A DNA stretch of 64,000 nucleotides from a virus (Duplodnaviria; Heunggongvirae; Uroviricota; Caudoviricetes): IMG/VR virus record IMGVR_UViG_3300037418_001222, one strand, 5' to 3'. Below, one piece after another: positions 1 to 64,000 of this stretch. Each line of letters begins with the position of its first letter. Positions within the stretch are counted from its first letter, which is position 1. The notes under the pieces were generated by a model. It saw only the letters and a list, made by a program, of their open reading frames with translations, had not been told where the DNA came from and ran no database searches. The position numbers were made by a program, and so were the translations under genes.

Positions 1-69
1 AATAGTCCTAGCCTCGATATGATCTAGTGTTTCCAAAGATCTAAGTAATTCAGGATCGAAAGTTTCCAT
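1..69 (-). CDS. Hypothetical protein, N-terminal part (METFDPELLRSLETLDHIEARTI...), runs off the left edge
   Basis: ATG at 69-67 with GGAGAGG Shine-Dalgarno and a sigma70-like promoter upstream; frame open to the window edge. Confidence 0.6.
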   Translation of the reverse strand, partial: METFDPELLRSLETLDHIEARTI

Positions 70-89
70 TACCCTCTCCTCATTACTTT

Positions 90-118
90 TATATATCAAA
101 GTCTAGAACGAAAGTAAA
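90..118 (-). promoter_or_regulatory. sigma70-type (early) promoter
   Basis: TTTACT-17 nt-TATATA on the minus strand, upstream of the ATG at 69. Confidence 0.55.
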
Positions 119-123
119 CAACA

Positions 124-414
124 TTATTTCTTTTTGGAAACTTTCCTTTTCTTAAGAGTAGTATTAGCAATAACGCTTCTAGCTTCTTGAATAATAGAGA
201 TTAGTTTATCAATCTTCTTAAGTTTTACTTGTCTCTCTTCTTCATCATTAAACCAGAAATCAAGATTGATCTGTCGATTACAATCCTTAATTTCGATGTT
301 AATATCAAGAGATTCTCCATTAGAATAGTGAGTGGCATCAACTATAATGTATGCCGTTCCCTCATCTTCATTTAACCATTCTCGCTTATAGAGAACTTTT
401 TTATTGTCACTCAT
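124..414 (-). CDS. Hypothetical protein, 96 aa, basic C-terminus
   Basis: ORF track; fills the gap downstream of tRNA-Arg. Confidence 0.7.
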   Translation of the reverse strand: MSDNKKVLYKREWLNEDEGTAYIIVDATHYSNGESLDINIEIKDCNRQINLDFWFNDEEERQVKLKKIDKLISIIQEARSVIANTTLKKRKVSKKK

Positions 415-431
415 ATATAACCTTTAAGAAG

Positions 432-506
432 TGGAGTCCCCGACAGGATTCGAACCTGCACCCTAAAGTTTAGGAAACTTTTGCTCCTCCATTGAGCTTC
501 GAGGAC
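432..506 (-). tRNA. trnR: tRNA-Arg(CCT)
   Basis: Acceptor GTCCTCG/CGGGGAC, anticodon arm AAAGT-TTCCTAA-ACTTT, GGTTCGAATCC T-arm, encoded CCA. Confidence 0.92.
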
Positions 507-513
507 ATAAAAT

Positions 514-588
514 TGGATGCACCTGTAGGATTCGAACCCACGTTGTCCTCGTTCAAAGCGAAGCGTCCTACCACTAGACGAAGGTGCA
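514..588 (-). tRNA. trnQ: tRNA-Gln(TTG)
   Basis: Acceptor TGCACCT/AGGTGCA, loop CTTTGAA, T-arm, encoded CCA. Confidence 0.92.
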
Positions 589-589
589 A

Positions 590-630
590 TATAAAGTGGG
601 AGATTCTGTTTGTGGCAACGGCTCTCCCAT
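590..630 (-). terminator. Possible intrinsic terminator or structured spacer downstream of the vWA gene
   Basis: TGGGAGA/TCTCCCA 7-bp stem followed by CTTTATATT. Confidence 0.35.
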
Positions 631-695
631 GGCCGCTTAGCCTATTCTAACATTAGTGTCGAGTCGAATAGGACCAAGTTCTCGAGCACCAAAGC

Positions 696-1697
696 TTATG
701 CATTCTCCCAATAGAGGAGCTCAGTTCCTGGCTTAAGCTTTCGGTTAACTGAGGTCGATTGAATATAGATATCGAACTGACCATGATCTCCAGGAGCGAG
801 GCGAATATTTCCTGATGTCGGAAGACCAAGCATCTGACGAGCGGCTGGTCCTTCATAGATAGCCTGCGTCGCCTTATCCTTAATCATAATGCGCTTATAG
901 TCTTGGATGATTGGCTCGATACGAGTGAGCTTATAGAAGCCGGCACCCTTTTTCATTGTCTTGCCAGTGACACTCTCAATGAATGGTCGAATAGCTACTT
1001 CCTTAGTGATGGGAAATGACTGAACCTCTCCAGAGATGTCCTTCATCGAAACTTCGACGTCCTTAAGTGAGACGTTTGAGAGGTCAGTATAGAACTTATT
1101 GGTTGATCTTAGACCAGTAGAACGTGCCTTGAAGTAAGTAGCAAATGCTTCTGAATCAGCCTTAGATGCAGTAGCAACACCGCGCTCGGTCTGATCCCAC
1201 TCAAGGATATTTCCTTCTGGTAGTCCAAGCTGACGCGCTAGACCACTAGAATAACCACGAGGAACACGGAAGACAAAAGTCCAACGATCAGTCATCGTGA
1301 GTTCACGAATCTTCTTAGCTAAACGCTGAGCATTCCACTTGCGAGACGCGTTTTCTCCACCATCCGTAATCGCCATCACTAGAAAAGAGACGTTAGGATC
1401 ATTAGCATCTGGAACAGATTCAAATTGATCGATAAGATCACCAACGGAATCGTATAGTGCAGTCATTCCACGGCAATTATACGAGGTTAGTGGTTTTAGA
1501 GTATTAACATTTGAGTTGGTTACAACCCGTTGTACGTAGGAGTCACACTCAACTACAGAAACGATCGTATCTTGATTTTCTTGATTGGTAGCTTCTCGAA
1601 TGGAAGCAATCTTTGAATTGTAATCTTTGGTTGCGGCAGCTCTGATAGACGCCATCGATCCAGAATGATCGCGCGAAATTCCGATATAGTTCTTCAT
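696..1697 (-). CDS. von Willebrand factor A (vWA) domain protein with an additional C-terminal domain
   Basis: MIDAS motifs DHSGSM...T...TDGGEN; start moved to the ATG at 1697 (MKNYIG), which has an AAAGGA SD. Confidence 0.8.
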   Translation of the reverse strand: MKNYIGISRDHSGSMASIRAAATKDYNSKIASIREATNQENQDTIVSVVECDSYVQRVVTNSNVNTLKPLTSYNCRGMTALYDSVGDLIDQFESVPDANDPNVSFLVMAITDGGENASRKWNAQRLAKKIRELTMTDRWTFVFRVPRGYSSGLARQLGLPEGNILEWDQTERGVATASKADSEAFATYFKARSTGLRSTNKFYTDLSNVSLKDVEVSMKDISGEVQSFPITKEVAIRPFIESVTGKTMKKGAGFYKLTRIEPIIQDYKRIMIKDKATQAIYEGPAARQMLGLPTSGNIRLAPGDHGQFDIYIQSTSVNRKLKPGTELLYWENA

Positions 1698-1712
1698 ATA
1701 TTCGTATCCTTT

Positions 1713-1742
1713 AGTATAAATTGTGTTACAAAGTATTGGCAA
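1713..1742 (-). promoter_or_regulatory. sigma70-type promoter for the vWA gene
   Basis: TTGCCA-18 nt-TATACT. Confidence 0.5.
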
Positions 1743-1760
1743 TGTATTACATTACTGCAG

Positions 1761-1768
1761 TATTTATA
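1761..1768 (-). promoter_or_regulatory. T4-type late promoter
   Basis: Exact TATAAATA upstream of the vWA gene. Confidence 0.55.
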
Positions 1769-1958
1769 CTTTCTTTAGAATTCCCCAACTGGAACCCACT
1801 GGTTCAGTTGGAAACCCGCATAGGTCCAGATTCGCGGCAACCCATTTAGCTACTTCTTCTTGAGACTTATCTTTAAAGTAACTATTATAATGTGATCGAA
1901 ATGTTAATACTAAGTCAAATGATATATCAATTAACCTTTGTTCATTAGATCTTTCCAT
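1764..1958 (-). CDS. Hypothetical protein, 64 aa
   Basis: ORF track; sits between tRNA-Ile2 and the vWA gene, with an upstream GAGTAGAG purine tract. Confidence 0.6.
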   Translation of the reverse strand: MERSNEQRLIDISFDLVLTFRSHYNSYFKDKSQEEVAKWVAANLDLCGFPTEPVGSSWGILKKV

Positions 1959-1978
1959 ACTCTACTCACCTCGGTTAA

Positions 1979-2053
1979 TGGTGCACGCAGTAGGACTTGA
2001 ACCCACATCTGGGCCGTTATGAGCGGCTGGCTCTACCTTTGAGCTATACGTGC
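1979..2053 (-). tRNA. tRNA with CAT anticodon, most likely Ile2 (lysidine type), otherwise Met
   Basis: Acceptor GCACGTA/TGCGTGC, A73, CCA; AGAGCCAGCCG-CTCATAA-CGG resembles bacterial tRNA-Ile2. Confidence 0.85.
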
Positions 2054-2059
2054 ATTAGA

Positions 2060-2148
2060 TGGTAGCCGAGGTGGGGTTCGAACCCACGATGTTTCTAATG
2101 TAAGAGTTTTTAAGACTCCCGCGTTTCAACCAACTTCGCCACACGGCC
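2060..2148 (-). tRNA. trnL: tRNA-Leu(TAA)
   Basis: Loop CTTAAAA, long variable arm, T-arm, encoded CCA. Confidence 0.9.
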
Positions 2149-2160
2149 ATAATTGAAAGT

Positions 2161-2312
2161 GAAGTGACGTCCTCTACATCTATAGACTGAAACGCCTACA
2201 GCCACGCGAACTTCGACAATCGCGTAGAGGATAAGGGGCGGCATCCTGTTGGGACAGGGTCGATTTCATTTACTCGTAAGCGTCACTTCGGTACCCACCC
2301 TCTTACGAGGGT
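2161..2312 (-). ncRNA. Candidate structured ncRNA between tRNA-Ser(GCT) and tRNA-Leu
   Basis: 9-bp closing stem GAAGTGACG/CGTCACTTC, nested CCTCTAC/GTAGAGG stem, several hairpins, GTAA-capped 5' hairpin; no ORF. Confidence 0.5.
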
Positions 2313-2316
2313 ATTC

Positions 2317-2407
2317 TGGAGGAAGGTGCGGGATTCGAACCCAGCGAGAGCTTTTATACTCTAGTGTCTTAGCAGGACACCGACGTAAACCACTTGTCTA
2401 ACCTTCC
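2317..2407 (-). tRNA. trnS: tRNA-Ser(GCT)
   Basis: GTGTC-CTGCTAA-GACAC anticodon arm, long variable arm, CCA. Confidence 0.92.
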
Positions 2408-2409
2408 AT

Positions 2410-2574
2410 TTACTTCTTAGATTTCATCGCCATTTCAGTCGGATCCCATGGCTTCCCATCTACAAAGGCTTTGAATCGATGAGGGTCAGTCTTATGACGA
2501 TAGATACTCATGACAGAACCGTCATGTCTCTTAAATTCGAGATGAGGAGTTTCTAAGTCAAATTCTTCGTTCAT
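2410..2574 (-). CDS. Small hypothetical protein, 54 aa (MNEEFDLETPHLEFKRH...KSKK), missed by the ORF track
   Basis: Read manually; AGGGG SD; fills the gap between two tRNAs. Confidence 0.65.
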   Translation of the reverse strand: MNEEFDLETPHLEFKRHDGSVMSIYRHKTDPHRFKAFVDGKPWDPTEMAMKSKK

Positions 2575-2590
2575 AAGAATCCCCTAATGA

Positions 2591-2664
2591 TGGAGGCGGG
2601 CCAGGATTTGAACCTGTCCGGAGGGGTATGAGCCCAACATGCTACCTGCTTACAATAGCCCGCA
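2591..2664 (-). tRNA. Initiator-like tRNA-Met(CAT), atypical
   Basis: Unpaired 1:72 (T:C), three G-C pairs next to the CTCATAC loop, TTCAAAT T-loop, CCA; T-stem one pair short. Confidence 0.6.
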
Positions 2665-2717
2665 AAGGAGGCGATACTACACTTACATTACATCCGTGCT
2701 TAGCGTAGCATCTAACT

Positions 2718-2789
2718 TGGTGCTCGATCTATTGCACTCGGCGAAGCTTGCGTCTTGCTTCTATGAGACATGCGCCCATGCGATCGAGC
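2718..2789 (-). ncRNA. CCA-ended tRNA-like mini-RNA (no T-loop or D-loop consensus)
   Basis: 8-bp terminal stem GCTCGATC/GATCGAGC followed by A-CCA; internal hairpins. Confidence 0.5.
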
Positions 2790-2794
2790 TAATT

Positions 2795-2859
2795 TGGTGC
2801 GGCTCCCGGACTACTTTTAAGCAACTGCAAACCGGTGATTTAAGGGATGTGCCTACCGC
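2795..2859 (-). ncRNA. Second CCA-ended mini-RNA
   Basis: Terminal stem GCGGT/GCCGC followed by A-CCA; internal TCCC/GGGA pairing. Confidence 0.4.
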
Positions 2860-2923
2860 ATAAACTTTTAGAGGCTGAAGACCCGTCGCTTCATTTAATA
2901 CTCACTCATGAGTAACCAAATGG

Positions 2924-3002
2924 TGGAGGACCACCGGGGACTCGAACCCCGATCTCATGGATTAAAAGGCCAGTGTATTAAACCTATTATTACGAGTGGT
3001 CC
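2924..3002 (-). tRNA. trnK: tRNA-Lys(TTT), weak anticodon stem, genomic CCACCA 3' end
   Basis: Acceptor GGACCAC/GTGGTCC, loop CTTTTAA, GGTTCGAGTCC T-arm. Confidence 0.8.
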
Positions 3003-3073
3003 ATTAAGTAATTGAAGATAGCGATCGAGTTCACGATACTTTGATTGGGGCTCCATCCCTTATCTTCAAACTT

Positions 3074-3147
3074 TGGTGCCAATCGGGAGAATCGAACCCA
3101 CCAACAGCAGACTTATGAGATCCGCCTGCCCACCAGGGACGACTGGC
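3074..3147 (-). tRNA. trnM: tRNA-Met(CAT), elongator type
   Basis: Acceptor GCCAGTC/GATTGGC, CGGAT-CTCATAA-GTCTG, CCA. Confidence 0.85.
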
Positions 3148-3158
3148 ATGAATATTTG

Positions 3159-3244
3159 TCTCCGCCGCATGGGTACGACTTTCCGACCGCAGACTCGCCA
3201 GCTTCGAGCTATCTGCCTACGGGTTGCTATCCCGGTCGCGGAGA
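3159..3244 (-). ncRNA. Candidate multibranch structured spacer RNA
   Basis: TCTCCGC/GCGGAGA closing stem with CGGG/CCCG and GCAGA/TCTGC internal stems. Confidence 0.4.
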
Positions 3245-3249
3245 TTAAA

Positions 3250-3343
3250 TGGAGGAAGCGGTGGGATTCGAACCCACGGAACCCATCCCTGAGCCCCCTA
3301 GTTTTCAAGACTAGTCCAATAAACCAGACTCTGGCACGCTTCC
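3250..3343 (-). tRNA. trnS: tRNA-Ser(TGA)
   Basis: CTAGT-CTTGAAA-ACTAG, long variable arm, CCA. Confidence 0.92.
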
Positions 3344-3350
3344 ATTAAAC

Positions 3351-3424
3351 TGGATCCTCGAACTGGATTCGAACCAATATTGTACGGGTCAGAGCCGTTT
3401 GTCCTACCATTAGACGATCGAGGA
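3351..3424 (-). tRNA. trnQ: tRNA-Gln(CTG)
   Basis: Acceptor TCCTCGA/TCGAGGA, loop CTCTGAC, CCA. Confidence 0.88.
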
Positions 3425-3425
3425 A

Positions 3426-3504
3426 TGGCACGCCCTCATGGATTCGAACCACGGTCTCTCCTTTGTTTCCGTCAGGAGCGTCCTAGCCACTAGACGAAGG
3501 GCGT
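3426..3504 (-). tRNA. Glu/Asp-type tRNA body with an aberrant 11-nt anticodon loop (tRNA-like, anticodon undetermined)
   Basis: Acceptor ACGCCCT/AGGGCGT, G73, CCA; D-arm TTCGTCTAGTGGCTAGGAC; arm CTCCT-GACGGAAACAA-AGGAG. Confidence 0.75.
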
Positions 3505-3514
3505 ACATTAAAAT

Positions 3515-3588
3515 TGGTACTTCCTAGTGGAATCGAACCACTGTACTACGGTTATCGGCCGTTTGCATTACCCCTATGCTAAGGAAGT
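3515..3588 (-). tRNA. trnI: tRNA-Ile(GAT), C at position 33
   Basis: Acceptor ACTTCCT/AGGAAGT, loop CCGATAA, CCA. Confidence 0.85.
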
Positions 3589-3589
3589 A

Positions 3590-3667
3590 TGGCTCCCGCC
3601 GTAGGAATCGAACCTACCTCTATAGTGGTTAACGGCCACTCGCGATCACCTTGATCGCTAGACGGGA
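3590..3667 (-). tRNA. trnN: tRNA-Asn(GTT), C at position 33
   Basis: AGTGG-CCGTTAA-CCACT, G73, CCA. Confidence 0.87.
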
Positions 3668-3674
3668 ACATAAA

Positions 3675-3752
3675 TGGTACCCGAGGTGGGAATCGAACCC
3701 AACCTGAATTTGCGTGTAAAGCAAATGGCCTCACCAGATGCACTACTCGGGC
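3675..3752 (-). tRNA. trnV: tRNA-Val(TAC)
   Basis: TTTGC-TTTACAC-GCAAA, CCA. Confidence 0.9.
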
Positions 3753-3753
3753 G

Positions 3754-3833
3754 TGGAGCCCTAGACAGGAGTCGAACCTGCATGTGTTCCAGTTACCTTT
3801 CAACTGGTTCGTAGCCAGTGGGGATACTAGGGC
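3754..3833 (-). tRNA. Non-canonical tRNA-Arg(ACG)-like RNA lacking a D-arm in the normal position
   Basis: Acceptor GCCCTAG/CTAGGGC plus T-CCA; GCAGG-TTCGACT-CCTGT T-arm; ACTGG-CTACGAA-CCAGT arm directly after a 7-nt linker; D-loop-like TAACTGGA 3' of the anticodon arm. Confidence 0.65.
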
Positions 3834-3843
3834 TCATTAAAAC

Positions 3844-3960
3844 TAGCTCTATCGCGACCAATATCTGATCCATAGAGACTCTGTCACCAGAGCTTTGGGT
3901 GTTTCAGCAAAACAATAGCCGAAATACCCTAATAAAGTCGATTCAATTGTCAAAGAGCTA
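3844..3960 (-). ncRNA. Candidate multibranch structured spacer RNA
   Basis: TAGCTCT/AGAGCTA closing stem; GGGTATTTCGGC/GCTGAAACACCC hairpin; CTCTG-GTGA-CAGAG GNRA hairpin. Confidence 0.45.
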
Positions 3961-3965
3961 ATAGA

Positions 3966-4040
3966 TGGTGCCAAGAGAGGGAATCGAACCCCCGCCACGC
4001 GGTTCTTCAGACCGCTGCTCTACCCCTGAGCTACCTTGGC
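3966..4040 (-). tRNA. trnF: tRNA-Phe(GAA)
   Basis: Canonical cloverleaf, GCGGT-CTGAAGA-ACCGC, CCA. Confidence 0.95.
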
Positions 4041-4050
4041 ATTATCTATT

Positions 4051-4527
4051 TTAGCCGAGGCGAACCAAGTGATCCGCCGCGTGCATAGCCGCAAAAGCGT
4101 CAGGCTTAATTTTCGGATCAAAACCATTGCCTCTAACGTAGCCAATAGCCTCTTTAACCGCAGCCTGAGACTTGTACTTTGGATTAGGATTGATGTCTAG
4201 GTGAACCTCCATATGGCGATCACCAATAACATCTACCATTTCCAAAGCCGCATTCACAGCAAACATAACTTCATTCAAAAGTCTCTGCTTAGGAGACTTA
4301 TCTGGCGCCCAATCCTGTAGGACTTGAGCATCAGAGAATAGCTTGCAACCCTTAGAACTGTCCTTGTGGACAATAATAACGGTCATGTATCTAGCATGCC
4401 AGATACCGTTTCTCTTGAACCTCTTAGAGTCGCAGCCGATATAAACTGAAGACTCTGGACTTGAGGTTCTGATGGCTTCCTTTGCCTTCTCAATCCAAGT
4501 CTTCTTATCATTCACGATAATCTCCAT
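4051..4527 (-). CDS. RNase H-like protein (YkuK/DUF458 family)
   Basis: VYIGCDS...Y.TVI.VH...G...RL..EV...EVHLDIN...G...KIKPDAFAA...ADH pattern; start trimmed because the track start overlaps tRNA-Trp. Confidence 0.8.
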   Translation of the reverse strand: MEIIVNDKKTWIEKAKEAIRTSSPESSVYIGCDSKRFKRNGIWHARYMTVIIVHKDSSKGCKLFSDAQVLQDWAPDKSPKQRLLNEVMFAVNAALEMVDVIGDRHMEVHLDINPNPKYKSQAAVKEAIGYVRGNGFDPKIKPDAFAAMHAADHLVRLG

Positions 4528-4537
4528 AGTTCTAAAA

Positions 4538-4612
4538 TGGCACCGGTGCAAGGATTCGAACCCTGACAAGGAGTTTTGGAGGCTCCCGTGCTACCTTTAA
4601 CACCACACCGAT
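4538..4612 (-). tRNA. trnW: tRNA-Trp(CCA)
   Basis: Loop CTCCAAA, acceptor ATCGGTG/CACCGGT, G73, CCA. Confidence 0.9.
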
Positions 4613-4613
4613 G

Positions 4614-4692
4614 TGGTGGAGTACTAGGGAATCGAACCCTACTGATATCCTCCTTGCAAGGGAAGCGTCCACCCCATGCAGACCCGTACCCC
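4614..4692 (-). tRNA. trnA: tRNA-Ala(TGC)
   Basis: G3:U70 pair, CTTCC-CTTGCAA-GGAGG, CCA. Confidence 0.92.
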
Positions 4693-4700
4693 AATAATAA

Positions 4701-4783
4701 TGGCGACCGTGATGGGACTCGAACCCACCTTGCATTTCTGCTCCGCTAGACAGGCGGATGTTCTCCCCGAGAACTACACGGCC
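4701..4783 (-). tRNA. trnD: tRNA-Asp(GTC) with an extended variable arm
   Basis: TCCGC-CTGTCTA-GCGGA, variable hairpin GCA-GAAA-TGC, G73, CCA. Confidence 0.87.
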
Positions 4784-4784
4784 A

Positions 4785-4859
4785 TGGAGCGGGTGAAGGG
4801 AATCGAACCCTCGTATCTACCTTGGCAAGGTAGTGTAATATCCTCTATACGACACCAGC
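4785..4859 (-). tRNA. trnG: tRNA-Gly(GCC)
   Basis: CTACC-TTGCCAA-GGTAG, U73, CCA. Confidence 0.9.
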
Positions 4860-4869
4860 ACTAAAGAGA

Positions 4870-4945
4870 TGGAGGCCCAGATCGGACTCGAACCGACATT
4901 GAAACTGCTTTGCAGGCAGGCGCGTAACCATTCCGCCACCGGGCC
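4870..4945 (-). tRNA. trnC: tRNA-Cys(GCA)
   Basis: Loop CTGCAAA, U73, CCA. Confidence 0.92.
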
Positions 4946-4965
4946 ATTCTCTAAATCATGTGTAT

Positions 4966-4994
4966 TATATATACTGTCGTTCCAGAAATGTCAA
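4966..4994 (-). promoter_or_regulatory. sigma70-type promoter heading the tRNA cluster
   Basis: TTGACA-17 nt-TATATA about 20 nt upstream of tRNA-Cys. Confidence 0.75.
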
Positions 4995-5005
4995 CAAGTT
5001 TTTAA

Positions 5006-5530
5006 CTAAGATTGAATTTTTTGCATAACTTGTCGAGTAATTGTGGATAATCCCTCCTCATCACCATCTATCTCAGTAAAATCTACATTATTGTCCCACA
5101 GAATTCGAAGAATCTTAATAGACATATCGTTAGATTCTTCCTCAGTCTGATTTCGTCCCTTAGGATTATATGGCTTTACTCTATTGATGTAGAAGTTAAT
5201 ATTATTGTATTGATTGAATGACCAGCTGATCGTATCATAGAAACACTGAGGATATCCGTCAGCGTATGCTAATGCTAATAGGATTGGAGAATCACATATA
5301 ATCACATCACAATCATGTGAGAGTGTCCAGACTCTATGGTGTTGTTTTCCGAAAACATAGAACTGATCTTGAAGAGCGTGTTGTCGCTTACTCCAGGTTA
5401 AGATCTTAGCATATTCTCCAGCGAGTTCGCAATTGACTCCTTGATTCTTAAGATTATAGAATAATCCGGAAGCAGTTGTAGACTTACCGCTCCCAGGAGG
5501 GGCGAATAGATTCACGATTAAGGGTTTCAT
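5006..5530 (-). CDS. P-loop nucleotide kinase-like protein (NadR/AAA_28 type)
   Basis: Walker A APPGSGKST; E.A, ICDSP and R...Y...GR.Q.EEE motifs. Confidence 0.75.
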   Translation of the reverse strand: MKPLIVNLFAPPGSGKSTTASGLFYNLKNQGVNCELAGEYAKILTWSKRQHALQDQFYVFGKQHHRVWTLSHDCDVIICDSPILLALAYADGYPQCFYDTISWSFNQYNNINFYINRVKPYNPKGRNQTEEESNDMSIKILRILWDNNVDFTEIDGDEEGLSTITRQVMQKIQS

Positions 5531-6060
5531 TATACTCCATTTGCAGCATCAAGAGTTACAGAGGCGCTGGCTAGAATTGTAGATCCTCCAACAGCTCTAA
5601 TTTGTACAGATAAAGTACAAGTAGTTTCACCGGTTCCAGTTTGATTTACTTGCCATTCCACATCACTAGAAAGTGTAATCCATACGCCAAGTGCATTTCC
5701 AGTTGGTGTGGAACCACTTGTTTTTGTCGCCATAACTTGATAAGAACCGGCGGTTCCACTGGCTAGCCATTGATGTACGTTACTAGTAACCCCATTAATG
5801 ATCCTCTTCTCAAATCCATTGGACCCTACAATATAGGCGCATGAAGATGAAGTAGTTCCGGATGCGAGAAATGATCCACCATTAAGAGACACCGGGTTCC
5901 ATGTCTTACCCTTAAGCTGAGACATAGAAATAGCAGATCCGGATGCAACTCCTGCTAGAGTGTAAACATTTGGATCGTTCATATCTATTGATCCGGTTGC
6001 TGACCCGTAAATTTCAAGTCTAACATCCGAAAGAGAGATTTGTCCAGTTGGCGTAGTCAT
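5530..6060 (-). CDS. Probable virion/fibre-associated protein, Ser/Thr/Gly-rich
   Basis: N-terminal GQISLSDV...G...ISMSQLKGK pattern common in phage fibre-associated proteins; late-promoter variant upstream. Confidence 0.55.
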   Translation of the reverse strand: MTTPTGQISLSDVRLEIYGSATGSIDMNDPNVYTLAGVASGSAISMSQLKGKTWNPVSLNGGSFLASGTTSSSCAYIVGSNGFEKRIINGVTSNVHQWLASGTAGSYQVMATKTSGSTPTGNALGVWITLSSDVEWQVNQTGTGETTCTLSVQIRAVGGSTILASASVTLDAANGV

Positions 6061-6079
6061 ACGGGTCTCCGTTTATGAC

Positions 6080-6087
6080 TACTTATA
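6080..6087 (-). promoter_or_regulatory. Late promoter variant
   Basis: TATAAGTA 20 nt upstream of the ATG at 6060. Confidence 0.45.
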
Positions 6088-6271
6088 GTCTAGGTCCCTT
6101 GTGAGCGTACGAACCTTTCAGTTCTTCAAGAGTTCCTACTACGTAATTCGACTTGTTTACGGGAACAGTCAAGAATTGTTTCTTTGGTTCTCCATGATCG
6201 AGACAAGTTCTATAACCTAGAGCAAATCTAGCATTGGAGAATTCATCTCCACATACGATACAGCAAGGCAT
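6083..6271 (-). CDS. Small Zn-finger-like hypothetical protein
   Basis: CIVC...CLDH motif. Confidence 0.7.
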   Translation of the reverse strand: MPCCIVCGDEFSNARFALGYRTCLDHGEPKKQFLTVPVNKSNYVVGTLEELKGSYAHKGPRL

Positions 6272-6708
6272 TATTTTAAGATAGGAATAAACACTGGAGT
6301 AGAAGCGAACTCACCAGTCTTGATATCAATATCTCCCTTGAAGTATCCGACGCAAGTAGAATCACGAGCTAACTTTCCTGCTCCTTCTGAATACCACTTC
6401 GAAAACCAAGGGTAATTCGGATCTAGATATACGTTGCAAACTATTACTTTAGTGCTAGAAGCCGGTCTTATTCTAACGTTCCTAGCTTTAGAAATACCAG
6501 ACCAAGAGAAAGATTGGTAAACCTTGGGAGTGTTCTTCTCCTCTGCTTCGGAGAGTGGTTCACTCTTTCCGAAAGAGTAGTGCTCTACGACAAGTGGGTA
6601 TTCATATTCACAACTAAGGACGCAGAGTATCTTTCCTCTGCGATATGTGACATCATTATAAACTTCTACTTCATCACCAGCTTTAAATTCACTCATTCTA
6701 TTCTCCAT
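6271..6708 (-). CDS. Hypothetical protein, 145 aa
   Basis: ORF track; stop/start coupled to both neighbours. Confidence 0.7.
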   Translation of the reverse strand: MENRMSEFKAGDEVEVYNDVTYRRGKILCVLSCEYEYPLVVEHYSFGKSEPLSEAEEKNTPKVYQSFSWSGISKARNVRIRPASSTKVIVCNVYLDPNYPWFSKWYSEGAGKLARDSTCVGYFKGDIDIKTGEFASTPVFIPILK

Positions 6709-6890
6709 TACAAATCTGGTTCAATCAAAACTACACGAATATCTGGGTTGTCTCTATATTGATCTGAGAGAGTTCTGTATTCGTGATAAGCGGTATTTGA
6801 ATCCTCGAATTCAAGATGATCAAGAAGAATGCCTCGAAAGTCCTTAACTTCTACAATGTATTCTAGGTCCACCGGAAGCTCCGCTATCAT
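6708..6890 (-). CDS. Hypothetical protein, 60 aa
   Basis: ORF track; directly downstream of a promoter. Confidence 0.7.
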   Translation of the reverse strand: MIAELPVDLEYIVEVKDFRGILLDHLEFEDSNTAYHEYRTLSDQYRDNPDIRVVLIEPDL

Positions 6891-6901
6891 TATTTAAGTA
6901 T

Positions 6902-6930
6902 AATATAACACGGAGCCTGAAAAATGTCAA
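6902..6930 (-). promoter_or_regulatory. sigma70-type promoter with extended -10
   Basis: TTGACA-17 nt-TATATT, with TG upstream of the -10. Confidence 0.7.
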
Positions 6931-6953
6931 GGAATTTTAGTCACTAGTCGATA

Positions 6954-7346
6954 CTATACTCGTTTCTTCCCGATAGAATACTTTGAGATTAAATTCCAGT
7001 CTTTCTTGTCCTTGAATGGAAGTATCTTGATTTGAGATAGAGGAGCAGACTGAAGCTCCTGAGTTCCAACAATCGAAACTAATCCCCATTCATGTAGGAG
7101 AAGCGTGATAGCATTTCTACGTAGTTTATCTTCTTCGGTAAAGTCAGTTACCTTACCATCAAGAGCAAATAGCTCTTTGAAATGCACAATAAAATAGCGT
7201 CCTTGTTTATGAAGGATGTGACACGATTGATAGAGTTTCTTCTCTTTCTTTGAGGCAATACCAATACGCGTTAGTGTCTCTTTGATCTTGAGGAAGTCTT
7301 CGTCATTCTTTAACTTGACTTCGATAAATGTATCTACTAGGCTCAT
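6954..7346 (-). CDS. regA: RegA translational repressor
   Basis: FLKIKETLTRIGIAS...LYQSCHILHKQGRYFIVHFKELFALDG signature. Confidence 0.97.
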   Translation of the reverse strand: MSLVDTFIEVKLKNDEDFLKIKETLTRIGIASKKEKKLYQSCHILHKQGRYFIVHFKELFALDGKVTDFTEEDKLRRNAITLLLHEWGLVSIVGTQELQSAPLSQIKILPFKDKKDWNLISKYSIGKKRV

Positions 7347-7729
7347 CTGCCACCCTTTTCAATCTTTTGTTTTATTTGTTCTATCTGTTGGGTGGAAAGA
7401 ACTGTTAGAGCTTGTTGTGCCTTCTTGTATCCATAACCAAAATACTCTTTGACAGCTTCAAGATCACTATCTTCCCTACTCTTAGACCACTTGGAAAATC
7501 TCTTTCGTGGTCTAATACTATTTATTAGATAGTCGAACTGAAGAAGTGACTCTAGATGAGCTAACCTATTCATCTCATTGGCATAAAATAATGTATCAGG
7601 AAAGTATGATAATCCTCGATTAACCATATAAGCAGAGTATCCCTTCTCCATCTGCTCCGGATCATCGGATTCTCTGATTATATCGGTGTTCGAATTAATG
7701 GCAGTGATATAGTCGAAGGGATTAGACAT
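7343..7729 (-). CDS. gp62: Clamp loader small subunit
   Basis: YSAYMVNRGLSYFPDT...ANEMN...QFDYLINSIRPRKRFSKW; lies between gp44 and regA. Confidence 0.93.
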   Translation of the reverse strand: MSNPFDYITAINSNTDIIRESDDPEQMEKGYSAYMVNRGLSYFPDTLFYANEMNRLAHLESLLQFDYLINSIRPRKRFSKWSKSREDSDLEAVKEYFGYGYKKAQQALTVLSTQQIEQIKQKIEKGGR

Positions 7730-8671
7730 TTACGCAATCTCACAATCCACCATAATCTCAACCATGCACGCAGCTAGGTTAATCTCAGGGTCAGCACAAA
7801 AGGCGGCCTGATACTGATACTTTCCAAGGATCAAAACGAGCTGAGGAATAGATCCTGACTTGAAGTATTGGACCGCATTATCATAGAAGTTTCTATAAAT
7901 CGTATTCTGATCTGCATCAGAGTTCTGACCAATCCACTTACGAACATTCGTGAAGTCCTTCTCTCTCATGAATGAGATGAGGTCCTTAAGTGAGACCTCT
8001 TGAAGGTTTGATAGAATACCAGAATCGATCTTTCCATTAGAAGCATACCTCTGTAGTTCATTCAGAACTCTACGCCAATCTGGAAAATGCTTGGTGATTA
8101 CTTCTGCAACCACCTTCTCGTCATATTGGATATTCTCTGCTTCGAGGATAATCTTAACTCGCTCGAAGAACTGACCAGCTAACTTTGCCATATCCTTCTT
8201 AGCGATCTTGAAGTCAATTACCGAACACCTCGAGTGAAGTGGAGCAATCAGTCGATTCTTGAAGTTACAAGTAAGAATGAACCCACAGTTCCTCGAGAAC
8301 TCTTCCATGAAGTTACGAAGAGCTGGCTGAGTGGAATTTGCGTTTAGATAGTCGGCTTCATCGAGAATAACATACTTTCTTCCTCCCATCAGAGATACTG
8401 ATGAGGCAAAGTTTAGGATCTCATTTCGAAGAGTATCAATGTTGCCATTAAGTGAACCATTGATCACGATGTAATCGCAGTCTAGTTCCTCGAGCATAGC
8501 CCTGGCTATGGTTGTCTTTCCTACCCCAGCCGATCCAGCTAGGATAAGATTAGGAATGTTCTTTTGATCTACGAATTTTTGAAATGTATTTTTCAAATCA
8601 ACCGGAAGAATAGTCTCTTCTACGGTCTTTGGTCGATAACGCTCGACCCAGAGAGGATTGTCCTCTTGCAT
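7730..8671 (-). CDS. gp44: Clamp loader large subunit (AAA+)
   Basis: LWVERYRP, GSAGVGKTT, ILDEAD, SRC motifs; start moved to the ATG at 8671 (GGAG SD). Confidence 0.97.
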   Translation of the reverse strand: MQEDNPLWVERYRPKTVEETILPVDLKNTFQKFVDQKNIPNLILAGSAGVGKTTIARAMLEELDCDYIVINGSLNGNIDTLRNEILNFASSVSLMGGRKYVILDEADYLNANSTQPALRNFMEEFSRNCGFILTCNFKNRLIAPLHSRCSVIDFKIAKKDMAKLAGQFFERVKIILEAENIQYDEKVVAEVITKHFPDWRRVLNELQRYASNGKIDSGILSNLQEVSLKDLISFMREKDFTNVRKWIGQNSDADQNTIYRNFYDNAVQYFKSGSIPQLVLILGKYQYQAAFCADPEINLAACMVEIMVDCEIA

Positions 8672-8686
8672 CAATTTCTCCATAAT

Positions 8687-8735
8687 AAAATAAGAAAGGG
8701 AGTACAATAGGCTCTGCAGTCACTACTGTACTCCC
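8687..8735 (-). terminator. Intrinsic terminator/attenuator between gp45 and gp44
   Basis: 13-bp stem GGGAGTACAGTAG/CTATTGTACTCCC followed by TTTCTTATTTT. Confidence 0.7.
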
Positions 8736-8767
8736 ACTGTTCTGACTGGGACGTCTGAACAGCTAGC

Positions 8768-8875
8768 TCAGGCTGTCGCCTTGAGCTTAGTCCAACGTTT
8801 GATGTTTCTTTTCTTAGTACATCTATTTCCTGCTCCAGTTTTCCTGAAGCGAATACATCTAAAACATTTACACAT
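8768..8875 (-). CDS. Basic Cys-rich 35-aa peptide (MCKCFRCIRFRKTGAGNRCTKKRNIKRWTKLKATA)
   Basis: Read manually; ATG overlaps the gp45 stop (TAATG). Confidence 0.4.
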   Translation of the reverse strand: MCKCFRCIRFRKTGAGNRCTKKRNIKRWTKLKATA

Positions 8876-9528
8876 TAGTTGAATTTTGAGTTGGCTTCAA
8901 CTGCCACGTAATACTCAAGATCTTTAGACTTGAATCGAGAGATGACTGGAGTAATATCTACAGTATAGGTGTCTGGAAGCAGACGGATATTTTCTGCCTT
9001 AAAGTAGACCGTGAAGTTCTTATCGGTATCTCCAACTTCCACAGCATATGAATCTGAAGTTGGATCTTTAGAATTTACCGTCTGAACTGATACTACAGAT
9101 CCATCTCCAACAATAGCAATCTCTGGTTGGCGAAGAACGCCAAGTGCCTTAGTCACTCCACTCAAAACTTCAGAAGTGAGTTCGAAAGTTACGTCAGATG
9201 GTGGGAAATTGATCGAATCACTCTTTGGAACTACGATTGAATTCACATCGGCAAATACATAGTTTACCTTCTTCCTACCAGAAGAGATCTGAAGTGACTT
9301 ATCTCCGATAGAGAGTTCTGGATCATCAAATAGACTCAAGACGGATAGTAACTTGCTCAAGTCATAGATAGCGAATTGAGATGGAAACTCTTGTTCAAGA
9401 GTTGCTTTAGCGAAAATCGTCTTAGTTGGAGTAATCGTGGTGATTACATTACCAGGCTTAAATAGAATGCTCGGATTAATCGAGGAAAAATTCTTCAGAA
9501 CCTGAAGAGTACGCTGGTCAAGTTTCAT
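8875..9528 (-). CDS. gp45: Sliding clamp
   Basis: MKL...TLQVLKNFSSINPSI...FAIYDLSKLLSVLSLF...YYVAVE. Confidence 0.96.
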   Translation of the reverse strand: MKLDQRTLQVLKNFSSINPSILFKPGNVITTITPTKTIFAKATLEQEFPSQFAIYDLSKLLSVLSLFDDPELSIGDKSLQISSGRKKVNYVFADVNSIVVPKSDSINFPPSDVTFELTSEVLSGVTKALGVLRQPEIAIVGDGSVVSVQTVNSKDPTSDSYAVEVGDTDKNFTVYFKAENIRLLPDTYTVDITPVISRFKSKDLEYYVAVEANSKFN

Positions 9529-9530
9529 AA

Positions 9531-9827
9531 TTAAATTTCAACCCTATCTTTATCTTCTGATGGTCGTACACGGTACTTAACGTCCTTGTAGAGTCCACCA
9601 AAGTGTTGTTCAAAGCTGACCTTAATGAATGGTCTATCTGTTTCATGAGGATTAGGGTTGGCAACTGTAACGTAACCCTTCTTACCCTTCTTCCACGCCT
9701 CAAGCTTATTGAGGTATTTGTCGAGTTCAGAACGCCCATCTCTAACTAGACGAACAGTAGTTCTGGAAATCGATTGGCGCTGCCCCTTGGAAGTCTTCTT
9801 GGAACGGCACCTAACTTTCTTACCCAT
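9531..9827 (-). CDS. Conserved T4-like hypothetical protein, basic
   Basis: TSKGQR...NKLEAWKKGK...VANPNP..TDRPFIKV pattern; start moved to the ATG at 9827 (GGAG SD). Confidence 0.75.
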   Translation of the reverse strand: MGKKVRCRSKKTSKGQRQSISRTTVRLVRDGRSELDKYLNKLEAWKKGKKGYVTVANPNPHETDRPFIKVSFEQHFGGLYKDVKYRVRPSEDKDRVEI

Positions 9828-9860
9828 TGTATTATTATCACTCCACTTAGTTAATACATT

Positions 9861-9889
9861 ATTATATTTCAAAGTTCTACAAATGTCAA
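9861..9889 (-). promoter_or_regulatory. Perfect-consensus sigma70 promoter for the gp45-44-62-regA operon
   Basis: TTGACA-17 nt-TATAAT. Confidence 0.85.
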
Positions 9890-10765
9890 TTATTTCTTGG
9901 TCTTCTTCTTAAGCTTTTGAAGATCTTGAGCAGAAGCGGTAGCCGGAGCTCCAATAGCGCCAAGAGCTCTTAAGCTACCTCCAAAGACATACGAACCAAC
10001 ATGCGCCATCTGCATCCATGGACAAATATAAACGGTTCCACCCATCTTTCTTACATATTGACAAAACATATAGTCTTCAGAAAGATATCGCTTCGTATCT
10101 GGATCAATCACGGTGTCGAAGAAAGCATGAATCTCTCGTGATCCGTCAAAGTGTTCAGTTCTGACGTGATCCGGTTTATATGAAAACTCAGGATAGTGTT
10201 CTCTAAACCTTTCTAGAACATCTCTCTTGAGCATCATAAAGCCCGTTCCAATTTCCGCAACTTCAGTAGGTTCATCGATCTTAATCTCATTCTTTCCTGA
10301 GACTGGATTTAGAACATAGTCACCCACAAAATTCTCTAGAACGCGAGGATCCTGATCGGCCACTCCCTTATCTACAGCTAGCTTGATTTTCTCCCATGAG
10401 ATACACTTCTTAGGATATGGACCACCAATGACGTCTATGTCTGGTCTATTAATCATGATAGCGAGCAGTGCTAAGACATCGTTTGGAGCGAATCCAATAT
10501 CGGAATCGATAAACATCAAGTGAGTACAATCAGAGCGTAGGAACTCATCGCAACAATAGTTCCTAGCTCTGGTTATTAGTGACTCATTGAACATGAAGTA
10601 GAATTGAAGTTGAACTCCATTAGCTAGAGCAGTATTCGTCAAGTCTGCTATAGACTTGCAGAACATTCCAGCGCACTGCCCTCCATACATCGGAGTAGCA
10701 ATCATTATCTTACAACTTCGTAGCTTTTCAGCGTCTACTGAAATTTGAACTCCCGGCTGACTCAT
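9890..10765 (-). CDS. Putative GT-A fold glycosyltransferase
   Basis: IATPMYGG...NESLITRARN...HLMFIDSDIGF...IGTGFMMLKR...LSEDYMFC. Confidence 0.75.
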   Translation of the reverse strand: MSQPGVQISVDAEKLRSCKIMIATPMYGGQCAGMFCKSIADLTNTALANGVQLQFYFMFNESLITRARNYCCDEFLRSDCTHLMFIDSDIGFAPNDVLALLAIMINRPDIDVIGGPYPKKCISWEKIKLAVDKGVADQDPRVLENFVGDYVLNPVSGKNEIKIDEPTEVAEIGTGFMMLKRDVLERFREHYPEFSYKPDHVRTEHFDGSREIHAFFDTVIDPDTKRYLSEDYMFCQYVRKMGGTVYICPWMQMAHVGSYVFGGSLRALGAIGAPATASAQDLQKLKKKTKK

Positions 10766-11376
10766 TACTTCTTCTTTGTAGCTCTCTTTTGATCTTCAGA
10801 TGTGAAGTTAGTTCTTGCTCCAGTAGAAGCATATGAACAAGTCATCGTAGACAAGTTATTAAGTTCAGCCTGATAGTTTCCAAGACCAATATTCAATGAC
10901 TTTGTAGCTGCAAGACCAATTCCACGAGCTTGATCATGAACATTATCAAAGTTAGCTCCTAGGAAGACTACCTCCCAGTTACGATCTTCTGCTCTAGCGA
11001 GTTTCTCTTGGATAACTTGCTTGTTATACTTCCTTGAAGAATTCTCTTCACCATCAGTCATGATCACAATATAAGCACGATCTGGACTCTCGGAAAATGC
11101 TAGGTCGAGTAGCTGAGCAAGAGAATCAAGAAGAGGAGTTCCACCGCCAGGTGATACTTCTTCATTAGTTACCTTAGAAAATGATTCCGCGGGTTCATTC
11201 CTTAGAACCTTATAGTCACTTTCTGTATTCCATCCAAAAGCAGAACCACTAAATGCTGCAAGATATACAGCAGTTTCTGGTGGTAAGTTCTGAACGTATC
11301 CATTAATGGCGCCTAGTGTATCTGACCACTGGGTAGCCATTGAACCTGATTTGTCTAAAAGAATATAGACCTTCAT
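10765..11376 (-). CDS. vWA domain protein
   Basis: ILLDKSGSM, GGTPLLD, IVIMTDGEENSS. Confidence 0.85.
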   Translation of the reverse strand: MKVYILLDKSGSMATQWSDTLGAINGYVQNLPPETAVYLAAFSGSAFGWNTESDYKVLRNEPAESFSKVTNEEVSPGGGTPLLDSLAQLLDLAFSESPDRAYIVIMTDGEENSSRKYNKQVIQEKLARAEDRNWEVVFLGANFDNVHDQARGIGLAATKSLNIGLGNYQAELNNLSTMTCSYASTGARTNFTSEDQKRATKKK

Positions 11377-11378
11377 TA

Positions 11379-11732
11379 TTATTCCTCTTCTGAGTTGAAA
11401 TGATCATGGACGTATAACATCATGATGGCATAGTGACAGACTTTAAGAATGTCTGCTCTGTTCTTACCACCCTTCTTACCATATCGCTGAGCATACTTGA
11501 TGATATTCCCGATGGTGAAACCCTCACCATGTCCGGCGTCCATGATGAATTCTGTAGATTGGATTTTGGAGAGGGAATAGTGTTGATTGTACGTAGATGA
11601 AATGTACGTTAGAAGTTCCTGTAAATATAGATCTTCTTTAAATTTGTATTGTACTGGAATCTGTACAGTATTATCAAGAACACCATTAGAAGTAACCGTG
11701 TTCTCTAAAAGAGATTCTGAAGTATTGTCCAT
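11379..11732 (-). CDS. DUF3310-like protein (T4 61.1 / nucleotide-kinase-associated family)
   Basis: HY...GEGFTIGNIIKYAQRYGKKGG.NRADILK..HYA. Confidence 0.7.
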   Translation of the reverse strand: MDNTSESLLENTVTSNGVLDNTVQIPVQYKFKEDLYLQELLTYISSTYNQHYSLSKIQSTEFIMDAGHGEGFTIGNIIKYAQRYGKKGGKNRADILKVCHYAIMMLYVHDHFNSEEE

Positions 11733-11750
11733 AATAACTTTCTATTTATC

Positions 11751-12974
11751 TTACGCGAAGAAGTCCACTATTGTTTTAGAAGACTTCTCCTCCCAAATTT
11801 CATGTGTCTGGTGAGCATTCACTTGGTAGGTGTAGTTAGAATCAAGATAAGGTCTATTTCCGAGTAGGACTTCATTCACCTCTACAGCCATGTCCTTAGC
11901 TGTCTTCACTGGAACATTTTGACAGATATGATTAGCCGACTTCTTTGGATTTAGAAGTTCGAAATCGAGAGGCATGCCCATGATGGAGAGAGCTTCTCTG
12001 TAGTTGATGTACCTGTCGTGGTCCGGATGGGTGAGCATTGATGGGTAATGACCGACAAATGCACCGATAAAGTCCTTGGGGACGATGGTACCTCTGCGCA
12101 TGACGTTACCACCAGCAGCAAGCTTAGAATACTTATACTTACACTTTTCGACTTCTTTATCATATCCATGTTTCTCTAACCATGCGCCGACCTGCTTATA
12201 ATCATGTCCCTGTTGTTCGATGAATGAGAATGTATCATTAGATCTAACTTTCAGAAACTCCATCTTCTCATGAGAGAACTGACGATGAGTTAAACCACCA
12301 AACATCTCTTCAAGAATATATCTGTAATATGGATCGTCTTTTGATGGAGTCTTTGGATTGATAGGCTCCTGCATTGTATTGGACTTAGCATCACGAATTA
12401 CATCCTCAATCTTCTTCCAAGGACGATTATAATACCCAAGGAGTGGAGTCTTATTTCCCTTCCAGAAGAAATAGAATGTGCGTTCTCTTGTTTGAGCTGT
12501 TCCATGTAGAAGAGATCTAGTTCTATATACGGTCATAGAATAACCGTTATCGAGTCCAATCTTTCTTACTTGATTCCTGATATCTGCTCCAATTTTTCCA
12601 GCAAACCCTGGTGCATTTTCCCCCCAGAAAACATCTGGTTTGAGTTCTCCTAGGACATATTGGGCAGACCTAACCATCCACTGATTGTTTTGGTTGTGAG
12701 TGCCGAACCCGTGGCTAAGCTGACTAAGACCAGCGCAAGGACAGGTGGTGTTGACCACAGTAACTTTCCTAGCAGGACGCTCACCACGGTCAATATAGTG
12801 ATAAGGAAGATCAACACCACGCTGCTCACGATAATAATTGATAAGATGCGATTCATTGGCTTGAAAACCTTCATACGTCATTAAATATTCAGGTGGAGAT
12901 CCATTGGCCTCCTCCTGAGCTAAAGTCATTCCTCCGATTAATGGAATAATTGATGCGTGTGTAATATCATTCAT
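11751..12974 (-). CDS. DNA cytosine-C5 methyltransferase homologue with degenerate SAM-binding motifs
   Basis: Catalytic TCPCAGLS (IV), GENAP (VI), QTRER (VIII) and YREALSIMGMP (IX) are present; motif I reads SIIPLIGG and motif X reads ICQNV. Confidence 0.8.
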   Translation of the reverse strand: MNDITHASIIPLIGGMTLAQEEANGSPPEYLMTYEGFQANESHLINYYREQRGVDLPYHYIDRGERPARKVTVVNTTCPCAGLSQLSHGFGTHNQNNQWMVRSAQYVLGELKPDVFWGENAPGFAGKIGADIRNQVRKIGLDNGYSMTVYRTRSLLHGTAQTRERTFYFFWKGNKTPLLGYYNRPWKKIEDVIRDAKSNTMQEPINPKTPSKDDPYYRYILEEMFGGLTHRQFSHEKMEFLKVRSNDTFSFIEQQGHDYKQVGAWLEKHGYDKEVEKCKYKYSKLAAGGNVMRRGTIVPKDFIGAFVGHYPSMLTHPDHDRYINYREALSIMGMPLDFELLNPKKSANHICQNVPVKTAKDMAVEVNEVLLGNRPYLDSNYTYQVNAHQTHEIWEEKSSKTIVDFFA

Positions 12975-13060
12975 TAGTCTACGTCAAACCACACAATAGC
13001 TTTATCAAATAAAGCCCAGAATAGTAAAGTGAATGCAACAATTACTAAGAATAAAAGCAT
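12974..13060 (-). CDS. 28-aa hydrophobic peptide (MLLFLVIVAFTLLFWALFDKAIVWFDVD)
   Basis: Read manually; TAATG-coupled at both ends. Confidence 0.55.
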   Translation of the reverse strand: MLLFLVIVAFTLLFWALFDKAIVWFDVD

Positions 13061-14214
13061 TAGAAGAAACTCTCCAAGGAGGCTGAAGGTGGAAGTACTG
13101 GATGGGCTGGAAGACCCTGCTTCTTGGGATCTTTGATTTGAGTAGTATTATACTCTACACCATTCCAGTGTGGATAGGACATTCGTGATAAGTGAACTGA
13201 ATTCTTATACTCCATTGCATGGAGATCTAGTTCACCCTTCTTATTTAGTAAGTATTCTGTCCACCTAATAAATCTAACTGGAATATGAGGATTAAGTTTA
13301 CATAAACCTTCGATTCGATTATTGAATACTTTTCGAGCATTCATCCTCTCCTCCCAAGATCCCCAGAACGGTTTCTTCATAAACATGCCAGACTGTGGTA
13401 ACTTACGAGCTTCTTCCTCACATGGAAGTAATTCATAGATTCCAACGCTCCTAAGATTTACAAATTTACCAGAAGAAAACAGTTCACACGCTGCAGTATA
13501 ATAATCGAGGGATAAATCAGAAGGAGTTGGCCAAAGATCTGTTCCTTCTTTAGTCTCTGTTCGACAGAAGTGATGTCTTAGATCGATGTTTCCAAAATAT
13601 AATTCTACATTCTCCACCTGATCATGAGAATCATATGGATCCATGATAAATGATTCTAGTCCTGATTTAAGAGCTCCACGAAGCGTCTTATAAGGAACTG
13701 AATTAACAGTCCAACCAGGCCGGTACATACAGATAGAATGGCTATCGCCAATAACAATATTGGGAGTGACATTTGGATACCTCAATACTTCTGAAGACTC
13801 CATCCTCTTAAGATTATCCCAGTCAATCTCCTCGAATTCTGGTTTTGGAGTTCTTCCGTTTCCTTTATCTTGAGCGAGTTTCTCTTGTAGTTGTTGGTGA
13901 TAGTTAGGAAATGGTATTCCCAACGAAATAACTTCACCTTTAAATAGAGTTAAGTTTCTAAAGTTCCAAGCATATGGAAATCCTTCGGTTCCTCCATATA
14001 GATTAAGTCCACCAGACCAGTCATTACCATGATATACATAGACCTTATCGAACTCGTTAAAGTCATAGCATACGTGACCTCCGAAATTTACTACAACCTC
14101 ATCTCCGGTCGCCTGTTTAATCATATCAGCATAGATGACTCCCTGAGCTGCTCTATGTGATGCCATGAAGATGGCGATAGGAATAAACGGTGCTACTACT
14201 AAAGATCTTGCCAA
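13060..14214 (-). CDS. Protein with an SGNH/GDSL-like C-terminal domain
   Basis: VIGDSHS (block I), FGNID (block III), SVHL (block V); ends SASLESFF. Confidence 0.6.
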   Translation of the reverse strand: MARSLVVAPFIPIAIFMASHRAAQGVIYADMIKQATGDEVVVNFGGHVCYDFNEFDKVYVYHGNDWSGGLNLYGGTEGFPYAWNFRNLTLFKGEVISLGIPFPNYHQQLQEKLAQDKGNGRTPKPEFEEIDWDNLKRMESSEVLRYPNVTPNIVIGDSHSICMYRPGWTVNSVPYKTLRGALKSGLESFIMDPYDSHDQVENVELYFGNIDLRHHFCRTETKEGTDLWPTPSDLSLDYYTAACELFSSGKFVNLRSVGIYELLPCEEEARKLPQSGMFMKKPFWGSWEERMNARKVFNNRIEGLCKLNPHIPVRFIRWTEYLLNKKGELDLHAMEYKNSVHLSRMSYPHWNGVEYNTTQIKDPKKQGLPAHPVLPPSASLESFF

Positions 14215-14534
14215 GAGTCACCAATCCTTCTAGTCTCAAATGGAACTTTATTGACCTGATATACGTGATGAGCGGCTATCATTCCTCCTGACCACCCAAG
14301 GTCAGTATAGAATACAGCTTTATCTGCTACTCTAGACCAAGCGAGCCCCGCATCAATTCCTATTCTTCTCTCCTTAGGAATATCATCTCTAAGAATTCCT
14401 GGTTGAGTATATAGCAAATGAGATGCGATTGGAGCCTCTCCTCGAAGAATAGAGTCTCTTACACATCCTCTAGCATATTTTGTATTACGCTCAATGTTCC
14501 CTTTGTAAGGACTCTCAATTATCACGAGTTTCAT
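14199..14534 (-). CDS. DUF4406/DUF7768-like protein (nucleoside deoxyribosyltransferase-like fold)
   Basis: IESPY.G..ERN..YAR...RGEAPIASHLLYTQ...G.SGGM; start moved to the ATG at 14534 (ATGA overlap). Confidence 0.65.
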   Translation of the reverse strand: MKLVIIESPYKGNIERNTKYARGCVRDSILRGEAPIASHLLYTQPGILRDDIPKERRIGIDAGLAWSRVADKAVFYTDLGWSGGMIAAHHVYQVNKVPFETRRIGDSWQDL

Positions 14535-14782
14535 TCTGATTCTACTGGATATTCCGTAATAATAGCCACTTTGGCTCCACACTTAATGACTGGGTTTCCA
14601 TCTCTTGTCGAGATGATTCGAGCTACCGTATTACCATCTTTATCTTTGATAGCTATGGCGTGAGCTCTCTTGGTGACTTTACCAGAGGGAGTATTGCTTA
14701 CCCTAATTGCCGGATCGGGGTTCTGCCAATTCTTCTTGTTGTTTGAAGCGATTACATTCTTACATACTGAAATATAGTTCAA
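14531..14782 (-). CDS. Conserved phage hypothetical protein, 83 aa
   Basis: N..K...P.I.V...CGAKVAIIT pattern. Confidence 0.7.
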   Translation of the reverse strand: MNYISVCKNVIASNNKKNWQNPDPAIRVSNTPSGKVTKRAHAIAIKDKDGNTVARIISTRDGNPVIKCGAKVAIITEYPVESE

Positions 14783-14958
14783 TCTATAAACTCCTTTAGA
14801 AGTTCTATAACTACTGGAATTTGATACTCCCAGAGTTTATAAGAATCGCCGAGCCTATTTCGAGTTTCTTCGGTAACTGCCCAACCGGTTCCATCTGGAT
14901 CGATGCCTTTTACTTTACACACTCTTCGCGCATAATGTTCAATGTCACTATTAGCCAA
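14779..14958 (-). CDS. Hypothetical protein, about 59 aa
   Basis: Track ORF trimmed to the TTG at 14958 (GGAG SD 7 nt upstream), removing most of the overlap with the upstream gene. Confidence 0.55.
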   Translation of the reverse strand: MANSDIEHYARRVCKVKGIDPDGTGWAVTEETRNRLGDSYKLWEYQIPVVIELLKEFID

Positions 14959-16204
14959 AGAAATTCTCCAATGATGCTGATTGATTTCCAACCTCTTTAG
15001 AGATTGGAGCGGAAGCTCTAGCGTGTGCTGCTTGTGGATTACTTCGAAGTCTACAAAAAACGTTAAATTGGCAACTGCCAATCTCGATTCCAAAGGTAGT
15101 AAATCTACCTAGTTCTGTAGCTTCTGAGTGATACTTATAATCCAAGTCACTAGAAATGTCAAGGAATTTATGCTGCATATCTCTGATCTGAAGGATCAGA
15201 TGCATAGTGGTCTTTGGGTTGATCGCTACAGTAGGAAAGAGATTTTTAAGAGTAGCGGATGCGCCTGGACCAGCCACCACAAAATTAGCGTCTTCATCAA
15301 GTTCTCCATGTTCAATACCTAACTTATCGAATTCATATTTATGTTCTACTTCGATAATAGAAGAGCTACCAACACCCGGCATTCGAGACAGATTAGAAGA
15401 GAAGTGGTACCCGTAGTATGGTCCTATTCCTCTCAATGCAGTCAGATACTCATATGATCCCTGCATTGTTGGCTTTGTCTTATAGAATCTGCTCCATTCA
15501 GGAGTAAGACTCTTCAACCAAGCGATCATATCAGAAGTTCTCATCTTTCTCTGAGTATGATCTGAATTTGGCTCAATTATGACTCTATTATTGAAAGTAA
15601 GACCTCTACGATCTATGATAGTTCCATTAGCTCTAGCATAATTTCTAGATGCTATTTGTAGCGAAGTTCTAAGTTCAGTAGTTCCCCAGAGCTGTTCCTT
15701 ATGATGAGAGGCGAGCTCTATATTCCTCATGAGGGTGTATTCGTATTCCTCATCCTCTTGAATTCGTTTGAAATCAATGTACGGTAATTCTGTCCGAACC
15801 ACGTATGGTAGATCAGATACGTGTCCTGTGATGATGGAAAGGGTTCTAGAAGGACCGTAGAACTTAACAATGGCTGAGTTAACGAGTTTGTTTTCGAACG
15901 AGACTTCAGGTCGGAAATAGAGATTTGAATTAAGCCAGATGATCTCGTCGTGGAATGAACGATTGGGGTGGAAATATGGTATTGGTCTCCCGTCAATGAC
16001 AAATCCAGTACCGAAGTGTTCTTGATGTTGGTATCCCGACTTAACGTAATCTTCAAAGGTTTCATGAGTCTTCCCAATTCGTACACACCATTCTCTCTTA
16101 TTGAACTCTCTAATGAATGATCCGAATTGTTTTCTTACATCGTGATCACATATCTTCCAAAAATCAGAACCATCTAGAGATAAAGCTTCTTGTGTAGTCA
16201 ACAT
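14951..16204 (-). CDS. Divergent aGPT-Pplase clade-1 / 5-hmdU DNA kinase-like helical protein
   Basis: LTALRGIGPYYGYHFSSNL, FVVAGPGA and IEIGSCQF resemble the family's GIG.F..Y...Dl, GPGA and E..lCE motifs; ends SASLENFFG. Confidence 0.55.
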   Translation of the reverse strand: MLTTQEALSLDGSDFWKICDHDVRKQFGSFIREFNKREWCVRIGKTHETFEDYVKSGYQHQEHFGTGFVIDGRPIPYFHPNRSFHDEIIWLNSNLYFRPEVSFENKLVNSAIVKFYGPSRTLSIITGHVSDLPYVVRTELPYIDFKRIQEDEEYEYTLMRNIELASHHKEQLWGTTELRTSLQIASRNYARANGTIIDRRGLTFNNRVIIEPNSDHTQRKMRTSDMIAWLKSLTPEWSRFYKTKPTMQGSYEYLTALRGIGPYYGYHFSSNLSRMPGVGSSSIIEVEHKYEFDKLGIEHGELDEDANFVVAGPGASATLKNLFPTVAINPKTTMHLILQIRDMQHKFLDISSDLDYKYHSEATELGRFTTFGIEIGSCQFNVFCRLRSNPQAAHARASAPISKEVGNQSASLENFFG

Positions 16205-16379
16205 ATGTTCTTTTCATTCCTAATTCTTCTTTCAATCTACAAATTTCAAGAAACTGACCTTGAGTGCATCTTCCTTCTCTTTTAATTTTTGCTTCTAATT
16301 TTCTTAGAGCTTTTAACTTATTTCTATTCTGAGGTAGATTCCAAGGTTTTTGGTCCATGCCATACATTCTCTTTATCAA
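16164..16379 (-). CDS. Possible small basic hypothetical protein
   Basis: ORF track; covers the 120-nt gap but overlaps both neighbours. Confidence 0.35.
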   Translation of the reverse strand: MIKRMYGMDQKPWNLPQNRNKLKALRKLEAKIKREGRCTQGQFLEICRLKEELGMKRTYVDYTRSFISRWF

Positions 16380-16728
16380 CTAGGTCATGAACAATTCTCA
16401 CGACTTTAACTCTAGGGCACTCTTCTTCAATAATTAGAGCCTGAACTTCATCATCCTCAAAGTGGATTTTAATATCGTATCCAACATCTAAAAGATGATT
16501 TAGAGTTCTAGCCTTATGCTTTCCAGACTTTTCTCTAGTCTTGCTCTCGAATGCTACTGGAGAATAGAAGACCTTGTTATGAATATCCTGATGATCTAAC
16601 CAGTAGTCAGTGTATTCTTTCTCGTCAAGAGATCTACCGGTGATAATTACATCTTTAGGTCCTGGACGAAGACCGTTGTAATTATCACCAAGATAGATTA
16701 CACCATCGATATCGTATGAGTTAATCAC
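16324..16728 (-). CDS. HAD-superfamily phosphatase (capless)
   Basis: DIDGV (I), ITGRS (II), K (III), FEDD (IV). Confidence 0.85.
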   Translation of the reverse strand: MINSYDIDGVIYLGDNYNGLRPGPKDVIITGRSLDEKEYTDYWLDHQDIHNKVFYSPVAFESKTREKSGKHKARTLNHLLDVGYDIKIHFEDDEVQALIIEEECPRVKVVRIVHDLVDKENVWHGPKTLESTSE

Positions 16729-17119
16729 GATCTCTTACTTCAGTTGTAGGAGTATATGGAAATGTTACGTCTACTCGGCTCTCATAGTTTGTGACACAAC
16801 ATCCATCTGGATCTCTCCAAACAATTCCTTCAATATCATATGCTCGACCATTTTCTTTGAACACTCGAGGAGATCTTTTATTCTGATATAGATTCTCTCC
16901 GACCTCATTCCATTCAGAATCTTCACCAGTTAACGGCGTGAGAGGTTCAAATCTCATTAGCTTCTCAACGATCTGAGTTGTAAGTCCCGCAGAAAATCCA
17001 GAGTGACCCTGATTAGCAAACACTCTAACTAGTTCTAGAGCAGCGTCAGCGATCATGTTATTATATTCATCACCTCGAAAAGACTCGAGTTCTTTTTCAG
17101 CATATTCAACTAAGCTCAT
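16721..17119 (-). CDS. Conserved phage hypothetical protein
   Basis: AEKEL...F..QGHSGFSA...EPLTPLTGEDSEWNEV pattern. Confidence 0.75.
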   Translation of the reverse strand: MSLVEYAEKELESFRGDEYNNMIADAALELVRVFANQGHSGFSAGLTTQIVEKLMRFEPLTPLTGEDSEWNEVGENLYQNKRSPRVFKENGRAYDIEGIVWRDPDGCCVTNYESRVDVTFPYTPTTEVRDRD

Positions 17120-17163
17120 ATTTTCTTCTTTCTACAGTTATTTCCATGCCATCTCCCATATGC

Positions 17164-18354
17164 TTAGGCAACTTGTGATGTAAGTGCTTCTCTGACATTC
17201 TTCACTGGGAGGTTATTAGCAATAAGAGTTGGGGTTAACCTACGTTCGGCTAGAGCCTTGCACTCCTCGTATGCATCTTGGATCATCATTTGTTCGATTG
17301 GTGTCTTCTGAGTTGCAGCGGATGGGCCACGAAGAGAACCGACAAGTCCAAGTTCTCTAGCGACTTGTAAAAATCTTAGAGCGTCGATAACCACCCCGGC
17401 AGAGTTTGGCGAATCTTGGACAGACAGTCGAGCGTCGAATATGACTGGAGCTCCTCCGAAGCCTTCAGCTTCGATTCTGAAATGTGCGACCTTATTATCT
17501 CCATGGTACGCAATATAGCTTGATGGTCCTGCATAGATTCCATTCTTAGGGACTGGGATTCCTCGAATATCATTCTGGCTCCTGATTACGTTTTCTTTAG
17601 ATATCTTCTTTGAAGCAAGACGGCTCTGATCCATCATGTTGAGGAAGTCAGTGTTTCCACCATGGTTAGTCTGTTCATGGAACTTAACCTGCATTCCACG
17701 ATTGAAGAAGAGTTCCTGAAGCGCCTGACTTAGAACAGAAGCTCCGAGCTGAGAGCGCATATCATCACCAATCGCTGGAATTCCTGCTTCTTTAATTCGA
17801 GCTTCCCACTTAGGATCAGATACGATGAAGACTGGAATACAGTTTACGAATGGAACCTTAGCCTCAAGACAACCCTCAACATAGAACTCAGTAGCTTCCT
17901 GAGATCCGACTGGAAGATAATTTAGAAGGACATCGACCTTGTGGTCTTTTAGATCCTTAACTAGTTGTTCATGAGTGAGTTGCTCTGAAACTTCATCAAT
18001 ACGGAAAGCTTCATCCTCATCATAGTCAATCATGTGAGGGGCAACTCCGTCAAGAACGGCTCCCATCTTTACATATGTACTTCCTGTCACATCAAGAAGA
18101 TCTTCTTGATCGACATTGAAATTCATAGCACAGTTTGGTTTTTGGCTAATAGCAGCAGATAGATGTCTACCGACTTTACGTGGGTCCACGTCATAGGCAA
18201 GCACGAACTCGATGTTCTCTGCCTTATATCCACCAATTTCTGGAAATGCGAGACCGTCTGTCTGACCGGTCTTAGAGTAGAGAGCGACTCCCTCTACGAG
18301 AGATTTAAAACAATTGCCCACACCAACGGCGGCAACACGAATTTTATTTTGCAT
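17164..18354 (-). CDS. ino1: myo-inositol-1-phosphate synthase
   Basis: VGVGNCFKSLVEG NAD-binding start, LNYLPVGS, FVNCIPVFI, GDDMRSQLGA, NHGGNTDFLNM, GDNK, LSVQDSPNSAGVVIDA. Confidence 0.93.
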   Translation of the reverse strand: MQNKIRVAAVGVGNCFKSLVEGVALYSKTGQTDGLAFPEIGGYKAENIEFVLAYDVDPRKVGRHLSAAISQKPNCAMNFNVDQEDLLDVTGSTYVKMGAVLDGVAPHMIDYDEDEAFRIDEVSEQLTHEQLVKDLKDHKVDVLLNYLPVGSQEATEFYVEGCLEAKVPFVNCIPVFIVSDPKWEARIKEAGIPAIGDDMRSQLGASVLSQALQELFFNRGMQVKFHEQTNHGGNTDFLNMMDQSRLASKKISKENVIRSQNDIRGIPVPKNGIYAGPSSYIAYHGDNKVAHFRIEAEGFGGAPVIFDARLSVQDSPNSAGVVIDALRFLQVARELGLVGSLRGPSAATQKTPIEQMMIQDAYEECKALAERRLTPTLIANNLPVKNVREALTSQVA

Positions 18355-18446
18355 TAATCTGACCTTTCATATCAGTTGTTAACCCAGAGCGGCTCTCGCC
18401 TTTTGGCCTCTTATGAGGGTAGCTGGGAGATACGACCAACGTATCT
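18355..18446 (-). promoter_or_regulatory. Structured 5' leader of ino1
   Basis: AGATACG/CGTATCT hairpin, then a CCCAG/CTGGG stem enclosing short hairpins. Confidence 0.4.
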
Positions 18447-18449
18447 ATT

Positions 18450-18743
18450 TTATTTATAGTGATTGTAATTTTTGGCGATATCGCTTTGAAGAATGGCTAA
18501 TACACGACTCCTTCTTGCTTCTCTAGAATTTGTTGCTGGCCATTTATTCCAAGCATATTGATTAGCATAAAATGCGTCATTTACTAGAGTCCAAAGAGGA
18601 TCGTTTCTATCTTCTCTTTCAAACGTTAGAAATTGAGCAATAAATTGCTCTTGTAATTCTAAAGGGTCTAAAATAATTTCGATAATTTTATCGTACTCTC
18701 TTTGAGTCAATCCCTTTTTCTGTTCTTCTAATTTTTCATTCAT
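18450..18743 (-). CDS. Hypothetical protein, 97 aa
   Basis: ORF track; coupled to its neighbour. Confidence 0.65.
   Translation of the reverse strand: MNEKLEEQKKGLTQREYDKIIEIILDPLELQEQFIAQFLTFEREDRNDPLWTLVNDAFYANQYAWNKWPATNSREARRSRVLAILQSDIAKNYNHYK
18451..18458 (-). promoter_or_regulatory. T4-type late promoter upstream of ino1
   Basis: Exact TATAAATA. Confidence 0.6.
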
Positions 18744-19023
18744 TCAAATATGTCCTGCATTCATCTAAACACTTATTGACAAATTTATCATTTAGATCGA
18801 TTAACCAGACTGCTACTTCAAATGTTCCATCTGACTTCTGAATCCAGAATAAATCTTGCTGTGGGCAGTAAAAGAGTCTATTCATCCTCAATAGATATTC
18901 AGTATTTACTCGACACCCGGCTCCATTTTTAGTTTTGGAATATAGTGAGTGCTTCTGACAAAATCTAATAACTTTGTCGGTAAAACTCTTATTTTCACCC
19001 GGATTTGGTGTTAAGATACTCAC
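18736..19023 (-). CDS. Hypothetical protein, 95 aa, C-terminal helix duplicated from the UDG-like gene
   Basis: ORF track; NDKFVNKCLDECRTYLN versus NDDRFINKCLEECREYLN. Confidence 0.55.
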   Translation of the reverse strand: MSILTPNPGENKSFTDKVIRFCQKHSLYSKTKNGAGCRVNTEYLLRMNRLFYCPQQDLFWIQKSDGTFEVAVWLIDLNDKFVNKCLDECRTYLNE

Positions 19024-19432
19024 GACATTCTTCTAAACACTTATTGATGAACCTATCATCATTAATTTGTCTATTAAGGGGAGATGGATGGGGTAGCTTG
19101 AAGTGGTCTATGCCGGCCTTCATTAGAGCCTCAGCGGCAAAATTCCCCAAGGCAACTACCCTAGGAAACTTATATAGGGCTTTCCTCAAATTGTCAAGGT
19201 TTACTTGTGAGACTTTGCATTTTCCTGGGTGTGGATAAGCATTCATGAATGTAAAAGTATCAAGACCTAACTTTTCTACCCAATCATTCAAGCGAGGGAA
19301 GGTGTTCTTTCCCTTTGCAGCTTTGGCTGATGGATTCTGACCTACAAAAGCTACGATATCTGTAGAAGCTTCATAAACCAATTCCACGCTCTTGAGACCC
19401 TCGAGGGTTGATCCAATTTCAATATCTGACAT
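18995..19432 (-). CDS. Uracil-DNA glycosylase superfamily protein
   Basis: FVGQNP (motif A), VVALG..A and LPHPSPLN (motif B). Confidence 0.75.
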   Translation of the reverse strand: MSDIEIGSTLEGLKSVELVYEASTDIVAFVGQNPSAKAAKGKNTFPRLNDWVEKLGLDTFTFMNAYPHPGKCKVSQVNLDNLRKALYKFPRVVALGNFAAEALMKAGIDHFKLPHPSPLNRQINDDRFINKCLEECREYLNTKSG

Positions 19433-19881
19433 TAGTCTATACCAATATCTACTTCTACGATTTCAATTCCGGCCTCAGTGAAATAAGCCTTAGTCTTATT
19501 CACCGATTCCAACCAACGATCATATAATCTTTCAGGAAGAACTGGAGCTACAACTCTATTAATTCCAGCTTGGATCATGTGAACGGCGCACCTGTCACAA
19601 GATAAGAATGGCCAGGTGTAGAGAGTGCATCCTTTAACAGACCTCTGAGCATTCAATACAGCATTCATCTCACAATGAACGATCATTGAGTACTTAGTTG
19701 GTCTATCATTTAGTCTTTCTGGAGTATCTTTGAGACGATGTGGAAAACCATTATATCCTACTGATACGATATGTCTATCTTCGTCTACTATCACCGCTCC
19801 AGTTTGAGTAGACGGATCTTTACTCCAAGTCGAGATTAGTTTTGTTAATTCCAGGAACCGTAAGTCCCAATTCTTTTTCAT
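19432..19881 (-). CDS. cd: dCMP deaminase
   Basis: WSKDPSTQTGAVI, GYNGFP, HCEMNA, SCDRC; start moved to the ATG at 19881. Confidence 0.9.
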   Translation of the reverse strand: MKKNWDLRFLELTKLISTWSKDPSTQTGAVIVDEDRHIVSVGYNGFPHRLKDTPERLNDRPTKYSMIVHCEMNAVLNAQRSVKGCTLYTWPFLSCDRCAVHMIQAGINRVVAPVLPERLYDRWLESVNKTKAYFTEAGIEIVEVDIGID

Positions 19882-20110
19882 CAATTGCATCCATCGTGTT
19901 GTCAAAGATCTTGTGGAAGGCACTCATATCGTGACTACCATCATCCAAGTCTACAAAAACTTGAAGGAATAAGACCACAAGAGCATAGGTCCGTCTCTTG
20001 GGATAGAACGGTGTTGGTCCCTCATATACAACCTTTGGAATCCACTTCCAGTTGAATGGATTCAGGTTGAATCTAAGAGATATATCAGAGTTCTTTAGGT
20101 ATTTCATCAT
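19820..20110 (-). CDS. Hypothetical protein, 96 aa
   Basis: ORF track. Confidence 0.6.
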   Translation of the reverse strand: MMKYLKNSDISLRFNLNPFNWKWIPKVVYEGPTPFYPKRRTYALVVLFLQVFVDLDDGSHDMSAFHKIFDNTMDAIDEKELGLTVPGINKTNLDLE

Positions 20111-20216
20111 CTTTTGTTAATTCCAAAGTAGGAACTTCGTGCATTCTTGCTATGATGATAACTCCAGCATAGACTAAAGCTACAAATCCTATTACGATAA
20201 ATGCTATCATTGTCAT
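20085..20216 (-). CDS. 43-aa single-TM membrane peptide (MTMIAFIVIGFVALVYAGVIIIARMHE...)
   Basis: Read manually; TAATG-coupled to the gp42 stop. Confidence 0.55.
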   Translation of the reverse strand: MTMIAFIVIGFVALVYAGVIIIARMHEVPTLELTKDDEIPKEL

Positions 20217-20869
20217 TAGTTAATCAATCCAAAATGTCTCTCGTAGACGTGAAGGCTTCCGACTTGCCAAATAATATCTCCAGTAGGAACATCTAGTTCT
20301 TTACTAACTTTATTCAGAACATGCTTTGCCCATGACCAATCATTTTTATATCCAAAAACTACGTCATTAGATCTCATGGTTACTACCACGTGAACCTTAC
20401 CATCACGAATTAAATATTGATGAGCATTAGTGCAGATAAAATCACTCATTCCAGCTCGATTATACTCGAACTGAATACTTGGTCTAGTGTAAATCATGAT
20501 TGCTCTTCGAGAATACGGATCTCTTTTAAGAGCCTCTACACAACTCATGAACTGATCACAATTCTCACCTGAGTAGATCAGATATCCGTAATTCGAATTA
20601 ATCTCACCACTTGGAGTAGCAACTTGCTTCCAGATATGAGGAACTGGAGGTGGAATATCATTCACATTGAGAGACTGAGACTCATACCATTGAATCTCTC
20701 TTCTAACATAATCCTCATTAACTGTTCCGAAGATCGCCGGTTCATCTGCTAGAAATGATGCTCCCACCATCTCTACCATCTTACATCCGGTCTTATCGAT
20801 TACGAAGTTCTGTTTCTCGAGTTCCGTCTTGAAGTACGTCCTGATGTCTTGGATTGTTGTTCTCTGCAT
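20216..20869 (-). CDS. gp42: dCMP hydroxymethylase (thymidylate synthase family)
   Basis: Matches T4 gp42 as I recall it: DKTG.K..E..GASF.ADEP.IFG, GEINSNYG, SRR.IMIYTRPS, GMSDF.CTN (catalytic Cys), MRSNDVVFG..ND (cytosine-specifying Asp). Confidence 0.92.
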   Translation of the reverse strand: MQRTTIQDIRTYFKTELEKQNFVIDKTGCKMVEMVGASFLADEPAIFGTVNEDYVRREIQWYESQSLNVNDIPPPVPHIWKQVATPSGEINSNYGYLIYSGENCDQFMSCVEALKRDPYSRRAIMIYTRPSIQFEYNRAGMSDFICTNAHQYLIRDGKVHVVVTMRSNDVVFGYKNDWSWAKHVLNKVSKELDVPTGDIIWQVGSLHVYERHFGLIN

Positions 20870-21609
20870 TCAATTCTCTCTAGATGTTCTTTAATATCTT
20901 CTTCGTATCGATCTCCTATATCCGAAGGAGATCCTGCAACTTCAATCCTATCAATAATATTTGGATTGATCTTTTGCACGCATGTATGTTGTAATGAATC
21001 TGTGCAATTAATCTCCCCATGAGGAATCGTAATTGGACCAACATTAGCTACTTCTTTGGTATATGAAGCGGCTACTCTATTGATCCAACCAGTACCACTT
21101 TCATATTCAGTAGTAAATCCATCCTCTTCAACTTCATTTTCTACAATATTGTTATTCATTAGTATTGTATCATCAAATTTGATATAACTAGCTCTCACAC
21201 CATTAAGAGGATCATCACGAGCATCTACCGCTCGATCATACTCCTCTCGAGTCATTTCTGCTTCAAGTGGAACTGGGCGATTAATCATATCACGATTAAT
21301 ATCTTGACCTTCCATCTTTCCACGAATATATGATACAGCGAAAGAAGCATAGTTGATGAGATCTTTATAAGTGTCCTCTAGGCCTTCGAAATTAGGTTCA
21401 CTCGAATCACCATTCTCATACGTCTCAAGGAGTGACTGAGCTCGTAAGAGCTTCTGAGAGATCATATCATGAATGGTGGATACTCCTCGACGATAGTGCA
21501 TTGCCTGAAGAATATTTGACTTCTCGTTCTGGTAGTCTCTAGACTTCTTGAGCTGAAGTTCGATACATTCTTCAAGTACATGCACTGATTCACGCTTTGC
21601 TGAAGACAT
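20800..21609 (-). CDS. Nucleotide-modification-associated domain 1 (DUF1599)-like protein with a long C-terminal extension
   Basis: ELQLKKSRDY...K..RA..L...EGLEDTYKDLINYASF. Confidence 0.7.
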   Translation of the reverse strand: MSSAKRESVHVLEECIELQLKKSRDYQNEKSNILQAMHYRRGVSTIHDMISQKLLRAQSLLETYENGDSSEPNFEGLEDTYKDLINYASFAVSYIRGKMEGQDINRDMINRPVPLEAEMTREEYDRAVDARDDPLNGVRASYIKFDDTILMNNNIVENEVEEDGFTTEYESGTGWINRVAASYTKEVANVGPITIPHGEINCTDSLQHTCVQKINPNIIDRIEVAGSPSDIGDRYEEDIKEHLERIECREQQSKTSGRTSRRNSRNRTS

Positions 21610-22075
21610 TCTTATATCCTTTATATGCTGAAGGAGATAGGTTCCACATCAATTCAGATGCATTCCTGTCCTGTATTTTACCAATTTCTACAAGATTTGT
21701 CAACCTATAAAATTGGCAATATTGCTTATTGAAGTGATCTCGCCACTCATATCTTCGATTTGTTTCCGGATCTATGAGAGACTCTCGTATAGTTACGTAA
21801 TCTTCCGGAAGATCTGGAACTTCGATGAAGATGAGTCTATCTACGGATTCGCACTTTTTAGATTGTTGTACTGGAAGACAGAAGGCGTTGAACTTATAGA
21901 TTGGAAGTAGAGTCTTAACCTCTACCGTCTTTCCATCTATAATCATATCCTTCTCTGCGTCGAACTTATCCTCACTCATCGTGACTTTAAGTCCTTGATC
22001 TTCAAAGAACCTTCGAACTATTCCCTCACCCACAGCTCCCAAGGCTTCTTTACGTTGCCATGGGGTTAGAGTCAT
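21590..22075 (-). CDS. PD-(D/E)xK nuclease-like protein
   Basis: G..GE...D...EVK motif arrangement. Confidence 0.65.
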   Translation of the reverse strand: MTLTPWQRKEALGAVGEGIVRRFFEDQGLKVTMSEDKFDAEKDMIIDGKTVEVKTLLPIYKFNAFCLPVQQSKKCESVDRLIFIEVPDLPEDYVTIRESLIDPETNRRYEWRDHFNKQYCQFYRLTNLVEIGKIQDRNASELMWNLSPSAYKGYKNVFSKA

Positions 22076-22611
22076 TTGAATAGCTTACCAAAGTCCTTAA
22101 AGTCAATCCTGTCTAGTATTCCATGATTGTCTGAATGATCTGGTGCGGTCCATCCTTCTGGCTTACAGAGGTCTGGAAGTCCTAGAGGATTAGGTCTATT
22201 CGGCTTAATTCCTCGTTCCTTAGCCATATTAGCGTTATGAACTCGATTCCAAGCTTCTTGAGCGTCTACATCAAAACAATCCAGTGTTCCAATAGCGACG
22301 ACACAAAGATCAATCATGGCATCTACGATATCTTCTCCGGATTCGGCATTCTTTGCTTCATCTAATTCTTCTTGCAAGAAGTTAAGTCGGAACTTTAGCA
22401 TCTCACGAAGCATCTCAGGAGTCATCTTGCCGATGGCATCATGAAATCCGAATTTATCGTGCATATCATAGTTATCGAGCCACCATGGTCGATCAATATA
22501 GACCTCCATGTTTTCATCGAAATCTGGTGAGAAGGTAATATCTAGTGGTGGAAGAAAATCATCGATATTGATGATATTACTCTTCTCTTTTTCATTGTCA
22601 TTATCGTTCAT
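22072..22611 (-). CDS. MazG-like / PRA-PH NTP pyrophosphohydrolase (probable dCTPase-type function)
   Basis: RLNFLQEELDE...DAMIDL.VVAIGT...VH.ANMAK...KPEGW.APD. Confidence 0.85.
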   Translation of the reverse strand: MNDNDNEKEKSNIINIDDFLPPLDITFSPDFDENMEVYIDRPWWLDNYDMHDKFGFHDAIGKMTPEMLREMLKFRLNFLQEELDEAKNAESGEDIVDAMIDLCVVAIGTLDCFDVDAQEAWNRVHNANMAKERGIKPNRPNPLGLPDLCKPEGWTAPDHSDNHGILDRIDFKDFGKLFK

Positions 22612-23096
22612 TCATTAATCCAGTTGGGTGGTTCTCTATTTGTCCATTTGAACAAGTGTTGCTTATGTTTTCTGTAGTATTCACGATAGTTCTCTACTAC
22701 AGTTCCGATCTTGCATTCATCAGGCATACAAGAAGGAGGTGGAGTCCAATCCCAAGCCTCTAGTGCTTTAGGAGGAGATTGAATGTCATACAACATTCTG
22801 AAACAAGCGTGTTGCTTATTATAACGATGAGTATACTCTCGAAGTAGTCCATCCATATGATCTACAAGCCAGTTGTAATTCTCAACTGACTCTCTAGCCC
22901 ACTTAGCACATGGATGATTCTTGTGAGTAGTTCTGTAGAAGAGATCTTGACGGTGATCTGGGAGTGGATCCCCATCAAGAATTCGATGAGCTGTTGATAG
23001 TAGTTGAGCACTCTCAAGGATCATTTTAACACAGTGTCTATCACACTGCATCTGAGCAGCCTCATAAGGATCAGACGACAACATGAAGATATTCAT
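22608..23096 (-). CDS. Pyrimidine-dimer DNA glycosylase-like protein (DenV family)
   Basis: MNIF.L..DP..AA...CD.H.VKMILESAQLLSTAH...TH.NHPC..W. Confidence 0.85.
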   Translation of the reverse strand: MNIFMLSSDPYEAAQMQCDRHCVKMILESAQLLSTAHRILDGDPLPDHRQDLFYRTTHKNHPCAKWARESVENYNWLVDHMDGLLREYTHRYNKQHACFRMLYDIQSPPKALEAWDWTPPPSCMPDECKIGTVVENYREYYRKHKQHLFKWTNREPPNWINE

Positions 23097-23257
23097 TTCG
23101 GTCTCTTAAATATGTACTGTTTATATGGATGGTAGTCATTTTGAATATTCATACATGCCACCAGTTCCCATCCATCTTTACCAAGCTCATTGAGCTCAAG
23201 CCAACCTACATATCCATCTTCAGATAGAACATTATACTCCCACTTTTGAGTGTTCAT
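23093..23257 (-). CDS. DUF4177-like protein, 54 aa, missed by the ORF track
   Basis: KWEYNV...LNELGKDGWELV...YIFKRP; GAGG SD; ATGA overlap with the next gene. Confidence 0.75.
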   Translation of the reverse strand: MNTQKWEYNVLSEDGYVGWLELNELGKDGWELVACMNIQNDYHPYKQYIFKRPK

Positions 23258-23741
23258 TACGCCTCTTCCACAGTTTCCACTTCTTTAGTGCTGATTCGCG
23301 ATGAAATGCATTAGCCCTCTGTAACATAGTCACTCCATCCAGATGATCAAGCTCATGTTGAAATACTCTTGCAGACATTCCAGTAAATGTCTGAGTATAC
23401 GTCTCACCATCTGGTCCTTGGAATCTGACCTTAATATCTCTAGGACGCTTTACTTTTACGAGCAATCCAGGGTATGAGAGACATCCCTCCTCGAGAACTA
23501 CACTAGTATTACCTGGAATAACCACTCGAGGGTTAAAGCATGCAAATGCTGGTTCTCCCTCCATTACAAACACTCTGAAGTTATGCCCGATCTGGTTAGC
23601 TGCAAGACCTATTCCATTATTGTCTCGCATGAACTGAACCATCTCGGTGGCTAGTTCTTCTGGGTCAATGGGAGGATTACTAAAGTCAAATGGCTCTAGA
23701 ACAGAGTGTAGAAGTTCATCTTTATAAGGAATTAGTTCCAT
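23232..23741 (-). CDS. def: Peptide deformylase
   Basis: GIGLAANQIG, EGCLS, QHELDH. Confidence 0.96.
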   Translation of the reverse strand: MELIPYKDELLHSVLEPFDFSNPPIDPEELATEMVQFMRDNNGIGLAANQIGHNFRVFVMEGEPAFACFNPRVVIPGNTSVVLEEGCLSYPGLLVKVKRPRDIKVRFQGPDGETYTQTFTGMSARVFQHELDHLDGVTMLQRANAFHRESALKKWKLWKRRNEHSKVGV

Positions 23742-23932
23742 TAATCGCCGTACTCACTTCGTATAGAATATATCAGCGGCTCTAAGAATTCAAAAATTGA
23801 TGTAGCATCCCATCCACTATCAAACAATGATATGACCGAATTAAATACTGTTTCTTCTGTAGAGGACTTCCAGAATCCTTCTGGTCCACCAAGAGTTTCG
23901 ACTATCTTTTGAGCTTGATCTTGAGTATTCAT
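23741..23932 (-). CDS. Hypothetical protein, 63 aa
   Basis: ORF track; coupled. Confidence 0.65.
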   Translation of the reverse strand: MNTQDQAQKIVETLGGPEGFWKSSTEETVFNSVISLFDSGWDATSIFEFLEPLIYSIRSEYGD

Positions 23933-24378
23933 TATAGTCCTGTCGGAGGTTTTCTTCCCATGAACTGTTCAATAGTTCCATCGGGCTTATGCTCGTAATT
24001 ATAATGGATTATCTCGAAAATGTCAAGGATAAAAGGTTTATCTAGAAAAACCATTACATCTCTCATATGCTTGGATCCAGGTGACTTTCCATCCCAAATG
24101 ATAATGGCGCCATCAGCATATTGGCCCATTTGAGTATTTCTAATCGGTCCAGCGGCTTTACCGTTTTTCTTCCAATCGGCTGGAAAGCGAGCTATCTTTA
24201 CTCTATTTTCATTAGCCCACTTTTCTCCCAGTAGATCGGCTCCACGAGCCGTTCCTGAGACTACCTCAGTAATCTCACCATATTGATCTATAAACTTTGT
24301 TACAAGTGATTCTAGTAGTCGAAGATAATATGGTTCATTCTCATCAAGAGATCTAGATCCGGCAATTATGACTCTCAT
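23932..24378 (-). CDS. SLOG-family (DUF2493/YspA-like) protein
   Basis: IIAGSR, VVSGTARGAD, FPADW...GKAAGPIRN, WDG.S.GS. Confidence 0.85.
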   Translation of the reverse strand: MRVIIAGSRSLDENEPYYLRLLESLVTKFIDQYGEITEVVSGTARGADLLGEKWANENRVKIARFPADWKKNGKAAGPIRNTQMGQYADGAIIIWDGKSPGSKHMRDVMVFLDKPFILDIFEIIHYNYEHKPDGTIEQFMGRKPPTGL

Positions 24379-26081
24379 TACGACATCCTGCTAAAATTTT
24401 TGTTTTTCTCAAACTTGATCACATTATCAAACTTTTCAAACAAACTATCTCCATTATGAGATATTACAAATACATTAGTATCTGTTAGAGAACCAATGAT
24501 CTGAAAGAATGAATCCTTAGCATCTTGATCGGCTGATCCATCTAATACTTCATCCATAATCAAAAGATTGGTATTGATAGAATTACGTAGCTTGGCTATT
24601 GCTCTCCAAGTGAATAGGACAGCTAAGTTAATCCTCATCTTCTCACCTTCAGAGAATGAGTGATATGAGAATTCATCCATATGACGAGCTAGAATAGTCT
24701 CTTCAAAACTCTCATTTAGTTCAAAATTGATAAAGCTCTCCATAATCGCCAAATACTTATTGATAAGCTTGTTGATTACAGGAATATATTGTTTAACTAT
24801 CTTTGCTTTAATTCCTCCATCTTTAAGAAGAGGTCCAACGTGTTGATACACTTGCTTCTTCTCATGGAGTTCTTTAAGAGTTGAGTCGATCTTCTTTACC
24901 TCTTCTTTCAAGAAATCGATATTGGAGACATCGTATTCCTTAGAGGTCTTATTGAGTGACTCTATCTCTTCATTAAGCTGTTCAACGTATTCATTCCATC
25001 CTAATATCTTAGTGTTCAGCGCCGATAGTTCTAGATTTACATCAGTAATTTGTTTATTAATTTTTACAATTTCATCAAGACGCTCAGCCGATCTTTGATA
25101 TTCCTCATTGAGCTTTGTTAGACCTTCTTCTGTCTCGGTAATCTTCGTGGTCTTAAGAGTAATTGTCGACTGCTTGAATTCCTCATCAATATCCTGCTGA
25201 CATGTAGGACAATTGGTATTGTCATGAAAGAAGGATACTTCTTTCCGAATAGTCTCTACCTTATGAGATATTCTTGTCCTAAGATGATCTAAGTTCTTCA
25301 ACTTCTTCGAAATAGAAGCTTCATCTTTAATCGATTCTCTTAAAGAATTCAACTCGTCTCTAAGATCCTCTATCTCATGCTGAGTAACATCAATTTGTTG
25401 TTGAGTAGATTTAAGTCTATCCCTCTTCTCTTCTAGTTGCTTCTCTGCACTCTCTTGAAGTTCAGCAATATGCTTCTGACTAAGTTTCAGCTTCTCGGAT
25501 GATAGTTCTTTTAATCGATCTTGATCATAGATGGCAGAATTGTTATCATTAACCTTCTGAACGAGGAGCTTATTCATCACCGTAAAGACTTGAAGATCTA
25601 ATAAGTCCTCAATGATCTCTCTACGATTTCCAGCTGGAAGAGCCATGAAGGGCTGATAAGTTGCTGATCCAAGAATAACAATCTGACAGAAGCTCTTGAA
25701 GTTGCACTTAATGATCTGCTTCTCTAGAGTGTCCTGGTATTCTTTTGCTTTAGCATTCTGATTTAGAAGCTTACCATCTTGATATACATCAAATACTCCA
25801 GGTCTATCTCCTCTTCTAATGAGATAAGGAACTCCAGAAATTCGAAGTTCGCACTCGACTAGAAGTCCTTTACGTGTAATAGAATTATGAAGCTGAGGCT
25901 TATTGATATTTCTAAACGGTTTTCCAAATAGAGCATACGTAATGGCATCCAGCATAGTTGACTTGCCGGCGCCATTCTTACCAAGTACAAGAGTAGTTCT
26001 GTCCTTGTTGAGGATGATTTCTGTCCATTGGTTACCTGTTGAAAGAAGATTACGCCAACGGATCTTTTCAAATTCTAGCAC
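24378..26081 (-). CDS. gp46: Recombination endonuclease subunit (Rad50/SbcC-like ATPase)
   Basis: GKNGAGKST, CPTC zinc hook, FSEGEK signature, MDEVLD. Confidence 0.97.
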   Translation of the reverse strand: MLEFEKIRWRNLLSTGNQWTEIILNKDRTTLVLGKNGAGKSTMLDAITYALFGKPFRNINKPQLHNSITRKGLLVECELRISGVPYLIRRGDRPGVFDVYQDGKLLNQNAKAKEYQDTLEKQIIKCNFKSFCQIVILGSATYQPFMALPAGNRREIIEDLLDLQVFTVMNKLLVQKVNDNNSAIYDQDRLKELSSEKLKLSQKHIAELQESAEKQLEEKRDRLKSTQQQIDVTQHEIEDLRDELNSLRESIKDEASISKKLKNLDHLRTRISHKVETIRKEVSFFHDNTNCPTCQQDIDEEFKQSTITLKTTKITETEEGLTKLNEEYQRSAERLDEIVKINKQITDVNLELSALNTKILGWNEYVEQLNEEIESLNKTSKEYDVSNIDFLKEEVKKIDSTLKELHEKKQVYQHVGPLLKDGGIKAKIVKQYIPVINKLINKYLAIMESFINFELNESFEETILARHMDEFSYHSFSEGEKMRINLAVLFTWRAIAKLRNSINTNLLIMDEVLDGSADQDAKDSFFQIIGSLTDTNVFVISHNGDSLFEKFDNVIKFEKNKNFSRMS

Positions 26082-26224
26082 TACTTAATCTTATTCTTTT
26101 CATGTGCTTCTGCTAGACATTGTTCTGAACAGTAGTTATGAAATGGTATTTGGAGTGGAACGGATCCCATTACACCCTGAACGAGCATCTCTTTATTACA
26201 TTGTTTGCAGTTGAGCTTAATCAT
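26081..26224 (-). CDS. 47-aa Zn-finger peptide (MIKLNCKQC...YCSEQC...)
   Basis: Read manually; coupled to gp47 (ATGA) and adjacent to the gp46 start. Confidence 0.6.
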   Translation of the reverse strand: MIKLNCKQCNKEMLVQGVMGSVPLQIPFHNYCSEQCLAEAHEKNKIK

Positions 26225-27282
26225 TCTATCGTCATTGCCTCTTCATGAAGTTCTTCTATAGTTGAATAGAGCTTATCTTTGAATGGAACATTCATCTGAT
26301 CGATAGCCTTTTGGAATATCTCTAGAGTTCCTTCGGCTTCATCAATGATATCTTGATCATCTTCTAGGTTAAGGTTCATATGATCTTCAACCACTTGAAG
26401 ATCAATGACTCCAGAACTCTCTAATTTTTCGATGAAACAGTCAAACCAATACGGATTAGTCTTGGACTTTACAATAACCTTGACTATCGTATCTAGATAT
26501 CCGGATGTATCAAAGTCCATGATTTCTTCTAGAGACATTTCTGTGTCATCATAGAAGATCTTCTTGAACATACTAATAGGATTCCTAACAAATGTCAACT
26601 GTCTCGTTTCAGTATCAAAGATATGGAATCCACGAGGATCATTAAAATCGGACCAAGTATACTCGCATGGAGCTCCGAGATAATGAATATTACCATAGCT
26701 CGATCTAGTATGAAAATGTCCAGAGCATACTAGATCAAACTTAGAGAAGTCACTTGGATCCTGTCCTCCATGAGACACCGAACCCTTGTACATAGCGAAT
26801 CCGGATATCTCAAGGTGACCAAGAGCTACTGTAGCATCCGTCAATGAGATCATACTCATCGTCTCTTCACGATTTTCAGAATTCATCCATGGCAGGAATA
26901 AGATCTTGCACCCATCGAATTCTACTTCCTCAGCCTTCTCATACCAGTGAAGCTTGTCGGAAGTATTCATCCAATAGAGTTCTTCAATTGAATTAAGAGA
27001 ATTTGTATTCTTAAAGAATACGTCGTGATTACCAAGGATGATATGAAGATCGAATTCTGCTAAAGCCGGTTCAATAAAGCTCTTTCGTAGAGCTCTTGCC
27101 GAAAGGAAATTGATATACTTTCTTCTATCTACTAAGTCTCCGAGATTGATGATAGTTGTTACACTATTCTCTCGAAGATATGGGAAGAAAACTTCTGAAT
27201 AGAATCTTGTGAAGTATCTGTGGAACGCGGGATTATCGTTCCTGACACCGAAGTGGTTGTCGGAAGTAAGGGCAATCTTCAT
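26221..27282 (-). CDS. gp47: Recombination endonuclease subunit (Mre11/SbcD-like)
   Basis: DNHFG, GDLVD, GNHD, GHLE, SGHFH. Confidence 0.96.
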   Translation of the reverse strand: MKIALTSDNHFGVRNDNPAFHRYFTRFYSEVFFPYLRENSVTTIINLGDLVDRRKYINFLSARALRKSFIEPALAEFDLHIILGNHDVFFKNTNSLNSIEELYWMNTSDKLHWYEKAEEVEFDGCKILFLPWMNSENREETMSMISLTDATVALGHLEISGFAMYKGSVSHGGQDPSDFSKFDLVCSGHFHTRSSYGNIHYLGAPCEYTWSDFNDPRGFHIFDTETRQLTFVRNPISMFKKIFYDDTEMSLEEIMDFDTSGYLDTIVKVIVKSKTNPYWFDCFIEKLESSGVIDLQVVEDHMNLNLEDDQDIIDEAEGTLEIFQKAIDQMNVPFKDKLYSTIEELHEEAMTIE

Positions 27283-27434
27283 ACTATTTTGATTCGATTT
27301 TCGGTAAATAGGAAGTATAGAGCCTCGACTAATGAAGGCTCATCATTGAATTGAAAGTAGTAACGCTCGCCATCTATTTCAAGGAAAGCATCGTTCTCCC
27401 AATAGTCGATATCAGTGATCTTATAATCAGGCAT
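27279..27434 (-). CDS. 51-aa hypothetical protein (MPDYKITDIDYW...), probably leaderless
   Basis: Read manually; ATG 6 nt after a TATAAT box; ATGA overlap with gp47. Confidence 0.6.
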   Translation of the reverse strand: MPDYKITDIDYWENDAFLEIDGERYYFQFNDEPSLVEALYFLFTENRIKIV

Positions 27435-27439
27435 GCATT

Positions 27440-27467
27440 ATTATATACACGCGCGAGAAAATGTCAA
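27440..27467 (-). promoter_or_regulatory. sigma70-type promoter for the gp47-46 operon
   Basis: TTGACA-16 nt-TATAAT. Confidence 0.75.
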
Positions 27468-27480
27468 GGATTTATGAGAT

Positions 27481-28056
27481 TTATTCATCTTCCTGAAACT
27501 TCTCTACACCCTTCTTGGTCTTTGTCTCTTTCTTCTCATTAGCCTTGGCTTCGAATGCCTCAATGATTCTATTAGAGACTTCGTTATTCATCTGATTGAT
27601 TCCAACGATTCCGGCATCGTCACCATGAGCGAGCTGATCGAATAGGCCAGACTCATGGAAGGACTTATGTTTGATGTAGACTTGCTTCTTCTCCTTTTGA
27701 ATTCTTCTAACAAAAGCTCTCCAGGCGATCAGAGAAAAGTATCCAAATGGATTCTGCTTTTGTTCATTTGGATCGAAGTTATCTACTGCCGCTAGGCAGT
27801 TTTCAATCGCGTCTCCAACCATCTCTTCTCGATAGGAGTAATTAATGAAGTTTGGTCTATATGATAAACGCTCACAGAGAAGATAGAAGCACTCTCCAAG
27901 ATAGTTATTGATCTTAGGCTTCTCTTCACCATTCTTCTCGGCTTCAATTGCGGCCAACCTGTACTTAGTCATCTCGACATGGAATCTCTTCTTGTCGATG
28001 TAGTTATTAGGTGTACGCTTAGTTTTCTTAGGTGGTTGCACTTTTTTCCTTGACAA
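27481..28056 (-). CDS. gp55: Late-transcription sigma factor
   Basis: NYIDKK, YLGECFY, RPNFINYSYREEMVGDAIENC, NPFGYF...AF.RRIQKEKKQ; true start may be the GTG at 28041 (AAGGA SD). Confidence 0.95.
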   Translation of the reverse strand: MSRKKVQPPKKTKRTPNNYIDKKRFHVEMTKYRLAAIEAEKNGEEKPKINNYLGECFYLLCERLSYRPNFINYSYREEMVGDAIENCLAAVDNFDPNEQKQNPFGYFSLIAWRAFVRRIQKEKKQVYIKHKSFHESGLFDQLAHGDDAGIVGINQMNNEVSNRIIEAFEAKANEKKETKTKKGVEKFQEDE

Positions 28057-28078
28057 TTTTCGTGTTGGTGTGTATAAT
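28050..28078 (+). promoter_or_regulatory. Perfect-consensus sigma70 promoter on the antisense strand, overlapping the gp55 start
   Basis: TTGACA (28050-55)-17 nt-TATAAT (28073-78); no plus-strand ORF downstream in the track. Confidence 0.65.
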
Positions 28079-28113
28079 AAATTGGGGTTATGAAGTAGTG
28101 TATTAGATTATTA

Positions 28114-28533
28114 CTAGTGAATGGTATGATCAGTATCCTTTGGAGATACTACTAGTTCACCAGTCTTATATGCCTGAGCAGCATTCTGATATTCAATGAT
28201 TAGTCCAACCATCTTCTTAGTCATATGATGTAAGTTCTCTTTATATGCCTCGTCTGTGATCTTCTGGACCTCAACGGAAGCGTCATAGAACTTAGAGAAT
28301 TCTTCCGTCATAAGAGAGATGGAGATGATAGATTCAGAAGCGATAGGAATTCTTGACTCCTTTCCTCCTGTAATAAACCTAACTAGAGCTGATCCCATTC
28401 GACCATCTTCGGTTTCATAGTCTTCCCAGATGAGTGGATTGTTGAGAATTAACATCTTAGTGTCTGCATCCTCTTTATTAGCGGTTCCATAAACCAGTTC
28501 GCCTGAGGAGATCTTAACTACATAGTGGCTCAT
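28114..28533 (-). CDS. Conserved T4-like hypothetical protein between uvsW and gp55
   Basis: VKISSGELV...NNPL pattern and syntenic position. Confidence 0.75.
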   Translation of the reverse strand: MSHYVVKISSGELVYGTANKEDADTKMLILNNPLIWEDYETEDGRMGSALVRFITGGKESRIPIASESIISISLMTEEFSKFYDASVEVQKITDEAYKENLHHMTKKMVGLIIEYQNAAQAYKTGELVVSPKDTDHTIH

Positions 28534-29981
28534 GAGCTTAGCCTTATCTTGTGAATACGATAGTTAAATTGTTGTTCCGCATACATCTTAACTCTCTCAA
28601 TGAAGTGTTTAAGTGTATGGTTCTCTTTAGATTTATATGATAGATCATCTGCAATATCATACAAGGTCAGGAACTCCTTGCTATCATGAAGTCTTAATCC
28701 ACGTCCAATAGACTGAAGGACTTTGATTCGGGTCTTGGAAGGATGGGCGAATATGATATTGTGTAAGTTCTTGACATTGACTCCGGTTGAGAAAGTACCA
28801 ATAGAACAAATAACAATCGCATCTGAGTGCGTTTCAAGCAATTTACGAATTTCTTCACGATCATCGGTTGATACGTCTCCTGAGACATAGTAGACTGGTC
28901 TATTAGTAGAATTCTTAATTAAATCGTACAGAATCTTACCATGATTATCGACATAACGATACATCACGAAAGTATTTCCAGTTAGACTCAGGGCTAGGTT
29001 CTTGATGAATCTTGATCTGTTCTCATGAGCTATTAAGAAGTCAATCTCACCCTGATAGTCTGTCTTATTCTTGTGAAATAACTTTTTCGTCTCTTCTGGA
29101 TATTGTAGTACTAGAGCATCAATCTTTAGTTTAGCGATAGCACCAGAGTCCATTAGAGCCTTAGTGGTTGTCACTTCATATGTCTGTCCAAATAAACCCT
29201 CAAGGACTAGTTTATTCGTCTCAGTTCCATCAAGCGTTCCAGTAAGTCCAACCTTGTAGGGACATTGAGTGGTCTTAGTCATGATAGTAGTCAATGACTT
29301 AGCCTTGAATGTATGGGCTTCGTCTCCGACCACGAGTTTAAATCTATCAAACCATTTCTTTGGAAGTTGATAGATTGACTGCCAAGTGCTTACGACGATG
29401 GGTTTGTCAGTATTCTTATCGTGCCCGGAATAGATACGGTGTACAAACTTTTCAGAGTCGAATCCATAGTCCTCGAAGTCTCCGAACATCTGGTTGACCA
29501 AGGTTGTGGTTGGTACGATAACCAAGGTTGGTACTTGGAAATACCTGATGAGGAGGTAGATGATGAAGCTCTTACCAGACGCTGTAGGTGATAGTAGGAG
29601 AGAGCGTCTCTTCTGGACTGCATGTATGAATGCATCGACCTGATAATCTCTTGGTGGAAGTGACGGGTTAAGATCTTCGATAAACTTGACAGCGTCTTCT
29701 GGTCTAAATTCGGTATCTCTGAAGGAGTCCGGAAAGTTGAAGTTATACTCACGGTCTTTACAGAACTTTGCGAGTCTCGGGAGGAGTCCGACGTATAAGA
29801 GACCGGTATATGCATTGAAGAGTCGTATTTTCCCGTCCCAGCATCGGTTTTTGAATGCTGGCATAAACTTGTAGCCGGGCACAAAGAATGTAAAATAGTC
29901 GGAGATTTCTTGAGCGATTCCAGGATCACATCTAACTCTGAGGTTAACATCATCTAGGTATTCTACTTGTATTGTATCCAT
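28530..29981 (-). CDS. uvsW: UvsW DNA helicase
   Basis: PGYKFMPAFK...WDGKIRLF, SPTASGKS, GDEAH, GLTGT, QSIGRGLR; start moved to the ATG at 29981 (TAATG). Confidence 0.96.
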   Translation of the reverse strand: MDTIQVEYLDDVNLRVRCDPGIAQEISDYFTFFVPGYKFMPAFKNRCWDGKIRLFNAYTGLLYVGLLPRLAKFCKDREYNFNFPDSFRDTEFRPEDAVKFIEDLNPSLPPRDYQVDAFIHAVQKRRSLLLSPTASGKSFIIYLLIRYFQVPTLVIVPTTTLVNQMFGDFEDYGFDSEKFVHRIYSGHDKNTDKPIVVSTWQSIYQLPKKWFDRFKLVVGDEAHTFKAKSLTTIMTKTTQCPYKVGLTGTLDGTETNKLVLEGLFGQTYEVTTTKALMDSGAIAKLKIDALVLQYPEETKKLFHKNKTDYQGEIDFLIAHENRSRFIKNLALSLTGNTFVMYRYVDNHGKILYDLIKNSTNRPVYYVSGDVSTDDREEIRKLLETHSDAIVICSIGTFSTGVNVKNLHNIIFAHPSKTRIKVLQSIGRGLRLHDSKEFLTLYDIADDLSYKSKENHTLKHFIERVKMYAEQQFNYRIHKIRLSS

Positions 29982-30418
29982 TATGAACCATTTAAGAATC
30001 TTTGCCAATCTACAGCAGTTCGAATCTGATATCCCATTCTTGAGATGATATCCACTATGGATTTTAGTGTATCGATCTTCTCTTTCTGAAGTCCAATCTT
30101 CAGAGATAGAGCGATGATATCCTTATCCGCCTCTAGATATCTACCAACTTCTGTCTTGATAATTCTTCCTCTAGCTGGAGAGTCTTGAATCCACTCCTTT
30201 GGTGTGTCTTCTGATGGACCATCAACATAGAAGTCATATTTGTCAAACTTCAACTGCTTGTATTCAGCCTCATACTTGGTCAAGACCATTCTCTCATGAG
30301 ACAGAATACGGATATATTTAGCGTGTAATTTCGGGAGGTCTAGAGCAATATGGTCTAGCTTAGTTCTATCGAGTTGGGAGTCTTTATCCCACTCGGAGAG
30401 AATATCTTCGAGTTTCAT
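29981..30418 (-). CDS. uvsY: UvsY recombination mediator
   Basis: EWDKDS.LD...LD...P.LHAKY...YLEAD...F.NG; adjacent to uvsW. Confidence 0.92.
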   Translation of the reverse strand: MKLEDILSEWDKDSQLDRTKLDHIALDLPKLHAKYIRILSHERMVLTKYEAEYKQLKFDKYDFYVDGPSEDTPKEWIQDSPARGRIIKTEVGRYLEADKDIIALSLKIGLQKEKIDTLKSIVDIISRMGYQIRTAVDWQRFLNGS

Positions 30419-30455
30419 GGAACCTTTATTCTAGTTGTACGATCGATCGAATTAT

Positions 30456-30484
30456 TCTATATCATACGATCGAGTAAATGTCAA
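30456..30484 (-). promoter_or_regulatory. sigma70-type promoter for uvsY-uvsW-gp55
   Basis: TTGACA-17 nt-TATAGA with TG extension. Confidence 0.6.
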
Positions 30485-31020
30485 CTAGTTTTTATTGATT
30501 TAACATCATAAAGGGTATATCTGAATAATACTTTTGCCGTCACTACCGGCTGGTCTGGATTAGTAGTTGATAGTGTTGGAGCAGAAATCATTATTGGAAA
30601 CGCATCTCTGAATGTATATTCAATGTTAGCATTTCTATGTCCTGTATTTGTGAACACAGATATATCAGAGGTCAATGATTCCCATAGGCTCTTGTACTTA
30701 TTATCACCACTAGTCACTAGATTTTTGTATTCATCAAATGATGATGGGAATCCCATTCCACGCATCCAATCATACATCTCTCTCCATCCCTGAAGATTTT
30801 CATCGACCAGGAATACTACAGATAGAGCTTCCCACTCGATATGATCACCAGGAACTGGAATAGTCGTGAATGGATTATCCTCTTCCACTGGAGCTAAGTT
30901 GATAGATGGAAGAGCCACTGTCTGAACAAAGAATGATAGATACGGCGCTTTATGAAGAAAGAACCTAAACTCATTGGGATTAAGTAATGAAGTATTATCT
31001 GGTGCACAAAACTGAGTCAT
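30481..31020 (-). CDS. gp3: Tail completion / tube terminator protein
   Basis: NPNEFRF...P.LSFF.Q...LP...PGD...F.VDE.L..W.E.Y.WM; follows gp23. Confidence 0.88.
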   Translation of the reverse strand: MTQFCAPDNTSLLNPNEFRFFLHKAPYLSFFVQTVALPSINLAPVEEDNPFTTIPVPGDHIEWEALSVVFLVDENLQGWREMYDWMRGMGFPSSFDEYKNLVTSGDNKYKSLWESLTSDISVFTNTGHRNANIEYTFRDAFPIMISAPTLSTTNPDQPVVTAKVLFRYTLYDVKSIKTS

Positions 31021-31151
31021 TATTTTTCTCTCTCACAAATATATAAAAACTTTGTAGATTTCAGTAGTGCTTCATAGAGTAGATTATTACCTTCTTTAGT
31101 CAGATGAAATTTTCCATTACCATCAGGACGAGCTAATTTATTATTCTTCAT
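31020..31151 (-). CDS. 43-aa hypothetical protein (MKNNKLARPDGNGKFHLT...)
   Basis: Read manually; AGGAG SD, late-like promoter, TAATG coupling to gp3. Confidence 0.55.
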   Translation of the reverse strand: MKNNKLARPDGNGKFHLTKEGNNLLYEALLKSTKFLYICEREK

Positions 31152-31172
31152 CTATTCCACTCCTGTCCATAC

Positions 31173-31180
31173 TATTTATT
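31173..31180 (-). promoter_or_regulatory. Late promoter variant
   Basis: AATAAATA just after the gp23 terminator. Confidence 0.5.
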
Positions 31181-31188
31181 TCTGATAC

Positions 31189-31215
31189 AAAAAGGGCGGA
31201 ACCGAAGTCCCGCCC
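31189..31215 (-). terminator. Intrinsic terminator after gp23
   Basis: GGGCGGGAC-TTCG-GTTCCGCCC-TTTTT (UUCG tetraloop). Confidence 0.9.
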
Positions 31216-31240
31216 GAGTTGTGTCTGGTTATCCCAGATC

Positions 31241-32584
31241 TTACATTAGATTTGCGACCGACGTTAGACGGTAGTAAACATTGGTACCAGCATTTAGAGC
31301 ACCAGAACCAACGGTTAGACCCTGAGCATATGGGTTTGCAACCATACCGTAACGAGTCTTGAATCCGATCTTTGGCTGGAAGCTCTCTGGATCCACTGCA
31401 CGAACCATCTGAAGTGGAACGTATGGGCAATAGAAGATACCAGCATCGGTGAAGTTTGCACCCTTATATCCAACAGTGATATAGTTACCACCAATTGCAT
31501 ATGGATCGATGTAAACCTTGATTCTACCGTTTAGAACACCAACGAAGGTATTACCGGTATCATCAACCTGCATGTTGTTATTACGATCGAGAGCTGGAGT
31601 GTAATCTAGAACACCGGCCATCTGAAGAGCTGAAGCTACGTCAGCCGAACAGAGAACGATGTTACCCTTACCTCTACGAGTCTCTTTTGCAATAATGTTG
31701 CATTCACGCTCAAGCTGGAACATTAGACCCTTAAACTTCTCAACTGACCAACGGCCGTTAGCGTCGGTGTCAAGATCGAAAGTACCTGCAGTAGCAGTAT
31801 CGGTCTGTGAACCTGGCTTTGCGACGATGTTAATCGTACGAACAACTTCACGGTTAATCTCGGCGAGAATTTCCGTTGAGAGGATGTTTGAGAGTTCTGT
31901 CTCAGCATCTAGACCGTGAACAGCCTTAAGATCCTGTGCGAGTTCCATGGTGTACTCAGCCTTTAGAGCACGTCCCTTAGCGGTAACCGTGACCTTCTCG
32001 ATGCTGAATGCCATCTCGGCAAAAGCTGAGTTAGAATCGGTTCCTAGAGCTTCGAGCTGTGCCGTGCTCATACCAGAACCAGTGTTATACGTATTGGTTA
32101 CACCGGTTGGAAGCTGACCAACGTGATTCTGACCAACTGTGTTATTACCAGAAACAACAGATGAGAAAGCGGTGTTAACTTCATTGTAGAAGTTCTCGTT
32201 TCCTGTCTGGCTAGTGTAACGTGATCTCATCGCGAAGATAAGACCGGTTGGACCACTCATTGGCTGCACGCCGCATAGATCATATGCCAATAGGTTTGGC
32301 ATAGCACGACGTACTAGAGAGATTAGGATTGGGTCGAATGCTGCGATATTACCGCCAGTTCCTGCATTCGCTGAAGATGTACCCCAGTAGTTTGCTGGGA
32401 TTGGAGCTTCAGTTAGAAGGTTTGATGACTGACCGTGTGCTGCATCTTCCATAAGAGCACGCTCAGTGTTCTCAAGAAGCTGAGCAGTTACGGCACGACG
32501 ATATGGATCTGAAATAGGAGCCAGGTCTTCGTGCTCAAGAATTGGCTGCCACTTCCTGCGAGTTTCCTCAGCTAAGTTAAACAT
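31241..32584 (-). CDS. gp23: Major capsid protein
   Basis: KWQPILE, FDPILISLVRRAMPNL, GVQPMSGPTGLIFAMR, ELAQDLKAVHGLDAE, FQPKIGFKTRYG. Confidence 0.99.
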   Translation of the reverse strand: MFNLAEETRRKWQPILEHEDLAPISDPYRRAVTAQLLENTERALMEDAAHGQSSNLLTEAPIPANYWGTSSANAGTGGNIAAFDPILISLVRRAMPNLLAYDLCGVQPMSGPTGLIFAMRSRYTSQTGNENFYNEVNTAFSSVVSGNNTVGQNHVGQLPTGVTNTYNTGSGMSTAQLEALGTDSNSAFAEMAFSIEKVTVTAKGRALKAEYTMELAQDLKAVHGLDAETELSNILSTEILAEINREVVRTINIVAKPGSQTDTATAGTFDLDTDANGRWSVEKFKGLMFQLERECNIIAKETRRGKGNIVLCSADVASALQMAGVLDYTPALDRNNNMQVDDTGNTFVGVLNGRIKVYIDPYAIGGNYITVGYKGANFTDAGIFYCPYVPLQMVRAVDPESFQPKIGFKTRYGMVANPYAQGLTVGSGALNAGTNVYYRLTSVANLM

Positions 32585-32617
32585 TTAGTGCTCCCTTTAT
32601 TCCTTGGGTGTTTTTGA

Positions 32618-32625
32618 TATTTATA
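32618..32625 (-). promoter_or_regulatory. T4-type late promoter for gp23
   Basis: TATAAATA. Confidence 0.85.
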
Positions 32626-32643
32626 ACTCAGCAATTCTTAAGA

Positions 32644-33651
32644 TTAAAACTTACGAACGCTGCGTGAAATTGACTCAACATAACGGTTTATTTCAGGTGC
32701 TAGCACACGAGGAGCATTGCTCTTGTCTGCGGCCTCTGGATCACTCTCTTCAGTTAGAATACCGGTCTTATTCGCAGGAGCTTTTTCCTTTGATTCCGAC
32801 AGGTTCTTCTTAAGTAGTTCGACCTTGGTCTTGAACGCATCAAGATCACCGTCAAATTCGACACTTTCACTTAGTGAACGAAGCTTCTCGGCCGAAGTGA
32901 GGGCCATTCCCTCGCATACAGCGTCAACAACATCATTCTTTTTAGTCTCAAGAAGTTCTTTCTTGAGGTTTGCTGCTTCGGTAATAGCCTCATCTAGCTT
33001 ACCCTCAAGCGCAATGACTTGATCAGCTAGCTCTTCTACTACTTCAACCTTCTCCTCTGGCATATTTACATAGTGCTCAGCAAAGAGATTCTTTAGACCA
33101 TCAATGAAGTCTTCCATGACCTCATTACGTAGAGAAGTCTCAATAGCTACCTCATTATCCTCGAGCCACTGCTCAACGACATAATCAAGATAGGTCTCGA
33201 TCTTCTCGGCCATTTCCTTTTGAATTTCGGTGTATGCTTCCTCGAGGTTCTGATTAGCAGCCTCAATAATCTGCTCACGCTCGATGACTAGACGAGTCTC
33301 AAGTGCCGCTTCAAATAGAGAAGCTACGTTAGTCTTAAGCTCTTCTGAAAGTTCTTCACCCTCTCCAAAAATGGTAGCTAGGTCGGCCTTAACAGCCTCA
33401 CCAACAGCGGCAGATGGTTTCATGTTAAGAGAAGCCTTATTAGAAGCAGAAGCATCTGGTGCTCCACCGCCATTCTGTGAGCTATTCTTATCATCCACCT
33501 GAGCTAGGGTGTCATTTAGAAAGTGTGAAAGGTCCTCAATACCTAGGCCCGCGAGCTTCGCAAGCGCCGCTCCTAGCATTTGAGACTTATTGTGCTGCGG
33601 AATCTTAATGGTATTTGCAGCCATTGAGTCTTCATGTACTTGCTTCGTCAT
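32644..33651 (-). CDS. gp22: Prohead core scaffolding protein
   Basis: LSEE.K....LFEAA, YLDYVVEQWLEDN, F..GLKNLFAEHY; syntenic position. Confidence 0.93.
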   Translation of the reverse strand: MTKQVHEDSMAANTIKIPQHNKSQMLGAALAKLAGLGIEDLSHFLNDTLAQVDDKNSSQNGGGAPDASASNKASLNMKPSAAVGEAVKADLATIFGEGEELSEELKTNVASLFEAALETRLVIEREQIIEAANQNLEEAYTEIQKEMAEKIETYLDYVVEQWLEDNEVAIETSLRNEVMEDFIDGLKNLFAEHYVNMPEEKVEVVEELADQVIALEGKLDEAITEAANLKKELLETKKNDVVDAVCEGMALTSAEKLRSLSESVEFDGDLDAFKTKVELLKKNLSESKEKAPANKTGILTEESDPEAADKSNAPRVLAPEINRYVESISRSVRKF

Positions 33652-33680
33652 CGAAGGTGTCTCCTATAGGAATTTTCTAA

Positions 33681-33688
33681 TATTTATA
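33681..33688 (-). promoter_or_regulatory. T4-type late promoter for gp22
   Basis: TATAAATA. Confidence 0.85.
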
Positions 33689-33699
33689 AACGCGTTGAT

Positions 33700-34371
33700 T
33701 TAACGCTTCTTATTCGTAAGAGTGTTGAGGTATATTTCGAAAAGCTTAATCTTGTTCTCATTTATCTTCTTGGCTGGCATCTTCTTCATCTCTTCCTGAA
33801 TGCGAGCAATTCCTTGCTCGGCCCAAGTACCAGAGACGGCGTCAAACATCCAAGAGCGTCCTTCCATGATTCCATTCACAAAAGCATCTGGAGCCGAAGG
33901 ATCGGCTACAACATCTGCTAGAGTTGCTAGACGAAAATCTGGTTGAACTCTTTGAATACCCTCTTCAACTTTAAGAGTTCCCATACCACGAGATGAAACA
34001 CCAAGTTGAGCTCCATCTGATAGAAGTCCCTCAACCTGCTTACCCATAATGGTATTGGTCATGACACGAGCCTTACCGATGAAGTTGTGTCCATCACGTC
34101 TAACCGATTCGTGAAGAATACATACTCGATCTAGATTGATAGTTGGGCCTTGTGGGTGACCAAGCTCACCGAATGCTCTTTTGGTTTCAATATGTTCTTT
34201 GGTATAACGATTAATCTCGTTCTCTAGAAGATCAGCATCATACCAGCGACCATTTCTGTTCTTAAGGTTGCCCTGAAGGAAGATGCCCTCGAGATAGAGC
34301 TTCTTCTTTCCTTCCGCTGATTCTTCGATGATAAACTTCGAATCTTCGATGTTCTCGCAGATTAGAAACAT
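33700..34371 (-). CDS. gp21: Prohead maturation protease
   Basis: LEGIFLQG..KNRNGR.Y, AFGELGHP, LGVSSRGMG, DVVADPSAPDAFV. Confidence 0.97.
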   Translation of the reverse strand: MFLICENIEDSKFIIEESAEGKKKLYLEGIFLQGNLKNRNGRWYDADLLENEINRYTKEHIETKRAFGELGHPQGPTINLDRVCILHESVRRDGHNFIGKARVMTNTIMGKQVEGLLSDGAQLGVSSRGMGTLKVEEGIQRVQPDFRLATLADVVADPSAPDAFVNGIMEGRSWMFDAVSGTWAEQGIARIQEEMKKMPAKKINENKIKLFEIYLNTLTNKKR

Positions 34372-34385
34372 TGCTCTATTACTCC

Positions 34386-34610
34386 TTAGTTTAGACCCAC
34401 GATATTCGTAGCAGTGGTTCCTGTAGACTTGACCATGTCCACTTCAATCCAAAGAGTTGTGCCTGCTGGAACTGCCTTAAACGTTACCGAATTACCATCG
34501 GCTAACATTTGAACAGCAACATCACCAGCGCCTCCTACATAGAGTGCTCTATATTTTACAATAGTAGAATCACTAGCAGTAACTGCAATGGCGTGCCTAA
34601 AAGTCATCAT
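34386..34610 (-). CDS. Head-spike base protein (RcGTA Rcc01079-like)
   Basis: RALYVGGAGDVAV...VTF..VPAG..L.I.V..V..TGTTAT.IV.L pattern. Confidence 0.7.
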   Translation of the reverse strand: MMTFRHAIAVTASDSTIVKYRALYVGGAGDVAVQMLADGNSVTFKAVPAGTTLWIEVDMVKSTGTTATNIVGLN

Positions 34611-34630
34611 TGGATTATATTCCTTTTCGA

Positions 34631-34638
34631 TATTTATA
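34631..34638 (-). promoter_or_regulatory. T4-type late promoter
   Basis: TATAAATA upstream of the spike-base gene and gp21. Confidence 0.8.
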
Positions 34639-34843
34639 GGGCGCTAACTTTTGCCGCTTGAATGGCCGCATTCTTATCAGAATAAGTTCCGCCAACTCTA
34701 GTAAAAGTATTCTTGGAAGTGTTCCACTTGAATCTTGCAAAGAACTTCTTATTGATACGTCTCACATACCACTTAGACTTACCAGCCCGTGGATCTCCAG
34801 TGTCGAATGATTCGGCTAGAATATGCGAGAGTGGTTTCGACAA
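34634..34843 (-). CDS. Small basic protein in the gp68/internal-protein position
   Basis: ORF track; N-terminal ILAE resembles a gp21 cleavage site. Confidence 0.6.
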   Translation of the reverse strand: MSKPLSHILAESFDTGDPRAGKSKWYVRRINKKFFARFKWNTSKNTFTRVGGTYSDKNAAIQAAKVSAL

Positions 34844-35185
34844 TTAGTCCTCCGTATTATCTGGATCTACTTCTTCTTCGTCTGATTCTTCTTCATCGGC
34901 ATCCAAATTGTCAGTCTCGACTTCTTGGTCCTGAGGTCCAAAAATAGCTTGAGCGACTTCATCACGTTTCCTTTCAACTGCATTTTGTAGACGATCGGCG
35001 AGTCCTAGCTTGATTTGATTCTCGAACTCTAGAGGCTCTCCATTTAGAGCATGAGCTACAGCAGCCGAAGGATCAAACCCAACTTCACCAACCTCGATTG
35101 TATCACTAGTAATGTTTCCATCCTTATCTAGAGTAGTTACTACTGCATCTGGTGATGGAACTTCATCTTCTTTAACTTCAGACAT
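34844..35185 (-). CDS. Acidic prohead core protein (gp67-like position)
   Basis: Very acidic 113 aa directly downstream of the portal gene. Confidence 0.65.
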   Translation of the reverse strand: MSEVKEDEVPSPDAVVTTLDKDGNITSDTIEVGEVGFDPSAAVAHALNGEPLEFENQIKLGLADRLQNAVERKRDEVAQAIFGPQDQEVETDNLDADEEESDEEEVDPDNTED

Positions 35186-36792
35186 TATTTCTTTCCTTCT
35201 TCAGGCATTGGAGGCAATTCAGGAGATTCTCCAAAACCATTTTGGTCTGGATCAAGAACTGCCGTATTATATTGCGGGTTAAGTAGTTCTTCTGCGATCT
35301 CTTTATCTAGTGTCTCTATTTCTTCATCATCTTGACGTAGAACATTCTTTCTCACCCATCTCCATGAGACCGCTCTACCAATATATGGGAATATTTCTGT
35401 CAAGAGCTGGTAGCGATTATTTAGAATTTCACTTTCTTTTAGCTCGGCGAAATAGTTATCCCTAGCGAATCTAAACTTAATATCATCTTTGATAGCTATC
35501 CAGTCATCGTAAGTAGCGATTTCTTTTAGGAGAATCTGCTTCTCCATAAGATCTAAGAACAACTTAGTAAATCTGGTACGAAGTCTATCGATAAATTTAG
35601 CGAACTTGATCTCATCTCTACTGATCTGAGTAGCTCTACCAATGTCAAACATTGCTTCTGAATCTAGACGAGTGACTGGAACGTTTAGAGCTCTATAGAG
35701 CTGTTTCTGGAAGTATAGAACATCATCCATTTCTCCAAGATTCTGACCACCCTTAAGAGTGTCGACTTGAGTTCCTCTGCCACCTTCTCTTCGAGGAAGC
35801 CAGAAGTCCTCTAACATAGTCATATATTTTCTATCGTCCCTGATCTCGCCGGTTCCGGCGTCATAGACGAGCTTGTTCTTATATTTGGTCATGATATCTT
35901 TGACGTACTGTTCGGCCTTCATCTTTGGAAGGTTTCCAACGTCAATATACCATACTCTACGCTCCGGAGCTCTCGATAGTCTATAGATGATTGCGGCATT
36001 CTCTAGAGTTCTAAGCTGGTTAACCTCTCTAAGAGCCTTCTGAAGGTAAGACAAAACTAGTAAGCCATTGGAATCAGTCATTCCAGAGCTAATCATTACA
36101 ATTGAGTCTCTAGCAATCTTTAGACCAGAAGTAACTCCAGGTTGTGTTCCCATTCCAGCCGTAGTATTCTTTGTAGAGAATCCTTTCTCATTATAAACGT
36201 AGTACTCATTGATGACCTTAGTCATGGTGGCTTCACCCTGAGCACCCTTAATAGGAGTTCTCTGAATCTCTCTAACCTTCCTGATCTTTCTAGGATCAAG
36301 ATATCTAAGTGCTTTTATTCCAGCCTTAGGATCATTTGGATCAGTAATAACGTGATAGTAGAGTCTTCCATCAATATACCAGCGTCTGAAAACATCATAC
36401 GGCTGAGTCAGGAACTCTAGCTTCTTTAGAATTTCTTTAAATTCTGCGATAAGAACTTGTTTTACCTTATCCGAAATTTGAACATCATCAAGGACTAAAT
36501 CTACTACATCTTGATCTTCGTCAAGTGTAATAGCCTCATTTACTATCTCGTCGATAGCCGAATCAACCTCCGGCTGTTGAGAAACTTCTCTATATTTTGT
36601 GATTAGGTCCGCTTCATTTCTAACTATTCCGTCTAGATCTAAAACGGTTGAGTATGCACCAAATCCTGCTGGGGTTGGTGTTACGATAAGAGCGCCGTCA
36701 TCATCATTCGGTGGAGCAAATGACGTAACACTACTGTCTACTTGAGTTTTTCTCTTAAACTCGAATCCAAATAACTCCAACGTAATCTCCAT
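35185..36792 (-). CDS. gp20: Portal vertex protein
   Basis: ELFGF, PEVDSAIDEIVNEAI, WYIDGR, IYRLSRAPERR..YIDVGNLPK.KAEQY, EDFWLPRREGGRGT; true start may be the TTG at 36780 (GGAG SD). Confidence 0.98.
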   Translation of the reverse strand: MEITLELFGFEFKRKTQVDSSVTSFAPPNDDDGALIVTPTPAGFGAYSTVLDLDGIVRNEADLITKYREVSQQPEVDSAIDEIVNEAITLDEDQDVVDLVLDDVQISDKVKQVLIAEFKEILKKLEFLTQPYDVFRRWYIDGRLYYHVITDPNDPKAGIKALRYLDPRKIRKVREIQRTPIKGAQGEATMTKVINEYYVYNEKGFSTKNTTAGMGTQPGVTSGLKIARDSIVMISSGMTDSNGLLVLSYLQKALREVNQLRTLENAAIIYRLSRAPERRVWYIDVGNLPKMKAEQYVKDIMTKYKNKLVYDAGTGEIRDDRKYMTMLEDFWLPRREGGRGTQVDTLKGGQNLGEMDDVLYFQKQLYRALNVPVTRLDSEAMFDIGRATQISRDEIKFAKFIDRLRTRFTKLFLDLMEKQILLKEIATYDDWIAIKDDIKFRFARDNYFAELKESEILNNRYQLLTEIFPYIGRAVSWRWVRKNVLRQDDEEIETLDKEIAEELLNPQYNTAVLDPDQNGFGESPELPPMPEEGKK

Positions 36793-36797
36793 ATAAT

Positions 36798-36821
36798 AAA
36801 AGGGGCGCGATGGCCCCTTTT
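36798..36821. terminator. Bidirectional-type terminator hairpin between gp19 and gp20
   Basis: AAAAGGGGC...GCCCCTTTT. Confidence 0.75.
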
Positions 36822-36850
36822 ACGTGTATTCAAAAGCGGCACCTTTGAGG

Positions 36851-36858
36851 TATTTATT
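36851..36858 (-). promoter_or_regulatory. Late promoter variant upstream of gp20
   Basis: AATAAATA. Confidence 0.55.
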
Positions 36859-36864
36859 TACCTC

Positions 36865-37428
36865 TTAAAGAATGCTCGATCCACCATTCTGAGTCGTACT
36901 ACCAGCTGGAATTGGAAGCCACCAGTCGAATGAGAATGTTACATCAAACATTTCAATTTGGTTCTTAGCATTCCAGTTTAGTTCAATTGGACCAATTACT
37001 GTTGGGAATATTCCAACCATTTCATACTGGCGAAGAACTCCGCCTTCCTTACCGAACTGGGTGATTACGGCTTCACTCTTATAGAGTCTGTCTCTACGAA
37101 GGTTTCCAACCATAGAGTTCTGAATGGTTGACCAGCTTTCTAGCATATCTCTAATAGCAAAGTCTTCATCATTAATGACTGAGACATTCCAATCAGGAAA
37201 TGTTCTATCTCCCGAAACCTTAATCTCACGACCAAAGTATCCTACTGGAACTGATTCAACAATAGCTGGTGGAATCTGAGAACCTTGGCAAAGGAGCTTT
37301 AGTTTCTCGATAGTTCCATTGTTTGCGATTCCAGATGGAGGACTATTGATCTCGATCTGGAATAAAGTTGGACGAGCGCCGTGGAACTGGAGACCCCTCG
37401 ACTTAAAGTCCTGTACGTTGAAAGCCAT
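36865..37428 (-). CDS. gp19: Tail tube protein
   Basis: GARPTLF, YFGREIK.SGDRTFPDW..SVINDEDF, G.FPT. Confidence 0.96.
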   Translation of the reverse strand: MAFNVQDFKSRGLQFHGARPTLFQIEINSPPSGIANNGTIEKLKLLCQGSQIPPAIVESVPVGYFGREIKVSGDRTFPDWNVSVINDEDFAIRDMLESWSTIQNSMVGNLRRDRLYKSEAVITQFGKEGGVLRQYEMVGIFPTVIGPIELNWNAKNQIEMFDVTFSFDWWLPIPAGSTTQNGGSSIL

Positions 37429-37448
37429 TTATGTTCTCCTATGCTCCG

Positions 37449-37456
37449 TATTTATT
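37449..37456 (-). promoter_or_regulatory. Late promoter variant for gp19
   Basis: AATAAATA. Confidence 0.65.
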
Positions 37457-39485
37457 AAAACTGTCCAACGATTTCATTGAATGAAACGGTTCCATTGACA
37501 GCCACGAAGTTTAGCTGAATTCCTCTGATTGCTCTAGCTGGTTTAATGTAGATATCACCAACAAACTGCTCCGACTGAACAACTTCGTCAGTGTTATTTG
37601 AGCTATCGCAGACAACCTGGAAGTCAAGAATACCTCTACGACCCATGATGTCTCTTAGGAATGGAACAACTCTATTTCTGAATGCTGCTTGGGTGAAGTC
37701 ATCATTGAACTCAAAGAGCATGAACTTAGCGTCTGTAGCAATTGCCTTCTCAAGGACAATAAAGAGTCTACGAACATTAATAGCTCTGAAAGCAGAATTC
37801 TGCTTAAGAAGAGTTCTATCATCGAATAGGAAGGTTCCCTCACCTCTTTCAGAAATTACCGCATTAACAGATGCACTAGATAGTGAATCTCTTACTCCGG
37901 CTGGTGGATTATATGCAAGAGCAGTTACGTTCTTGATCTGTCCACGATTATATCCAGCGAATGACCACCATGCGTCTCTCGTCTGATCAGTTCTAGCGGC
38001 AAGTCCAGCGATGTCTCCGTTTAGAGGAATCCAACGATAGATATCATTGTACTTATCGTATTGCTTCTTATAGCCAGAATCTAGGAACGCATATGAACTT
38101 GGACGAAGATCACCAGCAAAGCTTAATAGATCATTTAGCTCATTTCCTACATTGCTAACTACGGCCTCCTGTGGAGGAGATGCAAATACAACGCAGTCCT
38201 TACGTGATTCAGAGATATTATCGATCAAATAATTGATATGAGTAGCTCCATCAGCCTCTCTTGCCTTACCAGCAAGAACGAAAGAAATATCTACTGTGGT
38301 TGGATCCTTGAATAGATCATAACCTTGAGCAATCTGACTGAATGCGATAGAACTTTCGTCATCACCGTCTGTTCCATCTACTAGTCTTAAGCTTAGAGCT
38401 TCGGTAGTAGAAGCAGAAGCTACTAGAGCTGCATTAGCTGAGTCAGCACCTGTTCTATCATTTGCCCACCATAGATATTGTGAATTTTCGTTGATTACAG
38501 TCTTGTAGTAATTAACCTCATTATCTGCAGTCTTAGCATCAGTTGCTCTTGAGAGACCAGAATAGACCTCAAGAACCTGTCCAGGAGCTCCAGAGAATGC
38601 ACCACCATCATCAACTACAACTAGGTGTAGTTCATCAGCTGCTGCTGTGTTTCCAAAGTTAGCAACGTATTGTGACGTGCCTGGAGCTGCTCTTACTAAG
38701 TTATAGAATTCCCAATAACGATTAATCGTATTAGAAGACCAATTGGTGTGGATCTTATATGGAGTTGCTAATGTAAGTGGGAAAGATGAAATTGTAGAGT
38801 TACCAGTAACACTTCCAATGCTTGCAATCTTTACATACTGAGTTCCGATGGTGTTATTTCCAACTAGGATATTGTCACCAACCTGTAGTTCTCCCTGAAT
38901 TGCGTATGCCTGAGCGTTTGCTTCGCTCTGAGTACCATTTCCAGTAAATCCGAAAGAAACAACAGCAGTAGTTGAGCCAACAGTGAATGCAATATTCGAA
39001 GTTGTAGCGATATCAGCATTAGCGATAAGATTAATATTCGTGTTGAACGCTTCGGCGCTATCACAAACAGAAACTCTTAGAGAGTTACCCATATCTCCTG
39101 GATACTTAGCCACATATGCTACGTTAGCAGAGAATGTTATTCCTGCATCATAAGCAGCTTTGTTATTAACCGTCTGAGTTGCTGCATTTGGAGCTGAATC
39201 TCCAGGGAACACTGCCATAGCAGAAGTTCCTGTGGTCACACGAACCGTATGCAGAGTGTTTGAATAAGCAAGAAAGTTTGCTGCAGTGAACCATGTCTCT
39301 GCATTTAGGTTAGTTGGCTTCTGGAAAGTTGATACGAGCTCAGGCTCTGAAGTGACAGTAATCACTTCATTTACTGGACCCCAACGGAATACACCTGAGA
39401 TAGCTGCCTCAGAGGTCGAAACTTGTGGAATTCCAGTTGAAGCGTCGATCTCAGATACAACCACCTTTGGACTGATTATGAACAT
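37455..39485 (-). CDS. gp18: Tail sheath protein
   Basis: SP.V...EID, F.WGP, WIPLNGDIAGL.ARTD, INVRRLFI, FVGDIYIKPARAI. Confidence 0.97.
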   Translation of the reverse strand: MFIISPKVVVSEIDASTGIPQVSTSEAAISGVFRWGPVNEVITVTSEPELVSTFQKPTNLNAETWFTAANFLAYSNTLHTVRVTTGTSAMAVFPGDSAPNAATQTVNNKAAYDAGITFSANVAYVAKYPGDMGNSLRVSVCDSAEAFNTNINLIANADIATTSNIAFTVGSTTAVVSFGFTGNGTQSEANAQAYAIQGELQVGDNILVGNNTIGTQYVKIASIGSVTGNSTISSFPLTLATPYKIHTNWSSNTINRYWEFYNLVRAAPGTSQYVANFGNTAAADELHLVVVDDGGAFSGAPGQVLEVYSGLSRATDAKTADNEVNYYKTVINENSQYLWWANDRTGADSANAALVASASTTEALSLRLVDGTDGDDESSIAFSQIAQGYDLFKDPTTVDISFVLAGKAREADGATHINYLIDNISESRKDCVVFASPPQEAVVSNVGNELNDLLSFAGDLRPSSYAFLDSGYKKQYDKYNDIYRWIPLNGDIAGLAARTDQTRDAWWSFAGYNRGQIKNVTALAYNPPAGVRDSLSSASVNAVISERGEGTFLFDDRTLLKQNSAFRAINVRRLFIVLEKAIATDAKFMLFEFNDDFTQAAFRNRVVPFLRDIMGRRGILDFQVVCDSSNNTDEVVQSEQFVGDIYIKPARAIRGIQLNFVAVNGTVSFNEIVGQF

Positions 39486-39525
39486 GGGATTCTCCTTTAT
39501 CGCCCAATCTTCTAATAGTTTCTAG

Positions 39526-39533
39526 TATTTATA
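39526..39533 (-). promoter_or_regulatory. T4-type late promoter for gp18
   Basis: TATAAATA. Confidence 0.85.
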
Positions 39534-39544
39534 GAATAAAGGTC

Positions 39545-41272
39545 TTACCACGAACCCATCCAGTTCCATCCTGGGGGTGGTGCTGGCTCCTCATGTTCAC
39601 TCGCATCGTGTGTGTCGATAAATCCAAATGGAGTTAAGTCATTTTCGATCTCTTCGTCGGTTTTATCTCTTAGTCTCATTAGAGTATTGATATCGGTGTG
39701 TTCTTTAAAGAATGGCTGTTGCGTCATCCACGCAAAGAACACCAGTCCCATTGCTAGGTCATCGTGTTTTCCTGGCTCAGCTTGATATTGCTTTCCCTTC
39801 TTAGAGAATGTTGAGAGCTCGTGAATAGTTTCATAATCATTAATGATTAGCTGCTGCTGCTCGATGAGCAACTTAAGCATAGCACACCCTGTAGCTTTAA
39901 CTGGTGTAGTGGTTCTGAGACCCATGTCTAGTCCCTTTCCACCAAATCCGCTAGTGATTCGCTTTCCTGCTCTACCTGCATTCTCGGTGAACAGAAGACC
40001 TTCATATTCATATTCCTCCCAGAGAATACGCGCGAGTTCTTCACCAAGGTCATTCAACTCAATTAGACATACAGCGTTATTATATGACTTCATTGTGGCC
40101 AGTAGGAACTTAGCATAATCTGGAGGCGGAAGTTCATTGTTCCTGAATGCTACTACCTGCTGATATGGCATTTGAGTTACATCGATTATGCTAAACGCGG
40201 AATAATCTAGACCCTTTCCTCTAGAACAGTCAATCATTGTTACATAGAGGTGATTTGCCTGTGGCTCAAAATACTTAAACAATCCCTCTTTCTGATAGAT
40301 AGGTGTCCTATGAACCATACACTTAAGAGCAGCACCAGATATAAGAGTGCTCGATGAGCCAATGAATGAGACACAGTATTCCTGCTCGAATTTCTCGGTG
40401 TCATTGGACATACCCGCGAGAACTTCTTGTCTCCAGTTCTCGTCTCTACCAGGAACGTCATACCACATGACTTTGATAGGATTGTAATTATTACGGCGAG
40501 CTTCTTCTCTAACCGTTCCATCCTCCTGTACTCCAGTTTCAACCCAGAGCTTATGGAAGTGATTAAGTCCATTTGGAGTAGAGACGAGTACGATCTTGGT
40601 TGACTTACCAGACGAAATAGTAGGGAAGACCGAAGTAAAGAACTCATCCCAGCCCTCAATGAAGGCCGCCTCATCGATGAACAGCATGTTGATGGTGTAA
40701 CCACGAATGTTATCACTAGACGTCGAACCAGCAAGAACACGTGATCCATTCTCCACAAGAATAGAACCCTTGTTCCACTCGACTATTCCCTGTTGTAACC
40801 ACTTTGGAAGATACTGATAGGCGAGCTGAACACGTCCAAGAATTTCTCGAGCAGTATCTCCTTTGTTAGCTAGTAGAGCTACGGTCTTTTCCTTGTTGAA
40901 TAGGATATACCAAAGGATGAATCCGCAAGTAGTAGTTGATTTTCCAGCCTGACGTGCGGTAGCAATGATAGACATACGATTGTCTGCCATTGATCTAACC
41001 ATGTCTTTCTGATAGTCATATAGATTGAAGTTAACGAGACCATGGTCAACGTTAATGATCTTCATATATGTTTCAATGAAGTAGATAGGATCTTGAGAGC
41101 ACTTCATGTACTCTTCAATTCTCTCCTGAGTCCATTCAATTGCTTCTCCAACCCTCTTTAGGTTTGGATTTCCGAAATAACCCTTAGCGATAGTAATATC
41201 ATCGACAGGTGCGGTTAGCCTGTAGGGTACATCACCTGGATTATCATCGTCTTCTAAGTCTTCTTTACTCAT
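39545..41272 (-). CDS. gp17: Terminase large subunit
   Basis: Y.GNPNLK, ARQAGKST, FIDEAAFI, VSTPNGLNHF, HDDLAM; start moved to the ATG at 41272. Confidence 0.97.
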   Translation of the reverse strand: MSKEDLEDDDNPGDVPYRLTAPVDDITIAKGYFGNPNLKRVGEAIEWTQERIEEYMKCSQDPIYFIETYMKIINVDHGLVNFNLYDYQKDMVRSMADNRMSIIATARQAGKSTTTCGFILWYILFNKEKTVALLANKGDTAREILGRVQLAYQYLPKWLQQGIVEWNKGSILVENGSRVLAGSTSSDNIRGYTINMLFIDEAAFIEGWDEFFTSVFPTISSGKSTKIVLVSTPNGLNHFHKLWVETGVQEDGTVREEARRNNYNPIKVMWYDVPGRDENWRQEVLAGMSNDTEKFEQEYCVSFIGSSSTLISGAALKCMVHRTPIYQKEGLFKYFEPQANHLYVTMIDCSRGKGLDYSAFSIIDVTQMPYQQVVAFRNNELPPPDYAKFLLATMKSYNNAVCLIELNDLGEELARILWEEYEYEGLLFTENAGRAGKRITSGFGGKGLDMGLRTTTPVKATGCAMLKLLIEQQQLIINDYETIHELSTFSKKGKQYQAEPGKHDDLAMGLVFFAWMTQQPFFKEHTDINTLMRLRDKTDEEIENDLTPFGFIDTHDASEHEEPAPPPGWNWMGSW

Positions 41273-41690
41273 CTTTCTTCTTTTGGTTTTCCAAGAATGC
41301 CTGAAGCTCAGCAGTAGATCCAACAAATAGATTATTGTTGGTTACATTAGCTACTCCCTTAGAATGAGTAGCACCTGATTTATTATCTAGGTCTGCCTTC
41401 TTCCTATGAGTAGACATTAGTTCTGCATTAGTATCGGCTATTGTCTTGATTAGAGTGGCAATAACCTCAAATGCTCTTGGATGTTGTGATTGTTTAGCTA
41501 TAACCATTAGCTCGTCTACTGCTTCTTTTCCCTTCGCAATTAACTCTTTCAAGTTATCACAAATGTACTCGAAGTCCATGTCTGCTATAGCTTGCTCTAC
41601 TTGGCCCTCATATACAACTAGGTCTTTTGGATCTTCTGGAGCATCTTCAACTCCCATTCCAAGAGCTTTCTTTATGATATCATCGCTCAT
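41265..41690 (-). CDS. gp16: Terminase small subunit
   Basis: SQHPRAFEVIATLIK, NNNLFVGSTAELQ. Confidence 0.92.
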   Translation of the reverse strand: MSDDIIKKALGMGVEDAPEDPKDLVVYEGQVEQAIADMDFEYICDNLKELIAKGKEAVDELMVIAKQSQHPRAFEVIATLIKTIADTNAELMSTHRKKADLDNKSGATHSKGVANVTNNNLFVGSTAELQAFLENQKKKDE

Positions 41691-42502
41691 GTGTTAGCAT
41701 TTAATCCTGAAATAATTTGAACTATATAACCATAATTATCGGTCGAGTTCACATTTGTGTATGGTATTGAATCTGCTAGAACTGTAGTCGGTGTTCCATT
41801 GACAGTTAGACCTGGTTGAACTTCAACGGTCTCTGTAACATTATTTCCATTTGTTAGATCATGGAATGGAACCTTGACGAATTTAATTACTGGATTTCCT
41901 GATGATTCGATTGGTCCAGCAAACTCCCCCTTCATTAGGAACTTCAACTCCCAGATCAGATATCTTCGATCTGTGAACTTTCCCCAGTTCTTCTCATCCT
42001 CATATGTTATTCTATCGAGAACAATAGGAACATCTATCTTATAGCCAAGAGTATCATCCATAATCACAGTGACAGTCAGTGAAGGAGTGAAGTATGGAAG
42101 AATCTGTTCTAATATCTTTAACCCGTCTTCTTCTTCCTTTGCATAGATATAGAGTGTCACATCAAAGTTATATGGAACACCAACAAATTGTGTATCATTG
42201 GTACTTCCATTTCTTAAGCATCTCTGATTTGTACTTTGAAGTTTTCTGGAAGCATCATAAACTGGAGCTCCAAGTACAAATGATAATGCGGGACTAATTG
42301 CTGCAATTTGTCTATCTAGGTTTGGATCTCCATTGAGACGAGCCAGCATCTTATCGTATGAACCATATGTAAGGGGAACCTTTACGTCTTGAACAGAATT
42401 GTCACTCTCACGCGTCCTCTGAATATGGATGTCATTGAATAGAGTTCCAAATACAGTGATGAATCGTCTAGTGACGGCGTGATAAAAGTACTGTCCAAAC
42501 AT
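41687..42502 (-). CDS. gp15: Tail sheath stabilizer / completion protein
   Basis: MFGQYFYH...FGTLFNDI, KVPLTYG, ILEQILPYFTP. Confidence 0.93.
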   Translation of the reverse strand: MFGQYFYHAVTRRFITVFGTLFNDIHIQRTRESDNSVQDVKVPLTYGSYDKMLARLNGDPNLDRQIAAISPALSFVLGAPVYDASRKLQSTNQRCLRNGSTNDTQFVGVPYNFDVTLYIYAKEEEDGLKILEQILPYFTPSLTVTVIMDDTLGYKIDVPIVLDRITYEDEKNWGKFTDRRYLIWELKFLMKGEFAGPIESSGNPVIKFVKVPFHDLTNGNNVTETVEVQPGLTVNGTPTTVLADSIPYTNVNSTDNYGYIVQIISGLNANT

Positions 42503-43161
42503 TATAGTGTATTTCCGTTACCAAATGGATCCTTCTCACTCCAGTCGAGTTCTGTATCAGAAATGTCTTGGATTTCAGGACTCTGATCAACCCAATCGGT
42601 GATTACATTATTAGCTGTTCCATCCATTGCAAACTTAGTAGCAATTATATCAATTTCCGGAATTCCTGTTGCGAATTTCTCTCCATTATATTCTAAGAGT
42701 TCGCATGTAAGATCATATGTCATTAATCTTCCAAGCTGATAGAATATGCTCTGGTGATCTACAAACTTGATCTCATATACCTTCTGATCGAGAGGGAGAT
42801 ACATTAGATCTCCTTCTCTTGGTCTTTCCATCCCAGTAACTTCCTTGAATCGTTTCTGAGAGAATGTGAAGATCGTTTGATCTCTAATTTCTAGACCCAG
42901 TTCTTCAGATGCGAATTTCCCATCTCCACCAAATTTCAGATTAGATTTAAGATAGGTTTCAATAGTGATTGCTTGATTGAATGTTCTAGCCGTAGCTTCT
43001 CTAAACACCTCATCATAGTCCTCCATTTGAAGAGGCATATAATAAGTGTCGAATCCATACGCTTGAATTGACTCAATTACAAATCCCTCATAGAGAGATT
43101 GCTCATTGTTAGCAGAATAAAAATTAAAGTATGGACTTACTGTCATTTCCTGCTTATCCAA
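42502..43161 (-). CDS. gp14: Neck protein
   Basis: EQ.LYE....E.IQ.YG.D.YY.P, RPREGDL.Y, FYQLG, NPFG-like end; start may be 43146. Confidence 0.93.
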   Translation of the reverse strand: MDKQEMTVSPYFNFYSANNEQSLYEGFVIESIQAYGFDTYYMPLQMEDYDEVFREATARTFNQAITIETYLKSNLKFGGDGKFASEELGLEIRDQTIFTFSQKRFKEVTGMERPREGDLMYLPLDQKVYEIKFVDHQSIFYQLGRLMTYDLTCELLEYNGEKFATGIPEIDIIATKFAMDGTANNVITDWVDQSPEIQDISDTELDWSEKDPFGNGNTL

Positions 43162-43897
43162 AGAAAATAGTTGAAGGCAAGCTGTAAGAATTGATCATCT
43201 CGTCTCTTAGTGCCTTGATCTCATCCTGAGCCTCGTCAAGTATCTCTTGACCACTGATCTTAACACCATTAGGTAATTCAACATTCTTGTACTTACGAGT
43301 GTTATTACCCCATTGTCTCTTAATAAGAGCCGTAGTGTATTCCAATAGCCAACGATCTGCCCAAGTTGACGTATATACGTCTGGATCTACAACTTCATAT
43401 GCTTCCACTACAATGTATTGTCCGATTTCTAAGATGTTCCAATCCATATCAATATACAGGATCTGCTTATGTCTATTGTATCTAATCGGTTTAACACCAA
43501 TCAGAACTTCTTGTAAGACATTGAGATGCTGCATCATCATATAGAATGGAACAACGTCAAAGCTAGTCAGAGTATACAAGTCATTTAATGCAATCTGGTA
43601 TTGGACATTAAACATGTTAGCCTGTTGTGATTGATAGAACCCAACAGGAAATATATTGACGGCACCAATAATATTTGGAGGTAGAGTGATATACTTGTTG
43701 TCTTTATCAGTCTGCGTTATAGCATACTTGTAATAAATTTTGTCAGCACCATCAAAGTGGTAATCCCAGAAATATCTTAAGGCTTCATCGATTCTATCAT
43801 CGACCTGTGAGTCGGATACTTCTATATTGATGACGTCAGAACCTAGCGCTCTAAGACACCATTGTTTTAAGTCATCTCTTGACGCAGGTACTGACAT
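43154..43897 (-). CDS. gp13: Neck protein
   Basis: LRALG...INIEV...Q..DRIDEAL.YF.DYHFDG, Y..ALIKRQWG.N. Confidence 0.94.
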   Translation of the reverse strand: MSVPASRDDLKQWCLRALGSDVINIEVSDSQVDDRIDEALRYFWDYHFDGADKIYYKYAITQTDKDNKYITLPPNIIGAVNIFPVGFYQSQQANMFNVQYQIALNDLYTLTSFDVVPFYMMMQHLNVLQEVLIGVKPIRYNRHKQILYIDMDWNILEIGQYIVVEAYEVVDPDVYTSTWADRWLLEYTTALIKRQWGNNTRKYKNVELPNGVKISGQEILDEAQDEIKALRDEMINSYSLPSTIFFG

Positions 43898-43919
43898 TTA
43901 TTTCTCCGTAATAATCGAT

Positions 43920-43927
43920 TATTTAGG
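43920..43927 (-). promoter_or_regulatory. Possible late promoter variant for gp13
   Basis: CCTAAATA (the same variant recurs at 51794-51801). Confidence 0.4.
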
Positions 43928-43938
43928 ATAAAGTCGTA

Positions 43939-45879
43939 TTATGACATCAGCCCATGCGTCTGGAGGAGTGTAAGAATTGAATTAATGGCGGCGCGGGCCT
44001 GTGTGTCAATTGTTGTTCCTCCTGTGGGTTGTGTTATATTAGCCTGTCTGGCAGTAACAACCTGAGTTCCGTTAACCTTGAGAACCTTGCCACTGGCTAA
44101 ATTGAGACCACCATTTTCAATATCGACAATAGTCGAACCAGCAATCCTGAAATAATGGGCTTGCGCGGCACTCGCAATGTCGTAGAACATGCCGAGCGTC
44201 GAATAAGCGAGGATGTCGGCGTAGGTTGTACCGTTCGACGCATTGAAGTTGATCTGCGTATAAAGGTTGCCGGTGTTATACTTAATCAGCGGGTCTTGTG
44301 TGGCTCCATTTATCGAGCCGTCGACTCGGAACTCACCGCTGTAATTGTGAATGAAGCTACCATTAACATACAGATTGTTGCCGACCTTCAATCCATTAGT
44401 GTCAGCAGCTACGTAGCGAGTAAACGTGTCCTTGTAGGCATTTAGGCCATTAATTACTACAGTGGTGGCCCCCGTCTGCGGCGGCGGCTGATCGCCCTCC
44501 GTGTAGCAGTTTAGAAGTGTGCTAGGCCCCTGTACAATAGCTGCGCCGCCGGACCTGATCGACATACCGCTGGTCCATTGCGGGGCATAGGAAGGAGCGG
44601 ACACGATGTCTGTCCAATAATGCCACCAGGTGTTATCGGTTGCTGTGCTGGGGGGCGAATTTGTAGATGCTCCGGTCTCCTGCCCATAGACGCAGTAGAA
44701 TAGGTGGCCGTTATTGAAGCACGCAATGTACGGAACGCCGTTCGTGCCCACATCAATTGTGCCACATGAGGCGAGCTGGTGCGCCATGTGCGTGTTGCCG
44801 AGAAAGGCCTCGTCCCAGATTGCGGCTTGGCGGCAGTAGTTGATGTTCAGCGCCAGCAGCGTTCCGGCGTTGACATCCTCGCCCTTGAGGAACACGCCAT
44901 TGCGGCAATGCTCCATGGCGACGTGATCGATGTAAAAAGTGTTGTCGATGCCTTCAGTGTCTCCACCGGAGCCTGAGCTGATCCACGAATGGATTCCGTC
45001 GCCTTGCCAGTTCTGGATGAACAGGTCGCGAGCGGTGAAGGTGTAATAGGCTTTGATCGCGTGATATTCACCCTCAGTAGAAGTTCCAGAAACCCACCCG
45101 CCTTGTAGAGCCAATCCCTCAATCGTGCATCCTATAACATGAAGTTCAATGCCATTCATTCCAGCGGGCCACTTGAGGACTACGGCATTGCGACCGTAAG
45201 CCGCACCCCCTTCGCCGACAATTCTCATTCCCGCTGTCGTGATTGACAGTGTTGAAGTCATATTAATCACGCTCGAACTAAATGGAATACGCACCTCAGG
45301 TGCGGCACCTCCATAGCCTGTTATATTTGAGCCGGTTTGAGTTTGTGCAAAAGCTACAGCAGCAGTGATTCCTGCACCACCACTGCCGAACCAGTTGGAA
45401 TAAATAGGTCCGCTTTTCTTTCTAACCCATGCGCCAGAAGCTCCCGTGGTGTCCGAAGTTGGTGCAATATAGATACCCTGATTTGGATCGGCGGTAACAT
45501 GTGCAGAATGATCAGATGAATCGAATACAAATATTCCTTCTCTATTAATTTCAGAAAGTATTGCAACTGAATTTGACGTTGATGTCGAAGCGAGATCGTT
45601 TCTAGTAGAGAAGTGTATGGCTTTATTTACAATATTGGGAGCGGATGAATCAATAGACCACACACCACCAGAAATTGTTATATCACCTTTATTTCCATCT
45701 GATACTACTGTAGAAGATTTGACGAATTGTAAATCATTCCATGCGCTAATTCCATCACCAATCTTAAATTGATTTAGAGTAGTATCAACTGCCATCTCTC
45801 CAACAGCCAACACTGGATTTATGCTCTCCCAGTTAGCACTAGTGTCTCTACGTGGTCTTATTCTGGCGTTAGAACTCAT
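43939..45879 (-). CDS. Tail spike/fibre: Mtd_N/hyaluronidase-like N-terminus plus a pectate-lyase-like beta-helix
   Basis: RIRPRRDT.ANW...NPVLA.GE...DT...FKIGDG..AW.DL; repeating beta-helix-like strands; GC-rich core. Confidence 0.75.
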   Translation of the reverse strand: MSSNARIRPRRDTSANWESINPVLAVGEMAVDTTLNQFKIGDGISAWNDLQFVKSSTVVSDGNKGDITISGGVWSIDSSAPNIVNKAIHFSTRNDLASTSTSNSVAILSEINREGIFVFDSSDHSAHVTADPNQGIYIAPTSDTTGASGAWVRKKSGPIYSNWFGSGGAGITAAVAFAQTQTGSNITGYGGAAPEVRIPFSSSVINMTSTLSITTAGMRIVGEGGAAYGRNAVVLKWPAGMNGIELHVIGCTIEGLALQGGWVSGTSTEGEYHAIKAYYTFTARDLFIQNWQGDGIHSWISSGSGGDTEGIDNTFYIDHVAMEHCRNGVFLKGEDVNAGTLLALNINYCRQAAIWDEAFLGNTHMAHQLASCGTIDVGTNGVPYIACFNNGHLFYCVYGQETGASTNSPPSTATDNTWWHYWTDIVSAPSYAPQWTSGMSIRSGGAAIVQGPSTLLNCYTEGDQPPPQTGATTVVINGLNAYKDTFTRYVAADTNGLKVGNNLYVNGSFIHNYSGEFRVDGSINGATQDPLIKYNTGNLYTQINFNASNGTTYADILAYSTLGMFYDIASAAQAHYFRIAGSTIVDIENGGLNLASGKVLKVNGTQVVTARQANITQPTGGTTIDTQARAAINSILTLLQTHGLMS

Positions 45880-46076
45880 GCCGAGCCTCCGTCTATGTCT
45901 ATTAGGATATTAAGCGAGACCGTTGTGGCATCCCCGCCATCTAAATCAAGCGTACTCATGATTATTGAGTCCATTGGGATCCTCACAGCCTCCACCCCAT
46001 CTTTTATGCCAAGAACTGCTGTATTTGCTAAATTTGAAGAGGATGTTATTGGTTGATCACCAATATCTAAAGACAT
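45876..46076 (-). CDS. Small fibre-associated hypothetical protein
   Basis: ORF track; repeated D(L/I)DGG; ATGA overlap with the spike gene. Confidence 0.6.
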   Translation of the reverse strand: MSLDIGDQPITSSSNLANTAVLGIKDGVEAVRIPMDSIIMSTLDLDGGDATTVSLNILIDIDGGSA

Positions 46077-46093
46077 GAATATCTCCTTTATCG

Positions 46094-46101
46094 TATTTAT
46101 T
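46094..46101 (-). promoter_or_regulatory. Late promoter variant
   Basis: AATAAATA, back-to-back with the divergent sigma70 promoter. Confidence 0.6.
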
Positions 46102-46103
46102 TA

Positions 46104-46132
46104 TTGACAATTCTAAATAGTTATGTTATAAT
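46104..46132 (+). promoter_or_regulatory. Perfect-consensus sigma70 promoter with extended -10, driving the plus-strand cassette
   Basis: TTGACA-17 nt-TATAAT, with TG at -15/-14. Confidence 0.88.
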
Positions 46133-46161
46133 GGCTTTGGCCTTTGAAAGTGTATAGTATT

Positions 46162-48744
46162 ATGAATATCTGCTTCATTGATCCTGTTGGTTCCCCCTAT
46201 GATGGATCAACTCCTTATAATCGTGCTCTAGGTGGTTCTGAATCTGCCGTCGTGTACTCCGCGTGTGAACTAGCGAAACTTGGGCATACGGTTACTGTCT
46301 ATAATGACTGTGAGAATCTAGACGCTAAGTCGGGATGTTATGATGGAGTTCACTACAGACCATATAGTTCAATAGAGTGTTTTTCCGATTGGTATAGTGT
46401 CGCAATAGTATCCCGTAGCACAAAACCATTTAATTCAGTCGTTCCAGCTAACTTCAAAGTTCTCTGGATGCACGATACATTCTGTGATGGTGATGAACAA
46501 CTTGAATCTCTAGTAGTTCAAGGTAAGATAGACGAAGTATGGACTCTATCTGATTGGCACACTACTTACATCTCCCAGTGCACTCATGGACATCGTCGAA
46601 TGATGGAAGTCTTGAAGCGAAAGATCTGGGTTACTCGAAATGGAGTGAACATATGGAGAGATGTAGAGATATCAAAGAAACACAAGAATTCTTTTGTGTT
46701 TAATGCCGCTGTATCCAAAGGAATGAAGACTCTATTAGAGGACGTCTGGCCAAAAGTTATTAGTCGAATTCCAGAGGCAACACTATTTGTTATCGGCGGA
46801 GCGTATCCGCTGAAGGATAGTGACGTTCAAAACTCAAAGCTTGAAGAACTAACATTAAAATACGATGGAAAAAATAACGTATTCTTTACTGGACTAATAA
46901 CACAAGAGTCGATAGCAACGTATCTGTCTCAAGCGGCATTCATGATCTATCCTCAGAGCTTTCCAGAGACGTATGGAATCTCTACTGTAGAATCACTAGC
47001 ATACGGTACTCCAGTCATATCTGGACGTTTTGGAGCCATGGAAGAAACGGCCATTGAAGATGGCTGTTATCTTATGGACTACCCGGTAGATTCTAATGTA
47101 CTATATACTTTCAATAGAGAGAACCATCTATCCTATTTTGTAGAAATGGTTGTCAACGCATACAACAATGACTACCTATGGCAGCAAAAAGCTAATGGTG
47201 CTCTTAAAGTTAGAGAGGTATGTGGTTGGAATTCTGTCATTAAGCAATGGCAACAGCACCTCTTTAAGAAGTTGGGTCTATATCTACCGAAGAAGGACTA
47301 TATTGAAGTCCAACAAATAAACCATAGAGTTCATGAGATATTTTATAAGAGATGGAGTAATATTGAGGAATGGGCATTTTACCCTGAAATTGAAAAGAAG
47401 ATACATGTAGTTGTTCCTTTTTACAATGCTTCTCAATACCTTAATAAGTGTATCGAATCAATCCAAACTCAAAATTACGAGAATTATGAAGTTCATCTAA
47501 TTGATGACGCGTCTAGTGACTCTAGCGTAGAAATATGCCAATCAATAATCCACAAAGATCCTAAATTTCATCTTCATAAAAATAAAGAGAACATCGGAGC
47601 TCTAGCTAATCAGGTGGAAGCTCTGATGTATTATATTGATGGCGAGGATGATGACATTGTAGTTCTTATCGATGGAGATGATGCGCTAATTAATGACAAC
47701 AATGTATTCAAGAAGATAAATCGAGCGTATCATAATGGAGCCAAGATGACGTATGGCTCCATGTGGTCAATGGCCGATAATATACCTCTAGTAGCTCAGG
47801 AATATCCAGATTATGTTTTTCAACAAAAGTCCTTCAGAGATTATCGATTTCCTTGGAACATTCCCTATACTCACCTTCGTACGTTCAAATTGGGTCTCTT
47901 TACTGATAGGGTTGATAGTTCTCTCCGTGATAGCAGCGGTTCTTATTATAAGGCTGGAGGTGACAGTGCTTTATTTTACGGACTTATCGAATGTTGTGAG
48001 AAAAGGGATGTCGTGGCTATTCGGGACATTCTCTATCTCTATAATGACTTGAACCCAAATAATGACTACAAGATAAACTCAGAAGAACAGACCAAAAATG
48101 CTAATGAAATTCTTGAAATGAAGTCAATTGATAATTCAAAACCTAAGAGTATCCTAATAGCAATTCCTACTGCTAAGAATATCTGTTCTGATACGTTCAA
48201 GGCGATCTATGATCTAGAGATTCCAGAAGGCTATACAGCGCACTACCAGCACTTCTATGGATATTGCATCGATCAAGTTAGAAATCTAATCGCTCACTAC
48301 ACCATCTCTAATGGATTCGATTATCTATTTTGTGTAGACTATGATATTTCCTTCTCAAGTAACACATTATCAAAACTCTTAACACGAGATAAGGATATTG
48401 TTACCGGTCTTTACATCCAGAGAAAACCAGGACAACACATCTTAGAGCTATACCGAAATACCCCAAACGGACAAGTCAATATTCCTATAAAAGACTTACG
48501 TTCAGAACTCGAAGAGATCGATGGATGTGGTCTTGGGTGTTGTTTAATAAAGACCAATGTTCTCAAATCTGTAGGATATCCACAATTCACATATCATCAT
48601 GCAATTGAAATGAAAGATACTCTTTCAGAAGATGTAGACTTTTGTAATAAGGCTAGAGAAAAAGGATTCAAGATCTGGGCCGACACTACAATTAGATGTA
48701 GACATCATGGTGATACAACTTTTGAAGTAAACACAAATGACTGA
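46162..48744 (+). CDS. Multidomain glycosyltransferase (GT-B/GT4-like + GT2 + second GT-A)
   Basis: GGSESA...YP..FPETYGIS.VES.AYG.PVI (GT-B); VVVPFYN...LIDDASSD...DGDD (GT2); ILIAIPT...DQVRN...CVDYD...SEDVDFC (GT-A); track start is the TTG at 46144. Confidence 0.85.
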   Translation: MNICFIDPVGSPYDGSTPYNRALGGSESAVVYSACELAKLGHTVTVYNDCENLDAKSGCYDGVHYRPYSSIECFSDWYSVAIVSRSTKPFNSVVPANFKVLWMHDTFCDGDEQLESLVVQGKIDEVWTLSDWHTTYISQCTHGHRRMMEVLKRKIWVTRNGVNIWRDVEISKKHKNSFVFNAAVSKGMKTLLEDVWPKVISRIPEATLFVIGGAYPLKDSDVQNSKLEELTLKYDGKNNVFFTGLITQESIATYLSQAAFMIYPQSFPETYGISTVESLAYGTPVISGRFGAMEETAIEDGCYLMDYPVDSNVLYTFNRENHLSYFVEMVVNAYNNDYLWQQKANGALKVREVCGWNSVIKQWQQHLFKKLGLYLPKKDYIEVQQINHRVHEIFYKRWSNIEEWAFYPEIEKKIHVVVPFYNASQYLNKCIESIQTQNYENYEVHLIDDASSDSSVEICQSIIHKDPKFHLHKNKENIGALANQVEALMYYIDGEDDDIVVLIDGDDALINDNNVFKKINRAYHNGAKMTYGSMWSMADNIPLVAQEYPDYVFQQKSFRDYRFPWNIPYTHLRTFKLGLFTDRVDSSLRDSSGSYYKAGGDSALFYGLIECCEKRDVVAIRDILYLYNDLNPNNDYKINSEEQTKNANEILEMKSIDNSKPKSILIAIPTAKNICSDTFKAIYDLEIPEGYTAHYQHFYGYCIDQVRNLIAHYTISNGFDYLFCVDYDISFSSNTLSKLLTRDKDIVTGLYIQRKPGQHILELYRNTPNGQVNIPIKDLRSELEEIDGCGLGCCLIKTNVLKSVGYPQFTYHHAIEMKDTLSEDVDFCNKAREKGFKIWADTTIRCRHHGDTTFEVNTND

Positions 48745-49456
48745 TACTTACGACACTCAATTTGCACTTAATGAATTTCAAACATCTGGTGAGCTCCAAC
48801 TTATGGATAAGCTAGCAGATTTCCAATTTAGTACCATCTTTGATGTTGGAGCCAATATTGGCGAATGGACTAAGATGGTTAGAGACGGAAGGCAAGTTCA
48901 GGCTAACTTTCACTGCTTTGAGCCGGTTCCAGAAGTCTTCACGAGACTAATTTCAAATGTATATTGTGATAAGGTGATGCCCAATCCATTTGGACTATCA
49001 TCTCAGTCGGAAATAAGAGAGATGTTATTTGATCATGATAATGATCGACTAACTACACCATGTATGGAGCTAGCTAGAACTAATCCAGAGGTTAGACATC
49101 TTCTATTCCTAGACGGTGACAATTATTGCCATAGTAGAAAGATTGATTTTGTTGACTTTCTTAAACTTGACACTGAGGGTCATGAATATCAGATATTGAA
49201 GGGATTCTCTTCAATGTTAGAGAATCAGAAGATCACAATGATTCAATTTGAATATGGATATGCCAATGTCCTCACGAAAGATCTATTAATCGATTTTTAT
49301 AAATTGTTGACTCCATTGGATTATGCTATCGGAAAGTTACTACCTAATGGTGTTGACTTCAAGACATATGGTTTATTGGACGAGGATTTCAAAGGTCCAA
49401 ATTATGTTGCTATTCATAGGTCTAGACCGGATATTATTGAGAAGATACAACTATGA
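48737..49456 (+). CDS. FkbM-family SAM methyltransferase
   Basis: IFDVGANIG, HCFEP, FLKLDTEGHE..IL.G, IQFEY. Confidence 0.9.
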   Translation: MTDTYDTQFALNEFQTSGELQLMDKLADFQFSTIFDVGANIGEWTKMVRDGRQVQANFHCFEPVPEVFTRLISNVYCDKVMPNPFGLSSQSEIREMLFDHDNDRLTTPCMELARTNPEVRHLLFLDGDNYCHSRKIDFVDFLKLDTEGHEYQILKGFSSMLENQKITMIQFEYGYANVLTKDLLIDFYKLLTPLDYAIGKLLPNGVDFKTYGLLDEDFKGPNYVAIHRSRPDIIEKIQL

Positions 49457-50019
49457 AAAACTTATGGGAAGTATGGACGTCAGCAATAAGTGAGCAATAT
49501 TGTGACTATATTATTGAAAAAGCAACTAAACACCCTGTAATTGATGCTACGATTGGATTCGACAATAGTAACTTTGAGGATCACGGATATAGATCATCTT
49601 CTATACGCTGGCTAGATGTGCTAGGCCAGGATTCGGATATCGCTGAGACTCTAATGAGGTTTGTTAGAAGATCTAATAGAAACAACTTTGGTTTCAATAT
49701 TGGAACTATGAATGAGATACAATATACAGAGTATCATGCTTCTTCGGGTGGAAAATACGACTGGCATCATGACGTATTCTGGGAGAATGATATGCCATAC
49801 GACAGAAAACTATCAGTCGTAATTCAGTTATCAAATCCTAGTGACTATAATGGAGCTCAGTTCGAATTCTTTGGAATGCCTAGTCCAACACCAGAACAGT
49901 GGTCACCAAGAGGATCTGTATTAATATTCCCGTCATTTTTCTTCCACAAAGTAAATCCTATCACTAGTGGAACGAGAATATCTCTAGTATCTTGGATCGA
50001 AGGTCCTAAGTGGTCGTAG
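49453..50019 (+). CDS. 2OG-Fe(II) oxygenase (prolyl-4-hydroxylase/PKHD-like)
   Basis: YDWHHD (HxD), RKLS..IQL, FPS...H.V.PI..G.R.SLVSW. Confidence 0.9.
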   Translation: MKNLWEVWTSAISEQYCDYIIEKATKHPVIDATIGFDNSNFEDHGYRSSSIRWLDVLGQDSDIAETLMRFVRRSNRNNFGFNIGTMNEIQYTEYHASSGGKYDWHHDVFWENDMPYDRKLSVVIQLSNPSDYNGAQFEFFGMPSPTPEQWSPRGSVLIFPSFFFHKVNPITSGTRISLVSWIEGPKWS

Positions 50020-50024
50020 TATGT

Positions 50025-50126
50025 TTACCATGAACCGCCATTTAACCACATTCTAATCCAATAATATGGTGCCATAATAACCATTGCCAAGCATCCAAGG
50101 CATCCAACGCTACTATTATCACTCAT
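50025..50126 (-). CDS. 33-aa hydrophobic peptide (MSDNSSVGCLGCLAMVIMAPYYWIRMWLNGGSW)
   Basis: Read manually; AGGAG SD. Confidence 0.55.
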   Translation of the reverse strand: MSDNSSVGCLGCLAMVIMAPYYWIRMWLNGGSW

Positions 50127-50136
50127 TTAATTTCTC

Positions 50137-51759
50137 CTAAGTAAGTGAATCGATATCTTTCTTAAGTTCTTTAATCGCTTCAATTAGAAGCGCAGTAAGT
50201 CTCTCATATCTAACAGTAAGATATTCAGGACCAATTCCAGCCTCTACAACCGCTTCTGGAAGTACCTTTTGAACTTCCTGAGCCGATACACCAACGTGAG
50301 GTCCCATATTTTCATATCCAAGACTTCGTGCTAATTCGTTTGGTTCATAATAGAAGCCATTAAGCTTCATAACTTTGTCTAGAGCGTTTTCAATTGATCC
50401 AAGCTTGGTTTTTAGTTTTTCATCAGAATATGATGCAGTGATATCGCCAGTTGCTCTAATATCACCGGTTGGTCCTGCCGGAGTGTTTACTCCAAGAGCA
50501 GTCATCTGATATGAGCTTCCTGAACTAAAGGTTCCAGTAGGTCCGGTTGGCCCGGTTGGACCTGTAGCTCCCTTAGATCCGGTGTATCCAATTGGCCCAG
50601 ATGGTCCTGTTGCACCAGTAGGACCCGTTGCGCCCGTTGGCCCTGTAGCACCCTGAGATCCGGTGAATCCAGTAGGACCCGTTGGACCCGCGATTCCCTG
50701 CGCCCCCTGAGGTCCGGTTGGCCCTGTCGCTCCTGCTGGGCCTGTAGGACCAGCAACGGTTGAGGCAGAACCAGTATATCCGATTGGTCCCTGTATTCCC
50801 TGTGGCCCGGTTGGACCTGTTGGTCCTGTTGGGCCCGTCGGTCCGGCTGGCCCTGTTGCACCCTGAGATCCGGTGAATCCAGTAGGACCAATTGGTCCTG
50901 CTTTATATGATCCATCACCAGCAAGGAATGTAGTACTATTTGCAGTTCCGGTTCCCAGATTAGTTGGAGAAACAACTCCATTCAATCTAGCTACAGGAAC
51001 AGTTCCTCCAGTCATAGTTCCAGTAAATGATACGTTTGATCCGAGTGCAGATACACCCGTTACACTGAAATTTCCACCAACCGAAGTATTGCCAACTACA
51101 TTAGCAATACCATTTATTTGTATTGTGGTTTCAAATGTAGCTATTCCGGAGAAAGATGTATTTCCAGCGAAATCAGCCGTTGTTGAAAATAAACCCCATC
51201 GATTAGTAGTATTACCTAGAAAGTAGGAATTACTTACCGGAATGAAATCACCAGTAGTGGTTCCAGATGAAATTGTATTTCCCGTGACGGATAAGTTTCC
51301 TCCTACTACTAGATCACCAACTATATTTGCTGTTAAAAATTTAGTTGAATCAGCAAAGATTACTGTTGAGTTAGCTACTGTATTACCAGTTGTAAATCCA
51401 ACCGATGTAATTGCGGTGTTAATAGTCGAATTACCAATTGAGAACCTGGTAGTTCCAATCACAACGTTAGAACCGATTAAAACCTTAGTTCCAGTTGAGA
51501 TATCAGAAGCGGCATTTATAGTTGAATTAAACTGCGCGTTTCCACCAACAGTCACGGTTGATGAAATATTAGCTACATTAAGTGTAGTTATAGCCGCAAA
51601 AGAAACGTTTCCTGAAACATTAGCTGTTCCAACAATATCGACATTAGCGCCGGGAGTAGATGTGTTGATTCCAACCTGACCGGTCGATCCTTTAGCAACA
51701 ATTAAGTTGCCGTTAGCAATAAGACCATTTTTAGCGATAAATTCTTTGTTCTGGGCCAC
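50137..51759 (-). CDS. Collagen-like tail fibre with C-terminal intramolecular chaperone (peptidase S74)
   Basis: About 40 Gly-X-Y triplets rich in GPT; YSDEKLK...GVSAQEV..V.PEAV...V.YE...[10 protein letters not shown]. Confidence 0.88.
50520..50900 (-). repeat. Collagen-like Gly-X-Y coding repeat (GPT/GAT/GPQ)
   Basis: Imperfect 9-nt periodic repeats; duplicated [13 protein letters not shown] block. Confidence 0.9.
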
Positions 51760-51796
51760 GGTTCCCTCTCCCTCGCGCTTAGTTTATAAGAATTAT

Positions 51797-52417
51797 TTAG
51801 GTCGATATCAATACTCTAGCAACGTTTATTTGTACATTAGCTACAGTTGGAGTGACTAACAATCGAACATTCCCACTAGAGATATCAGATGAGAAAGTTG
51901 CTAGGCTTGAGTTGCTAAGAAGAGTAGCATATTCGGTAGTATACGTAGTAGTACCATCTTGCAGTAGAAGAATTTCGGTCACCTGATAATTTGAATTTAC
52001 CGGATCGGTGACTGAGATTACATATTTTGCTGATCTATATGTAGTCGCGGAAAATGTGTCTACTGGTTGAAGACTCGTGTTAGAAGTTGTCATTCTAACA
52101 CCATGCTCATGGACAATGCTATTGGCTCCAAGAGTGACACCAGGATTAACTATCACCGTGTTTGCGTTGAATGTAGTATTCGATGCAATTGTTAGCGATG
52201 AGTTAGCTATAGTGTTTCCACCGGATAGCGTAGAGCATACTAGAGTATTCGATCCAAACTTACCAATTACGAATCCCGTTCCAGTGGTTATAGCACCATT
52301 AGCGGAATTATTTGCAGTGACTATCTCAGTATTAGCTAGATCGATAAGATTGTTGCACTTCACAATCCACGCATAGAACGTGTCCATGGAAGTATCAATA
52401 GCGGGAAGTTGTTTCAT
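51797..52417 (-). CDS. Virion structural protein (fibre-associated)
   Basis: DTF..TTYRSAKYVI.V...YQ..EILL.QDG...Y.TEYA pattern of T4-like structural proteins. Confidence 0.7.
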   Translation of the reverse strand: MKQLPAIDTSMDTFYAWIVKCNNLIDLANTEIVTANNSANGAITTGTGFVIGKFGSNTLVCSTLSGGNTIANSSLTIASNTTFNANTVIVNPGVTLGANSIVHEHGVRMTTSNTSLQPVDTFSATTYRSAKYVISVTDPVNSNYQVTEILLLQDGTTTYTTEYATLLSNSSLATFSSDISSGNVRLLVTPTVANVQINVARVLIST

Positions 52418-52616
52418 CTATTCTTCTCTCTAGTTCGATCATCTTCTTATTTAGATAATCAATCTGTTTCTTTAGATCCAAGATTAGTTTTGTTTTTTCT
52501 CTCTCGGACTTATATCTCATCCACGCTAATTCATCATCATTAATGATAATTCCGGTCTCGTTAACAAAGAAGCCGGCGTGATTCGTTTTTCTTAGATCAC
52601 TACCATCATTTGCCAT
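52395..52616 (-). CDS. Conserved small coiled-coil protein
   Basis: ORF track; typical position after DUF4815/VrlC-like genes. Confidence 0.7.
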   Translation of the reverse strand: MANDGSDLRKTNHAGFFVNETGIIINDDELAWMRYKSEREKTKLILDLKKQIDYLNKKMIELERRIDETTSRY

Positions 52617-55207
52617 TACGCAGAAACACCCACTGCTCTAGTATCCCATATCTTTGGAACGATAGCTATATTGTCAGAGGTTAACACTAGTTTTATCTGG
52701 AATGTGTTATAAGCATCATGCTTACTCATTGCTGAGTCGTAATATCTAACAATAGATGAGTTTGGTGAGTAAATAAATGCTTGAAATGGAGTTCCAATTT
52801 CTGAATTAGCTCCATTAGCTGGTCTACCAACAAGATCAACCTTACAGTTAGTTCCAACCAGGTCTGGATCTGATACTGAGTCATCAAGGGTTATGTAAGA
52901 AGAATTTGCGATATTTCTTACAACAGAAATCATAAAGTTTTCTGGAAACAACTCCGAATATATCTTGACTACATCATTTACCTGTAGATCAACATCCCAT
53001 GCCGAATTTATTCCAGTTATATCTGTGTTTGATAGAGTTAGAGTCGCATATCCAGTGATGGTATTTACTGACGCTGGGCTTGATGGAATACCCCAAGTTA
53101 ATTCTACAATGTCATTTTCATCCGTTAGAGAACTGACGTATGTAGCATTGTTGCTCCTTAACTCTAGAAGCGTCCAGTCCTTATCATCAAACGACTCTTG
53201 ATCATCATTTGCATGAATTCTCGCATATGCGTATACATTAGTGTTCACTGGTTTATAAACATCAGAATAAACAACTAGATCTTCAGCATTTCTATCTTCA
53301 GCAAAAGATACTTTTTCTGAGATATGGCGAGCCTTAGCATTTCCATGACCCTTAGTCTCACCGGTAATATCATTGTTGATGATATATGAATAATTGTATA
53401 CCACACCATGAGAAACAACTGGAGCAGTGTAAATATTAGTCGATGTAAGAGGTAGTTCTAATAGGGAAGAGCTCTTAACTTTGGTCGTATGAATCGAACC
53501 ATTAGCAAGAGTTATCGAAACATTTGCCGCCTTCTTTTGGATTAAGGAGTGTGATGGAATCACGTGTACTCGTGAGTCATTTACACTAGAATCCTGAACT
53601 CTAGAATTTCTTCGAGGAGTGACCGGTAGATTAAATGCTGTATTAGCCTGGTTGACGATATGTTCATATCCAGGAAACACATGGAATGGGAAGTGGTTCA
53701 CAAATTGAACATCTACGTGTTGGTTATATTGAACCACTGCGTTAGGAAGTGTTCTATTTACCGGAATAGATGTGACAATGACATCAGCAATCTGCGCGTT
53801 AGATTCAGCGGCGCGTAGTAGAGATCCAGTACTGAATGAAATATTCGCTCCCGATCCATTTGACGAGGTGATTGATAGAGCGGTGTTGGTTACAAATCCA
53901 TATCCAGAATTTGTAACTGAAATTCCCGTTATAGTTCCAGCGCCATTTGTAACAATCGTAGCAGAAGCATTAGCATAATCTTCAATATACGATATATGTT
54001 GAGGGTCAGAATTATTAGAATTTAGAACAGGATAGATTGTTATTACATCAGAATTACTGTAACCAATTCCACCAGAATTGATTGTTACTGATTGAAGATA
54101 GTTGTTAACAAATCTAACTGTAGAATTAGCATTAGACTTGCTAAGCTTAACAATATCCGTCTTTCTAGCACTATAACTTACAAAAGTGTTTGATGTGTAA
54201 TCAAACCAACGCCCAGTAAAGTAATGGAAATCAAAATTTTCAAGCCTTGCCACACCGGTAACTGAGAATGTTGCGGCGTTATTGGTGAAGATTGGTAGTC
54301 TCTCTAACTGAAGTTGAGTATTTGATAGAACCGAATGTATCTTAACAACATCAACATTAGCACTAGAGTTTGCACCATTCCTTAGAACAATGTATGTATT
54401 ATCTTCTAAAACTGGATCTACACTTAGTTCTAGAGTTCTTACATTTGTATTTCCCAAGAATATAGTCGAAAAGTTTATGTTATTTGACGATGTAACGACT
54501 AATGATTGGGAATTTACAGAAATGATTCCATAGATAACCGGAGTCTCTAGGAAAAAAAGCTCTCCAATTCTCATCCTATCCGGATTAGATGTATTTGGAT
54601 GATACCTATTATAGACGATATGCTCAGCCTGTTCAGCAGGAAGAACATACGTATCCGTCACTGTAGTTGCCGAGGTATTAGCGGAAAAAATACAAGAGTA
54701 TACTGTAAACTTTAGGTCGGTATTCTTTACAGAATTCCAGCTATCGTCATCGAGATTGGTGCAATTAAATAACTGTCCAACATTTTTAGCATTTGCGCCA
54801 GATGTAATAGTATTGGTTTTAACTAGATACTCACCTTCTTTGCACGTCCAGAGGTCAAATTCTTCATCACCATCAAATAGAACAAGAATAGCATAAGTCT
54901 TGTTTGTAGGAACAATTAGTGGCTTTGAGAACTTGAATTTTGTAGGAATAGATGCATCGGCAGAAGCAATAATCTCTACATATTCTTTCCTAGAGATACC
55001 GGTTTCGTAGATATGGTCGATATCAGGAACACCTTTATCCTTTGTAGTGGAAAGATAGACGGTCACTCCTGGGTTTGTAATACCACTTCTGTTCTTCTGG
55101 TTTTTTGGAATTCTCTTGAAGTACAGATCAACCGCGTCAAGAACAACGTGTTCGGCATTACTGACGATTGATTTGTCGATATAAAATGTTTGTGCTAATG
55201 CCGACAT
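52616..55207 (-). CDS. Large structural protein, VrlC/DUF4815 C-terminal-like part
   Basis: LAQTF...DLYF, FK(F)SKP, DLKFTVY, KARHIS..V.F, FQIKLVL.S...VP.I.D.RA. Confidence 0.75.
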   Translation of the reverse strand: MSALAQTFYIDKSIVSNAEHVVLDAVDLYFKRIPKNQKNRSGITNPGVTVYLSTTKDKGVPDIDHIYETGISRKEYVEIIASADASIPTKFKFSKPLIVPTNKTYAILVLFDGDEEFDLWTCKEGEYLVKTNTITSGANAKNVGQLFNCTNLDDDSWNSVKNTDLKFTVYSCIFSANTSATTVTDTYVLPAEQAEHIVYNRYHPNTSNPDRMRIGELFFLETPVIYGIISVNSQSLVVTSSNNINFSTIFLGNTNVRTLELSVDPVLEDNTYIVLRNGANSSANVDVVKIHSVLSNTQLQLERLPIFTNNAATFSVTGVARLENFDFHYFTGRWFDYTSNTFVSYSARKTDIVKLSKSNANSTVRFVNNYLQSVTINSGGIGYSNSDVITIYPVLNSNNSDPQHISYIEDYANASATIVTNGAGTITGISVTNSGYGFVTNTALSITSSNGSGANISFSTGSLLRAAESNAQIADVIVTSIPVNRTLPNAVVQYNQHVDVQFVNHFPFHVFPGYEHIVNQANTAFNLPVTPRRNSRVQDSSVNDSRVHVIPSHSLIQKKAANVSITLANGSIHTTKVKSSSLLELPLTSTNIYTAPVVSHGVVYNYSYIINNDITGETKGHGNAKARHISEKVSFAEDRNAEDLVVYSDVYKPVNTNVYAYARIHANDDQESFDDKDWTLLELRSNNATYVSSLTDENDIVELTWGIPSSPASVNTITGYATLTLSNTDITGINSAWDVDLQVNDVVKIYSELFPENFMISVVRNIANSSYITLDDSVSDPDLVGTNCKVDLVGRPANGANSEIGTPFQAFIYSPNSSIVRYYDSAMSKHDAYNTFQIKLVLTSDNIAIVPKIWDTRAVGVSA

Positions 55208-55233
55208 TCAAAGCTCCAATTTAATAGTACTAC

Positions 55234-58200
55234 TTATAGAGATATAGTACGTAATCTGCTTGCCGATCTGATTACAGCTACTGGCTCTGGAACATCCTTA
55301 ATCACAGAGATCGAGTCATTCGAAGTACTAACAGTAGTGTTACTAGTTGGAACCGAAATAGGACTATTTTGACCACTCTCAATCTTTAGAATGAAAGATG
55401 CCACAGATGTATCGTCATCAGATGTAACACTTACATAATATGCACTTGGAATGGTGTGCTGAATACTAGTTCCATATACGAACTCAAGTGAGTCTAATAC
55501 AGAGTTATCTACTAGCATTTCAAATATAACCTTTCCACTTGAATCAGTGGTGATCGTAGCATCATTTGATAGAACTCCAGTTCCAGACGTAATCTTTGGT
55601 TTAGCCGTGATATTATTTCTAAAATCACCAATTGCAACACTATGTCTAGTTGATGGTCTTAGGCCAGAAATCGTAACCGTGCTAACAACTCCAACCGAGC
55701 AATATGTTGACTTACCAAAGTTCTGATGCATTGTTGCAGTAGTAATCGTACCAGGAGAAATATTCGTCAGGGTGCCATAGTGATATACAGTAGAAATGCT
55801 TGATGATGGTGGTGTAGGACCAACATAAATGCTACTGTCTACTGGGAAGGTTAGAGTGTATTCCCAATATGGACTCTGTCTAAGAACACTAAACATATAT
55901 TCACGACCAGTTGATGGATCATGATTGAATGTTAGAAGACCAGTTTGAACCAAACTATTAGAGAATAGAGTAGTTATGGCTCCATTGCTATTCTTCTTAG
56001 AAATGGTCAGTGTATCTGGTCTAGCAAAGAAATCATAGTCAATAGTATAGGTGCTAGGAACACTCGAGAACGTTATCCATCCAGAATTTGCAATTCTAGA
56101 CTGTCCCGTAGAATCCTGGGTAACGAATAGTGATACAAACTTAGCGGTATTTGCAACAACCGTGTTTGAAGATGTATTTGAACTAGTGTTAGAAGATGGA
56201 GGTGGAGTAGATGCCAAATTCTGAGACACTAGAACAATATCACCCTGGCATGCTCCAGTTCCGGGATCTGGTGGTCCATGATTAACACTAACAGAGTGTG
56301 CGATAGGTACTACTTTAGAATCCACAACCTGACATGCATATTCAACATGGGTCGTGTCAGAATAAGCCGTAGTTGAGTAATCATCGGCAAAGAACCCAAA
56401 CTTGAATCGATCAAGACCAGGAGACGCAACTGAAGGAATCACTTTGTCTTTTAGATCTGACTCGACTAGACTCAACGCTACTGTGTATTCTAGATCCTTA
56501 ATTCTACGCTCAAGTCGACCAATATCAGCCATTGAATATCCCTTTGGCTGATCAAAAACTTGTTCTGCAGCATCAAGCTCCACAGAAATTGTGTGGTTCT
56601 TCATACGGTTAATCAGATACTTTTCACTACCCATCTTTTTGTCAAGAATTGTCTTCATTGTAGATGAAAACAGACTTGGGATGCATGGATATGGTGGGAC
56701 GTCTACAGCATTAAGTAGAAGAACTCCCGGAGGAGAAGTTGGTTTCACAGGATTATCGGCCGGTCTTCCTCTGATAACATTTATCAACTCATCCTTAGTG
56801 ATTACAACGAGGTCCTTTCTTCCTAGGAAAGTATCTCTATCATAAGTCAAACCAGATTGAGGAAGTGGAAACTTCTTTGAACTTCCAGAGAATGAAAGTG
56901 TTGAGCTTGGATTTGTATTAGCTAAAGCCGATGTTTTTGCATAACTTGCCGTTGCAGTAGCCACTGGTCTAAAGTCAATACAGTTGAGTAGATCGAAATA
57001 TGATCCTCCAGGAGTATACATCTCTGGAACCTCAAATGAATTTACTTTAGTTCCTAGGGAAGCTAGATCAAGAGAATCATCCGCAAATCTCTGAGCAGTA
57101 TTTGATGAAACATACGAATTAATGGTATATACACCACCACTTGATGTAAATGCATCAAATTGAACTAGAAGCCAGCTACTAGTTGAAAGAGTAATATTTG
57201 AGTCAGTTCTCTTGAAGAGATATCCTAGATTGTAGAAATCCGGAGTTTGATTATGATCGATATAGAATTGACTCGTAACGTCAGTCGATGCAGTGTTTAC
57301 CGACGATGAGGTACCAAGGAATACACCCTTAAGTCTAAAGATGTCAGGAATTCCTAGGCACCATGGCCCATTTAGATTGGCGCTAGAAGGATTAATCTTA
57401 ACAAAGTTATCTCTCTCAACGGTTTTAGATTGAGGAGTTGCTCCAGTTACCTTCACATCATATGTTAGATTGCATGATATAGCTGATGCAGAATTGATGT
57501 TTGAATTCATATTAATGTTAAGTGTAGTTCCACCACCCGATAGAGTAGCTGTGGCTCCACTTACTCGATGAAGACCAATTGGAACATTCTTTGGATATGC
57601 GTGAGCAAACATTGCTGCAGTGTTCGAAAAGTTTGCCGAACTATCTAGCTGAAGAGTAGTTGATGTCTTATTAGTCACTCTTCTTAAAATATACGCCGAA
57701 CTGTTCGAGAATAGAGAAATGAAGTCTCCAATAGAATACTTGTTCACAGAGGCAGAACTTATTGTGATCGTATTAGATCCACTGGTTACGGCTGCTGTTC
57801 CATCCGAAGTAGTATTAGGAGTGAAAATAACATCGCTTCCTGGAACGAGAATAATAGTCTTTTTCTCGGTGTCAGTTAGTGTTGAAGACTCATATGCAAA
57901 TGTTTCAGTAGGATCAGATAGAAGGAAACTCAGCGTTCCGGTATTCGCTAGTGTTGGAGTGCTGGTCGTCTGTCTGTAAACGTAATTTAGATTACTGATA
58001 TTTCCGGTGCTATCAGATCCTGTTGGAAGTAGTAGTGTAGAGCCTTGAGTAGTTCCACCTAGAACACAGATGCTTGAATTCGTTGTAGCATCGAATGTTA
58101 GAACTACGTCAGCTAAAGCGGTAGTTCCAATCTTAGCTCCTTTAACATCTTTGAATGACATCCCTGCATTCATACTGATGTTGAATAGATACAACCTGTA

Positions 58201-60021
58201 AATAGCAGATGATGTTCCAGTTTCACCAGAATCGTAAACAATATTTCTAACTCTAGCACTTCCAATAGAGTTTCCAATTGGAGTCAGAGTTCCTGAATTA
58301 ATGCTAGTCGTATTAGATACGGCATGAGAAGCGGAGCTCAATAGAGTTATCGTTGATCCAATATTACAGTCCCAATCACCAGCAACTTCAGTGACTAACA
58401 CGTAATGTCCGTAGTCAATTGTTCTAGTTAAATTCTTCGCTGTATGTATGTCGATTCCTTTGTCGACATCTACAAAATAATTAGACTTCGTCTCCACTCT
58501 GTATCCATCAATATATCCACGACCTGGGTCGACTACGATTGAGAATGACTCACCTTCATTAGAAGTATTAGCAGGAGAAGTAGTGGTAACAAGAAACTTA
58601 TCAAGAACAAAGTCTCCAGCGCTCTCCTTTGTTCTAAGAGCCATTTCATCTGTGATAGAGTTAAACTCTGTTTCTCTTCTCTCAATGTAGGCGTCACCAT
58701 TAGAGAATTCAGCTAGAGTTAGGAACTCCTCATTAGCGGCCGCATCGTCACTACTTAAGACAGTTAGTGTTGGGGTTAGATTAAGTCTATCAGCTCCAGG
58801 AGCAAATTGATTTGGAGAACCTCCAGCATTATCAAGAAGGCTCTGATCGACATTTGAGTCGATGATCTCTTCTTGAGTTGTAAATCCAACGCACAGTTGA
58901 TCTGGTAGAGTAGTATATTTTGATACGATAATAGTCTGTGGTTCTACTCCAATGAAGCAACCCTTTTGATAGATTACTCCTTCAGAGATACCGAAGGCGT
59001 ATCCCTTTCCTACAGAATTGCTCTTTGTGGAGACGGTTACTTGAGCAATATAGTTATGCGCCACTAGATCCAGAGTAGTATAATTTCTACTACCAATAGT
59101 AGAGTTAATTCCAGAAGACTTAACCGTTACAAATGGCTCAACATAATAGTTCTCACCCGGTGATGTAACACTTATGCTGGTGATCTTTCCAATATCGGCA
59201 GATGTACTCAATAGAGCAGCAGCTCCAGATCCAATTACCTCATTGATATTAGCAGTTGTTCCCGATGAGGAACCAATAATCTCTGCTCCAGCATCAAATT
59301 GCCAAGTAGTAACGGATACTTCGGTGTTAGAAAGATCTGAAGTTGCTGGTTTAATCTTTAGAACCTGAACACCTTGATACGTGGTGATATCAGAAATTAC
59401 AGCTGAGTGTGCATTTCCAGTCTGAGTGATAGTCTCACCAATGGTAAATGCTGTATTTGAAGTGATATTGATCTTTAGAGCAGAACAGAATACCACCGTA
59501 TCGTTATTAGACCATCCAGAAGATCCATTATTAATCACTACTTCGTTAATTGAGTTTAGGTGATCATAGATCGTTAGGGATGAGCCTGAAGTAAACTGTA
59601 TAGTGTTAGATGAATTTCCAGAGTTGATATAACGAAGATAAAGAGTCTTTAGATCTGGATCGGTTGATTCAAATCCCTCTTCAGAGTTGATGATCTGAGC
59701 TGTAAGGTTGCTACTAGGATCAACAATGAATGCTCCAACATAGTTTGAAGGTAGAGCTGGAATACCATCAACCTGAGAATCATTTATCTTGATATAAGAA
59801 TAGTTAGGATAATAGACAAAGTTACATCCATCTATAATGGTTCCCCTCTTATAGATGTTGTTTCCAAACTTCTCGACTTGATTTTGAAGAATGGTTTGTA
59901 GTTGGTTTAATTCTCGAACCTGAACAGAGACGCCCGGCTTGAAGAGAATCTTATAGAAGTTCTTCTCTGAATCAAAGTCATCAAAGTATGGAGACACACT
60001 AAGGTCTTTGTTAATTGGCAT
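55234..60021 (-). CDS. Large structural protein, DUF4815 (VrlC N-terminal-like)
   Basis: SPYFDDFD..KNFYKILFKPG..VQ.RELNQLQ.ILQNQ, APGADR, YSMADIGRLE.RIK.LEY...LS, FK.GFFAD. Confidence 0.85.
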   Translation of the reverse strand: MPINKDLSVSPYFDDFDSEKNFYKILFKPGVSVQVRELNQLQTILQNQVEKFGNNIYKRGTIIDGCNFVYYPNYSYIKINDSQVDGIPALPSNYVGAFIVDPSSNLTAQIINSEEGFESTDPDLKTLYLRYINSGNSSNTIQFTSGSSLTIYDHLNSINEVVINNGSSGWSNNDTVVFCSALKINITSNTAFTIGETITQTGNAHSAVISDITTYQGVQVLKIKPATSDLSNTEVSVTTWQFDAGAEIIGSSSGTTANINEVIGSGAAALLSTSADIGKITSISVTSPGENYYVEPFVTVKSSGINSTIGSRNYTTLDLVAHNYIAQVTVSTKSNSVGKGYAFGISEGVIYQKGCFIGVEPQTIIVSKYTTLPDQLCVGFTTQEEIIDSNVDQSLLDNAGGSPNQFAPGADRLNLTPTLTVLSSDDAAANEEFLTLAEFSNGDAYIERRETEFNSITDEMALRTKESAGDFVLDKFLVTTTSPANTSNEGESFSIVVDPGRGYIDGYRVETKSNYFVDVDKGIDIHTAKNLTRTIDYGHYVLVTEVAGDWDCNIGSTITLLSSASHAVSNTTSINSGTLTPIGNSIGSARVRNIVYDSGETGTSSAIYRLYLFNISMNAGMSFKDVKGAKIGTTALADVVLTFDATTNSSICVLGGTTQGSTLLLPTGSDSTGNISNLNYVYRQTTSTPTLANTGTLSFLLSDPTETFAYESSTLTDTEKKTIILVPGSDVIFTPNTTSDGTAAVTSGSNTITISSASVNKYSIGDFISLFSNSSAYILRRVTNKTSTTLQLDSSANFSNTAAMFAHAYPKNVPIGLHRVSGATATLSGGGTTLNINMNSNINSASAISCNLTYDVKVTGATPQSKTVERDNFVKINPSSANLNGPWCLGIPDIFRLKGVFLGTSSSVNTASTDVTSQFYIDHNQTPDFYNLGYLFKRTDSNITLSTSSWLLVQFDAFTSSGGVYTINSYVSSNTAQRFADDSLDLASLGTKVNSFEVPEMYTPGGSYFDLLNCIDFRPVATATASYAKTSALANTNPSSTLSFSGSSKKFPLPQSGLTYDRDTFLGRKDLVVITKDELINVIRGRPADNPVKPTSPPGVLLLNAVDVPPYPCIPSLFSSTMKTILDKKMGSEKYLINRMKNHTISVELDAAEQVFDQPKGYSMADIGRLERRIKDLEYTVALSLVESDLKDKVIPSVASPGLDRFKFGFFADDYSTTAYSDTTHVEYACQVVDSKVVPIAHSVSVNHGPPDPGTGACQGDIVLVSQNLASTPPPSSNTSSNTSSNTVVANTAKFVSLFVTQDSTGQSRIANSGWITFSSVPSTYTIDYDFFARPDTLTISKKNSNGAITTLFSNSLVQTGLLTFNHDPSTGREYMFSVLRQSPYWEYTLTFPVDSSIYVGPTPPSSSISTVYHYGTLTNISPGTITTATMHQNFGKSTYCSVGVVSTVTISGLRPSTRHSVAIGDFRNNITAKPKITSGTGVLSNDATITTDSSGKVIFEMLVDNSVLDSLEFVYGTSIQHTIPSAYYVSVTSDDDTSVASFILKIESGQNSPISVPTSNTTVSTSNDSISVIKDVPEPVAVIRSASRLRTISL

Positions 60022-60050
60022 CTACTATTCCTATGCAAAACCGGTTAATC

Positions 60051-60058
60051 TATTTATC
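60051..60058 (-). promoter_or_regulatory. Late promoter variant
   Basis: GATAAATA upstream of the DUF4815 gene. Confidence 0.5.
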
Positions 60059-60060
60059 GA

Positions 60061-62103
60061 TTAGAAAGAGAAGATTATCCTAAATGTTTCCTCTTTTTCA
60101 TTTGTTCTAGTGACACTATCTCCATATTCAACATAAACAATGTCACCAGAACCATAGACTAGGTCTGGTAGATATTTATTCGTTATTGTAGCAATGGCTC
60201 CGCTTGTAGCTCCTCTAACTTGGTTAGTAGAGGCGTCAGTATTGAATACACCCCATTGATCGCTAGTATAGATTTGATATGTTGATGTGTTTCCAACCTG
60301 TACGGCAGAGTGGAAGAATGCATTTGCATTAGGATCATCAATTCTGTATATTTGTTCATCTTGAATGAAACTACCATGAGTGATAGTTCCCGAGTATTCG
60401 AATAATTGCCTAAATGTATCAAATGTTTTCGTCACACCAGTTATAGTAACAACATTGGCATATGCATGAACTCCAGTATTAGATCCAATTAGTTCATCAC
60501 CACTCTGGAAGATACCATTGGCATTTGTCAGAATAACAGAACCGGTTGCAAATCCACTAATAGTTCCAGTTGCAGTGATGGTAGCTAAGTGGATATTTGC
60601 AGATCCAGTTTCTGTACTCCACAATATATTCTGATCAAATTGAATATCTGTATTGGTTACGGATAAAACATTAGCTATCTGAAAATTATTGCTATAATTC
60701 AGCACTATAGTTGATCCAACATCCACAACAGATGGTCCATCAATACCAGAGATAGTAACTGTATCGGTTATCTGATTATTAGCATCTAGAGTAGTTTGAA
60801 CACTTCCATAGAGTTGTTTCTTTGAAATCTTATAGACCACTTCATCAGTAAAGAAATCTTGGTTCTGATTCGATAGGGTCATCTCGACTGAATTAAACAA
60901 AGGATTACGAATGATTCCTATCTGAGAGTAGTCGTTATCCGTGACAATAGTATTTCCCTCACTACCTACTAGACTTACTGAAAGTCCTACAAAGGTTCCT
61001 CCTAATTCACTTATTGGATCATATCCATGCCCATTGATAGGTGACATAATAGGAACTACTGATGCTATTGAGGTTACACCCACGACAGAAGATGCTAAGA
61101 TATTCGCTGTAGCGTGAAAATAATTTTCACCACGCTCAATTATTTCAATTCTTGATACCGTATTTCCAGAAGCAGGATCAACAATAGCTCTAGCAAAAGC
61201 CGGTAGAGTTTCTCTCCCATCACCAGTTATAGTGACAGAAGGGTACAGTTCAAATGTAGACCCATTTTGAGGAGAATCAGTTGGATCGAACTCATTATCG
61301 AGAACCATATAGTTGAATGTGCTATTTGAAACATACTGATTGACTAGCTTAAACTGACCGGCACCCGGTCCAGAAGATACATACAACCAACAACCATCAT
61401 AGAATCCATTAGTGGTATTGATTCCAGTGTTTGAGATTCCATACTTCTTTGGATCACCATTTAAACGAATATCGGTGATTCCAAAAGTTCCAGAAAAGTA
61501 GTTATTATATCCACGCCCCGGTGACACAATATCAATAGTTGTTATGGACCCGGGAATAGCTTGTGATTGAGTCGTTAGATCAGTTTTTACTGGAAAATAG
61601 TCCGAAGTAGCGAATGTTCCGAAATCTGCGTCATCAATAGAATACATGTACTTCCAGCGATATCCATCTGTTGGGAAATAGAAGTCATCTCCTGATGAGC
61701 TTACATTCGTAATAGATGGTGATACTACAGAAGGCGCGCCATTCCCATTTTCAAGGCACTTAAAGACATTCCAATTTGTTCCTTCTTGAACCATAACATA
61801 AAAGTTTTTATTATATAAGTTAGAATCTCTATGATCATAGATATCATACACTGTATTTGATTGCCAGTCAATTCGCCTAATCATTGGCATAACATTTTGA
61901 TTATTAATTTTCTTACCAAAGATCATATTAAAATAAGAACTGTTTTGAATGTCTTGGGTGTTTTCAAACGGGGACACACCAGTATTTGCATCTATGTGAT
62001 TTCCCACAAAGAAATAATACTGATTATTCGAAACTGAATCAATGAAGTTCTTTCCTGAATTAATCTTAAATTCAGTAGTAAGCAGTGATCTTCCGTTATT
62101 CAT
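60061..62103 (-). CDS. gp8: Baseplate wedge subunit
   Basis: YYFFVG, RRIDW.S..VYD.YD, VFKCL.N, DGYRWKYMYSI, GDI.YVE...V.R...E.F.II.SF. Confidence 0.88.
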   Translation of the reverse strand: MNNGRSLLTTEFKINSGKNFIDSVSNNQYYFFVGNHIDANTGVSPFENTQDIQNSSYFNMIFGKKINNQNVMPMIRRIDWQSNTVYDIYDHRDSNLYNKNFYVMVQEGTNWNVFKCLENGNGAPSVVSPSITNVSSSGDDFYFPTDGYRWKYMYSIDDADFGTFATSDYFPVKTDLTTQSQAIPGSITTIDIVSPGRGYNNYFSGTFGITDIRLNGDPKKYGISNTGINTTNGFYDGCWLYVSSGPGAGQFKLVNQYVSNSTFNYMVLDNEFDPTDSPQNGSTFELYPSVTITGDGRETLPAFARAIVDPASGNTVSRIEIIERGENYFHATANILASSVVGVTSIASVVPIMSPINGHGYDPISELGGTFVGLSVSLVGSEGNTIVTDNDYSQIGIIRNPLFNSVEMTLSNQNQDFFTDEVVYKISKKQLYGSVQTTLDANNQITDTVTISGIDGPSVVDVGSTIVLNYSNNFQIANVLSVTNTDIQFDQNILWSTETGSANIHLATITATGTISGFATGSVILTNANGIFQSGDELIGSNTGVHAYANVVTITGVTKTFDTFRQLFEYSGTITHGSFIQDEQIYRIDDPNANAFFHSAVQVGNTSTYQIYTSDQWGVFNTDASTNQVRGATSGAIATITNKYLPDLVYGSGDIVYVEYGDSVTRTNEKEETFRIIFSF

Positions 62104-62111
62104 TTCTTATC

Positions 62112-64000
62112 CTAGTTTGATAGAAGAGACAAAACATTTATATTTGTGGTGGAATAAAATGTTAACTTCTTAAGAGTTACTCCACCAGAATTGGTATCCG
62201 GATATCCAGCACCCATTCCGAATCCTAATACTGAACCATTTACTGGTGTAGGTGTATATATGGATTTTGCATCCGATCCATTGATAGACATTGCTAATGT
62301 ATTACTCGAGAACAACATAGCAGCTTTAGTATCTCCAAAGAATGCCGGAAGCACCATCCCACCAGTGTCAAGACCATTAGAATAACCATAGAATTCGAAA
62401 CGGTAACCACCATCATCATCCCATTGTTGTTCAGGATCAAATGTGAAATCATTAGCTAATGATATAAAGAAGTGCCCATCTGGAGCAATCTTTGAATATT
62501 CTGCTACACAAATAAATTCAGAACCAATTACAGACTTAAGAGCAGAAGTCGCTAGAAGTCCTATAAAGTGAATTGCATTGAATACTATTCCTGTTCCCGA
62601 AACAAGATATGATGGATCCCATGAAAACCAGTTCGTTGAATTCGAAACCCATTGATCTGAAAATGCAACGGTATTTCCACTAGTGGTGTATACTCCATTC
62701 TCAAAATCAGAAACTGCTAAAGGTTCTGAAACCGTATTCTCTATAACAGTAGAACTAATAACAGAAGCGCTGCTTGGAACTAGTGAATTCTTAACCAAAG
62801 AAGAAAATACTTTTGTTCCAGATACATGAAGAACATTCTTCAACATATCAGAGTAGCTTTCAACTGTTACGGGAGATCTGATTTCATAAGAGAAATTCTG
62901 ATAGTAATCGCCATCAAAGAGATACTTATTAGTGCTTAGAAATCCACCAGTAGTCTTATTGAATCCCGTTCCATGACCTAGTGTTTGTACTGAAGCAATA
63001 GCTGTTCCACTTCTATTACCATCTAATGAGGTGAATGTAACAGTATCACCATCCTTAAACAGAAATCCCGAATCCGTCACCTTCAAAGTAGATACTGATG
63101 ATGAAGAGGATGAGACATTAGTTGTAATATTCGCATTGTCACCAGCAATTCCTACAAGGTCACTAGTAACCTCTATTGGATACGCAGTATGTCCAGAACT
63201 AATTCCTACCATGAGATAAGAATTAGATGAATCACCAACCGTCCAATTATTTTCAAATGTTAGTCTTCTTACATGCACTTCAGATGTATTTGCAAACTTT
63301 ACTAGACCCTTAGCACCATTGATACTCTGTGTGATCTCTTCACCGATGGTAAAGATTCCAGTTGGAGATTCAAGCCTAATAACAAAGTCAAACAAACTTA
63401 ATGGCGCCACAAGAGGATCGATTGCTTCAACAAATGGAGCATAAGAATATCCAGAACCAGGATTTTGATCTTTTAGTGTTGCTATCATTCCAAGAGTCAT
63501 CGTCTGGAATCTAAGTGCATCTGCTAGAGTCATATTAGTAAGATTTGCTAAATTTAGGTCAGCGCCGTATGATGTAGCGTTTATCCAGTTCTCACCATTA
63601 GTCTCATCAATATGATCTCTCACATAATTTGTATTGATCTCCACGGTTTCTGGGTATAGAAGATTTGAATCAAAACTAGTGTTAGCTCCATCGCCAAATG
63701 AAAGCTTAGTTGCTGAAGCATTCCATAGAGAATTATTAGAGGTATCAAATAGAATATTTCCGTTAGCAGTATTGAATGCTCCGGTGATTAATCTTAAACC
63801 AATATCATACGATATGGAGTTAATCGTAACATTTCCACTAGTAACAGTAGAAATTAATGGTTGATTAGTTAAGAACATCCCCTCTAGATTATCAACTTCA
63901 AGAATAAACGAGTTAGACTGTTTCTTTGTTACTGATTGCACACCCGATGTAACAAATACCTGATTATTGGATGATCGTTGATAAGCTATATCACCAACAG
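62112..64000 (-). CDS. gp7: Baseplate wedge initiator (gp7-like), C-terminal part; frame open beyond the right edge
   Basis: GFLST.KYL.DGDYYQNFSYEI.S...Y...LK.V.H.SGTK.F; no in-frame stop between 63941 and 64000. Confidence 0.75.
   Translation of the reverse strand, partial: VGDIAYQRSSNNQVFVTSGVQSVTKKQSNSFILEVDNLEGMFLTNQPLISTVTSGNVTINSISYDIGLRLITGAFNTANGNILFDTSNNSLWNASATKLSFGDGANTSFDSNLLYPETVEINTNYVRDHIDETNGENWINATSYGADLNLANLTNMTLADALRFQTMTLGMIATLKDQNPGSGYSYAPFVEAIDPLVAPLSLFDFVIRLESPTGIFTIGEEITQSINGAKGLVKFANTSEVHVRRLTFENNWTVGDSSNSYLMVGISSGHTAYPIEVTSDLVGIAGDNANITTNVSSSSSSVSTLKVTDSGFLFKDGDTVTFTSLDGNRSGTAIASVQTLGHGTGFNKTTGGFLSTNKYLFDGDYYQNFSYEIRSPVTVESYSDMLKNVLHVSGTKVFSSLVKNSLVPSSASVISSTVIENTVSEPLAVSDFENGVYTTSGNTVAFSDQWVSNSTNWFSWDPSYLVSGTGIVFNAIHFIGLLATSALKSVIGSEFICVAEYSKIAPDGHFFISLANDFTFDPEQQWDDDGGYRFEFYGYSNGLDTGGMVLPAFFGDTKAAMLFSSNTLAMSINGSDAKSIYTPTPVNGSVLGFGMGAGYPDTNSGGVTLKKLTFYSTTNINVLSLLSN

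Follow-up and report, generated by a model that had tools for sequence, protein, structure and literature searches.

Genes of the locus

The window, by which we mean the whole stretch of 64,000 nucleotides that was analysed, comes from a contig listed at 177,910 bases and, with its gp23-, gp20-, gp17-, gp46/47-, gp55- and clamp/loader-like genes, belongs to the genome of a T4-like phage. A cluster of 18 tRNA genes lies at 432-4945 (minus strand), and on the plus strand, at 46144-50019, genes for a multi-domain glycosyltransferase, an FkbM methyltransferase and a 2OG-Fe(II) oxygenase precede a collagen-like tail-fibre gene; the role of these three is probably hydroxylation and glycosylation of a virion protein. 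The subject of this work is an intact ORF at 14951-16204, which, as all other genes described below in this section, is on the minus strand, and whose 417-aa product we call the transferase. The motifs that an earlier note had listed for this product were all found in the translation: GIGPYYGY at residue 259, GPGA at residue 312 and E..SCQF, reading EIGSCQF, at residue 374.

The base on which the transferase is likely to act is indicated by a thymidylate synthase-family gene (20216-20869, PF00303) encoding a T4 gp42-type dCMP hydroxymethylase, the predicted source of 5-hydroxymethylcytosine (5-hmC). The protein, with the sequence SDFICT...RSNDVVFGYKND, agrees with T4 gp42 at every position compared: L143D, a retained D169 (RSND) and N177D. 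This combination is the signature of 5hmdCMP synthesis and D169N that of 5-hydroxy-dCMP synthases (PMC13326640); the D169N of the 5-hydroxycytosine glycosylation systems (RB69, DLP3, RL38J1) is absent from the window's enzyme. In loci chosen for their SGNH gene (see below), the same D143/D169/D177 triad was found in 45 of 47 synthases, the other two being unreadable by the pattern, and it recurs in phage 44RR2.8t and in distant relatives whose synthase gene is far away. The cytosine-specifying Asp that the earlier note had seen in the partner synthase is thus borne out by the complete T4 gp42 triad. A dUMP hydroxymethylase was not found in the complete relative G001 (78% identical), which has a single ThyA-family gene and ThyX. 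The transferase is not part of the thymidine pathway consisting of dUMP hydroxymethylase, 5-HMUDK and amino acid:DNA transferase (AADT).

Several further genes of nucleotide metabolism surround the synthase: UDG-like and dCMP-deaminase-like genes between the synthase and INO1 (18995-19923; PF03167, E 6.8e-7; HCE...SCDRC in the translation), a protein with Nucleotide-modification-associated domain 1 (DUF1599; 20800-21609; PF07659, E 9.1e-5, below the cut-off) and a MazG-like nucleotide pyrophosphohydrolase (22072-22611; phrog_671, E 4.7e-19), which, to judge by its presumed substrate, is a candidate dCTPase.

Two genes point to inositol. The ORF at 17164-18354 resembles myo-inositol-1-phosphate synthase (INO1/MIPS; PF01658, E 1.4e-24). 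Its closest structure is Ino1 of M. tuberculosis (1gr0, E 3.8e-74), with which it shares, apart from one K-to-R change, the KKISK, D-x-K, DSPNS and K-[ST]-P motifs; its score is below the TIGR03450 equivalog cut-off. From sequence, its identification as an inositol-phosphate synthase is well supported. In many marine homologues of INO1 the motifs of the active site are altered, thus the cyclitol may vary. The second gene (16324-16728; phrog_415, E 4.6e-9) encodes a small HAD-type phosphatase, a putative inositol-phosphate phosphatase, whose DxDG motif is kept in 54 of 55 homologues. A Tad3-type anti-Thoeris gene (16721-17119; PF25185, E 5.7e-39) is inserted between INO1 and HAD, an arrangement seen in only one related locus. 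The T4 late-promoter consensus TATAAATA occurs at 18451-18458 on the same strand, about 100 nt upstream of INO1, and upstream of INO1 in 13 of 100 related loci, where approximately 3 would be expected. A scan for sigma-70 promoters gave a result at chance level.

The ORF at 13060-14214 encodes a two-domain SGNH protein, our proposed 5-hmC O-acyltransferase, in which an N-terminal part weakly similar to the N-domain of T4 beta-glucosyltransferase (hhalign probability 70%, E 4e-5) is followed by an SGNH-fold domain (E 9e-6, Z 13.1) and a clamp motif. O-acetyl esterases and O-acetyltransferases of sugars and peptidoglycan are among the fold matches of the SGNH domain. The predicted active-site residues are S158, G180, N209 and H341 (motifs GDSH, GNxD and SxH), S158 and G180 being invariant and N209 and H341 conserved in at least 90% of the homologues; the Asp commonly located three residues ahead of the His is missing. 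At least 580 IMG/VR stretches encode this partner. A C5-methyltransferase-like protein (11751-12974; PF00145, E 1.8e-13) is encoded beside it and may have an accessory function; its SAM motif is degenerate (PLIGG), its PC and ENAP motifs are intact, it too has a clamp motif, and it could be a 5-hmC dehydroxymethylase or editor. This gene is conserved next to the SGNH gene with either of the two cassettes described below (73 of 78 SGNH loci), and its product had no match in 44RR2.8t, phage 25 or G002.

Family, fold and catalytic residues of the transferase

The transferase matches the C-terminal half of phrog_17781 (E 5.7e-164). Among cultured phages, matches were confined to 19 Aeromonas 44RR2.8t-like records (57% identity), and the metagenomes yielded 129 homologues at E<=1e-3, and 66 clusters at 50% identity. 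The earlier note had placed the protein near aGPT-Pplase1, and this assignment holds: PF18723 (formerly aGPT-Pplase1, now HMUDK_hel) matches residues 305-387 with E 4.9e-5, and more distant homologues pass its curated cut-off of 25 with 30-53 bits (E down to 4.6e-14). Of the profile comparisons that the note had proposed, the one with PF18723 thus gave a match, though at 23.3 bits, below the cut-off, whereas PF18724 (ADDT/aGPT-Pplase2) gave no profile match and PF18748 and PF18747 none at E<=1. PF18724 was not found in the complete relatives either, in a search in which the positive controls M6 and Cr30 were matched. In hhalign comparisons the transferase was aligned to the clade-1 protein M6 gp55 with E 5.5e-4 and to the clade-2 protein M6 gp51 with E 0.57; its GPGA and E-x-x-x-C-[QE]-F motifs align with M6 gp55, including the EHTLC motif of the latter. 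Judged by these alignments, the transferase is a member of the aGPT-Pplase superfamily, nearer to clade 1 than to clade 2. This nearness counts against a cyclitol-transferase function, as the literature accessible to us shows no activity for clade 1.

Both features by which the superfamily is recognised, the helical fold resembling HhH glycosylases and the Glu-x-x-x-Cys pair, are present. The AlphaFold2 model (pLDDT 93.7) is mainly helical, with an HhH-like motif at residues 254-261, and its top fold match is the AADT PaMx11 gp46 (PDB 8z2m; Z 9.4, rmsd 4.2, 227 aligned residues), followed by DUF2419 (Z 9.2) and then by HhH glycosylases. A Z score of 9.4, tied with DUF2419, is modest for a helical protein and speaks against the transferase reading. 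Searches of PDB sequences with the protein and with its profile gave nothing significant, and Foldseek of the model against the PDB found no match at E<=0.001. In an alignment of 87 sequences G259, G312, E374, C378 and Q379 are invariant, and E374 and C378 are also kept in those distant representatives that cover the region. These two residues, the predicted catalytic pair (E374-x-x-x-C378, codons at 15071-15085, minus strand), have the same spacing as Glu243 and Cys247 of PUGT, an enzyme in which an exocyclic methylene arises after attack of the Cys on C6 (PMC11472151). The E-x-x-x-C residues are essential in M6 gp51 and ViI gp247 (PMC8989533; PMC11472151). Taken together, we consider it very probable that 14951-16204 encodes an AADT-type DNA group transferase.

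The transferase ends in SLENFFG (14951-14977, minus strand), which we take to resemble the binding motif for the gp45 clamp. A C-terminal L-x-x-F-[FLM] was counted in 50 of 61 members of the transferase family, 74 of 78 SGNH proteins, 58 of 66 methyltransferase-like proteins and all 12 ORFs read as DNA polymerase C-termini, and in none of the INO1, HAD, synthase, recA-like and helicase-like ORFs. Some transferase homologues have, instead of this motif, a C-terminal extension that looks winged-helix-like by eye. Since the motif is common to the transferase, the SGNH protein and polymerase-like ORFs, the transferase most likely works on DNA.

The earlier note had gone on to propose a 5-hmC kinase or phosphotransferase, on the premise that characterised clade-1 members phosphorylate 5-hmdU. 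Neither the premise nor the proposal was upheld. Every 5-hmdU DNA kinase listed is a P-loop protein, and the aGPT-Pplases that have been assayed are transferases (PMC8989533). In SP10 gp186 a kinase is fused to a clade-1 helical domain (PMC5889632, Table 3), and after deletion of the C-terminal part the kinase domain alone retains phosphorylation (PMC8989533); the misleading Pfam name 'kinase, helical domain' presumably goes back to this fusion. In M6 the PF18748 protein is gp54, and gp55, a full member of PF18723, is dispensable for both phosphorylation and transfer. The 417-aa transferase contains no Walker A pattern, comparison of its model with known structures returned no kinase fold, and it has the Glu/Cys pair of transferases. 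Walker-A-like patterns do occur in 11 homologues, but they lie in a loop and were discounted as chance matches. No PF18748 or PF18747 kinase was found in the complete relatives G001, G003 and 44RR2.8t, in a search that matched the controls M6 and RP13, and a search of the complete relatives for PF18751, made without a good positive control, returned none. A P-loop protein of the AAA_28 type (ORF 5006-5530) was considered as activator and provisionally set aside: it lacks an HMUDK match and occurs in only two related loci. The family and the cytosine context proposed by the earlier note therefore stand and the kinase function does not; the note does not mention the inositol genes or the SGNH partner, our pointers to the likely substrate.

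Cassettes in related phages

Linkage was assessed in two samples. Among 59 non-Aeromonas loci selected on the transferase, down to 40% identity, the neighbouring genes were INO1 in 59, HAD in 56 and SGNH in 58. When 78 loci were selected on the SGNH gene instead, 56 had the transferase family and INO1, nearly always with HAD, and 13 had other ExxxC proteins with HMUDK_hel/ADDT-like features, accompanied in 10 cases by a PLP-enzyme-like gene and in none by INO1. The two cassettes share one slot and never co-occur, but the loci are related and not independent samples, with only some 3 to 4 changes of cassette type across the SGNH tree. Five loci with the transferase and without INO1 are cut by contig ends.

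In the alternative cassette (L071:6029-9020, L077:5499-9122, L131:6775-9068 and L145), SGNH is joined by a PLP-enzyme-like gene and by one or two divergent aGPT-Pplase-like genes of the ExxxC type, with the dCMP hydroxymethylase alongside. This arrangement suggests amino-acid-derived modifications of 5-hmC; cultured phages gave no match to it. Its proteins C18 and C23 could not be linked to the transferase family by profile-profile comparison; their likeness to AADTs lies in the ExxxC motif and in Atlas features.

Fusions are found in several relatives. The SGNH domain is N-terminal to the transferase in 44RR2.8t and L165, and C-terminal in P0264, an FkbM-transferase-SGNH protein located after INO1 and HAD. 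FkbM methyltransferases are fused to the transferase in P0059, P0261 and P0264, and in L103-L114, too, an FkbM gene is fused to or adjoins it. The fusions suggest an O-methyl-inositol variant.

Instead of INO1 and HAD, 44RR2.8t and L165 encode a Na+/solute symporter. In 44RR this protein is most similar to vSGLT-type sugar transporters, and its cellular relatives are located in glycoside-hydrolase, pentose and galactose loci and not in inositol operons, which counts against inositol; its interpretation as an inositol transporter is thus unsupported. In Aeromonas phage 25 (L064:3773-7044) the slot of the 44RR2.8t symporter and fusion is occupied by genes for a UDP-galactopyranose mutase, a 358-aa protein that looks like a glycosyltransferase and SGNH, and a PF18723 match is absent from this phage. 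The phage 25 cassette predicts galactofuranosyl-hmC. Since SGNH occurs there without a PF18723 match, it does not always activate the base for a transferase of this kind, and phage 25 is the main counter-example to such a role; in this phage the final product could be acyl-hmC, or it could be the sugar that is acylated.

INO1 was also seen in other settings. In Caulobacter phage Cr30 (L063:6735-10182) it is adjacent to a clade-2 ADDT gene and a TAGT-like glycosyltransferase gene, and a PF18748 kinase and a gp42-type synthase were not found in this phage. In Stenotrophomonas phage Moby (L062:8204-13618) it lies within a 7-deazaguanine cluster (FolE, QueC, tRNA-ribosyltransferase-like, QueE), a hint that some other modified base carries inositol, and in Ralstonia phage RP13 (L065:9001-14544) it is 3 kb from a PF18747 5-hmdU DNA kinase gene.

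A proposed pathway and its relation to known systems

Our preferred reading, to which we assign a probability of roughly 0.6, is that the protein is a cyclitol:DNA transferase producing an inositol ether of 5-hmC; that the transferred group is inositol or a close cyclitol is, taken separately, also probable. The enzyme would be tethered to the clamp and act on 5-hmC in DNA after replication. By analogy with T4 gp42, the synthase would make hm-dCMP and thereby place 5-hmC in DNA, and INO1 together with HAD, if the latter has the presumed substrate, would convert glucose-6-phosphate to free myo-inositol. The hydroxymethyl oxygen would then have to become a leaving group, most likely through O-acylation by the SGNH protein. 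We propose this protein because no 5-hmdU kinase family was found in the complete relatives; such an activating role is a tentative suggestion, to which we give slightly less than even odds. The transferase would flip the base, C378 would add to C6 with assistance from E374, the departure of the leaving group would create the exocyclic methylene, and a hydroxyl of inositol would add to it to give 5-(inositol-O-methyl)cytosine. This last step is modelled on the O-serine transfer by ViI gp247, in which the serine hydroxyl attacks the methylene. The FkbM fusions fit a polyol that is O-methylated, and SP10 gp186 is a precedent for the fusion of an activator to a transferase (PMC5889632). The modification would probably shield the DNA from host nucleases. 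Still more tentatively, there may be a widespread phage pathway in which SGNH acylates 5-hmC without ATP or a kinase and the transferase installs myo-inositol, O-methylated in some phages, with the same SGNH protein feeding amino-acid-type cytosine cassettes.

Inositol transfer might also take place with a different order of events: SGNH could O-acylate the polyol after its attachment, or cap other 5-hmC sites as a final product, and the transferase could work by direct dehydration or with another activator. C5-methyltransferases can condense thiols with unactivated hmC, the phage 25 cassette combines SGNH with mutase and glycosyltransferase-like genes, and the O-acetyl esterases and transferases among the SGNH fold matches act on sugars and peptidoglycan. 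On the other hand, polyol genes are lacking in the PLP-type cassettes, where SGNH is present too, the SGNH N-domain is weakly similar to that of beta-glucosyltransferase, an enzyme whose acceptor is hmC itself, and the formation of an ether from a free alcohol in water would presumably lack a driving force. We regard this order as rather unlikely; our estimates for the rival explanations overlap with those for the main reading, and this one shares its inositol claim.

Clearly less probable is that the same mechanism is used with a nucleophile other than inositol (an amine, a monosaccharide or a different cyclitol), INO1 and HAD having a role in host metabolism or some other role. The vSGLT-like symporter of 44RR, with bacterial relatives in sugar loci, would agree with this, as would the Stenotrophomonas phages, which carry INO1 in a 7-deazaguanine cluster and have no tblastn match to the transferase family. 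It is opposed by the occurrence of INO1 in every transferase-selected locus and its mutual exclusion with the alternative cassette; furthermore, at several residues of what we take to be the vSGLT galactose site, the 44RR symporter is different.

We think it improbable that the protein is a clade-1-type editing enzyme, stripping or reducing the activated hydroxymethyl group to leave 5-mC or C, or an HhH glycosylase. The nearest Pfam family is clade 1, which, like the route from hmU to T, still awaits an explanation in M6 and ViI (PMC5889632), borohydride reduces the AADT intermediate to T (PMC8989533), and HhH glycosylases come next in the fold list. Editing would, however, leave the inositol genes and the FkbM fusions unexplained, and the glutamyl-T of SP10 is made with a clade-1 domain and no other (PMC5889632), thus clade 1 plausibly transfers groups. 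An ATP-dependent 5-hmC DNA kinase, for which only the Pfam name and the room left at the activation step by the lack of a P-loop 5-hmdU kinase in the relatives speak, is very improbable, given that the activity of SP10 gp186 maps to its P-loop half, that M6 gp55 is dispensable, and that the transferase has the Cys/Glu pair of transferases and no Walker A.

If the cyclitol-transferase reading is correct, AADT chemistry is not limited to uracil as the base and amino acids as the transferred groups but also covers cytosine and a cyclitol, a kinase-free activation of a DNA base could come to light, and DNA modification would offer an explanation for phage INO1 genes. The reading also bears on the function of the clade-1 aGPT-Pplases. 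The predicted inositol-hmdC (C16H25N3O10, 419.15 Da) has the formula and mass of glucosyl-hmdC, thus the two are not separable by mass alone and inositol-hmC could be mis-called as glucosyl-hmC. A C378-dependent hmC-labelling enzyme could serve as a tool. Cultured phages with the enzyme exist, and uncultured T4-like phages commonly carry the cassette. In the literature on inositol, SGNH or 44RR in connection with DNA modification, where subscription journals were thinly covered, we found no description of such a base or cassette.

The closest cultured counterparts are the uncharacterised ORF233c of Aeromonas phage 44RR2.8t and PHG31ORF233c of phage 31, whose transferase domain is 57% identical and fused to SGNH. 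In contrast to the cassette of the window, these phages have the Na+/solute symporter in place of INO1 and HAD, and no methyltransferase-like gene was found in them. Phages 44RR, 31 and 25 have gene 42 and lack glucosyltransferases, and how their hmC is decorated was left open (Petrov 2010, PMC2993671); our proposal bears on what 44RR2.8t and 31 attach to it. With the glucosyl-hmC pathway of T4 (gp42, gp56, alpha/beta-glucosyltransferase) the cassette shares the hmC precursor and a predicted product of equal formula. It differs in having no Leloir transferase in its core, and the predicted linkage is an ether to a carbocycle made from a free polyol, not a glycoside made from a UDP-sugar.

In sequence, the nearest family is aGPT-Pplase1/HMUDK_hel (M6 gp55, ViI gp160, PhiW-14 gp72 and the C-terminal domain of SP10 gp186), whose domain, like the transferase family, occurs fused to a partner enzyme. 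Compared with it the transferase is a divergent subfamily, with a sub-threshold score, a match restricted to the C-terminal part, and INO1, HAD, SGNH and dCMP hydroxymethylase as partners. In mechanism, the nearest relatives are the AADTs (PF18724: M6 gp51, ViI gp247, PaMx11 gp46 and PhiW-14 gp109), which share with the transferase the HhH-glycosylase-like helical fold, the E-x-x-x-C pair and the proposed addition of a thiol to C6 with formation of an exocyclic methylene, and of which ViI gp247 already makes an O-linked ether. The transferase differs from them in having no PF18724 match and no P-loop kinase partner that we could find, in its cytosine instead of uracil context, and in its predicted cyclitol nucleophile and its clamp motif.
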